Source: Macrostomum lignano | Taxonomy: Eukaryota | Length of the DNA: 64,000 nucleotides | Direction: 5' to 3' | Assembly (NCBI GenBank): GCA_002269645.1 | Contig: NIVC01001630.1 | Span: 186,001-250,000, forward strand | The notes under the pieces: generated by a model | What the model saw: only the letters and a program-made list of their open reading frames with translations | Databases searched by the model: none | Told to the model about the DNA's origin: nothing | Translations under genes and position numbers: made by a program | Shown here: positions 1 through 64,000 of the stretch, in pieces | How the letters are laid out: each line of letters begins with the position of its first letter | Position numbering within the stretch: position 1 is the stretch's first letter

Positions 1-1000
1 GCATATTCCTGAATCTCACTGAATCTCCCTAAATCTCCCTGCATCTCCCTGCATCTCCCTGCATCTCTCTGCATCTCCTTGCATCTCCCTGCATCTCCCT
101 GCATCTCCTTGAATCTCCCTGCATCACCCTGAATCTCACTGAATCTCCCTAAATCTCCCTGCATCTCCTTGCATCTCCCTGCATCTCCCTGCATCTCGAT
201 TCATCTCCCTGCATCTCGATTCATCTCCCTGCATCTCGATTCAACTCCCTGCATCTCCCTGCATATCCCTGAATCTCACTGAATCTCCCTAAATCTCCCT
301 GCATCTCCCTGAATCTCCCTGCATCTCCCTGCATCTCCTTGCATCTCCCTGCATCTCCCTGCATCTCCCTGCATCTCCCTGCATCTCCCTGCATCTCCCT
401 GCATCTCCCTGCATCTCCCTGCATCTCCCTGCATCTCCCTGCATCTCCCTGAATCTCCCTGCATCTCTCTGCATCTCCTTGCATCTCCCTGCATCTCCCT
501 GCATCTCCTTGAATCTCCCTGCATCTCCCTGAATCTCACTGAATCTCCCTAAATCTCCCTGCATCTCCTTGCATCTCCCTGCATCTCCCTGCATCTCGAT
601 TCATCTCCCTGCATCTCGATTCAACTCCCTGCATCTCCCTGCATATCCCTGAATCTCACTGAATCTCCCTAAATCTCCCTGCATCTCCCTGAATCTCCCT
701 GCATCTCCCTGCATCTCCTTGCATCTCCCTGCATCTCCCTGCATCTCCTTGCATCTCCCTGCATCTCCCTGCATCTCCCTTTTTTTAAAACTCTCAAATC
801 TCTATACACCTCTTTAACATCTTCCTAAGTCTCCCTGGCCTCCCTCCTCACATCTCCCTGCATCTCCCTGCATCTCCCTGCATCTCCCTGCATCTCCCTG
901 CATCTCCCTGCATCTCCCTGCATCTCCCTGCATCTCTCTGCATCTCCCTGAATCTCCCTGCATCTCCATACATCTCCCTACATCTCCCTACATCTCCCTT
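1..1000. repeat. 10-bp minisatellite (GCATCTCCCT)n, intronic
   Basis: Direct tandem repeat; ORFs 221-594 are its translations. Confidence 0.97.
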
Positions 1001-1117
1001 TTTTTTAAAACTCTCAAATCTCTATACACCTCTTTAAAGTCTTCCTAAGTCTCCCTGGCCTCCCTCCTCACATCTGCCCGCATCTACCTTCATTATTCCG
1101 AACGATTCAACACTCAC

Positions 1118-4100
1118 TTCATATTCAAATACATAAACAAAAACTTGCTTAAAAGATCAAAGTTAAAAAAGTCAAATAAAATTTCATTAGAATCCTCAAG
1201 CTTTAAAAAACTTGACCGAATCGCTTTGGCCAAGTCGCATGTGAGTCCGACGTTGCTGGGAATTAAAACACGCAACTGAAAACGCATAATTAAAAAAAAT
1301 TTCCCCCAGATTAACAAACAAACAAAGGGGGGATTTTTGCCCCCCCCCCTTTTCTTTCCAAGGAAAATTAGGGGAAATGCGACTGTCTCTACGCTCATCC
1401 CCAGAGGCACGAACCGTCGGGAGAGAGAGGGAGGGACAGAAGAAATCCAACTCAAATTAAAAATTTGATTCCCTCATAGAAATCCGCTTTCTAGCTAAGA
1501 ATTTGTTTTAATCTGGACCTGCGTCCCTCTCTGGAGATTCTTTTCCCTTCCGGTTGTAACAAAAAAAGGACCGCGTTCGAGAAATTGCAAATATACAAAC
1601 AATTTTTTTTCAATACTCTACTAGGACGGCAGTTTGTTTGGACTGGAAACCGGACAGAAATATCCCTCCCATGTGTTAGTAACAGGGTGAATGGGAAAGC
1701 ATGTTAAAGTTTAATTTACCCGGGCCTCAACTTCTATAGTCTCTCTTCACCCTGTTGGAAAGTAAAATGTTTTGAAATAATTTCAACGATGTTGCAAACA
1801 CTGAATGTAATGTCTGCTTATATGAAGTCTGCTTCACTTATCTGTGGAATTCTGTAAAGTGTGTTGGAAAGTCCGTAAAGTCGGCTGTAAAGTCTATACA
1901 GTCTGTAAAGTCGGTTCTAAAGTCTATACAGTCTGTAAAGTCGGTTGTAAAGTCTATACAGTCTGTAAAGTCGGCTGTAATGTCTATACAGTCTGTAAAC
2001 TCGGTTGTAAAGTCTATACAGTCTGTAAAGTCGGCTGTAAAGTCTATACAGTCTGTAAAGTCGGTTCTAAAGTCTATACAGTCTGTAAAGTCGGTTCTAA
2101 AGTCTATACAGTCTGTAAAGTCGGCTGTAATGTCTATACAGTCTGTAAACTCGGTTGTAAAGTCTATACAGTCTGTAAAGTCGGCTGTAAAGTCTATACA
2201 GTCTGTAAAGTCGGTTCTAAAGTCTATACAGTCTGTAAAGTCGGTTCTAAAGTCTATACAGTCTGTAAAGTCGGTTGTAAAGTCTATACAGTCTGTAAAG
2301 TCGGTTGTAAAGTCTATACAGTCTGTAAAGTCGGCTCTAAAGTCTATACAGTCTGTAAAGTCGGCTGTAAAGTCTATACAGTCTGTAAAGTCGGCTGTAA
2401 AGTCCATACAGTCTGTAAAGTCGGTTGTAAAGTCCATACAGTCTGTAAAGTCGGCTGTAAAGTCTATACAGTCTGTAAAGTCGGCTCTAAAGTCTATACA
2501 GTCTGTAAAGTCGGTTGTAAAGTCCATACAGTCTGTAAAGTCGGCTGTAAAGTCTATACAGTCTGTAAAGTCGGCTGTAAAGTCTATACAGTCTGTAAAG
2601 TCGGCTGTAAAGTCTAGAAATTGTCTGTAAAATCTGTAAAGTTGGCTGTAAATTTTTGTAGCATCCGTCTGTCGTAACATCTGTAAATTTTGCTGTGAGG
2701 TCTGTAAACTCTGTAAAATGTGCCTTAAATGCCGATTTAAATTTTAAAATATTTTTTAAAAGTCTCTAAAGTATGCTATAAACTTAAATGTCCCAATGTA
2801 CTATTGCCAAACACGAGAGATTTCAGGAAGCAGCTAGCACCAAAATCTGGGGCAAACCTTTATGGCAGGCCTCATAAAACGCTTTCCCAAAAATTTTTTC
2901 AAGATTCTTTCAAGTAGACAACCTCACCCAGGCTAAGAACCTCAGATTCAGCCCTGGAAATGTGAACCAAGAACGGATGTTATTTCGCCAAATAATCTTC
3001 AAAATGGCCACAGCTCTGCAAGGAAATGTTGGCTGCCATTATTGGCTCTTCAAGAATTCGTTTTTCATAGATATTTTCTTGGAATCCAAGCCCGAATAAT
3101 AAGCGATTCCTTTGGGAAATTTCTTTCAGAAAAATGTATTCAACATTCTTTTATCTGCAGAAATTCAATATGAAGCTTTTGTGCTGCTCTGCGTGCCATG
3201 TTGAGGCGTTCCCGTGGGGCAAATATGCGCTCTGCCATGACCCTGCTCTCGAGTTCCAGTCAGGACCGTCCTGGGACCCTACTTACTTAGCAACCCTCAC
3301 TGTCTGCGTTTGTACCGGTATTGCTGTCATGGCACTCTCCATGTCACTCTCCATGTCACTCTCCATGTCACTCTCAATGTCACTCTTTATGTCACTCTCC
3401 ATGTCACTCTCCATGTCACTCACCATGTCACTCACCATGTCACTCTCCATGTCACTCTCAATGTCACTCCCCATGTCACTCTCCATGTCACTCTCCATGT
3501 CACTCTCAATGTCACTCCCCATGTCACTCTCCATGTAACTCTCCATGTCACTCTCCATGTCACTCTCCATGTCACTCTCCATGTCACTCTCCATGTCACT
3601 CTCCATGTAACTCTCCACCTCACTCTCCACCTCACTCTCCACCTCACTCTCCACCTCACTCTCCACCTCACTCTCCACCTCACTCTCCACCTCACTCTCC
3701 ACCTCACTCTCCACCTCACTCTCCACCTCACTCTCCACCTCACTCTCCACCTCACTCTCCACCTCACTCTCCACCTCACTCTCCACCTCACTCTCCACCT
3801 CACTCTGCATCCCATCCTCACCATACATTTATCGTGCATTTCCTTCGCCTATTTTTGGGCATAAAAATGTTCTATTTTAGAACAGAAAAACGAGTTTAAA
3901 AATGGCAAAAAAAACTTCACTTTTTTGTGTGTCCTTTTTACCTGGCGTCCACAGCTGGCAAACTCATGGCATACAGGTAAACATCTAACAGCCTGAGTGT
4001 TGGGACAAAAAGCATTTCACAGTTTCGTGAATCGATATTTGCGGATCAGCAGAAGCAGAGGGTCAAACAACTTAAGCATCAGTTCGCAAATAATTAAACA

Positions 4101-4906
4101 GGACAAAATATTTCCAACTTACTCAGAATTTGCGGTGTCCAGGTTTGAACACAGGGTTAGCAAAGTTTCCTCAATCTGAAATTCAGAGAAGAACCAGTTG
4201 AACAATTCCTACGAGGTTTTGAATAATAATAATAAACTAGCATAAGTATAGAATTTGTTATGATGCACTGGGCAGTCATGGTAGGTACAGTATAGCTCTA
4301 GGCATATAGACAGAAATTGCTCACTCAATGAAACACTGATTGACATGGACAAGCAACGGGACCCGATCGCCTCTCCGGTCTCGCCCTTGTAATTCCCTCC
4401 TTTGCCTCTGCACTGCTCCGGGGCTCGGGAGCAGCTCCCTTCACTTCCCCTTCAGCTGGACCATGGAGATCCCACATTGAACCAGGGTTTGGCTTCTGTT
4501 TCTTTGGAAACTGATTCATAATTACATTGGTCTAAAGTTAGTGCCGTTGCACTTTGAATGACAATGGATCATCACCACAAGAAAAATGAGAAATTTGATG
4601 AAAGATTTGAGCACACCAGATTATAGCCTTGATCTGGCATGGGTTGACAACAGGATTCGCTGATGGGTTTTTTCATAAAACTAACTTTGACTCAGAAGTG
4701 ATGTGTTTTGTAAAGATGAATCTTTTGTAAAGAGTCTTTCTTTGGTGCGGACTTTAATGAGATAAGATTGAACTTATGGTCGTTAGGTTGTTTTATAATG
4801 AAAGCATCTCTCTCTGTCTCACTCTACATCTCTCTCTCTCATTCTCTCTCTCTCTCTTTCTCTCTCTCACTCTCTCTCTCTCACTCTCTCTCTCTCTATC
4901 TCTCTC

Positions 4907-4991
<85 letters not shown>

Positions 4992-5056
4992 CTTTCTCTA
5001 TCGATCTCTCTCTCTCTCTCACTCTCTCTCTCTCTTTCTCTCTCTCACTCTCTCTC

Positions 5057-5098
<42 letters not shown>

Positions 5099-8000
5099 TC
5101 TCTCTCTCTTTCTCTCTCACTCTCTCTCTCACTCTCTCTCTCTCTCTCTCTCTCTACCTCTTCCTCCATCTCTCTCTCCATCTCTCTCTGTCTCTCTCTC
5201 CATCTCTCTCTTCAACTCTCTCCATCTCTCTCTTCAACTCTCTCCACCTCTCCCCCATCTCTCTCTCTCTCTCCACCTCTCTCTCCACCTCTCCCTCATC
5301 TCTCTCTATCTCTCTCCACCTCTCTCTCCACCTCTCCCCCATCTCTCTCTATCTCTCTCCACCTCTCTCTCCACCTCTCCCCCATCTCTCTCTATCTCTC
5401 TCCATCTCTCTCTTTATCTCTTTCTCCATTGCTTTGTGAAATAAACCAATTCCTTCCTTGGGTATGATTATTAGCTAATGCCAAGTGAGCATAGACACAC
5501 TGTACCTAGATGCTCACAAAGCTACACACAATGCAAAGCGTCAATGGCCACTAGCTCTTCACCGAACTTGAATTTAAAATTTAGCCATAAATAAATGTTC
5601 ATAAAAGAACACGTAGGTTGGAACTTAAAAGTGAGTCTGGGAAACACACCAGCGATCGCTAAGACTCCCACCAAAGCTGGAGCTTGACTTTTTCACTTAT
5701 GATAATCCATTGCCATGTTGCTGCTCCAAATTCTGCTTCTAAGTCTCCTTGATATTGCTAACGGGAAAAGACTGTGGCGGAGCTTTGGTGTCGGAGGCCA
5801 GAGGCGAGAGATTGGTTAAAATTAGAAAAGAGGGGGATAGAGGGAAGAGGGAGTAGAGAGGCGTGGCTACCGCATGCGATGCTGCATTTTATATACTCAA
5901 GTGCCTACTCTATAGCCCCCTTTCCCGGGGCAAGGATTAAGAGACACAGCTGGATAGATAGACCGTGAAGACGAACCCTTAGAGGCATTAAGAGACGCTA
6001 AATCCAACGACATGCTGCAGCCCCCCTTCTCCCCTCTTTCTCTTCCCATCCCGGCAACCACGACAACAAAGTCGCAGCTGTCTCTGTCTACTTGCTCAAT
6101 ATAACACTACAGTATAAAAATAAATGTATATAAGCCTCCGGTGCGTGTGTGTCTGTAAAGCTCCTTTGGGACTTTGCAACTAGAAAGAGCGGCGAAGCTT
6201 TGGGAAGCCTTTGATGCCAGTCTTCTCTCTGTTTCTTTTTCTTCTTTAGAAAGCCTACACTTGCTGGAGGGCTAGCATTCTATTGTACTTTAAAAAATAC
6301 AGTCCGTTCAGGGTCCTTCGATGTGGCCACCGCCGTTTGTAAGGCAGGCCTCCAGCCGCCGCGGAAAGTCCAGCAGGGCTTTGGTAAGCGTCTCAGGCGA
6401 AATCTGGGCCTGATATGAACATGCTTTTGGTGTCAAAAAATCCCTTTTCTATATATTTTCCTATGCTAAAATCTGGCGGGGATCTAAGCATTAATCACAA
6501 ATTTATTCACGAAACAAGTTGTAAAGTTACTTATGGGACACCCTGTACATGCTTAACGAGTGAGTGTGTGCCTGTACGTATGACTGCGTACGTATCCGCG
6601 CGCTTGTGTGCCTGCTCAGGGGAGTCGGCGGAATGGGCAGGGTTCTGAGACTCCTGAACACATGCAAGCGCGCCAATACTGTACGCAGGCACGGCACTCA
6701 TAGACACGCTCACAGAGGGTGTACAGCAGCCCTGGCTTTCCAATCGTCAGGCTAGGATAAATACTACTTATGCATAAATAAGAGGGTACAAACACTTACC
6801 TCTCTGAAGCTCGCCACCTCAGCCTGAGGTTTCAATATTGGCAATGACACTGGCTGCTGCATAGAAAGAAGTCGATGCAGATTCTGTAGGAAGCCACGGA
6901 GACAGCTGGTGAGGGCCGACAGGAGCGGATGGACTCGTTTGAGCTGACTGCTCTGAATGCTTCTGTGAGAATGAGAGAGAGGGAGAGAGATTTTGTGAAT
7001 TTGTTTGCTTAGCATTGGGAACAATAGAATCAAATTTTGCGCTATTGGGTGGATCATCTCATCGATAATAGAATGCATCAAATGCGGATGGGTCAAAGAA
7101 TGAGTCAAAGATGAGTCAGAGGATGGGTCAGAGGATGGGTCAGGGAATGGGTCAGAGGATGGGTCAGAGGATGGGTCAGGGAATGGGTCAAAGAATGAGT
7201 CAAAGATGAGTCAGAGGATGGGTCAGAGGATGGGTCAGAGGATGGGTCAGAGAATGGGTCAGAGAATGGGTCAGAGGATGGGTCAGAGGATGGGTCAGAG
7301 AATGGGTCAAAGAATGAGTAAAAGAATGAGTCAGAGGATGGGTCAGAGGATGGGTCAGAGGATGAGTCAGAGGATGGGTCAGAGAATGAGTCAAAGGATG
7401 GGTCAGAGGATGGGTCAGAGGATGGGTCAGAGGATGGGTCAGAGAATGGGTCAAAGGATGGGTCAGAGGATGGGTCAGAGGATGGGTCAGGGAATGGGTC
7501 AAAGAATGAGTCAAAGATGAGTCAGAGGATGGGTCAGAGGATGGGTCAGAGGATGGGTCAGAGAATGGGTCAGAGAATGGGTCAAAGGATGGGTCAGAGG
7601 ATGGGTCAGATTATGGCTGAGAAAATGGGTCAGAGGATGGGTCAGACGATAGGTCAGAGGATGGGTCAGAGAATGGGTCAAAGGATGGGTCAGAGGATGG
7701 GTCAGATTATGGCTGAGAAAATGGGTCAGAGGATGGGTCAGACGATAGGTCAGAGGATGGGTCAGAGAATGGGTCAAAGGATGGGTCAGAGGATGGGTCA
7801 GAGAATGGGTCAAAGGATGGGTCAGAGGATGGGTCAGAGGATGGGTCAGAGGATGGATCAGAGGATGGATCAGAGGATGGGTCAGAGGATGGGTCAGAGG
7901 ATGGGTCAGAGGATGGGTCAGATTATGGCTCAGTGAATGGGTCACGGTCTGTGTCACGCGCCCTAGTACGCGAAGACGCAAGCAAATATTTGAGACATGA

Positions 8001-11000
8001 CAACTGGCAACACCAGAGTAAGAATTATCAAGAATTTAGCAGATAAGCAAATGTTTGTCTTGCAGGAGAGAGCAATGCACAGGGGACCACACCCTATACT
8101 AGGATAAAAACAAGCCATCCATAGCATCAGTGCATAGTCGGATTTGCTCCCCTTTGCCTGGCTTGAAAAACCAGAAGTGCTGGCCGAAAGTTGCTGCTTG
8201 CGGAAGCAGGCCAGCACACAGAGAGATTTCCCATCCCAGTCTGTTCATATCCCCCTTTTTCACTCCGCGTCCCGCATTAATCCGAGACTGCGGCGGCGGT
8301 GCAGGGGGGCGGCCAGATGTTCAGTGCTGGCTGTAAAAGTACATCGAGTGGAATCTTATTACAGCAGAGGCTGGCTCGGTGCTCGTCTCCGCCTCGCGCT
8401 TCGATTGCGCGCGTGGCTTTGAGAGAAAGGATGGGCAAGTAGGATTTTTTTAAAGACTATAATTTTTCAAGGCTGGAGACGAGAATAGGGAGAGGGGAGA
8501 GCGGAGGGATGGAGAGGAGAGGAGACTGCCGACAGAGCGGAGGAGAGAGCGGAGAGAGCGGAGGAGAGCAAGGAGGAGAGAGTGGAGGAGAGAGCGGAGG
8601 AGAGAGCGGAGGAGAGCGAGGAGAGAGCGGAGGAGAGCGAGGAGGAGAGCGAGGAGAGAGTGGAGAAGAGAGCGGAGGAGAGCGAGGAGGAGAGCGAGGA
8701 GAGAGTGGAGAAGAGAGTGGAGAGAGCGGAGGAGAGCGAGGAGAGAGCGGAGGAGAGCGAGGAGGAGAGCGAGGAGAGAGTGAAGAAGAGAGCGGAGGAG
8801 AGCGAGGAGGAGAGCGAGGAGAGAGTGGAGAAGAGAGCGGAGGAGAGCAAGGAGGAGAGAGTGGAGGAGAGAGCGGAGGAGAGAGCGGAGGAGAGCGAGG
8901 AGAGAGCGGAGGAGAGCGAGGAGAGAGCGGAGGAGAGAGTGGAGAAGAGAGCGGAGGAGAGCGAGGAGGAGAGCGAGGAGAGAGTGGAGAAGAGAGCGGA
9001 GAGAGCGGAGGAGAGCGAGGAGGAGAGAGTGGAGGAGAGAGCGGAGGAGAGAGCGGAGGAGAGCGAGGAGAGAGCGGAGGAGAGCGAGGAGGAGAGCGAG
9101 GAGGAGAGCGAGGAGGAGAGCGAGGAAAGAGTGGAGAAGAGAGCGGAGGAGAGCGAGGAGGAGAGCGAGGAGAGAGTGGAGGGGAGCGGAGGAGAGAGCG
9201 GAGGAGAGCGAGGAGAGAGTGGAGAAGAGAGCGGAGAGAGCGGAGGAGAGCGAGGAGAGAGCGGAGGAGAGAGCGGAGGAGAGAGCGGAGGAGAGAGCGG
9301 AGGAGAGCGAGGAGAGAGTGGAGAAGAGAGCGGAGAGAGCGGAGGAGAGCGAGGAGGAGAGAGTGGAGGAGAGAGCGGAGGAGAGAGCGGAGGAGAGCGA
9401 GGAGAGAGTGGAGAAGAGAGCGGAGAGAGCGGAGGAGAGCGAGGAGAGAGCGGAGGAGAGAGCGGAGGAGAGAGCGGAGGAGAGCGAGGAGAGAGCGGAG
9501 GAGAGAGCGGAGGAGAGCGAGGAGAGAGCGGAGGAGAGCGAGGAGGAGAGCGAGGAGGAGAGCGAGGAAAGAGTGGAGAAGAGAGCGGAGGAGAGCGAGG
9601 AGGAGAGCGAGGAGAGAGTGGAGGGGAGCGGAGGAGAGACACCAGAGATTAGCTGGGCTAAAAGCAGGGCAATATTTTTACGCGAGAGATTTTCGATCGG
9701 CTTTTTAGGCGGGAAGAAGAAACACAAGCAGAAGCAGACAGACGGACAGCTGAACGCCAAACCCCGGATGCTTTGACAAGAAACACACAACCGGCGAGAG
9801 AGAACACCCAGAGAAAATCCAGCTGATAAATTTGATTGCAATTGCAATATTCTCTCCCTTCGTATGTGTTTGGTTTGGCGAGCTGTCACGAAAACATGCT
9901 AAACATGTTCAGTTTCACGCAGCGGCTCACCGCGCTTAGGCATATTATTGCCCTGGTTCTAGTCCAAGTACGAATATAAGAAGGTCCCTGACTAGACATT
10001 TTTTACATTTTTAGACGCCAGCAGATCTGGCTAAGATGTAAAACTGACTGTCGCTTCTCACATTTCAAAAAAATCGACCAAGAAGAAAGAAACAAGCCAG
10101 TGAAAGGTGCTTCAACAAATGCTACCATCCGTTGAGAGGGATGCATGAGCCGGGTTTAAAGTTCCGACTCAGCTGCCACGAAGTTGAAATATTTCTCTGA
10201 TATGGAAGTTATATGTACTTTTTACTGATAGGGATTCTGATATTTTCTAAAACGCAGTAGATAGGCGCTATCACCTAGCAACCGGAAGTAGACAACCGTC
10301 TAGCAACCGGAAGTAGATAGCCACCTGATCATCTGAAAGTAGACACTTTTTGCCATCTGTCAACCGGAAGTGGCTACTTATCAATCAACCGGAAGTAGCT
10401 AGCTACTTATCAATCAATCGGAAATATCTAGCTAGCTATTTATCAATCAACCGGAAGTAGCTAGCTACTTATCAATCAATCGGAAATATCTAGCTAGCTA
10501 CTTATCAATCAATCGGAAATATCTAGCTAGCTATTTATCAATCAACCGGAAGTAGCTAGCTACTTATCAATCAATCGGAAATATCTAGCTAGCTACTTAT
10601 CAATCAATCGGAAATATCTAGCTAGCTATTTATCAATCAACCGGAAGTAGCTAGCTACTTATCAATCAGTCGGAAATATCTAGCTAGCTACTTATCAATC
10701 AATCGGAAATATCTAGCTAGCTATTTATCAATCAATCGGAAATATCTAGCTACTTATCAATCAATCGGAAATATCTAGCTAGCTACTTATCAATCAATCG
10801 GAAATATCTAGCTAGCTATTTATCAATCAACCGGAAGTAGCTAGCTACTTATCAATCAATCGGAAATATCTAGCTAGCTATTTATCAATCAACCGGAAGT
10901 AGCTACTACCTATTATAAATCAACTGGAAGTAGGTACTACCTAATTTAAATCAACCGGAAGTACCTACTACCTATTATAAATCAAATGAAAGTAGCTAAT

Positions 11001-14000
11001 ACCTATTATATATCAACCGGAAGTAGCTAGCTACTTATCAATCAACTGGAAGTAGCTAGCTACTTATCAATCAATCGGAAATATCTAGCTAGCTATTTAT
11101 CAATCAACCGGAAGTAGCTACTACCTATTATAAATCAACCGGAAGTATCTACTACCTATTATAATTCAACTGGAAGTAGCTAATACCTATTATATATCAA
11201 CCGGAAGTAGCTAACTACTTATCAATCAACCGGAAGTAGCTAGCTATTTATCAATCAACCAGAAGTAGCTACTACCTATTATAAATCAACTGGAAGTAGC
11301 TACTACCTATTATAATTCAACTGGAAGTAGCTAATACCTATTATATATCAACCGGAAGTAGCTAGCTACTTATCAATTAACCGGAAGTAGCTACTACCTA
11401 TTATAAATTAACCGGAAGTAGCTACTACCGATTATAAATCAACTGGAAGTAGCTAATACCTATTATAAATCAACCAGAAGTAGCTATCTACTTATCAATC
11501 AACCGGAAGAAGCTGCTATATATTATAAATCAACCGGAAGTAGCTACTACCGATTATAAATCAACCAGAAGTAGCTATCTACTTATCAATCAACCGGAAG
11601 AAGCTGCTATATATTATCAATCAACCGGAAGTAGCTACTATTTATATAATATCAATCAACCGGAAGTAACTTATCTTTGTAATATATTTTCATAGTCCTA
11701 CATGGCAGATCTCACTCCAATGCTCCCTTCAAATTCTACTAAAAAAATGTGAAACCCAGCCTGCATAAATCAACATAGATAACTATAATATATATAACAA
11801 GAAGGCGCAGCCTATACGAGATTAAGTACCAAAATCCCAAATTTACTTGAGCAAGAATATATGAGCAGGGAAATAAGTCTGGCGGATATGCTCAGCCAAA
11901 TAAGCTTCGTAGTCAAGGCCGATAGGAAAAAAGGGCGACCAGCGCGGGGCAGTAAATTATTAATGACTCTTAATTGGGAGGCCTACTAGAAGAGGGCCGG
12001 AGCGGGCAGGCCAGAGTAAGAGCCTCAGTGCGGCTTCGCTTTTTTGCAAGCCAATTTTCCACCCTCTCGATCTTTGCACACACTGAAGCTTAGCCAGGAA
12101 ACCACAAAGAAAAGAAGGGCAGCCACTTCGTTGGCATGGCTAATCCACAAAAAAATCTGGAAAAACATTACAACTCTTTTCTAGATGGCCAAGGGTAGAG
12201 ATCTATTCGTCGAGCTTATGAGCGAGTTCATGAGATTTTATGAGTAAGTTCAAGAGTGAGTTCATGAGTGAGTTCATGATTGAAGTCATGAGTGAGTTCA
12301 TGCGTGAGTTCATGAGTGAGTTCATTATTGAAGTCATGAGTGAGTTCATGCGTGAGTTCATGAGTGAGTTCATAAGTGAGTTCATTAGTGAGTTCATGAG
12401 TGAGATTATGAGTGAGTTCATGATTGAGCTGCATATAAAAACGAACACACAGCTTGAAATGAGATGGGGTCAATGAGTGAGCAGGCATGTGAAGCTGACA
12501 GCTCAATGAAGCAAAAGGTTTCCCCAAGACGTCTCACCCTCCCTAATTGGTGAGGGCTCACGATGCAGCCCTGTCAGGCCGCGTGAGCCCCGTCAGCATG
12601 AGCTGGGAGGCTCTAACAAAATGCGCGGCCCTCATTAGGGTCTGAAGGAAAAAGAATGAGATTGGGACCGACTCTGAATGGGATGCTGCAGATGAAGCTT
12701 TTAACAGTGGCCAGGGGCAGGGAAATTTTTTTTAGAAATCCTAGCCACCTTTTTACCAGGTGAGAAGGAAAGTTTTTCATGTCATTAAAATTTAATAGCA
12801 AGGCCGCACTTGCAGACAGAAACTTTCTGACCCAGAAAAAATATATTAAATAGATCAGCAAAGTATCCTCACACTAGAACTGCATTGAAGTCGGCCAGCA
12901 GCTTCCGAGAATTCAATTCTAGCATCTCGATTGACACTGAAATTGTTAGGATGATTGAGTGATGGTTTTTGAGTTGCCAGTGAGAATGGAAACATTGATA
13001 TACTCGCTACTCTACCTGTGATTCACCGGTTATCTACTAGCTACTCTACCTGTGATTCACCTGTTATCTACTAGCTACTCTATCTGTGATTCACCGGCTA
13101 TCTACTAGCTACTCTATCTGTGATTCACCTGTTATCTACTAGCTACTCTACCTGTGATTCACCGGTTATCTACTAGCTACTCTATCTGTGATTCACCGGC
13201 TATCTACTAGCTACTCTATCTGTGATTCACCTGTTATCTACTAGCTACTCTACCTGTGATTCACCGGTTATCTACTAGCTACTCTATCTGTGATTCACCG
13301 GTTATCTACTAGCTACTCTACCTGTGATTCACCGGTTATCTACTAGCTACTCTACCTGTGATTCACCGGTTATCTACTAGCTACTCTATCTGTGATTCAC
13401 CGGTTATCTACTAGCTACTCTACCTGTGATTCACCGGTTATCTACTAGCTACTCTACCTGTGATTCACCGGTTATCTACTAGCTACTCTACCTGTGATTC
13501 ACCGGTTATCTACTAGCTACTCTACCTGTGATTCACCGGTTATCTACTAGCTACTCTACCTGTGATTCACCTGTTATCTACTAGCTACTCTACCTGTGAT
13601 TCACCTGTTATCTACTAGCTACTCTACCTGTGATTCACCGGTTATCTACTAGCTACTCTACCTGTGATTCACCGGTTATCTACTAGCTACTCTACCTGTG
13701 ATTCACCGGTTATCTACTAGCTACTCTACCTGTGATTCACCTGTTATCTACTAGCTACTCTACCTGTGATTCACCTGTTATCTACTAGCTACTCTACCTG
13801 TGATTCACCGGTTATCTACTAGCTACTCTACCTGTGATTCACCGGTTATCTACTAGCTACTCTACCTGTGATTCACCGGTTATCTACTAGCTACTCTACC
13901 TGTGATTCACCGGTTATCTACTAGCTACTCTACCTGTGATTCACCTGTTATCTACTAGCTACTCTACCTGTGATTCACCTGTTATCTACTAGCTACTCTA

Positions 14001-24750: not shown

Positions 24751-24791
24751 AAAGAGGAACCCTCTTCCCTGGCCTTCTCCGAGTGCCTTCC

Positions 24792-24945
24792 AAGTGACAT
24801 TTGACTGTCAGTGACACTTGACTATCAGTGACATTTGACTGTCAGTGACACTTGACTATCAGTGACATTTGACTGTCAGTGACACTTGACTATCAGTGAC
24901 ATTTGACTGTCAGTGACACTTGACTATCAGTGACATTTGACTGTA
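24792..24945. repeat. 17/34-bp quasi-palindromic tandem repeat (CAGTGACATTTGACTGT/CAGTGACACTTGACTAT)
   Basis: Two alternating 17-mers. Confidence 0.9.
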
Positions 24946-25577
24946 CAGATTTCTAAATCTGTACCTGCAGGGGGTCGAGTCCTCATATGCGACACTAATA
25001 AACAGCGCTAAAATTTCACTCAAATGATGAAAAAATCACTGAAAAAACTTAGGAGACAATATATAGGAGCTGATCAGAGAATATAGCGCTCGATATTCTC
25101 TGGAGCTGATTGACGGCTGTCTGATCGCAAATTAATCTATTTCTACCATAGATTGCTCAAAGTACGTATTAAATTAGCGTCTCAAAGCCATTTCCCTTAG
25201 CTTCAACTTGCTTCATTTTTGCTACCCAAAACCAACACAAATTAAAAGCATCTGCACAACACGGATCTTCTAGCAAACTTCAAACCTGGATTTGGATGAG
25301 TTAGTAGTTTATTTTGCTTGTGATTTTTCCAACCGGAGACAGCTGAACTAATAAATCATGGATGCTTTTCATCACAATATTTTCTTGTCTACAATTTCAG
25401 TGATCCTATTGTCTTTGTTTTGCTGCACAGTTTTTATTCTCTGAATATTCATTTTACATTGTGCCGAAGGGCGTAGACTATCAATGGCCAGTATGAGCTA
25501 GTTTAGCTAGCAGGTTAAACGATCTATTAGGGGGAGGGGCGAAAGAGACTGAGATATAAGAGCAGGGAGACACACAC

Positions 25578-25580
<3 letters not shown>

Positions 25581-25642
<62 letters not shown>
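25581..25642. repeat. (GA)n microsatellite
   Basis: Direct observation. Confidence 0.95.
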
Positions 25643-25646
<4 letters not shown>

Positions 25647-25969
25647 GGAGTGATATTATTCACATATGCTAAATATTTAATTTACTATCTATACGCTACT
25701 ATCACGATATGATATCCTCTGCCGTAATACATGTTGCAAAGTTATAGCAATTCTATCGTGATTAAGGTTATGAGAAGTCTTATTTGAAAAAAGTAATAGC
25801 TCTTATTTAACTACCCATGGAGTAGCTAATACATGAGAATAGTTTATTTTTTGTATACGAGTGTACTATCAATTTTTCAATCAACTATATTTTTTATGGA
25901 AAACGGGTCTGATCAACTGGTTAAACGTATATCAAAGTTTTGTAAACGAAAGTTTTTTTTTGTTTTTTC

Positions 25970-26640
25970 TTATTCCAACTCGCCAAAATCGTTGCCACCC
26001 TCAATCTGTGGTATCGGGCCGGGCGGCGGTGGCGGCCTATTCGGCGTCGTAGCTGGCGGCGGCGACTCAGTAGTAACGCGCTGCGTTGTTGGCGGACGGG
26101 CTGTTGTCAAAGATGCTCGAGTAGTTTTAGGTGTCGGTGGAACCATAGTCTTCCTTGATCTTCCGTTCCGGCGCCATCCTCCCCAGTGGCGTCGCCAGGG
26201 TCGTCCCCAACGGCCGCGACCTCGACCCCAGATCGGCCGACGTCGATTCCACCCATATCGTTTAAAAACCCGCTTGATTTGTTTTGCTGCACGCCGAATC
26301 CTTCTGAATCGGGACTGTTTCTCCGCTTGATCGATTTCCTGTTTGTTTATTTTTTGGTATCGTTATTTTATGTAGACATGAACTAGCGAAATTCAAAACA
26401 ACGAGTCGGTCGCAAAAAAACTTACGTCATCTTCTCCATCTTCGTGGTCGTTAGGAAGGCTTTCCTCAGCTGAAGAATCTTGACTTTCAGTGGCTTCCTC
26501 TTCACTGTTAATATCGTCGATGGCTTCAGCTAGTTGATGGTCTTCACGCTCTGCAGGGTCATCGTGGTAGCGGACGGCGCTACCTGTTGCTAGTGGCAGC
26601 AGCTTGGCGGTAAGAAGCGCTGCATGGCAAGAAATCGCAT
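25970..26640 (-). CDS. Secreted prepropeptide with Arg/Trp/Gly-rich cationic domain and Pro/Thr stalk (gene C); apparent 1-nt frameshift in signal peptide
   Basis: Exon 1 26426-26640: MRFLA../AALLTAKLLPLATGSAVRYHDDPAEREDHQLAE...EDGEDD, donor GTAAGT; 215 nt, one short of a codon multiple. Exon 2 25970-26338: EIDQAEKQSRFRRIRRAAKQIKRVFKRYGWNRRRPIWGRGRGRWGRPWRRHWGGWRRNGRSRKTMVPPTP...GELE-stop. Absent from the ORF track. Confidence 0.75.
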
Positions 26641-27197
26641 ATTTTTGTATTTTCTACCGGCTGTAAAGAAGAGAAAGTATCAGAAATTAACTCGGCTCCG
26701 AGATACAGCTTAAGCGAAAATTTATTTTAAAAAGATTTCTTTTCGAATTCCCGGATTTTCATACTCAATGAAGTCCTGGATATGCAGAGCCAACAGTTGT
26801 TTTGAATTGGCGAGTCACTACTAATAGCATCATAAAGTTTTTTTTCCGAAAAAATTTCAAACAGAATGAACGAGGCATAAGATGCATCTGCAGTCAAGCT
26901 CAAGTATCACCTGTGTGTATTCCAATGTTTTACTCTTAATAGACACCTCAATAGTCGTAGCGCGAGACTAAATAGTAGAAAAAAAAGTGAGGATTAAGGC
27001 TGGCGCATTTTGCTCTTAAGTCTTTCTCGTTTTCAAAGTTCTTAGAACCGCGTATGCGAAAATATTGTCATTTCAGCTTTTTTATTTCAGTCGGACAATC
27101 GAAAATAATACGACACCAGAAACCAAGAGATTTAAAGAGTTAAGTTAGATTTTGACTTAAGACTTTTACGACGCTTTTCTCGCTGAAGGCAGCTAGG

Positions 27198-29090
27198 TTA
27201 GAATGTGCACAGAGTCTTGACAGATCGGCAGCAACCACTCTGACACTGTCCGCAGTAGGTCTTAGCGTTTCCAAGGTCATTATTGTCTCGCAGGTACTTG
27301 ATATAGTCCTTCCATCCTGTGCACGTGTCGCCCCAGGAGTCACCCCAGAAGCAGCTCTCGTCGGCTTCGGGAGCGGAGGTGTCGCTAGCGCACTGGCCGT
27401 CCCAGTTGCAGCTCTTCTTGTTGCCGCAGGGTGTGCCAACGGGGGCCCGGAGACCGCCGCCAGTCACTCCGCTTGAAGAGCCGGCGGTCGGTGTGCAGAA
27501 GATCTTGGCGCAGATCAGTGCCGGATTAGAAGAGACGTCATCAGTGAGGAAGAACTTGCCCGGACTGGATGGATAGGCGAGGCGACACACCTGGTCCAGG
27601 GTCATGCGACCACCTTCGCGAGTCGTTGTAGCCACAGAGGAGTCTGGAGAGCCTTGACGCGACTTCAAGCACTCGGCCTTGCCTAATAAGTTGTAAATTT
27701 TATAACTATTTGTAATTTTTCAATAATTTTGCAAAAAGCCTGTATGTTAGATCAAGGACCACTATGAACACTAGGAACAAGTCTAGTAGTCCTTGTGTTA
27801 GATTTGTGCTGCGTACCTGTAGCCAGATAGTTTTTCATGAAGGTCACTGTGCAGGGAGAAAACCTATACGAGTTGGCGACGTCGCTAAGGGAGTATGACC
27901 CCGCAGAAGGCGACATTAGGAACTTGTAAGCCACTTTGCACGCCGGTTGGTCATTGTCGTGATCGGATCCCATGTTGTGGGCCAGCTCGTGAGACGCTGT
28001 GCCCCAGCTTTGCAAGCCCTGGTCCTCATTGATGCTAACTCGCGTGTCCTGACAGGCGCCTCCAACGTAAGCCATGCCGCACACTGCGGTGTTGCCGCCA
28101 CTCTGGATATCCGTGCGCGTAAACGCCATCACGTGATCGGCAGTCTTGCCAACGGCGTAAGACTTGATGTAGCCGAGGATTGCACTGGCGTCGGTTGCTG
28201 TTCAGTAGCGGATTGAGGAAGTGATAATTTAATAGATTTAGCTATTTCAGAATTATTAGCAAAATTTATCGTACTTACCGTCAGACGAACCAGCTGGAGG
28301 CATCCATTGCGAATCAGCCTGCGTCTTTGCCACGGTGAGGCCGGTGCACTTGACACTCATAGACGGGTTTCCGACGTTTCTGAACGCTGTATCGATTCCG
28401 TTCAAAATGTGCGTGTAATAATAGTGAAGCTCTGTCATAGCTGCAGCATCAGTGCTGTAAATTGTCTTAAACGCGTTCCACACAGTGTGGTCCAGAAGCA
28501 AAAGGAGCTCCACCTCAAGATCTGTAGCAGCTTGATTGGACTGACGCTTCTTGCGGCTCATTACTTGCATGACCTTCGACTTGTCAATCTGCGACTCAAT
28601 ACCGTCTGGCTGGGCAATGTTGCGTGTGACTTGATGCTCTGAAGCACCGCTTGGCTTGACGAAATAGGATGTACCTTCGTGCATCACGTGACCGCTGAAG
28701 CGTTTCTTTCCCTTCTCGTGTCGAACACTGATGACAGACTTGCTCTCGATGTCCCTGTAGTGAGCGTGACTCGCGTGGTGAGCTTGGCGAGCTGAAAAAG
28801 TCCTGGAGACTCCATTCTCTCTCACGGTCATTGGCACACTCTCAAAGGCGTCAGTCTTTTCCAATGGAATGCGGACCTTCTTGTTCGTGCTGGGCAGCTG
28901 TACTTCGATCTCCATAGACGAAGGATGCGGTCCATCGTTGCTGGATCGAGTCACAGACACTGAAGCCTGGGCCGCAGCAACAGCGAGCAGAAATATGACT
29001 GCAAAATTGATAGATAATTACGCTGAAAACTTGCTTCGATGTTTGTTGTGACACATGAATGATAAATCACTACTTACCAAGGCGCAGCAT
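27198..29090 (-). CDS. Secreted M12B (reprolysin/ADAMTS-like) zinc metalloprotease, paralog 1
   Basis: Exons 29078-29090, 28279-28998, 27817-28197, 27198-27682 (all phase 1). Signal MLRLVIFLLAVAAAQA, furin site RKKR, HELAHNMGSDHD, Met-turn FLMSP, Cys-rich domain. Confidence 0.92.
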
Positions 29091-30489
29091 TTTCAGAGCG
29101 CTGGTCAAAACGACAATTTGTAGGTTTCTGTTCCACTCAGACACAAGGTTTAAGTGGGCTTATCTTTATCGGCAAGGATCAACCACTGACCGTCTTCGTT
29201 TTTATGCTTTTGATCGCAGTTGTAGCGGATATTGGTTAAGCACAATTAATTCCTGGCCACGACTTTGGCAACAACGATTGCCAGCTTGGACTTGACCAAC
29301 TATAGTCATTGAAATGCCAGAACTTACCAGTCCGGATATTAAATTCCGTAAATAAAAGATTACCCTTCCACGACCCATGACGCTACTAAAGATTTTCGAA
29401 AAAAAATGTTCGTGAGAGCGCATCTTCTCGGTCTCATAAATGCCATTAAAACTAAAAAAATCAAGCACCAGCAATTTCCGGGGATTGTTATTCCAACTGA
29501 AGTCGATCGTTTTTTTAAAATTCAATTCGTGTCGAACTTTCTTGAACACTTCGACACGTTCGAATTTAAGCTGTAGCATGAGATGCAGGGCAAAATTTCA
29601 AATCCATAGCATGCTTGATGGATTCGATCAGGCAACGAGTCAATAAACATTCTTGATTAGTAGAGTATAAATTTTATGCACTCCCAAATTTCAAAATTTA
29701 GGAAATATTACTACTCTATAATGTTAGCATTTTAGCAAATCAGTTGCTTCGCAGAAGTTTCAGAGGGTTAAATGACTGGATTTTTCATGCTTGATGATAC
29801 AACAACTGTTGAAAGGTTTGAAATAGCCGCACTGTATAAACGCTTTGACATATCGTTGACAGCGAGCGTACGAGTCGTATATCAGTTTGAAGCTGTCCAG
29901 AGCACCCCGGGAAGAGTATGCATGACGCATGGGAATGCAATTTTCTATATGTGAGCGTCCACACATTCCATTTCGTTTCCTGACTTGCACTAATTATTTT
30001 TTAACACTGCATCAAAGTATTTATACTTGTGGTTCGTCAAACCGACCATCGATCAGAATTCGTATTCACGAGCTTGTAGACTGCAATAAAAAAATTACAG
30101 ACAAGAATTTCTGTAGCATTGGAGAATAATTGTTCGATACTTTCGAATTTTCTTGGAAATAATCTATCGAGGTGAGACTTGAGTTTTTTTTAATTTTTTA
30201 ATTTCAACAAAAACTTCTTGAGAGAAAAAAAAGTTAAGTATAATAGAGATAAGTATAGGCTAAAACTGGATCAATATGATAGATTGGGCAAGCATAACTC
30301 CACCCAAAGCTAGCTAGCTGGTAGCACTTGTTCAAGCACGAGTTAAAACAAGTTAAACTCAATACATAGAAATTTCACTTCCGTACATTGTCCGCATTCC
30401 ACTGCGAGAACAGATCTTGCGTTTATAAAAAACTAAAAAAACGCTACTGGCAAAAAAGTATTAAAGATAATCATTTTATTCATACTTAA

Positions 30490-31192
30490 CACGCCTCCCC
30501 TGAAGAGAGAATTCGGTCGATAAAATATGCCCTGAAAACTACTGATTTCCCATGAATCCATGACCCAGCAGAAGTCCAAAAAAGCAATCCTAGAAATCCT
30601 ATCGCATTGTCTGCACAGTGTACAGGTATGCAAAATATTACAGTGACTTTAGTTGATATCGGTATAGAATGAAACTAATCCATTCTGCCAGAGCCTCAGA
30701 AGTTGGCCTTTCATGGCTGAGTATCGCCTCAGGCCAATCGCACGGAATCGAACCAACTATACATGCATACATTTTTTCGCAAGAGGCAGCTGCTCAGCCT
30801 CTCAATTGCTTCATCAGTTGTTTATTATTAAAGTGCAGCCGAGCTCTGGCAGCCCGTCTCTATTCTGTCCAGCTCTCGGCCTGCCCAGGACAGTGCGGGA
30901 CTCACATATAGGCTGATTTTGGATTTCACACGGTTTATCTGTGCACTGCGGCTGCCTGGCTTTTTTATTGCATTTTGCACTTGGTGACCGGCACTTTAGC
31001 ATTTCACTGCTGAGATTTGTCAACTCGAAAGCTCAGCTTCTCTACTCTCCATAAGATCCCAGCTCAGCTTCTTTGTTCTCTATCAGATCCCAGCTCAGAT
31101 CATGCAGACTCTGCTGGGTCATGGATTCATGGGAAATCAGAAGTTTTCAGGGCATATTGTATCGACCGAATTCTGTCTTCAGGGGAGGCGTG
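30490..31192. mobile_element. MITE with 83-bp TIRs and TTAA target duplication (piggyBac-like)
   Basis: TIRs 30490-30572 and 31110-31192; TTAA at 30486-89 and 31193-96; no transposase ORF. Confidence 0.82.
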
Positions 31193-31655
31193 TTAAGCCC
31201 ATTCAATTAGAACTTTATAGCAATACAATCCGAACTAAAAGTTTTTGTACAATCAATTCTATCCAATCAATTTAATACAGCGTTTGTTGGTAAGTTTCGA
31301 TAACAATACATGCATGCTCTCCAATAAATGTTTCGTTTAATCGTAGATTAACTTCATTCAGATACAGCCCAGAATAGCACTAACACAACTAACTAGTCCT
31401 ACAAGCAACATGCGCTCAAGGACAACTATGTATGTTAGTTAAGTAGTCCTTGCATGCGCTGCGGCAGCTTTATAATTAATAAATTGCCACAATATTTTTA
31501 CCAAAACAGACACGCCTTGACTGATTAGTCTTTCTTTTTATGCATTTATTCTCCTCTTTTGTATTTTTCTATCCGGTATGTTTCTATTAACGATGTAATA
31601 ATCTCTATCTTCCGCTTCAGTGCCCGCACACGCGGCAGCGAACCAAAGAAAACCG

Positions 31656-33647
31656 ATGAAAATGCTGAAAATAGGTGAGTTAACCACAGAACATACAGAA
31701 GCTCTGTGGAGTCAACTGCATATGCTTCAGGAAATTAATTACGTATGTTTACGAGTCGTACGTGCTCAATATTTTAGCTATATTTCTGGCCGTCTCTGCG
31801 GCAGCCCAGGCCTCGGTGTCCGTGACGCAATCCAGCGGTGACGGACCTCACCCGTCCTCCATGGAGATCGAGCTCCAGCTGCCCGACACCGACAAGAAAG
31901 TCCGCATCCCGCTGACCAAGACTGCTCCGTTGGATGGCGCTGTGGTCACTGTGACGGACGGTGGAGTCTCCAGGACGTTCTCTGGCCGACAAGCTCAACA
32001 CGGAGATCAAGCTCACTACAGAAACGTTGATAGCAAGTCAGTGATCAGCGTTCGACACGAGAACGGCACAAAGCGCATCAGCGGTCACGTGATGCACGAA
32101 GGCACCTCGTATGTCATCCAGCCGATCGGCGACTCTGGGCACCGCGTCTCCAAAACCAGCGAAACCGCGGATGAGCCGCAGCCCGAGCAGTTGCTGAGTC
32201 GCAAGAAACGCCGAGTGAACCGAGAGGCTACCGAATACGAAGTTGAGATCCACATCCTCATTGATCACACCGTTTGGAAGGCTTTCAAGACAATTTTCGG
32301 TACAGATGAAGAAGCCCTGACTGAGCTGCACTTCTACTATTCTCACATTGTGATTGGCATGGACACGGTCTTCAGGAACATCGGCAGTCCGTCAATCAGT
32401 GTCAGGTGCATTGGGTTAACAGTAGCCAAGACTGAAGCCGATGCAAAGTGGATGCCACCGGATAGCTCGGCTGATGGTACGCGCTTTAGTGCGCTTTTGT
32501 CTTACTTGACATACCTGAATTAGCTGCAGGGGGTTCTGGGCGTCCGGAAACAGCGAAAAGGCGTTGAGAGAGTAGTAATTTGAATAATGTGTAATTTAAA
32601 AACTATTTCAGCGTTGAAGTGTTCTCTCAAACAGATTTTTTAGCAAGCGATGGTGGTGCCACTCTCGGCAGAATCCGAGCGTACTCGAAAGGCGACAGAG
32701 CCGATCACGTGATGGGCTTCACCCGGAGAGATATTTCGCTAGGCAAGAACTCTGCGGTGACAGGAGTCGCTTTTGAAAATAGCGCCTGCCAAGAGACGAA
32801 GGTCAGCGTTGTCGAAGATTCCGGCCTCCACAGCTGGATGACGGCCGCGCACGAGCTCGCGCACAACTTGGGGGCCAGTCACGATAATAACGAACCCGGA
32901 TGCGAAATGGATCTGAAGTTCATAATGTCGCCTGCCGCTACATCCTACGATCTCAGCAACATAGCCAATTCCTACCGGTTCTCTCCGTGCACAGTGGGGC
33001 AGATCAGGACCTATCTCGACTCCGGTAAGTTTTTCGCGTTTCTTTGAGTTGTTTTATTTCTAAGGAATTGTCTAATTTGGAAATCAGAGCTTTTCTTAAG
33101 CTTTGACGCAAAGAAGTGAAAAACATTGATACGTCAAAAATATTTGAATGCCTAACCAGGAAAAGCAGCGTGTCTGCAGTCTCGTCAAGGCACCCCCGTC
33201 AGCCAACTGACAAGCTCTGTCCGCGAAGGAGCTCGCATGTCCCTCGATCAGGTGTGCCGTCTCAATTACCCATCGAGTCCCGGCAATATTTTCTTGACGG
33301 AGGACGTTAAAGCAAACCCGGCTCTGATGTGCGCCAAAATGCACTGCCTCTTGAAGGCCGACCACGCACACGGAACAACTAGCACCGGCTTCCGCGCCCC
33401 AGTCGGGTCGCCCTGCGGCAACAAGAAGAGCTGCAATTGGGACGGCCAGTGCGTTGCCGACGAAGCAGCACCCGCTGCAGACGAAAGCTGCTTCTTTGGC
33501 GACATATGGGGCGACCAATGTGGGGGGTGGAAAACCTACATCGAGTACCTGCGCAACACGGATCAAAAATCTCAACGCAGGAGCTACTGCGGCCAGACGC
33601 AAACGAATTGTTGCGCTAGTCTCAAGAATTTGTGTCGGTTTGATTAA
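31656..33647 (+). CDS. Secreted M12B (reprolysin/ADAMTS-like) zinc metalloprotease, paralog 2
   Basis: Exons 31656-31674, 31778-32476, 32644-33024, 33160-33647. Same intron positions as paralog 1. Signal MKMLKIAIFLAVSAAAQA, RKKRR, HELAHNLGASHD, FIMSP, Cys-rich domain. Confidence 0.92.
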
Positions 33648-34242
33648 GCTTGGTGGGAAAAAAAGTTCCAAAGAAATTACCAAGCAACTCATAGAACTGC
33701 GAAAATAGATTGAAAACTTTTGGAGTAAAATTTGGGATCTTGCTGAGTTATCAAAAATGTCTCGTTTTCTTCAATTTCGTGAAACTCTGACACCGAAAAT
33801 AAAAAAATACGTTCATAAATTGATTGAAGGTAATACTTTTTAAAGTTTTAATATGAGTAATATGTACCGCATATTTAATTTTTATTCATTTTTATTTTAA
33901 TCAAGTGTACTGCATTTCGAATTCGTTATATTTTCTGCAGCTATATTTTAATTAAACAAATTTTATACAATTTAGCTTGCAACTTACAATATTTTATACA
34001 AAAGCTATTTAAAATGGAATACATCTCCTGCACCTCACGAAAAACTATATATAGGCTTGAAAATTTAATCAAACTTAATTAAAAGTAACTATTATACGAA
34101 TATAATCCCTTGCAGAAGTAGCGATTCCGATTAAGGTAGTCTTTTTCACTGGCACTTTTTCAGCAGCTAGAGCATCATGGCGGTGACCGATTAAAGGGGC
34201 GGTCGCATCGCACAGGAAGCCAGCTGCTTTACTTTACTTTAT

Positions 34243-34452
34243 GGTAACAGCGACTCAAAGCCCCGCTTCCGGCAGCGCCGTGCAAAGACAGTCTCTGGTA
34301 ACAGCGACTCAAAGCCCCGCTTCCGGCAGCGCCGTGCAAAGACAGTCTCTGGTAACAGCGACTCAAAGCCCCGCTTCCGGCAGCGCCGTGCAAAGACAGT
34401 CTCTGGTAACAGCGACTCAAAGCCCCGCTTCCGGCAGCGCCGTGCAAAGACA
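34243..34452. repeat. 54-bp tandem repeat x4, each with CTTCCGG (ETS-type site, minus strand)
   Basis: Near-identical copies starting at 34243, 34297, 34351, 34405. Confidence 0.93.
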
Positions 34453-34562
34453 CAGCCATTTATATTTTTTTCCCTAGTGAGTAAAAACTTATTTAAACTG
34501 AATAATGAACGATGAATACGATGATTGCTAAGCATTAAATACTACTGTCAGTAAGATAAAAT

Positions 34563-34895
34563 GTGCATGCAGTAATGGTTTTCTTTCCAATGTCACAGAC
34601 ACCATCGCTACTATCAGCGGGAGAAGTGCCGCCAGCGGCGACAGCAAAGCCGAGCTCCCAATTCAGAAAGCGAGCGAGTATTCAGTTGGATTCTCAGCCT
34701 CAAAAGCGGAACAACCATCGCCCCCGTTCAGCAAAGTCGAAAACCAACTACCGCACTGACTGCTCTCCCGAATCTGATGACGAAACCGAATCAAGTGGAT
34801 CAAACTGGTCCGAAGATCAGCGAGAGCTGGATGATGGACAATTTAAAATCAAAGCATATAATCAAAGCTTTGGTATTGGTATCAAAGCTGTATAA
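34563..34895 (+). CDS. Possible small disordered protein or first exon
   Basis: Non-repetitive 110-aa ORF, basic then acidic Ser-rich, downstream of a GC-rich promoter-like segment; no homology recognised. Confidence 0.3.
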   Translation: MHAVMVFFPMSQTPSLLSAGEVPPAATAKPSSQFRKRASIQLDSQPQKRNNHRPRSAKSKTNYRTDCSPESDDETESSGSNWSEDQRELDDGQFKIKAYNQSFGIGIKAV

Positions 34896-35949
34896 AAGCC
34901 CACATTTTCTTGTCTGGGGTCCAAGCAATGTGCATAAAATGTACTGCTATATACAGATACGGCAGAATATGCATGATCTGATCGTGATGTGAAAATTAAG
35001 CCGTTGTCAGTGCAAGAGTTACAAGATCCTCGCTTTGAAGCATATAATTTGAGCTTAGTATCTCATCAAAAGCTTTTTGCTCTTTTCTGTAACCTTCAGA
35101 GACCGCTGGCATTACACAAAGTTTACATTTGAAGAGCAATAAATTGACTATTAAATCACATCAATACGAAATATTTTTTGCCTTATAATATACACAATTA
35201 TGTGGTTTTATGAAGTATTTTTTACTGTCTTTTAAATATAAAATAATTATGCAACACAAAATACGATAGCCATGAGTAAGTTAATGAAGTGCGCGGTTAG
35301 GTAGGCTCAATCAGTTGTTAATTTGAATTTGCTTTTTTAGGCCGTGCTGCATGTGTAATTAATTTTGAATGCACAATAAGCAAAAGCTACACAATACATA
35401 AAATATTAGAGTAAACATTATTTACAGAACACATACTATGTACATGTTCATGCAAAATGTTTCTACTTAACCTAAAGTATACAGATCTAGATATAGTCAA
35501 TTACTTTATCAAATTCCGTTTGTAAATTTAGAGAATTACATGCATGGCTACAGAACTATATAGGTACTACCATCGCATGTATATGAATTAGAGTCAATAT
35601 AGTTAAACAAAAAATGCCCACTCAAAACCGTTGGTCGAATATCAGTGTTTAGAAGTTTTTTCATGTACCTTTCTAGCATTTTTACGCATTTTGATTCCAT
35701 TGTTTGCAGTCATGGATATGCATCGGTCACACGTGTCTGAAAGTTAGCGATTACGAATAGTTTTAATAATCTGGAGTTACTAAACAATAACTACATACCT
35801 GATTCAGCCTGTTCTAGAGATATGAATTCAGGCAGAAGTCTAAACCTCTTTCAAATATCTTAAAGAACCATGCGGATATAAAAAAGAGCTTCGGTACTTT
35901 AACTGAAGTGAAGTGGCGCCTCTTAAAGCGAAAAGCACGCTGCACCTTT

Positions 35950-36908
35950 CTGAAGTGTCAATCATCCTTCCCAAAGTGTCAACCATCCTTCCTAAAGTGT
36001 CAACCATCCTTCCCAAAGTGTCAACCATCCTTCCCAAAGTGTCAACCATCCTTCCCAAAGTGTCAACCATCCTTCCCAAAGTGTCAACCATCCTTCCCAA
36101 AGTGTCAACCATCCTTCCCAAAGTGTCAACCATCCTTCCCAAAGTGTCAACCATCCTTGCCAAAGTGTCAACCATCCTTCCCAAAGTGTCAACCATCCTT
36201 CCCAAAGTGTCAACCATCCTTCCCAAAGTGTCAACCATCCTTCCCAAAGTGTCAACCATCCTTCCCAAAGTGTCAACCATCCTTCCCAAAGTGTCAACCA
36301 TCCTTGCCAAAGTGTCAACCATCCTTCCCAAAGTGTCAACCATCCTTCCCAAAGTGTCAACCATCCTTCCCAAAGTGTCAACCATCCTTCCCAAAGTGTC
36401 AACCATCCTTCCCAAAGTGTCAACCATCCTTGCCAAAGTGTCAACCATCCTTCCCAAAGTGTCAACCATCCTTTCCAAAGTGTCAACCATCCTTTCCAAA
36501 GTGTCAACCATCCTTCCCAAAGTGTCAACCATCCTTCCCAAAGTGTCAACCATCCTTCCCAAAGTGTCAACCATCCTTCCCAAAGTGTCAACCATCCTTG
36601 CCAAAGTGTCAACCATCCTTCCCAAAGTGTCAACCATCCTTCCCAAAGTGTCAACCATCCTTCCCAAAGTGTCAACCATCCTTCCCAAAGTGTCAACCAT
36701 CCTTCCCAAAGTGTCAACCATCCTTCTCAAAGTGTCAACCATCCTTCCCAAAGTGTCAACCATCCTTTTTGAAGTGTCAACTATCCTTTCTAAAGTGTCA
36801 ACCATCCTTTTTGAAGTGTCAACCATCCTTCATGTAGTGTCAACCATCCTTCATGTAGTGTCAACCATCCTTCATGTAGTGTCAACCATCCTTTTTGAAG
36901 TGTCAACC
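35950..36908. repeat. 21-bp minisatellite (AAAGTGTCAACCATCCTTCCC)n
   Basis: Direct tandem repeat. Confidence 0.97.
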
Positions 36909-37057
36909 TCTTTTCAAATTAAAATCCTTTTTCCTGAACTGGTAGTTTTCGCCATTGTCCACCCCACTAAGGAGATAAATTGATGTTAAAAAGCTGTACT
37001 TTTTCACATATTGCCTAATATATGTATGCGAAAATATAACAGTTATATCCATAATTC

Positions 37058-40000
37058 TTACGAGCTTCTCCTTGCATCTTGCTGATCTTCTACTCCGGAA
37101 ACAGCACTGGCTGCAGCAATGCCAACGCTCCCAGTTCCCGTACTATCAATAGTCGCCGGCTCAACATCAGTGAAACTACTCAAGTGAGTAGTATAACGCT
37201 GGTGCTGCTGCTGTTGCTGGTGATGATGAGTAACCGATATTGTTGTGGTCAATAACGACTCCATATCGCCGCTACTCCTAGTATAGTGTAATTGCTGGCT
37301 GCTATTGCTACTAATAGTTGAGTAGCTGCTGGTTGCTATGGCAACAGTTGCCGAGCGTTGTTGCTGTTGATGCACCGGATGCTGCTGATGATGATTACGC
37401 AATCGTACTGCGTCGACGCTGGTTTGAGGCTGCAGGGACGGAGCGCTGGGTTGCAGAGCGACCGTCTTCTGCTGCTGCAGCTGTTGTTGCTGCTGCTGCA
37501 GCTGTGCCGCAAGCAGAATCCTGGCCTGCGAAATTCGATCACTCCACTCGTCCGTTGCCTTCTGACTATCGCAGGCGAGGCACATCAGGCAGTCAACGCT
37601 GCCAAAATCAGTGAGAGCCACTAGAAGTAAGGAATCTGTGGAGAAGAAATTCGGTTTAAAATTCGGTTTCGGTTCGAAGAATCGAAGCATCCCAGCAACT
37701 CTCAATTGAGCCTTGGCATCTCAGCAACTCTCCATTGAGCCATGGCATTTCAGCAACTCCCACATTGACCCTGGCATCTCAGCAACTCTCAATTGAGCCA
37801 TGGCATCACAGCAACTCTCCATTGAGCCAATTGGCATCTCAGCAACTCCCCATTGAGCCAATTGGCATCTCAGCAACTCCCCATTGAGCCATAGCATCTC
37901 AGCAACTCTCAATTGAGCCTTGGCATCACAGCAACTCTCAATTGAGCCTTGGCATCTCAGCAACTCCCCATTGAGCCATGGCATCTCAGCAACTCCCCAT
38001 TGAGCCATAGCATCTCAGCAACTCCCCATTGAGCCATAGCATCTCAGCAACTCCCCATTGAGCCAATTGGCATCTCAGCAACTCCCCATTGAGCCATAGC
38101 ATCTCAGCAACTCCCCATTGAGCCATGGCATCTCAGCAACTCTCCATTGAGCCGTGACATCTCAGCAAAATTATTTTAACCATATGTGGCCTTGGCATGA
38201 TGGACGCTCGAAAAATTCTCAACAACCACGAGATGACTCGTATGCAGCATGTAGCTTTACTGTATTGAATCTGATTGAAACTCACTATTTGGGTCGCTCA
38301 GCTTGTGCAACACAAGCCGGTCCAGACGCAGCGGCGGTCTTAGCAACCGAAGACTGTTGCGCTTGCTGCTTTTGGCTAGGAGCAGCAGATCGGTGAACAG
38401 CAGGCACTTGGCGTCGTTCCACTGAGTTCGTAGGGTAGAATAGAAATTTTTGTTTAAAATGGTGGAACAAAAACATGTCTGATTTATTAATTTAATAGCC
38501 AGTGTAATAACTGTGCTATAATCTGTAAATAGCTATATGTAGGATTTAGCACACTCAACCAGCTAAATGACTGCAAGATAATCAAGTAGCTCAAGTGGTC
38601 AAGGTGAATGCCTTGCTCACCTTCCCCTTTTCGTCCTTGAATCTGACGTCGCCTTCAGAGATTCTCCTCCTCAACTGTCCATTGTGCGGCATTGGCCTCA
38701 TCAAGTTGAGCCTGTAGGACTCCAGCACAGTTGCAGTCTCGTCTCCCAGGCCGTCGATCCAGTCAGGCAGCTTGGCGTCCTCGATTCGATCCGCCACTCC
38801 TCGCAGCTCTGCCTGGTCGCATTTGGCCCGATATGTGGAGTTCAACTCGTTGCAGAACGACGTCACGTGACTGATCTGTTGTCAAAAAATAAGAAACTCA
38901 GGCCCGTTGCGTATTGCAAAAATTATTTCACAAGCGCGACATTTGCCCTGACTTTCTAATCGTCAACAAACCCTCAACCCTCAAAATGAATGCATGAGTT
39001 AATCAGCTCTTATCTAAGACAAATTTACTCATGTCAAAAGTTAAACCAACCATCGATTCCAAAGCAAGCCGTTCCTCTCCATCTTCGGTGTGTCGCAGAA
39101 TCTCCTGCAGCAGCAGGCCGTACTTCATCACCCGCTGTAGGGGCATGGTGAGCAGTGAGCCAAGCTGCAGGTCCACCGCACCGTCCTCGGAGTTGTAATT
39201 TCGCTGGCTGACTCTCTGCGCCCACTGGAACGAGTGGCGGTGGTCGCATAGTGAAATTTAATCTCGTAAATTTTTGTTAAAATGACTATTCAAACTCGAA
39301 AGTGAGATTAAGGCAACAATGCATTTGAAATTAGGAGTGTAAAATGACGAAAAGTAAAATGGCGCCCAATACTGGGGAAAATTGGCGCTAAATGTTGGAG
39401 TAGAATGGCGCCAAATGTTGGGATCGAAAGGCGCCAAATGTTGGAGTAGAATGGCGCCAAATGTTGGGATGGAATGGCACCAAATGTTGGGGTAGAATGG
39501 CGCCAAATGTTGGGATGGAAAGGCGCCAAATGTTGGAGTAGAATGGCGCCAAATGTTGGGATGGAATGGCACCAAATGTTGGGGTAGAATGGCGCAAAAT
39601 GTTGGGATGGAATGGCACCAAATGCTGGGGTAGAATGGCGCAAAATGTTGGGATGAAATGGCACCAAATGTTGGGATGGAAAGGCGCCAAATGTTGGGAT
39701 GGAATGGCGCCAAATGTTGGGGTAGAATGGCGCCAAACGTTGGGATGGAATGGCGTTAAATGTTGAGGTATAATGGCGCCAAATTTTGGGATAGAATGGC
39801 GCGTATATTTTGGTATAGTGGTACCTGAAAGTTTGAGTCGAATATCGTGAGCAAACACTACTTTAAGTAAATTTAATAGAATTTCAATTCGCAAATGACA
39901 GTTGTACCTTAAGAAAGTCTGCAAACACTTCGTTCTTTTCCAGAATCTTTAAGTAGTCCTTGGCCTCGGCAATTCGCAGGCAGTACTGCGCTGACGGGGC

Positions 40001-43000
40001 GAATATTTCGCGGAAACTCGTGAAGCCTCGATAGAACGCTGTCGGTCGCATTGGCAACCCAGACTGTCTGGCTGACACCAGAGCCGGTTGCAGGTGCTCT
40101 GTCCAGAGGGCCCGGTGAGCCTGGAAGACTGGCAGGATGCCGGGAAACAGCTGGTCGGAGCTGACGTCAGCCAGGAGATTTGCGCTGCTCTGCAGGTGCC
40201 TCAGGACCGTCATGTGCACCTGCATTTGCGGGGAGGGGGGTGGTGTGTCTCAGTGTGTGTCTCAGTGTGTGGCTCAGTGTGTATCTCAGTGTCTGTCTCA
40301 GTGTGTGTCTCAGTGTGTGGCTCAGTGTCTGTCTCAGTGTCTGTCTCAGTGTGTGTCTCAGTGTGTGTCTCAGTGTGTCTCAGTGTGTGTCTCAGTGTGT
40401 GTCTCAGTGTCTGTCGCAGTGTCTGTCTCAGTGTCTGTCTCAGTGTCTGTCTCAGTGCCTGTCTCAGTGCCCATCTTTCTCATCTTCTGACCCAATCGCA
40501 GCAATCCCAAATCTTCCGAAAGCACCAAAGCTGAATCTTATATGCACTCAGAGTTCACCAATTTATGAGTGCTAATCTGCAAATGGGAATAATATTGATC
40601 CTAAATCCCTAATGTGCTGTGATCTGTAACCCGCTGCCTCCAGCAAAAATACTGAATGCAACCAGAAACTTATATATGATCATGCACGCAGTTTGGAATT
40701 ATCTTTCGATCTGTTGAGAGCCATGAGTGAATATTTTTCAATCAGTATCCATTTTTGCTTCATCAACTGAGTCGACTCAAGGGTCAGATCCGCTTCATCA
40801 TATATCTGAACCGAATATGTTCTCGAATATCTCCGAATCAGTAAGAGAGAAGTAGAGTGGGAGAGTAGTAGATTGGAAGAGAAGTAGAGTGGGAGAGAAG
40901 TAGATTGGAAGAGAAGTAGAGTGGGAGAGAAGTAGAGTGGGAGAGAAGTAGAGTGGGAGAGAAGTAGAGTGGGAGAGAAGTAGATTGGAGGAGAAGTAGA
41001 GTGAAAGGAGAAGTAGAGTGGAAGGAGAAGTAGAGTGGGAGGAGAAGTAGAGTGGGAGGAGAAGTAGAGTGGGAGGAGAAGTAGAGTGGGAGGCAAGCAG
41101 AGTGTACAGAGAAATTGAGAATCACAAGTTTGAGAAGGCTGCTCACCTCAATAATAGTCTTCAGGTGCCTCAAAATATTGACCTCAGTCTGCAGCAGCTC
41201 CCAGATTGCCGCCTGCTGTTTCACAGCTTTGGCGGTTGTTGTGTTCTGGAAGCAGTGGTTTGTTCAAGCATTCGGTGGTTCTTTTAAAACTCAGAAATGC
41301 AGCAGCTCAGGCATAAAACTCACCTCTGGAGCTACAACCCGATCCCAGGAGGGCTCGAGCTCGAGACCTAGCGACTCCAATTGTTCTTGATTGTCAGGCT
41401 TTGGCATTGCCGAGCTGTGCTCACAGAGTCTCAAGCAGTCAGCCAGTTTGTCTCGATTGTCCTGAGGGGTTTAAAAGTTATTGAGTTTTATCACCTGGTT
41501 GATCTATTATTTGCTGTCAAACGAATTTTTATAAAAAATTTTAAAAAGGTTTTTTGATGCATCGATTTTTTAAAACTGACACCGTGCGACTTAAATATTT
41601 GACCTGCAAATCGAAATAAAATTTTATTTAGACATAACCTTACTTAGACACAACCTCATTCGGACACAACCTCACTCGGACACAACCTCACTCGGACACA
41701 ACCTCATTCAGACACAACCTCACTCGGACACAACCTCACTCGGACAAAACCTCACTCGGACACAACCTCACTCGGACACAACCTCATTCAGACACAACCT
41801 CACTCGGACACAACCTCACTCGGACACAACCTCACTCGGACACAACCTCACTTGGACACAACCTCACTCGGACACAACCTCAACCTCACTCGGACACAAC
41901 CTCACTCGGACACAACCTCAACCTCACTCGGACACAACCTCACTCGGACACAACCTCAACCTCACTCGGACACAACCTCACTCGGACACAACCTCAACCT
42001 CACTCGGACACAACCTCACTCGGACACAACCTCAACCTCACTCGGACACAACCTCACTCGGACACAACCTCAACCTCACTCGGACACAACCTCACTCGGA
42101 CACAACCTCAACCTCACTCGGACACAACCTCACTCGGACACAACCTCAACCTCACTCGGACACAACCTCAACCTCACTCGGACACAACCTCAACCTCACT
42201 CGGACACAACCTCACTCGGACACAACCTCAACCTCACTCGGACATAACCTCACTCGGACACAACCTCAACCTCACTCGGACACAACCTCAACCTCACTCG
42301 GACATAACCTCACTCGGACACAACCTCACTCGGACACAACCTCACTCGGACACAACCTCACTCGGACACAACCTCACTCGGACACAACCTCAACGAAAAC
42401 TTGTTGGACAATATGCAGCACATAGATTTGAGAAAGCACTACCCGTTATAATACAAGATAGATATAATCAGTTCTTTGCGTTTTATGCACTAAAGTTTGG
42501 TGCTCTCTCCAACCACCGATTAAATTCGAGTTTTTCCGCCTAGAAAACTGAAAAAACCCTCTGTCCAAGCAACCGCTGAACGAAGTTGGCTGGCTGAATT
42601 GCGTCGCCACTTCAATATTGAGTGTTGATGCTGCTGCAGCTGCTGCAATTGCTGAAGAATGAAACAACGGATTGATAGTACGAGTGCCATCACAGATTTA
42701 TGCTTATTCCCGTTATCCCCCAGCACGCGAACGGTGCACCTGGTGCCAGATAGATAGAGACATAGATAGAGAGATAGAGATAGATCATGTAGAAATAGAG
42801 AGATAGGAGAAATGCCAGGAGAGGGAACAAAGGAGAAGATAGGAGAGAAGAGGTTAGAGAAAACAGAGGTGAGAAGAGAGTAGAGAAGAGATTAGAGAGA
42901 ACGGAGGTGAGAAGAGAGTAGAGAAGAGATTAAAGAGAACGGAGGTGAGAAGAGAGTAGAGAAGAGATTAGAGAGAACGGAGGTGAGAAGAGAGGAGAGA

Positions 43001-44262
43001 AGAGATTAGAGCGAACGGAGGTGAGAAGAGAGGAGAGAAGAGATTAGAGAGAACGGAAGTGAGAAGAGAGGAGAGAAGAGATTAGAGCGAACGGAGGTGA
43101 GAAGAGAGGAGAGAAGAGATTAGAGCGAACGGAGGTAAGAAGAGAGGAGAGAAGAGATTAGAGAGAACGGATGTGAGAAGAGAGGAGAGAAGAGGTTAGA
43201 GAAAACAGAGGTGAGAAGAAAGGAGAGAAGAGAGGAGAGAAGAGATTAGAGAGAACGGATGTGAGAAGAGAGTAGAGAAGAGATTAGAGAGAACGGAGGT
43301 GAGAAGAAAGGAGAGAAGAGATTATGTAAACTTTTTAGTGCATCCGCTTCCAGTTTCCTTGATGCAACCAAGAAAACCTACCGCATTGCTTCCCTAAAAA
43401 ACAACAGCGAGCCCACACCATGGTCAATCTAACTTCAAGCCCGTGGTGTTTTCAAGTTAAACAGTTCCTAGGCTTCTATGCTATAAAAAGTTTAGATTAG
43501 AAGGAGTCATTTCAGTTCACCCCCGGAGGACCCGAGTTAGTGGGAGTTTTTGCTCAATCAGTCGCTGGTAGGTGTCCGGGAGAGTGGCACTCACGATCCC
43601 GCTCAGCAGGGGGTTGGCGTTGCGTCTCTCCGAGATCCCCCCGCTGCCTCCACTACCGCCGCCTCGTCCCCTGAGAGCCAGCAGTCGATCATCTCGTTCT
43701 GAAGTGCAAAACGAGTGAGTCGCCAGGTGAGCCAAGCTGCATAATGCGATGCAGTGCAAACTGAAATCGGGTCTTTAGTGAGAAAAAAACTGGAAAAATG
43801 AGAGAATTTTTCGAAATAATCGATTCTCAAGGAGACCGCGCAGGAATACACAAGTCATTAACAAGAATTTTACAGACTAGTAGTTTGATAACTCGTAAAA
43901 AATTAGCACCTTAATCCTCTAAGCCTAAATTACTTAGCTAAATGCAACGACCTCTTCTCTCCAAGAGAGAAATCTTAATTTATCTTTCGTAGGATCGATA
44001 TCTGATTTACAGAAAAAACTTAACAACTTGTGATGAGGGATTAGCGGTTTTTTTGTTTTACTTGACCGAAGATTAGAGGTTTTTTGCGTTTAGGCAGAAG
44101 CAATAACGATTTTAGGAAAAACAGACAATGAGAAATATACACAGGGAGAGAGATAGACAGGCTGAGAGGTATACAGGCTAAGAAGTAGGCAGAAAGAGAG
44201 AGAACGAGAGTGAGAGAGAGAGAGTGACAGGGGGAAAAAGAGAGAGTGAGACAGAGAGGAAG

Positions 44263-44294
<32 letters not shown>

Positions 44295-44330
44295 GAGTGA
44301 GAGAGATACAGTAAGAGAGAGTGAAAGAGA

Positions 44331-44380
<50 letters not shown>

Positions 44381-44591
44381 GAGAGAGAGATAAAAGAGAG
44401 AAATGAGAGATATGAGAGAGAGAGAGATGAAAGAGAGATATGAGAGATATGAGAGGTAGAGAGAGAGAAGAGAGGTCACGGCGTGTTAAATTATTTAATT
44501 GAAAGTAGGCCACCGGTTTCAAGCCTCTGGGCTCTTCGTCAGGCCAAAAATCTCTCTCTCAGGAGAGAGAGATGAAAGAGAGGTATGAGAG

Positions 44592-44665
<74 letters not shown>

Positions 44666-47600
44666 GAGAGGGAGAGGGGGAGAGAGGTAGACAGAGGGAG
44701 GTAGACAGTGAGGTTTACGACCGAGACAGAAATGGAAGCATAGGAAGACAACGACAGAAAGAATTCGCTTGAAAAGGGGAAGAAGTGGGAAGCACAGAAC
44801 CATCCAATAATCGCTATAGATTATCAGCTTACAAAACCAGCACAAATATGCGATCAATCAATAGACAGACAAATCAGTGCAAAAAGAAACTGCAGATTAA
44901 AGCATATCTAACAATGTCTTTGCATATTCTTTGAACGAATTAAATCAATAAGCAGATTATGGATCAAAGAGAATAGCAGTGCGAGATGCAGCTATAGCAA
45001 GGAGCTGCCTGCACTTCAGCCTTACGTGTTTCAATTATCTTTCAACTGACAACCGCAATAAAAAGTCAGTACTGTTTTGGGCGCGGGAGGGCTTTGCCGG
45101 ATCTTGACTTCTCGGCGATAGAGTGGGCGATTTAAATGCTGGATAAAAGAAGTGTAGAGTTTATGAGGCCACATTCGACCTACGTGTCACGCCAGCGCCA
45201 TTGCACGTTATAAATTATTTAAAACTGAGTCTGCCAGCCCCCAATTTCAGTTTCTCACGGTGGATTGAAAGTAAAAGTTAAAAGCACCCTCAGATATTTA
45301 TGAGTGAACTAAATTCTGAGATTTTAAATTCACTGTTTTGTATAGAAACCAGCATCAATTGATGGCATAAAAATTTAGACATGAGTGCGGTTTAAGTTCA
45401 TGAGTTGGAAACCAGTTTATGAGTGAGACCATGAGTGTGTTCATGAGTGAGTTCATGAGTGAGTATCTGAGTGAGACCATGAGTGAGTTCATGAGTGAGT
45501 TCATGAGTGAGTATCTGAGTGAGACCATGAGTGAGTTCATGAGTGAGGTCATGAGTGAGTTTCTGAGTGAGACCATGAGTGTGTTCATGAGTGAGTTCAT
45601 GAGTGAGTTTCTGAGTGAGACCATGAGTGAGTTCATGAGTGAGTTCATGAGTGAGTTTCTGAGTGAGACCATGAGTGAGTTCATGAGTGAGGTCATGAGT
45701 GAGTTCATGAGTGAGGTCATGAGTGGGTTCAAGAGTGAGTTCATAAGTGAGTTCATGGGTGAGTTTATGAGTGAGTTCATGAGTGAGCTCATGAGTGACA
45801 TCATTAGTGAGTTCATGATTGACATCATGAGTGAGTTCATAAGTGACATCATGAGTGAGATCATGAGTGACATCAGTAGTGACATCATGAGTGAGTTAAT
45901 GAGTTATTTCACGAGTGAGTTCATGAGTGAGTTCATAAGAGAGCTCTGATCGTGTGCATGACTGAGCTAATGATCTAGAATCAATGAATTAAAACCTCAG
46001 CATGCATAAAAACGTTAACGCCCCAGTTCCTACCTGACGATTTCAAATCTTCAATTGGTTTATGAAAAAATTGCTGAGCAAAGATTCCAGCCATATTGGT
46101 TGGCAGGGCTCCCCCAACCTGCCTGCCGCCACTGCCAGTTGTCGAGGCAGGTGACTGCGAAGCGCCTTCCAAGTCTGAGCCTTCACTGCGTTTCATGACT
46201 TGTTTAGAGAAGCTTTCTCGGTAGGTTGTGACTCTTTCTCGCAACAAAGGCGCTTGATATGGAGTCCTTAAGTGTTCTGTTATACTGCATTGGTGTCTAA
46301 CTTGGGCCGTAGGCATTGGCTCACACCTTAGCATTAGCTGGGCATTGGTCAATCACTTCCACTGGTGGAGGGATTTTCCGTTTCAAGAAAGCTGGGGAAA
46401 CTGGAGTGTCATTAATATGGATGTCAGGAATATGGGTGTCAGGAATATGGGTGTCAGAAATATGGGTGTCAGAAATATGGGTGTCAGGAATATGGGTGTC
46501 AGGAGTATGGGTGTCAGGAATAATGTTGTCAGGAATATGGGTGTCAGAAATATGGGTGTCATTAATATGGGTGCGAGGAATATGGGTGTCAGGTATTTGG
46601 GTGTCAGGAGTATGGGTGTCAGGAATGTCAGGAATATGGGTGTCAGGAGTATTGGTGTCAGGAATATGGGTGTCAGAAATATGGGCGTCAGGAGTATTGG
46701 TGTCAGGAATATTGGTGTCAGGAATATGGGTGTCAGGAATATGAGTGTCAGGAGTATGGGTGTCAGAAATAATGTTGTCAGGAATATGGGTGTCAGGAAT
46801 ATGGGTGTCGGGAATATTCTGTGTCAAAAGTATGGGTGTCAGGAATGTCAGGAATATGGGTGTCAGGAGTATTGGTGTCAGGAATATGGGTGTCAGAAAT
46901 ATGGGCGTCAGGAGTATTGGTGTCAGGAATATGAGTGTCAGGAGTATGGGTGTCAGGAATAATGTTGTCAGGAATATGGGTGTCAGGAATATGGGTGTCG
47001 GGAATATTCTGTGTCAAAAGTATGGGTGTCAGGAATGTCAGGAATATGGGTGTCAGGAGTATTGGTGTCAGGAATATGGGTGTCAGAAATATGGGCGTCA
47101 GGAATATTGGTGTCAGGAATATGAGTGTCAGGAGTATGGGTGTCAGGAATATGGGTATCAGGAATATGGGTATCAGGAATATGCGTGTTAGGAATATGGG
47201 TGTTAGGAATATGGGTGTCAGGAATATGGGTGTCAGAAATATGGGTGTCGGGAATATGGGTGTCGGGAATATTCTGTGTCAAAAGTATGGGTGTCAGGAA
47301 TATGATTGTCAGGAATATGGGTATCAGGAATATGGGTATCAGGAATATGCGTGTCAGGAATATGGGTGTTAGGTATTTGGGTGTCAGGAGTATGGGTGTC
47401 AGAAATATGGGTGTCAGGAGTATTGGTGTCAGGAATATGGGTGTCAGAAATATGGGTGTCAGGAATATGAGTGTCAGGAGCATGGGTGTCAGGAAAAATG
47501 GTGTCAGAAATATGGGTGTCAGGAATATGGGTGTCAGGAATATGGGTGTCAGGAATATGGGTGTCAGGAGTATTGGTGTCAGGAATATGGGTGTCAGGAA

Positions 47601-50600
47601 TATTGGTGCCAGGAGTATGGGTGTCAGGGTCACTAATAATAATAAAGAGGCCGTTATAACAATTACTTAAATGGTTGAAGATCAAACAGCAGACTTATTG
47701 CAGACAGAAGTTTTAGAACAGAGCCAAGAGCAGTCTAAATCATTAATTAATCATAAAAATTCGAAAAAAAGTGCAAACAAAAATGCATCTGGGAAACTCA
47801 CCACCGCAAGCAGACTTGCTTGGCTGCACCAGAAAGCTCAACAAGGCGTCATTGGCGAGTAACTTCTGCCTTCTGTCGTCTTTGCTTCCATTGTATAAGA
47901 ATGTATTTAAGGACGTTTTTCGTCTGTGATGCTTGGCAGCGGTAGCATCAGTAGTATGCTTGGCAAATATGTTTGGCAAACTGCCAATATTCATATTTAT
48001 TAAATAGTCTATGGTCTTGATTGAGAAACTGTTTTGACTGTCTCGGAATTAAAAAGCTTTTGAATTTAGCATGCGCATTTATATTATACTTTGCCATGAA
48101 TATTTGGCCAATATTTGTGTCATAACCCAGATTTCACCCACACTGCTATTATATATCTATCCACTGACAGTTTGTTTTACAGTACTGACAGTTCAACTTC
48201 AATAAGCCATGGAAACTGTGCAATCGGATACTAAAACAAAGCTGTTATAACAATTTACTCACGTGACAGAATAACAATACTGCTCATTCAAACAACTTGT
48301 TAGTTAGTGGCTTAAACAGACACAGGCGTAAAAACTTGTTTAAATTGCTGGATTTTTAGCCTATTTAGAGAAGGTAATTTTTAATTCCTTGGGCGATTCG
48401 TACTACTTTTTAAAAGTAGTTTGGTCAGCTTTGTTAGATTTCACGTGTCAGTTTTAAAAAATCTTATATATATGTTTATTTATTTTTATAGATGTACCTA
48501 CAACACATTGGTTCTTTCTGAGAATTGCGTTTTTGAAGTGGAGTGAGGTAGAGGGACACAGTGAGGGAGACGGAGAGAGTGAGGGAGAGGGTGTGTGGGG
48601 CAGAGAATGGTGCAGTGAGGGAGACGGAGAGAGTGAGGGAGAGGGTGTGTGGGGCAGACAATGGTGCAGTGAGGGAGAGGGTGTGTGGAGAGAGAATGGT
48701 GCAGTGAGGGAGACGGAGGGAGTGAGGGAGAGGGTGTGTGGGCAGAGAATGGTGCAGTGAGGGAGAGGGTGTGTGGGGCAGACAATGGTGCAGTGAGGGA
48801 GAGGGTGTGTGTGGGGCAGACAATGGTGCAGTGAGGGAGAGGGTGTGTGGGCAGAGAATGGTGCAGTGAGGGAGAGGGTGTGTGGGCAGAGAATGGTGCA
48901 GTGAGGGAGAGGGTGTGTGGGGCAGAGAATGGTGCAGTGAGGGAGAGGGTGTGTGGGGCAGACAATGGTGCAGTGAGGGAGAGGGTGTGTGGGCAGAGAA
49001 TGGTGCAGTGAGGGAGAGGGTGTGTGGGGCAGAGAATGGTGCAGTGAGGGAGAGGGTGTGTGTGGGGCAGACAATGGTGCAGTGAGGGAGAGGGTGTGTG
49101 TGGGGCAGAGAATGGTGCAGTGAGGGAGAGGGTGTGTGGGGCAGAGAATGGTGCAGTGAGGGAGAGAGTGTGTGGAGAGAGAATGGTGCAGTGAGGGAGA
49201 CGGAGAGAGTGAGGGAGAGGGTGTGTGGGGCAGACAATGGTGCAGTGAGGGAGAGGGTGTGTGGGGCAGAGAATGGTGCATTGAGGGAGAGGGTGTGTGC
49301 AGAGAGAATGGTGCAGTGAGGGAGAGGGTGTGTGGGGCAGAGAATTGTGCAGTGAGGGAGAGGGTGTGTGGGGCAGACAATGGTGCAGTGAGGGAGAGGG
49401 TGTGTGTGGGGCAGACAATGGTGCAGTGAGGGAGAGGGTGTGTGGGCAGAGAATGGTGCAGTGAGGGAGAGGGTGTGTGGGGCAGAGAATGGTGCAGTGA
49501 GGGAGAGGGTGTGTGGGGCAGAGAATGGTGCAGTGAGGGAGAGGGTGTGTGTGGGGCAGACAATGGTGCAGTGAGGGAGAGGGTGTGTGGGCAGAGAATG
49601 GTGCAGTGAGGGAGAGGGTGTGTGGGGCAGAGAATGGTGCAGTGAGGGAGAGGGTGTGTGTGGGGCAGACAATGGTGCAGTGAGGGAGAGGGTGTGTGGG
49701 GCAGAGAGAATGGTGCAGTGAGGGAGAGGGTGTGTGGGGCAGAGAATGATGCAGTGAGGGAGAGGGTGTGTGTGGGGCAGACAATGGTGCAGTGAGGGAG
49801 AGGGTGTGTGGGGCAGAGAATGGTGCAGTGAGGGAGAGGGTGTGTGTGGAGAAAGAATGGTGCAGTGAGGGAGAGGGTGTGTGGGGCAGAGAATGGTGCA
49901 GTGAGGGAGAGGGTGTGTGGGGCAGAGAATGGTGCAGTGAGGGAGAGGGTGTGTGGGGCAGACAATGGTGCAGTGAGGGAGAGGGTGTGTGGGGAGAGAA
50001 AGGTCAGTTGTCTCAGTTTAGTCAGTTGTCTCAGTTTAGCCTCTCTGCAATCCAGTATTCAGCCAAGCAAACCTTAGTTTTCTTTCGACTTCGACCTCCA
50101 GCGGAGTTGGACTTGACGTGATGCACCTGCGGAGGCTGCGACAACGAAGTCAGACTCGCGACGGCTCCACCTGGCGACGCTGCGGATTGATCTGCTGGCA
50201 GACTCTCCTGACTACCGGGTGCGCCAGTGATCCTGTGAGTCAAGCTAGTCAGGCTGTCGTGCAGCACTCTCAGATGATTCGAATCGGTGACTGAACGACG
50301 TTTCTGCACGTTATCCATGCTTTGGGCGATTCGACTGGCGATTCTGCTCACTGAAGAGTCTGCGAGCAGCAGGCCGGTGTCTGAGCCGGAGTGCGAGTGC
50401 ACCGCCATGGCGGTGCCCGACTGCAGCGGCGTTGGCGACGGGGCCTGACTCCAGCTCGCTGGGGCCAGGGGGCATTGGTCCATGGAGAGCTGGCGGGGGG
50501 AGGGGTAGAAGGTAGGGTTGTGGGGTCAGCCTGTACTGTAGGGTTGTGGGGTCAGCCTGTACTGTAGGGTTGTGGGGTCAGCCTGTACTGTAGGGTTATG

Positions 50601-53184
50601 GGGTCAGCCTGTACTGTAGGGTTGTGGGGTCAGCCTGTACTGTAGGGTTGTAGGGTCAGCCTGTACTGTAGGATTGTGGGGTCAGCCTGTAGGGTTGTGG
50701 GGTCAGCCTGTACTGTAGGGTTGTGGGGTCAGCCTGTACTGTAGGGTTGTAGGGTCAGCCTGTACTGTAGGGTTGTGGGGTCAGCCTGTACTGTAGGGTT
50801 GTGTGGTCAGCCTGTACTGTAGGGTTGTAGGGTCAGCCTGTAGGGTTGTAGGGTCAGCCTGTAGGGTTGTAGGGTCAGCCTGTAGGGTTATAGGGTCAGC
50901 CTGTAGGGTTGTAGGGTCAGCCTGTAGGGTTGTAGGGTCAGCCTGTACTGTAGGGTTGTGGGGTCAGCCTGTACTGTACTGTACGGTTGTATGGAGGGTT
51001 GAAAGGTTCAGTTGTACGGTAGGGTTAAAGGGTTTAAAAATGTAGGTTTGTAAGTCTGATCCTTTGAGGCTTTAAGCCAGCAACTAACAAATTATAAGCT
51101 GTCACACTTACAGCCGTTTTTCTAGAAAAGATGAACTGATTTCTCCGATGCAGCCGAGGTCGCAACTCTTCGCCAATGCTTTGACTGAGCGACAACTGCC
51201 TGTTGAAAAGAAAATAATAGTTTATGAACTGTGTTGATTTTCTTGATTGGAATTTAAATAAATAACGTCAATTACGTTGTACGCTCGTAAAAAATTAGTT
51301 TGAAGACACATTTAAGATATGCATTCATATTGCAAGCCATTACTAGACCTGCTTATATCTCAGTCGGGTTTTTCGTAAAGCATTGCGTTTGTCAATAGGC
51401 CCAACCTATCATTTTTATGTAGGCTTTCAACTTTAGAATGCCAGTTTTCTAACTTAGCATTATTTGGTGAGGCGGTCCCGACGCAAAGAAAACGGCTTCT
51501 GGTGGCTGTTGACTTGCAAGAGAAGCCTCTGGTGGCTTTTGATTTGCAAGACGCCTCTGGTGGCTTTTGACTTGCAACAAATGCCTCTGGTGGCTTTTGA
51601 CTTGCAAGAAACGTCTCTGGTGGCTGTTGACTTGCAACAAATGCCTCTGGTGGATTTTGACTTGCAAGAAACGTCTCTGGTGTCTGTTGACTTGCAACAA
51701 ATGCCTCTGGTGGCTGTTGACTTGCAAGAGAAGCCTCTGGTGGCTGTTGACTTGCAACAAATGCCTCTGGTGGCTTTTGACTTGCAAGAGAAGCCTCTGG
51801 TGGCTTCTGACTTGCAAGAAACGTCTCTGGTGTCTGTTGACTTGCAAAAAATGCCTCTGGTGGCTTTTGACTTGCAACAAATGCATCTGGTGGCTTTTGA
51901 CTTGCAAAAAATGCCTCTGGTGGCTGTTGACTTGCAACAAATGCCTCTGGTGGCTTTTGACTTGCAAAAAATGCCTCTGGTGGCTGTTGACTTGCAACAA
52001 ATGCCTCTGGTGGCTGTTGACTTGCAACAAATGCCTCTGGTGGCTGTTGACTTGCAAGAGAAGCCTCTGGTGGCTTCTGACTTGCAAGAAACGTCTCTGG
52101 TGTCTGTTGACTTGCAAAAAATGCCTCTGGTGGCTTTTGACTTGCAACAAATGCATCTGGTGGCTTTTGACTTGCAAAAAATGCCTCTGGTGGTTGTTGA
52201 CTTGCAACAAATGCCTCTGGTGGCTGTTGACTTGCAACAAATGCCTCTGGTGGCTGTTGACTTGCAAGAGAAGCCTCTGGTGGCTTCTGACTTGCAAGAG
52301 AAGCCTCTGGTGGCTGTTGACTTGCAAGAGAAGCCTCTGGTGGCTGTTGACTTGCAAAAAATGCCTCTGGTGGCTGTTGACTTGCAACAAATGCCTCTGG
52401 TGGCTTTTGACTTGCAACAAATGCCTCGGGTGGCTTTTGACTTGCAAGAGAAGCCTCTGGTGGCTTTTGACTTGCAAGAAACGTCTCTGGTGTCTGTTGA
52501 CTTGCAAAAATGCCTCTGGTGGTTTTTGACTTGCAAGAAACGTCTCTGGTGGCTGTTGACTTGCAAGAGACGCCTCTGGTAGCTGTTGACTTGCAAGAAA
52601 CGGCGCTGGAGGCTCCCGACCCCAAGGAAACGACTTGGATGGCTGTTGACTCCACAGAATAGTTGACTCAGCGTTTAAAGCCTGGCCAATTAAATGACGG
52701 CCATAGACCATTAGCTGGGCAATGCCGTGGATTACGAGGTGAACGTGCTTTGTACTCGCTGGCTTTGCACTGGATTAGAGACTTTTTGGCCATATAAATA
52801 GACGTTCACATCCGGGCGTTGGAACCTCGCGTTTCAACTCGTGTGAGCTGACTGCAACTGCAGCTGTAGTTTCGAAAACTGAGCCATGAAGAAACATACG
52901 AATCGAAATCGGACCAAACACATGCTTTTCATTTGTTTCATGGTTCAAAACGCAGTACATAAAACGCATCGGATACTGTATTTTCTCGAGAGAGGTATAA
53001 GCCTTCAAAATTGCATTTTTTCAAAGAAATTAAACAAACTCAACCGTTCAAATGCTGAAAAGTCTTCAACGCCTTCCTGACTCTGCAGAGTTGGTGAAGT
53101 GTTGAACGTCGCAACAGAAGCAGCAGAGGCAGCAGCGGCAGCAGCAGGAACTTCCTTGTCAGCTGGACCAGAAGTGGCGGCCAT
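37058..53184 (-). CDS. PLEKHG5: DH-PH Rho guanine nucleotide exchange factor, PLEKHG5-like
   Basis: Exons 53045-53184, 51112-51199, 50073-50489, (48263-48279?), 47802-47980, 46034-46276, 43521-43698, 42682-42739, 41324-41461, 41147-41245, 39908-40219, 39051-39224, 38621-38875, 38286-38421, 37058-37635. Motifs: LELEPSW, QQAAIWELLQTE, LLTMPLQRVMKYGLLLQEIL, CLLFTDLLLLAK, RPPLRLDRL, matching PLEKHG5-family DH/PH. N-terminal exon boundaries are less certain and the symbol is family-level. Confidence 0.85.
37686..38168. repeat. ~29-bp minisatellite (GCATCTCAGCAACTCCCCATTGAGCCATA/G)n
   Basis: Direct tandem repeat in the last RhoGEF intron. Confidence 0.93.
39355..39805. repeat. 23-bp minisatellite (AATGGCGCCAAATGTTGGGATGG)n
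   Basis: Direct tandem repeat. Confidence 0.93.
40243..40470. repeat. 12-bp minisatellite (TCTCAGTGTGTG)n
   Basis: Direct tandem repeat. Confidence 0.93.
40843..41095. repeat. 16-18-bp minisatellite (GAGAAGTAGAGTGGGA)n
   Basis: Direct tandem repeat. Confidence 0.93.
41625..42392. repeat. 16/22-bp minisatellite (GGACACAACCTCACTC)n
   Basis: Direct tandem repeat with a 6-bp AACCTC insertion variant. Confidence 0.95.
42790..43322. repeat. 38-bp GA-rich minisatellite
   Basis: CGGAGGTGAG recurs at 38-bp spacing. Confidence 0.92.
44175..44700. repeat. Two (GA)n-rich tracts flanking a short unique insert
   Basis: Direct observation; GAGAGAGATGAAAGAGAGRTATGAGAGATATGAGA block occurs on both sides of the insert. 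Confidence 0.9.
44508..44545 (-). ncRNA. Minimal type-I hammerhead ribozyme motif (Penelope-like), probably inactive
   Basis: Minus strand GGC-CTGACGA-A-GAGCC-CAGA-GGCTT-GAAA-CCGG-T-G-GCC: CUGANGA and GAAA cores, 5-bp stem II, palindromic ACCGGT stem III, 3-bp stem I; cleavage triplet GUG instead of NUH. Confidence 0.7.
45419..45940 (+). repeat. 12-bp minisatellite (ATGAGTGAGTTC)n, family copy 2
   Basis: Direct tandem repeat. Confidence 0.95.
46420..47630. repeat. 15-bp minisatellite (TGTCAGGAATATGGG)n with ~190-bp higher-order block
   Basis: Direct tandem repeat; near-identical ORF translations start 190 bp apart (46745, 46935, 47125). Confidence 0.94.
48540..49995. repeat. ~36-bp minisatellite (GGTGCAGTGAGGGAGAGGGTGTGTGGGGCAGAGAAT)n
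   Basis: Direct tandem repeat. Confidence 0.96.
50510..50990. repeat. 26/21-bp minisatellite (AGGGTTGTGGGGTCAGCCTGTACTGT)n
   Basis: Direct tandem repeat. Confidence 0.95.
51495..52655. repeat. 30-bp minisatellite (GACTTGCAACAAATGCCTCTGGTGGCTGTT)n
   Basis: Direct tandem repeat. Confidence 0.96.
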
Positions 53185-53849
53185 TTTAGTTCAACGGCCT
53201 ATTTAACTAAAAAAGGGGGTCAGAGAAATAATCAGATGGAGGCAGGGAGAGGAACAAAGCGTAGATGAAGGCCGACAGGAAGGCGTCCCGTGGTGTCCAA
53301 CACAGCGGACTGTCGCGAACGGCTGAACAGCAATCTCTCTTTCAGCTTTGTTACTTTGTGTTGCAGCAGTTTTCCTGTGCGAAACACAGAGAGCGGAATG
53401 GAATATCCAGATTTTTTAAGGGAAGGGAAACGCTGCGCCGGAACCTCTTCCTTCTTTGCCTCGTTCCCCCCGGTCCTGCCTACAGCTAACTTTCCCGTCG
53501 TCTCGAAAACTCGACGGTTCCTTGCAGCCCCAAGCGTCCATTAGCCCATACCGACCTTGGTTTTGGAGAGGCTGCTAAAAAGTGCATAGAAAACGCGTAG
53601 TCCTGTCAGCGCCCGTCGGCCTTTCATATTTCTGTTGGAGGCAATTCGAGCCATGCAATACCGCAGTTTTCCTCTCCCACTGCCTGTCTGTACGCTTTCC
53701 AATGGCATTCCAACCCGCTTCCCCAGCCAAATCGCATCTGCCGTGCGAATTTTTTGCCGACTGCATATGCGAAAATTCAACTCTTTTTTTGTTAGGGGCG
53801 AACAATTTGTGAGCTTTTGACTGCGCCTAACTGCACCTGCGCCCTGATA

Positions 53850-54255
<406 letters not shown>

Positions 54256-54529
54256 CTTACCTCATCAGCTCGATACAATATTCCGAAATCCGACTCCAAA
54301 ACGCCTCATTAGACTTTGATAACCGATCCCACTCTCGTCCCGCCTGGCTTTCCGCTGATGGGGCTGCGTGTTGATAAGTTTCTAAGCTCATTTTGCCGAA
54401 TCACCCACTGCATCGAATGTTTCCTAGGCAAAGGACATATGCTGCTATTTGATTTCTTATTGCCTCCTGTACCTATGTAAGAATTTCTATCCTTTTCAGA
54501 GGAAGTATCAGAGAAGCAGTAGGACTCGC

Positions 54530-55080
54530 TCACTCATGAACTCTCTCATGAACTCACTCATGAACTCACTCATGATCTCACTCATGAACTCACTCATGAA
54601 CTCGCTCATGAACTCTCTCATGAACTCACTCATGAACTCACTCATGATCTCACTCATGACCTCACTCATGAACTCACTCATGAACTCACTCATGAACTCA
54701 CTCATGAACTCGCTCATGAACTCTCTCATGAACTCACTCATGAACTCACTCATGAACTCACTCATGAACTCAATCATGAACTCACTCATGAACTCACTCA
54801 CGATCTCACTCATGACCTCACTCATGAACTCACTCATGAACTTACTCATGAACTCACTCATAAACTCACTCTTGATCTCACTCATGACCTCACTCATGAA
54901 CTCACTCATGAACTCACTCATGAACTCACTCATGAACTCACTCTTGATCTCACTCATGATCTCACTCATGACCTCACTCATGAACTCACTCATGAACTCA
55001 CTCATGAACTCACTCATGAACTCACTCATGAACTCACTAATGATCTCACTCATGAACTCACTTTTAAACTCGCTCATAAA
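54530..55080 (-). repeat. 12-bp minisatellite (ATGAGTGAGTTC)n, family copy 3 (reverse orientation)
   Basis: GAACTCACTCAT units on plus strand. Confidence 0.95.
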
Positions 55081-55518
55081 GAGACTCAAGAATTCTTGCG
55101 GGACCCAACCATGAGCTTTCTAAAGAAGTCATAAAATCACTTGAGAACTAGGAATTCTTTAGGACCCTTTACCTAAAGCAAGGCTTCACGCCCTCTAACA
55201 GGCATTGCCACAGTATTCAACCTGAGCTGAAGGCTTCTTTGATGTCAGGCGAGAATGCCGTCATCTTGAACTTTCTCAGTCGGGCTTGGGACTGAGTTGA
55301 CTTTACCTATTTGCCACAAAAAAATCTGGCATGAAAGTTGAAAGCAGAACGGAGCAATTCGGAAGCCTTCAAGTCTAAATCCACTAATTACAGTTTCTGG
55401 CCTACTCCCTAAGAAAATTGCCTCTCTCGTTCTTCAACCTGTCTTAAAGAAAGTTTTTTCTCAGTTGAAACAGATTGCAATATCCCTCATAAAGCATTGA
55501 TTTGCACTGAGATCCTCT

Positions 55519-56170
55519 GGAGCGACTTATTTACAACCTGAAGTGTGCATTGATAGTCCCTGAAGCGACTTATTTACAGCCTGAAGTGTGCATTGATAGT
55601 CCCTGAAGCGACTTATTTACAGCCTGAAGTGTGCATTGATAGTCCCTGAAGCGACTTATTTACAGCCTGAAGTGTGCATTGATAGTCCCTGAAGCGACTT
55701 ACTTACAGCCTGAAGTGTGCATTGATAGTCCCTGAAGCGACTTATTTACAGGCTGAAGTGTGCATTGATAGTCCCTGAAGTGACTTACTTACAGCCTGAA
55801 GTGTGCATCGATAGTCCCTGAAGTGACTTATTTACAGCCTAAAGTGTGCATTGATAGTCCCTGAAGCGACTTATTTACAGGCTGAAGTGTGCATTGATAG
55901 TCCCTGAAGTGACTTATTTACAGCCTAATGTGTGCATTGATAGTCCCTGAAGCGACTTACTTACAGCCTGAAGTGTGCATCGATAGTCCCTGAAGTGACT
56001 TATTTACAGCCTGAAGTGTGCATTGATAGTCCCTGAAGCGACTTATTTACAGCCTGAAGTGTGCACTGATAGTCCCTGAAGCGACTTATTTACAGCCTAA
56101 AGTGTACACTGATAGTCCCTGAAGCGACTTATTTACAGCCTGAAGTGTGCATTGATAGTCCCTGAAGCGA
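55519..56170. repeat. 43-bp minisatellite (GAAGCGACTTATTTACAGCCTGAAGTGTGCATTGATAGTCCCT)n
   Basis: Head-to-tail repeat, about 15 copies. Confidence 0.96.
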
Positions 56171-56651
56171 GTTCAGAGAATTTCAATGCACAAGCTAAAT
56201 ATCCAGCGTTCCTTTCAACTCGGAATCAAAAGTACATATTGTCCGAATTGAAATAAATTACTCTCAGACATGCCTAATACCCGTCATCGTTATGATGTTG
56301 GCGGTATAAGGCCTCCTTGACTAATCTCAGCCTCCACATGCCTTCGCTAGTTAGCATCACCTTTGACAGGATCTTCTCGCTGACGAAATGAAGAGGACGC
56401 AGACAGGAAGACAATTGCACCAAGGGAGTTAGGGAGGCAGGGAACCAGAACGAATGAGCGACTTTTCTGAAATGAAGGAAGATTATTGCCTTAGTGATTG
56501 CTGCTGCCGGCCAGCCCTCTCTCCCATGCAGCTTTTATGCACTTTGGCTATCACAGTAGACAAGAGGCTTATGGGCAAATCTTTTTGGCTAAGAGAGAAG
56601 TAGAGGCTGAATATGCGCAGAGAATCTATAATATCATGGTTGAACTGCCTG

Positions 56652-56918
<267 letters not shown>

Positions 56919-57289
56919 GAAAGATGATATTAGAGCATTAAACCATACAACAGACTCACCAGCAAACTTCAGATTTGTGGCACAGCCAGTTTCCAGTTTC
57001 CAGTTTCCACTAATCTTGCATACAATAATCGTTAGTAAAACAGCCTTATTTTTATTTAGCTTAGTTTAGTTTGCAACAAGCTGACAAACTGGATGGGGCC
57101 GATGGAAAATGGATAGTTGAGCACATTGCAGCATCTGAGCCAATTGTAGGCATGGGGTTCAAGCTTCACTCACTGTCCAATCGTGTGAATCCCGTTTCTG
57201 AGAGTCATGCACTTTTACTTTGTATACTCCTGATGGATTCTTGGCAACCCACAAACTGATTGCATTTCAAGCGTCTATGCAGAGAAAGG

Positions 57290-58015
57290 ATAGAAAGAGG
57301 GATAGAGGGGAGAATAAAAGAAGGAGAGAGAGGGAGGAGAGAGGGGAGGAGAGAGGGGAGGAGAGATCGGAGGAGAGAGGGGAGGAGAGATCGGAGGAGA
57401 GAGGGGAGGAGAGATCGGAGGAGAGAGGGGAGGAGAGAGGGGAGGAGAGAGGGGAGGAGAGAGGGGAGGAGAGAGGGGAGGAGAGAGGGGAGGAGAGATC
57501 GGAGGAGAGAGGGGAGGAGAGAGGGGAGGAGAGAGGGGAGGAGAGAGGGAGGAGAGAGGGAGGAGAGAGGGGAGGAGAGAGGGAGGAGAGAGGGGAGGAG
57601 AGAGGGGAGGAGAGATCGGAGGAGAGAGGGGAGGAGAGAGGGAAGGAGAGAGGGAGGAGAGAGGGGAGGAGAGAGGGGAGGAGAGAGGGGAGGAGAGAGG
57701 GGAGGAGAGATCGGAGGAGAGAGGGGAGGAGAGAGGGGAGGAGAGAGGGAGGAGAGAGGGGAGGAGAGAGGGGAGAGAGAGGGGAGGAGAGAGGGGAGGA
57801 GAGAGGGGAGGAGAGAGGGGAGGAGAGAGGGGAGGAGAGAGGGGAGGAGAGAGGGGAGGAGAGAGGGGAGGAGAGAGGGGAGGAGAGATCGGAGGAGAGA
57901 GGGGAGGAGAGAGGGGAGGAGAGAGGGAGGGGAGAGAGGGAAGGAGAGAGGGAAGTGAGAGGGCGGAGAGACGGGAGAAGGCGGGAGGAGAGAGGAGAGA
58001 AGGCGGGAGGAGAGA
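57290..58015. repeat. GA-rich 12-bp minisatellite (GGAGGAGAGAGG)n
   Basis: Direct observation. Confidence 0.94.
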
Positions 58016-59504
58016 ATCAGGGAAGTCTTACTCAAGGTAAATCCAGATATTTAACACACGCCGAGTAAACAGTGCAAGATTGCACGCTAACGCGGAGAAC
58101 GATGGCATGCTAGAGAAAATTGGCTTGCAAAAAGACGGAGCACAGTAGTCTGCATCACTCCGCTTCATCTTTCAATGATTGAGCAGCGAATCTAAGCTGC
58201 GACTTTTGAGTCAAGGCTGCAGCACACATATGCCTCATCAATAAGGGAGTCTGGGAAATGGCAGTTCCTCATAGGAACAGCCCCTGACGTTATTTAGGCA
58301 GGCTGATCGGGTCTGACGCATTCCCCCGTGAAGTCGTGAGAATTAAGATCCTCCCACCGATCCCAAAATTCTGCAGAGAATCATCCTCAAGTCTGTTTGG
58401 TTTTACAGATCCATGCACTTTTACTCCTAAGCTTAGAGGATTAATGCGCAGCCCAAAGTTTAGAAAACGCTCCTAGTTTCCTATCCTATCTGGGAAAATC
58501 CTGCTGACTCTACAGAACTATTGCTCCTCTTTGTGTTTCTTTCGCTTTTTTGAGCTGATGCTGCAACGCCTCTCTCCTTGGCTACATGTTAAATAATTAC
58601 TGAAGCTGAATGCTAGCATGTTAGAGGTTCTACCGCTGCTCCAGTTTAGCATATAAGCCTTCTCTAAATCCATCTAATGTACATTTAATGCATGATGTCC
58701 CCAGAAAACTCAAAAAGAAGTTTAATTCAGCAAGCCAAGTACTCTGGTGCAAAACCGGCTACTCTGCCCATTTCGCTGACTCCTGAGAGAACATACACTG
58801 TATCCTCATACTCGTACACATCCTAAAACATAATATCAACAGCGTGTATCAAGCACCATGTACATGTACATGTAACAGTAGAATGTATTTTACATTACTT
58901 ATACATTGCTTCAACAAATATAAGTAATGCAAGCCAAAGTCCAAGTCCAAACAAGCTTTTGTAGTCAATTCTAACATCTACTTAAATAATAAAGACCGAT
59001 ATGTACTCGCTAATTTGCATCATTTACTGATCACTATGTGTGCAATGTTTCGGTATAGCTAGTGTATACTTTTTTTATGTTCTGTAACGTGAAAGCTTAA
59101 AAACGACTAGTTTTATTTCGAAGAGAAGGCTAAATTTTTTAGAAAGAAATATTTAGATTGTTGAAGGTGTGTAAGTTTTATTTTTTTAGATTAGGTTGGA
59201 TGGTCGAATCTTTATAAATTATTTCATATTTTAGGGCTTAGAAAGTCCGGCTTTTTCAAATTTGCTTTTGAACATTTAAACAAAAAAAAAGTTTAACTAA
59301 CAGGTTCTTTTAACTTCCTTTTTTAAATATAGAATACACATTTAAAATATGCTTCTTATACATAAAAATATATAAAAAAGAAGGGCTTTTAAGTTGTTTT
59401 TGAGGCGTTAGGATCCTTTTAACTTTACAATATCATTTTTTATTCATTACTTGCATTCCGCATTGTAATTCACTGCTAGCTATGCTTAGACTTACCCGAA
59501 TGTA

Positions 59505-62500
59505 ATGTCTCACCGAAGACCAAGTTATGACGACGAAGAATTGAAAGGATCAGTCGACTTTGACTTCTTTTCTGATGGCCCAGAGAGCTCGAGAAAAGCA
59601 GAGTGAGTAATAGTTAACTTTTAACCAATTCTTTTCCTACAGCCACGAGCCACTGAGCCTGACCTGAGCCGAGCCACAGGGATCCAGTGCTTTTTATTTG
59701 TGATGATATAGCTTTTGTTAAGGCTACAGGGTTTTTAATATAATTTTTCTACTTTATAACCAGTAATTTAATTTTGGAGTTCAATCACTTCATGGAAAAA
59801 AAATACTAAAATCGTAAATCTTTGACCTTGCACTTCAAATATATCTTGACTATAAAGATCATGGGGTTGGGTTTTCTTCGTTTTTAATTTTCACGTACCT
59901 ATTAAAGCCTATGCCTATAAACGCAAAAAATTAAGTACGTAAGCAAAAGCAACCATTTGAAGGCATTAATATTTAAAACATGAAATAGCTCAAGTTAAAG
60001 TACACTATAGTTATATGAATAATTGAATGAACCCTAATCGCCACACTGCCTCGTAATATAAATCTTATAATTTAAATAATAGAATCAAATAGAACAATAA
60101 ATAATTTTTTCTTTTTGCAAGAGTTGTTAATACTGTTAACAATTAAATTATTGTTATTGCAAAAATAGCAAACAGATCCAACAAAACCAACTGATGCTAT
60201 AGCTATGTAAGCATAAAATGTCAATAGTATTTTCTAAATATTTATTTCTATAAATGCTTATATGGTCAATTCAAAACCTTTAAATAAAAAGTCAAAATTA
60301 AGTTGTATCTTTATCATTTAGAGCAGCTCAAAATAAATGCTTTGTTAATTTTTAGATTTATCTAATAGTAAACATAAATGAAACTAACTATAAATCTAGG
60401 GTTTATATGTGACTGCATAGCAAGCACCAATGACTTTGTATATCAGCTATTTTTGCTTGCTTGCTCCAGCTCCACTGAAGGAAAGTTTTTCAATAAGGTT
60501 TTTACATGTATAAAATAAAGAATTTCAACTAGCAAATTTTTATTGATCTATTTTTTACCAATTAATATATTCAATATTTAAAGTAAAATTTAATAAAATC
60601 TATAAATTATTGACAAATCTTTGCTAAACTTTTTACAAAAATTTCAGGTGTTTTTGATGATGATTTTTGGTAAAGTATACTGCTTTATGGGGGGTATTTA
60701 CAACAGTTTATAGCAAAGCATGCATTCAATATTCATACAAATCACAAAAAACTTCAGTGACTTTCTTAGCAAGGGCTGGCAGGATCATCAGGGCAAATGA
60801 TTCATGTTAGAATCATAGACAGTATGCTTAAAACTCTCAGCACACTTTGCTGCATGCATAACTGCATTACAAAATTAATTATTAATTCTCACCCAGAGAA
60901 ACCCAATCAAAAGTCAGCCCATCAGTGCCATGCTATTGTTAGCTGCATATTTAATGGAGTTGCGGCCCAGTACATAACCTAAATGCTCAGAAAGTTGGCA
61001 TAGTTCATAGCGAGGAGCCAGTGCCAATACAATACTAAAACCTTTCTAAGCTTGTCTGCAGAATATATAATTATTGACTAAAATAATATGAGTGATAATT
61101 CAAGAGAAAATTGCGAGTAAGTTCACTGTTTCTCAAGCACTTAAAATTAGCCTTGTTCATTGACTGTTCAAAGATGAGGTACTTTAATTTATGATATTTT
61201 ATGCAGTTGTTTCACTTTTTTTGCACACGTGGAGTTAATGGGTTCCATTGTCACAGTTTTGTTTCATGCTGTCCAGCTCTCTATCCCACTTCCACCCACC
61301 TCCCCTCCATTCTCTACTCCTCTTCCACCCATCTCTATTCTCTCTACTCCTCTCCCACCCACCTCCATTCTCTCTACCCCACTTCCACCCACCTCCCCTC
61401 CATTCTCTCTACCCCACTTCCACCCACCTCCATTCTCTCTACCCCACTTCCACCCACCTCCATTCTCTCTACCCCTCTTTCACCCACATCCATTCTCTCT
61501 ACCCCTCTTCTACCCATGTCCGCTTCATTCTCTGCCCCTTCCACCCACCTCCCTCTATTCTCTCTGCCCCTTCCACCCACCTCCCTCTATTCTCTCTGCC
61601 CCTTCCACCCACCTCCCTCTATTCTCTCTGCCCCTTCCACCCACCTCCCTCTATTCTCTCTGCCCCTTACACCCACCTCGCTCTATTCTCTCTGCCCCTT
61701 ACACCCACCTCCCTCTATTCTCTCTGCCCCTTCCACCCACCTCCCTCTATTCTCTCTGCCCCTTCCACCCACCTCCCTCTATTCTCTCTGCCCCTTCCAC
61801 CCACCTCCCTCTATTCTCTCTGCCCCTTACACCCACCTCCCTCTATTCTCTCTGCCCCTTACACCCACCTCCCTCTATTCTCTCTGCCCCTTCCACCCAC
61901 CTCCCTCTATTCTCTCTGCCCCTTACACCCACCTCCTTCCATTCTCTCCACCCCTCCTCCACCCACCTTCCTCCGTTCTCTCTACCCACTCTTCCACCCA
62001 ACTCTACACATTGTCCACCCTTCACTCCTTCAGATTTCCTTCAGATCAGATGTAGAAAAGCAAGCTCACAATATTCATTGTTTTTTACCTGTAACTGTAG
62101 TCCTTAAATAGAAAGCATTAAAAACAGTCGCATTGCATTGCTGACAATACTACAGGAACGATGCCCAGGCAAGCGCCAGGAGCGCCGGCAGTCGACGAAG
62201 TCCGTCGAACAATCTAGACGATTCGAATCGTCAAAGTCCGAGCCCCACGCCGCGGCAGGTAAAGAAGGCCAAAGATTCGCCCGAAAACTCTTCGCCTGAA
62301 CGGAGTCCCCGTCGTCTATCTCGGTCTCCCTCGCCGCCAACGTCCAGACGAAGAAGTCGCAGTCGGGACAGTCGCAGCGGCAGCGACAGGGATCAGGATG
62401 AGGACGAGACCAAGCGAAGCTCGTCACCGCGGCGTCGTCAAATCCGCAGCCGGAGCGCTTCGAAGTCGTCGAGAAGTCGCAGCTCTTCTTCTGGAAGAAA

Positions 62501-63456
62501 CCGGAAACGAGGCAGCAGTCGCAGCCGCAGCAACAGCAGCAGCGCCAGCGATGTCACCGACGTCAGCCCGCTGTCCTCGCCAAGAGGCCACGACAGTCCG
62601 CGAGCCGCTGCCATGGGCGACGCCGCCGATTTGTCCGCCCGGAAGCCGCCGCGCGTTGCCGCTGGTCACCAAGGCGGAGCAGAGGATCGCGATGAGGACC
62701 GAATCAACATGGAGACCATCGTGCGAGCGCTGGTCGAACTGGACAAGCGGAGGGGCCAGTCAGCCGGGCCACAGAGATCCGGTACGGGCTCTGCATCCAG
62801 ACGGTCACCGAGCCCCCTAGGGGATTAAGGGGCTGACGGGGTCACTGAGTCCCCTAGGAGATTAAGGGGCTGACGGTGTCACTGAGTCCTCTTGGGGATT
62901 AAGGGTGTGACGTGGGGAGAGGGGGCGTAGCGCTCGATTTTAAGTGAAGTCATCACAATTGACGGCCTTGAGGGCCAACCCCCAAGGCGCAGTGAAGTGT
63001 ACATGCCTAACGATAAATAAAGTTAGGGCCGCTGTACACTCCTGTGTGAGTGTGTGCCTGTGCGTATGACTGCGTACGTATCCGCGCGCTTGTGTGCCTG
63101 CTCAGGGGAGTCGGCGGAATGGGCAGCAATGCCTCTCGCCGGTTGTGTGACAATGTCGCTTGATGTGCGCCAGGGTGCACACAGCCTTCTGGATGTAATA
63201 AAAAGGTCTGACAGGTCACTGAATCACTGATTGACGGGTCACCCATAACCCCCATCCGACAGGCCTTCACAGCGGCACCCAGTCTATGAGCAGAATTCAC
63301 GACATCGAGGCTGAGAACCAGCGACTGCTGTACAACCTTATGCGGACTAAGAACCGGGCTAAGAAACCAAACAATATTGATCCACCGGTGAAGAGGCCGC
63401 ACCATTCCACTGTCAACCGGCAGAAGGAACAGAGGCGCATTGAGGAGGAGAATAGA
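59505..63456 (+). CDS. CFAP97: Cilia- and flagella-associated protein 97 (KIAA1430 family), 5' partial
   Basis: Exons 59505-59602, 62156-62781, 63263-63456, phase-consistent. Motifs ELKGSVDFDFFSD, SDVTDVSPLSSP, INMETIVRALVELDK, IEAENQRLL...STVNRQKEQRRIEEEN match recalled CFAP97 family motifs. Continues beyond the window. Confidence 0.85.
61280..62000. repeat. 32-bp pyrimidine-rich minisatellite
   Basis: TCTCTCTGCCCCTTCCACCCACCTCCCTCTAT units. Confidence 0.94.
62805..62910. repeat. 37-bp tandem repeat x3
   Basis: GATTAAGGG recurs at 37-bp spacing. Confidence 0.88.
62998..63126 (+). mobile_element. Second copy of the dispersed repeat seen at 6548-6755
   Basis: 80/81 nt identity over 63046-63126 versus 6560-6640. 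Confidence 0.65.
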
Positions 63457-63489
63457 GTGAGTTTTTTAACTCTGGGAGTTTAATTGCAA

Positions 63490-64000
63490 GTAGTAGGTAT
63501 TGCAGTGTCAAAGAGGTATTGCAGTGTCAGAGAGGTATTACAGAATCAGAGAGGCATTACAGTATCAGGGAGGTATTACAGTATCAGGGAGGTATTACAG
63601 TATCAGGGAGGCATTACAGTATCAGGGAGGCATTACAGTATCAGATAGGTATTACAGAATTAGAGAGGTATTGCAGTGTCAGAGAGGTATTGCAGTGTCA
63701 GAGAGGTATTGCAGTGTCAGAGAGGTATTGCAGTGTCAGAGAGGTATTGCAGTGTCAGAGAGGTATGGCAGTGTCAGAGAGGTATTACAGTGTCAGAGAG
63801 GTATTACAGAATCAGAGAGGTATTACAGAATCAGAGAGGCATTACAGTATCAGGGAGGCATTACAGTGTCAGGGAGGCATTACAGTATCAGGGAGGCATT
63901 ACAGTATCAGGGAGGCATTACAGTGTCAGAGAGGTATTACAGTGTCAGAGAGGCATTACAGTGTCAGAGAGGCATTACAGTGTCAGAGAGGCATTACAGT
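63490..64000. repeat. 19-bp minisatellite (GTCAGAGAGGTATTGCAGT)n
   Basis: Direct tandem repeat to window end. Confidence 0.95.

What the first reader, a model, noticed from the sequence alone, without database searches (positions are those of the whole stretch)
25970..26338. Unannotated Arg/Trp/Gly-rich peptide on a mucin-like stalk
Seen: after RFRR comes IRRAAKQIKRVFKRYGWNRRRPIWGRGRGRWGRPWRRHWGGWRRNGRSRK (6 Trp, no acidic residue), then a Pro/Thr stalk and acidic tail. It is missed by the ORF track because the exon lacks its own early start. Established: Arg/Trp-rich peptides (indolicidin, tritrpticin) are membrane-active antimicrobials. Inference: a novel AMP, or a cation-pi coacervate/adhesive component.
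Basis: partly seen in the sequence, partly recalled or inferred. Interest (0 to 1): 0.72.

Follow-up and report, generated by a model that had tools for sequence, protein, structure and literature searches.

The report
Orphan Arg/Trp-rich peptide ORF, flatworm
An unannotated two-exon reading frame in the flatworm Macrostomum lignano would encode a secreted-looking precursor in which an acidic block masks a very basic Arg/Trp/Gly-rich peptide, but it has no start codon of its own and no relative anywhere, so whether it is made and what it does remain untested.

Summary
On the minus strand, 26338..25970 reads exactly as quoted: 50 aa with 17 R, 4 K, 8 G, 6 W and no D/E, then a 45-aa Pro/Thr tract and an acidic tail. 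It joins in phase, through a canonical 87-nt intron (GTAAGT…CAG), to an acidic exon at 26653..26426.

The window is Macrostomum lignano (Mlig_3_7, NIVC01001630.1). No gene is called here or in the near-identical second copy (NIVC01001390.1). No protein in any frame exists in 5.8 billion clusters, and the spliced product has none among 1.84 billion representatives.

In favour of a coding origin, the sequence is not a repeat, nucleotide composition cannot produce the peptide (0 of 200,000 simulations), and only the two real protease genes share the two-exon structure.

Against, there is no in-frame ATG. The frame opens after a TAG stop (26656..26654) that lies 7 nt past a consensus spliced-leader acceptor, so only the leader's own 3' AUG, joined at that second AG, would start it. 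Codon usage and copy-to-copy identity are uninformative, and no expression data could be reached.

My best reading (about 0.45) is a lineage-restricted, charge-neutralised secretory prepropeptide gene. An antimicrobial or adhesive role is pure inference.

The parts
26654..26682 (-). Polypyrimidine tract with two closely spaced acceptor AGs. ctttacag| (last G at 26661) matches the M. lignano SL trans-splice motif [T/C]TNCAG. ccggtag| (TAG at 26656..26654) is both the in-frame stop that bounds the ORF and the only AG that would put the spliced leader's 3' ATG in frame.
   Evidence: Sequence. SL sequence and acceptor motif from PMC8629364. Use of either AG is inferred, not shown.
26590..26640 (-). 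The only genomic ATG near the 5' end, which is out of frame. It opens a 16-codon ORF, MRFLAMQRFLPPSCCH*, and would need one extra base to run into the leader frame.
   Evidence: The layout is identical in the second copy L002.
26426..26653 (-). Exon A, 76 codons: KIQKYAISCHAALLTAKLLPLATGSAV (a signal-peptide-like hydrophobic leader) followed by an acidic block (24 D/E in 57 aa, net -21) that runs 9 codons into exon B.
   Evidence: This is the only open frame through the exon. It is stop-free in only 1.4% of composition-matched simulations.
26339..26425 (-). An 87-nt intron, GTAAGT...AACAG, phase 0 at both ends. It carries the single substitution (26349 T/C) found between the two genomic copies in this gene.
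   Evidence: The donor and acceptor fit the M. lignano cis-splice motifs GT[G/A]AG and CAG (PMC8629364).
25970..26338 (-). Exon B, 122 codons plus the TAA stop.
   Evidence: It is stop-free in 3.7% of composition-matched simulations.
26300..26311 (-). RFRR, an R-X-[K/R]-R proprotein-convertase-type motif at the boundary between the acidic and basic blocks. It lies inside the one confidently predicted helix.
   Evidence: Cleavage has not been tested.
26150..26314 (-). Basic block of 55 aa (net +24, 6 Trp, 8 Gly, no D/E). An N-terminal amphipathic helix FRRIRRAAKQIKRVFKRY (hydrophobic moment about 1.0) is followed by a disordered W/R/G tract.
   Evidence: Arg uses all six codons and Gly all four.
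26015..26149 (-). Pro/Thr-rich linker of 45 aa (15 P, 14 S/T). It is non-repetitive and predicted to be disordered.
25973..26014 (-). Acidic C-terminal tail IPQIEGGNDFGELE (net -4).
25843..25848 (-). AATAAA about 122 nt downstream of the stop, a candidate poly(A) signal. Divergence between the two genomic copies rises sharply just beyond it, from 25853 downward.

Best explanation
This is a lineage-restricted (orphan), unannotated two-exon gene of Macrostomum lignano. It lies 537 nt downstream of a reprolysin-type metalloprotease gene on the same strand. It would encode a prepropeptide of about 199 aa made of a hydrophobic secretory leader, an acidic pro-region (-21), an RFRR convertase-type site inside an amphipathic helix, a disordered Arg/Trp/Gly polycation (+24), a short Pro/Thr linker and an acidic tail.

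The inferred mechanism is as follows. The acidic block neutralises the polycation during synthesis and storage. A furin-like convertase then releases the cationic part into a secretion, where it acts through charge and Trp-mediated interactions, either as a host-defence-like peptide or as a polyanion-binding one.

The assembled sequence has no in-frame ATG, so translation would need one of two things. The spliced leader's 3'-terminal AUG could be trans-spliced at the AG of TAG (26654|26653), which is a documented flatworm mechanism. Alternatively, a one-base difference from the assembly in the first ~40 nt would join the frame either to the genomic ATG at 26640 or to the leader's AUG at the consensus acceptor.

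What is shown: the ORF, the splice signals and their phase, the non-random composition and the orphan status. What is inferred: transcription, trans-splicing, secretion, cleavage and activity.
For: The sequence and splice phase are as stated. Only three loci in the non-repeat window have an in-phase two-exon ORF structure of this size, and the other two are the real metalloprotease genes. Chance expectation is about 0.1 per window and 0.3% for local composition. The amino-acid composition cannot be reached from the nucleotide composition (0 of 200,000 simulations). There is no DNA repeat, and Arg and Gly use all their codons. Three compositionally different segments (GAN-rich, NGN-rich, CCN/ACN-rich) share one frame across the intron. 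The blocks of -21 and +24 nearly cancel, the helix has a hydrophobic moment of about 1.0, and AF2 predicts that helix at pLDDT up to 93. The antisense 165-aa ORF loses its ATG in the second copy. A consensus SL acceptor TTTACAG sits at the ORF's 5' edge, and the gene lies within the 1-kb operon distance used for M. lignano (PMC8629364). Flatworm SLs end in AUG, which can initiate translation (Cheng 2006, cited in PMC12582326). The annotation ran TransDecoder on SL-trimmed transcripts (PMC5730564), so such an ORF would be missed. As a calibration, a 758-codon ORF in the same window with pN/pS 0.23 between the two copies also has no gene call in the one copy whose calls cover it and no early ATG.
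Against: Neither genomic copy has an in-frame ATG. The consensus acceptor CAG (26661) puts the SL AUG in the wrong frame, giving a 27-codon ORF, and only the weaker downstream TAG acceptor works. No homologue or fragment exists in 5.8 billion or 1.84 billion proteins, and there is no paralogue in the window or next to a third protease locus. Codon-usage scores give no coding signal: -0.18 against +0.14 to +0.38 for real exons, and about 0 for the synonymous-only test. The near-identity of the two copies extends over introns and intergenic DNA, so it shows no selection on the peptide. The leader is only moderately hydrophobic, with a Lys and a His inside it. The thresholds used in the chance tests were set after seeing the target. 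No RNA or peptide evidence could be accessed.
Confidence: 0.45

Rival explanations
1. It is a gene relic or a young pseudogene. A formerly ATG-initiated secretory peptide gene lost its start through a 1-nt frameshift between the ATG at 26640 and the hydrophobic leader, before the two genomic copies separated. The rest of the frame is still open only because the event is recent.
For: The ATG at 26640 is followed by MRFLA..., and adding one base would give MRFSCHAALLTAKLLPLATGSAV, a better leader. Both copies share the frameshifted layout. The composition still looks protein-like. No annotation or homologue exists.
Against: The frame stays open for 198 codons across an intact intron. The two copies show almost no divergence here, so decay cannot be measured. 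An SL-AUG route to translation exists.
Confidence: 0.2
2. It is a fortuitous open frame in GC-rich, low-complexity non-coding DNA (intergenic sequence, a 3' region or a non-coding RNA), with splice-like signals present by chance.
For: About 38% of the window is minisatellite, and such DNA produces odd ORFs, for example RVRW repeats at 3432..3839. Several frames on both strands are open across the R/W segment. There is no codon-usage signal, no ATG, no homologue, and no constraint detectable on the peptide. At about 0.1 chance structures per 40 kb, the 764-Mb genome would hold well over a thousand such structures.
Against: There is no repeat at the DNA level. The composition cannot be reached from the nucleotide content. 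One frame is kept across three compositional blocks and an intron. The hydrophobic start, the balanced charge blocks, the consensus acceptor at the 5' edge and AATAAA at the 3' side together form a coherent gene-like layout.
Confidence: 0.2
3. The gene is real and conventionally initiated, and the missing start is an assembly artefact. A residual homopolymer error (A5 at 26646..26642 or T3 at 26634..26632) would be present in both contigs of the PacBio/Canu assembly.
For: The assembly is PacBio-based with Pilon polishing (PMC5730564). The two copies differ by homopolymer-length indels about once per kb. One such indel (T5/T4) shifts the 5' end of the selected 758-codon ORF in one copy.
Against: The same error would have to occur in two independently assembled contigs, and in short runs (3 to 5 nt) where consensus errors are uncommon.
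Confidence: 0.1
4. A different product is made from the same transcript. Candidates are the AUG-initiated 82-aa acidic or Gly-rich ORF in another frame of the spliced mRNA (MEKMTKSIKRR...LEHL), and the 58-aa Pro/Thr peptide from the ATG at 26146.
For: These are the only AUG-initiated sense ORFs longer than 50 codons in the spliced sequence.
Against: Neither has a leader, a homologue or any record. Both are short, and upstream AUGs precede them.
Confidence: 0.05

Closest known systems
Taxonomically restricted cationic peptide precursors with an anionic pro-region, such as the Hydra arminins (from my own knowledge: Augustin et al. 2009; not retrieved here)
   Same: A small orphan gene with a signal peptide, then a negatively charged N-terminal region, then a highly cationic C-terminal peptide released by processing. 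It has no homologues outside the lineage.
   Different: There is no sequence similarity. Here the cation is Arg/Trp/Gly-rich and is followed by a Pro/Thr linker and an acidic tail. Expression and activity are untested, and the start codon is unresolved.
   Same: High Arg and Trp content, no acidic residues, and release from a larger precursor.
   Different: Those are 13-residue vertebrate peptides cut from a cathelin-domain precursor. No cathelin domain is present here. The basic block is 55 aa, Gly-rich, and only 11% Trp. No homology was found.
Charge-neutralising pro-pieces of mammalian pro-defensins and eosinophil pro-MBP (from my own knowledge)
   Same: An anionic pro-segment whose charge nearly cancels that of the cationic mature part (-21 against +24).
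   Different: The cationic part has no cysteine framework and no lectin fold, and it is predicted to be disordered.
M. lignano adhesive protein Mlig-ap1 (PMC6410801)
   Same: Same organism, an extremely basic Lys/Arg-rich secreted protein, and no homologues outside the lineage. Charge interactions govern adhesion and release in this animal.
   Different: Mlig-ap1 is 5,407 aa, with more than 3,600 aa of KR repeats plus lectin, vWD and EGF domains. The target is about 199 aa, non-repetitive, Trp-rich and domain-less.
Flatworm mRNAs that use the spliced leader's 3'-terminal AUG as initiator (Cheng et al. 2006 J Biol Chem, cited in PMC12582326)
   Same: The ORF has no genomic AUG and opens right at an acceptor AG in an SL trans-splicing species whose SL ends in ATG.
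   Different: SL addition at this locus has not been shown. The in-frame AG is not the consensus one.

Membership tests
Cathelicidin-type Trp/Arg AMPs (indolicidin, tritrpticin) | A precursor with a cathelin-like pro-domain (Pfam Cathelicidins) | tested here: not met
   hmmscan against Pfam at E<=0.1 gave only two sub-threshold low-complexity hits (DUF4633, Sigma70_ner) and no cathelin domain.
Cathelicidin-type Trp/Arg AMPs (indolicidin, tritrpticin) | A short mature peptide (about 13 aa) with very high Trp content and demonstrated membrane activity | not testable with these tools
   The basic block is 55 aa with 6 Trp. Activity needs a synthetic peptide and MIC assays.
Charge-neutralised secretory prepropeptide (arminin-like or pro-defensin-like architecture) | An N-terminal signal peptide | tested here: inconclusive
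   The hydrophobic stretch AISCHAALLTAKLLPLA has a mean Kyte-Doolittle score of 1.4 to 1.8 and is followed by the small residues TGSAV. It contains Lys and His, its Met is not encoded in the genome, and no signal-peptide predictor was available.
Charge-neutralised secretory prepropeptide (arminin-like or pro-defensin-like architecture) | An anionic pro-region balancing a cationic mature region | tested here: met
   Net -21 over 57 aa is followed by net +24 over 55 aa.
Charge-neutralised secretory prepropeptide (arminin-like or pro-defensin-like architecture) | A basic processing site between the pro-region and the mature region, and actual cleavage | tested here: inconclusive
   RFRR (R-X-R-R) lies at the boundary, and further KR and RR sites lie inside the basic block. 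Cleavage has not been tested, and the site lies in a predicted helix.
Charge-neutralised secretory prepropeptide (arminin-like or pro-defensin-like architecture) | Expressed and translated | not testable with these tools
   No RNA-seq or proteomic data for M. lignano could be queried. Exact-ORF look-ups found no record.
Mucin or mucin-like stalk | A long tandemly repeated Pro/Thr/Ser domain | tested here: not met
   The tract is 45 aa with 15 P and 14 S/T and has no tandem repeat.
SL trans-spliced downstream gene of an M. lignano operon | An acceptor matching [T/C]TNCAG at the 5' end with no upstream cis donor | tested here: met
   TTTACAG ends at 26661. There is no GT[AG]AG donor in the 537-nt spacer on this strand (motif from PMC8629364).
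SL trans-spliced downstream gene of an M. lignano operon | Less than 1 kb downstream of a gene on the same strand | tested here: met
   The MP-A stop is at 27198 and the acceptor at 26661, which is 537 nt.
SL trans-spliced downstream gene of an M. lignano operon | RNA-seq reads carrying the SL joined at the acceptor | not testable with these tools
   No read-level data were available.
SL-AUG-initiated flatworm mRNA | The SL's terminal AUG in frame with the ORF at the acceptor that is actually used | tested here: inconclusive
   It is in frame at the TAG acceptor (26654|26653) and out of frame at the consensus CAG acceptor (26661|26660). Which acceptor is used is unknown.
M. lignano duo-gland adhesive proteins (Mlig-ap1, Mlig-ap2) | Very large proteins with KR-repeat regions or glycosylated repeats plus lectin, vWD or EGF domains | tested here: not met
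   The product is about 199 aa with no Pfam domain and no repeats. The defining features come from PMC6410801.

The most novel reading that the evidence does not exclude
The locus is a functional flatworm-specific gene for a secreted Arg/Trp/Gly-rich polycationic peptide (host-defence or polyanion-binding) whose initiator methionine is supplied only by the spliced leader. Together with the 758-codon ATG-less ORF 7 kb away, it would point to a class of SL-AUG-dependent secretory genes that the M. lignano annotation pipeline systematically misses.
Probability: 0.2. Interest if true: 0.6.

Novelty: new variant of a known kind. Interest (0 to 1): 0.38.

Why it matters
If the gene is real, it adds an orphan cationic peptide of unusual composition (Arg/Trp/Gly with a Pro/Thr tail) to a phylum in which I know of no characterised gene-encoded host-defence peptide. 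My literature searches found none for Macrostomum. It would also do so in a tractable model animal with RNAi and transgenesis. It would further show that genes depending on the spliced leader's AUG escape an annotation built on leader-trimmed transcripts, which is a practical blind spot for Macrostomum genomics. If the gene is not real, it is a useful example of how gene-like a start-less low-complexity ORF can look.

Tried and rejected
- **Homology.** phmmer-type searches of the spliced product against 5.8 billion clusters and 1.84 billion representatives found nothing. The other frames and the antisense ORFs against 5.8 billion clusters also gave nothing. Pfam gave only sub-threshold noise. 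The only PDB match is a designed coiled coil, which reflects heptad amphipathicity and not homology.
- **Paralogues.** There is none in the window and none beside a third metalloprotease locus, L003.
- **Second genomic copy as a test of selection.** I rejected this. The low-divergence block 28217..25854 (2 differences in 2.4 kb) includes introns and spacer, so it says nothing about the peptide.
- **Codon usage.** The log-likelihood test is confounded by composition and came out negative. The synonymous-only test has no power in this genome.
- **Plus-strand 165-aa ORF as the real gene.** I rejected this. Its ATG is absent from the second copy and it has no record.
- **Translated minisatellite.** I rejected this on the TRF and repeat scans.
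- **Upstream cis exon supplying the ATG.** I rejected this because the spacer holds no GT[AG]AG donor.
- **Exact-ORF look-ups for cDNA contigs.** No records were found.
- **Logan cDNA contigs.** Those found (L004 to L007) belong to the MP-A orthologue of another Macrostomum species, 70 to 78% identical at the nucleotide level. That is too distant to look for the peptide.
- **Literature.** Searches for the peptide string, the neighbouring gene IDs and Macrostomum antimicrobial peptides found nothing relevant.
- **Rfam.** No RNA family matched in the window.

Full report
**1. What is there**

The reading is EIDQAEKQSRFRR, then the 50-aa stretch IRRAAKQIKRVFKRYGWNRRRPIWGRGRGRWGRPWRRHWGGWRRNGRSRK, then a Pro/Thr tract, then the tail IPQIEGGNDFGELE and a TAA stop.
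- The 50-aa stretch holds 17 R, 4 K, 8 G and 6 W, with no D/E.
- The 45-aa Pro/Thr tract holds 15 P and 14 S/T.
- The mechanical ORF list shows only a 58-aa ORF from the internal ATG at 26146, which explains why the peptide was missed.

Upstream, one frame alone is open through 26653..26426. It reads KIQKYAISCHAALLTAKLLPLATGSAV, followed by the start of a 57-aa acidic block with 24 D/E that ends 9 codons into exon B. That exon ends at GAC|GTAAGT (26426|26425), and exon B begins after aaacag| (26339|26338). Both junctions are phase 0 and the intron is 87 nt. These signals fit the published M. lignano cis-splice motifs GT[G/A]AG and CAG (PMC8629364). An AATAAA lies about 122 nt beyond the stop, at 25848..25843.

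**2. Where it is**

The flanking genes are two head-to-head M12B reprolysin/ADAMTS-like metalloproteases. Their best database matches are Macrostomum lignano proteins.
- The window is 100% identical to NIVC01001630.1 of assembly Mlig_3_7, with window position 1 equal to record position 186,001.
- GenBank calls no gene between MP-A (29090..27198, minus strand) and the 74-aa gene at 22962..23936.
- A second copy of the whole locus lies on NIVC01001390.1 (L002). It also has no gene call at the target, and its reading-frame layout is identical.
- Mlig_3_7 is known to contain about 180 Mb of duplicated blocks at least 95% identical (PMC5730564).

**3. Is it more than chance?**
- TRF at a low threshold and a seed-based repeat scan find no tandem or cryptic repeat.
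- Sequences simulated with the segment's own dinucleotide content are stop-free 35% of the time. Only 0.14% also lack D/E, and none of 200,000 also reached >=6 W and >=21 K+R.
- Arg uses all six codons and Gly all four, so the bias is at the amino-acid level.
- I scanned both strands of the window for in-phase two-exon ORFs (>=70 and >=115 codons, canonical signals, intron of 40 to 250 nt). Three non-repeat loci passed: MP-A, MP-B and the target.
- Markov-3 simulation expects about 0.1 such locus per window, and local-composition simulation gives 0.3%. The thresholds were chosen after seeing the target, and genome-wide a rate of 0.1 per 40 kb still allows many false structures. I treat this as suggestive, not decisive.

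**4. Evidence that does not help, or counts against**
- The two genomic copies differ at only two positions between 28217 and 25854. That block also covers MP-A introns and the spacer, so it is regional identity and not constraint on the peptide.
- Codon log-likelihood gives no coding signal: -0.18 for exon B against +0.14 to +0.38 for real exons. The synonymous-only test has no power in this genome.
- No homologue exists in 5.8 billion clusters or 1.84 billion representatives read exhaustively. No protein from any other frame of this stretch is on record.
- No paralogue lies in the window or beside a third protease locus.
- RNA-seq assemblies in the collection include another Macrostomum species (L004 to L007; its MP-A orthologue is 70 to 78% identical at the nucleotide level). 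No M. lignano cDNA of these genes is evident, so the absence of fragments says little about expression.

**5. The start-codon problem**

The claimed frame has no ATG before the one at 26146.
- The nearest genomic ATG (26640) is in another frame and stops after 16 codons.
- The 537-nt spacer contains no GT[AG]AG donor, so a cis-spliced upstream exon is unlikely.
- The frame opens immediately after TAG (26656..26654), which lies 7 nt downstream of ctttacag (26661). That sequence matches the M. lignano trans-splice acceptor motif [T/C]TNCAG.
- The M. lignano spliced leader ends in ...TTGCATG (PMC8629364). Flatworm SL 3' AUGs are documented initiators (Cheng et al. 2006, cited in PMC12582326).
- Joined at the TAG acceptor, the SL AUG gives MKIQKYAISCHAALLTAKLLPLATGSAV..., which is in frame. 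Joined at the consensus CAG acceptor, it gives an unrelated 27-codon ORF.
- A one-base difference in the A5 or T3 runs would also restore a start. The two contigs do differ by homopolymer indels about once per kb, but both contigs agree at these positions.
- The annotation used TransDecoder on SL-trimmed transcripts, so this ORF could not have been called in any case.

**6. A calibration from the same window**

A 758-codon ORF (19765..17456, minus strand) carries 96-aa repeats and has no early ATG, and no gene is called at its position in L002.
- It opens at a consensus tttcag|AAA acceptor, in phase 0 in this copy.
- Between the two genomic copies it shows 25 synonymous and 19 non-synonymous differences, for pN/pS of about 0.23. 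It is therefore a genuine gene under selection.
- 'Unannotated and ATG-less' is thus compatible with a real gene here.
- The caveat is that the other copy has one T fewer just after the acceptor, which puts the acceptor out of phase. Fine-scale frame arguments near homopolymers in this assembly are fragile.

**7. What the product would look like**

| Segment | Length | Net charge | Note |
|---|---|---|---|
| Leader | 28 aa | +3 | moderately hydrophobic |
| Acidic block | 57 aa | -21 | 24 D/E |
| Basic block | 55 aa | +24 | 6 W, 8 G, no D/E |
| P/T linker | 45 aa | +4 | 15 P, 14 S/T |
| Tail | 14 aa | -4 | acidic |

RFRR marks the boundary between the acidic and basic blocks, and several KR and RR sites lie within the basic block. 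FRRIRRAAKQIKRVFKRY has a helical hydrophobic moment of about 1.0. AF2 predicts a single helix over QAEKQSRFRRIRRAAKQIKRVFKR (pLDDT up to 93), with the W/R/G and P/T parts disordered.

This is the layout of charge-neutralised cationic-peptide precursors. By analogy, the acidic part masks the polycation until a convertase releases it. An antimicrobial, polyanion-binding or adhesive-modulating role all remain inference. Pfam finds no cathelin domain, so it is not an indolicidin-type precursor. It is also unlike Mlig-ap1 and Mlig-ap2 in size, repeats and domains.

**8. Verdict**

I put about 0.45 on a functional, lineage-restricted prepropeptide gene, started either by the SL AUG or through some other route not resolved here. 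A further 0.1 goes to the same gene with a conventional start hidden by an assembly error. I put about 0.2 on a recent relic with a lost start, about 0.2 on a chance ORF, and about 0.05 on another product of the same transcript. A specific antimicrobial role has perhaps 0.15 overall.

The kind (an orphan cationic prepropeptide) is known. The composition, the appended P/T-acidic tail and the possible dependence on the SL AUG make it a new variant if it is real. Interest is moderate, because everything decisive (junction reads, SL reads, peptide detection, activity) is cheap to obtain but was out of reach here.

Noticed in passing
window 17456..19774 (minus strand); L002 18125..20452: A 758-codon ORF encoding a Lys-rich helical protein with 3.1 tandem 288-nt (96-aa) repeats, and no gene call at the equivalent place in L002. 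It has no in-frame ATG before codon 158. It opens at a consensus tttcag|AAA acceptor, in phase 0 here, which would give MKPRRHPKKFFFVPFLV... with the SL AUG. In L002 the acceptor is out of phase because of a T5/T4 indel. pN/pS between the two copies is about 0.23, so the gene is real and under selection.
   Followed up: partly
window 27198..29090 (minus strand) and 31623..33647 (plus strand): A head-to-head pair of secreted M12B reprolysin/ADAMTS-like metalloprotease genes (HELAHNxGxxHD, ADAMTS_CR_2), about 57 to 65% identical to each other. They belong to a family with at least 13 clusters in M. lignano. An orthologue of MP-A is expressed, without a spliced leader, in RNA-seq of another Macrostomum species (SRR28338163 to SRR28338166).
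   Followed up: partly
whole window, e.g. 8..999, 8492..9639, 13001..14130, 14864..16339, 46406..47628, 48578..50008: Extreme minisatellite density. TRF returned 54 rows, and about 24 kb of the 64 kb (38%) was masked as tandem repeat. Many repeats are open in several frames and mimic long ORFs of up to 503 aa.
   Followed up: no
window 17351..34452 compared with L002 (NIVC01001390.1:68335-90227): The whole locus exists twice in the assembly, at 94 to 99% identity. Nearly identical blocks (2 differences in 2.4 kb at 28217..25854) alternate with divergent ones (12 to 15 differences per 200 nt at 25400..25800). This fits the duplicated chromosome content of the DV1 line, or gene conversion.
   Followed up: partly
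window 21687..22046 (minus strand): A 119-aa ORF with Mos1/mariner-type transposase HTH domains (HTH_48, HTH_32, HTH_23). It is probably a transposon fragment.
   Followed up: no
window 26426..26440 spliced to 26338..26107 (minus strand): In the spliced transcript, an AUG-initiated 82-codon ORF (MEKMTKSIKRR...LEHL) overlaps the R/W region in another frame. It has no homologue.
   Followed up: partly
window 37058..37705 (minus strand), inside the RhoGEF gene call 35727..43647: A poly-Gln/His-rich 215-aa ORF with no Pfam match. It is presumably a low-complexity exon of the RhoGEF gene.
   Followed up: no
window 22962..23936 (plus strand): An annotated 74-aa two-exon gene with no Pfam domain, conserved in position in L002 (14778..15752).
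   Followed up: no
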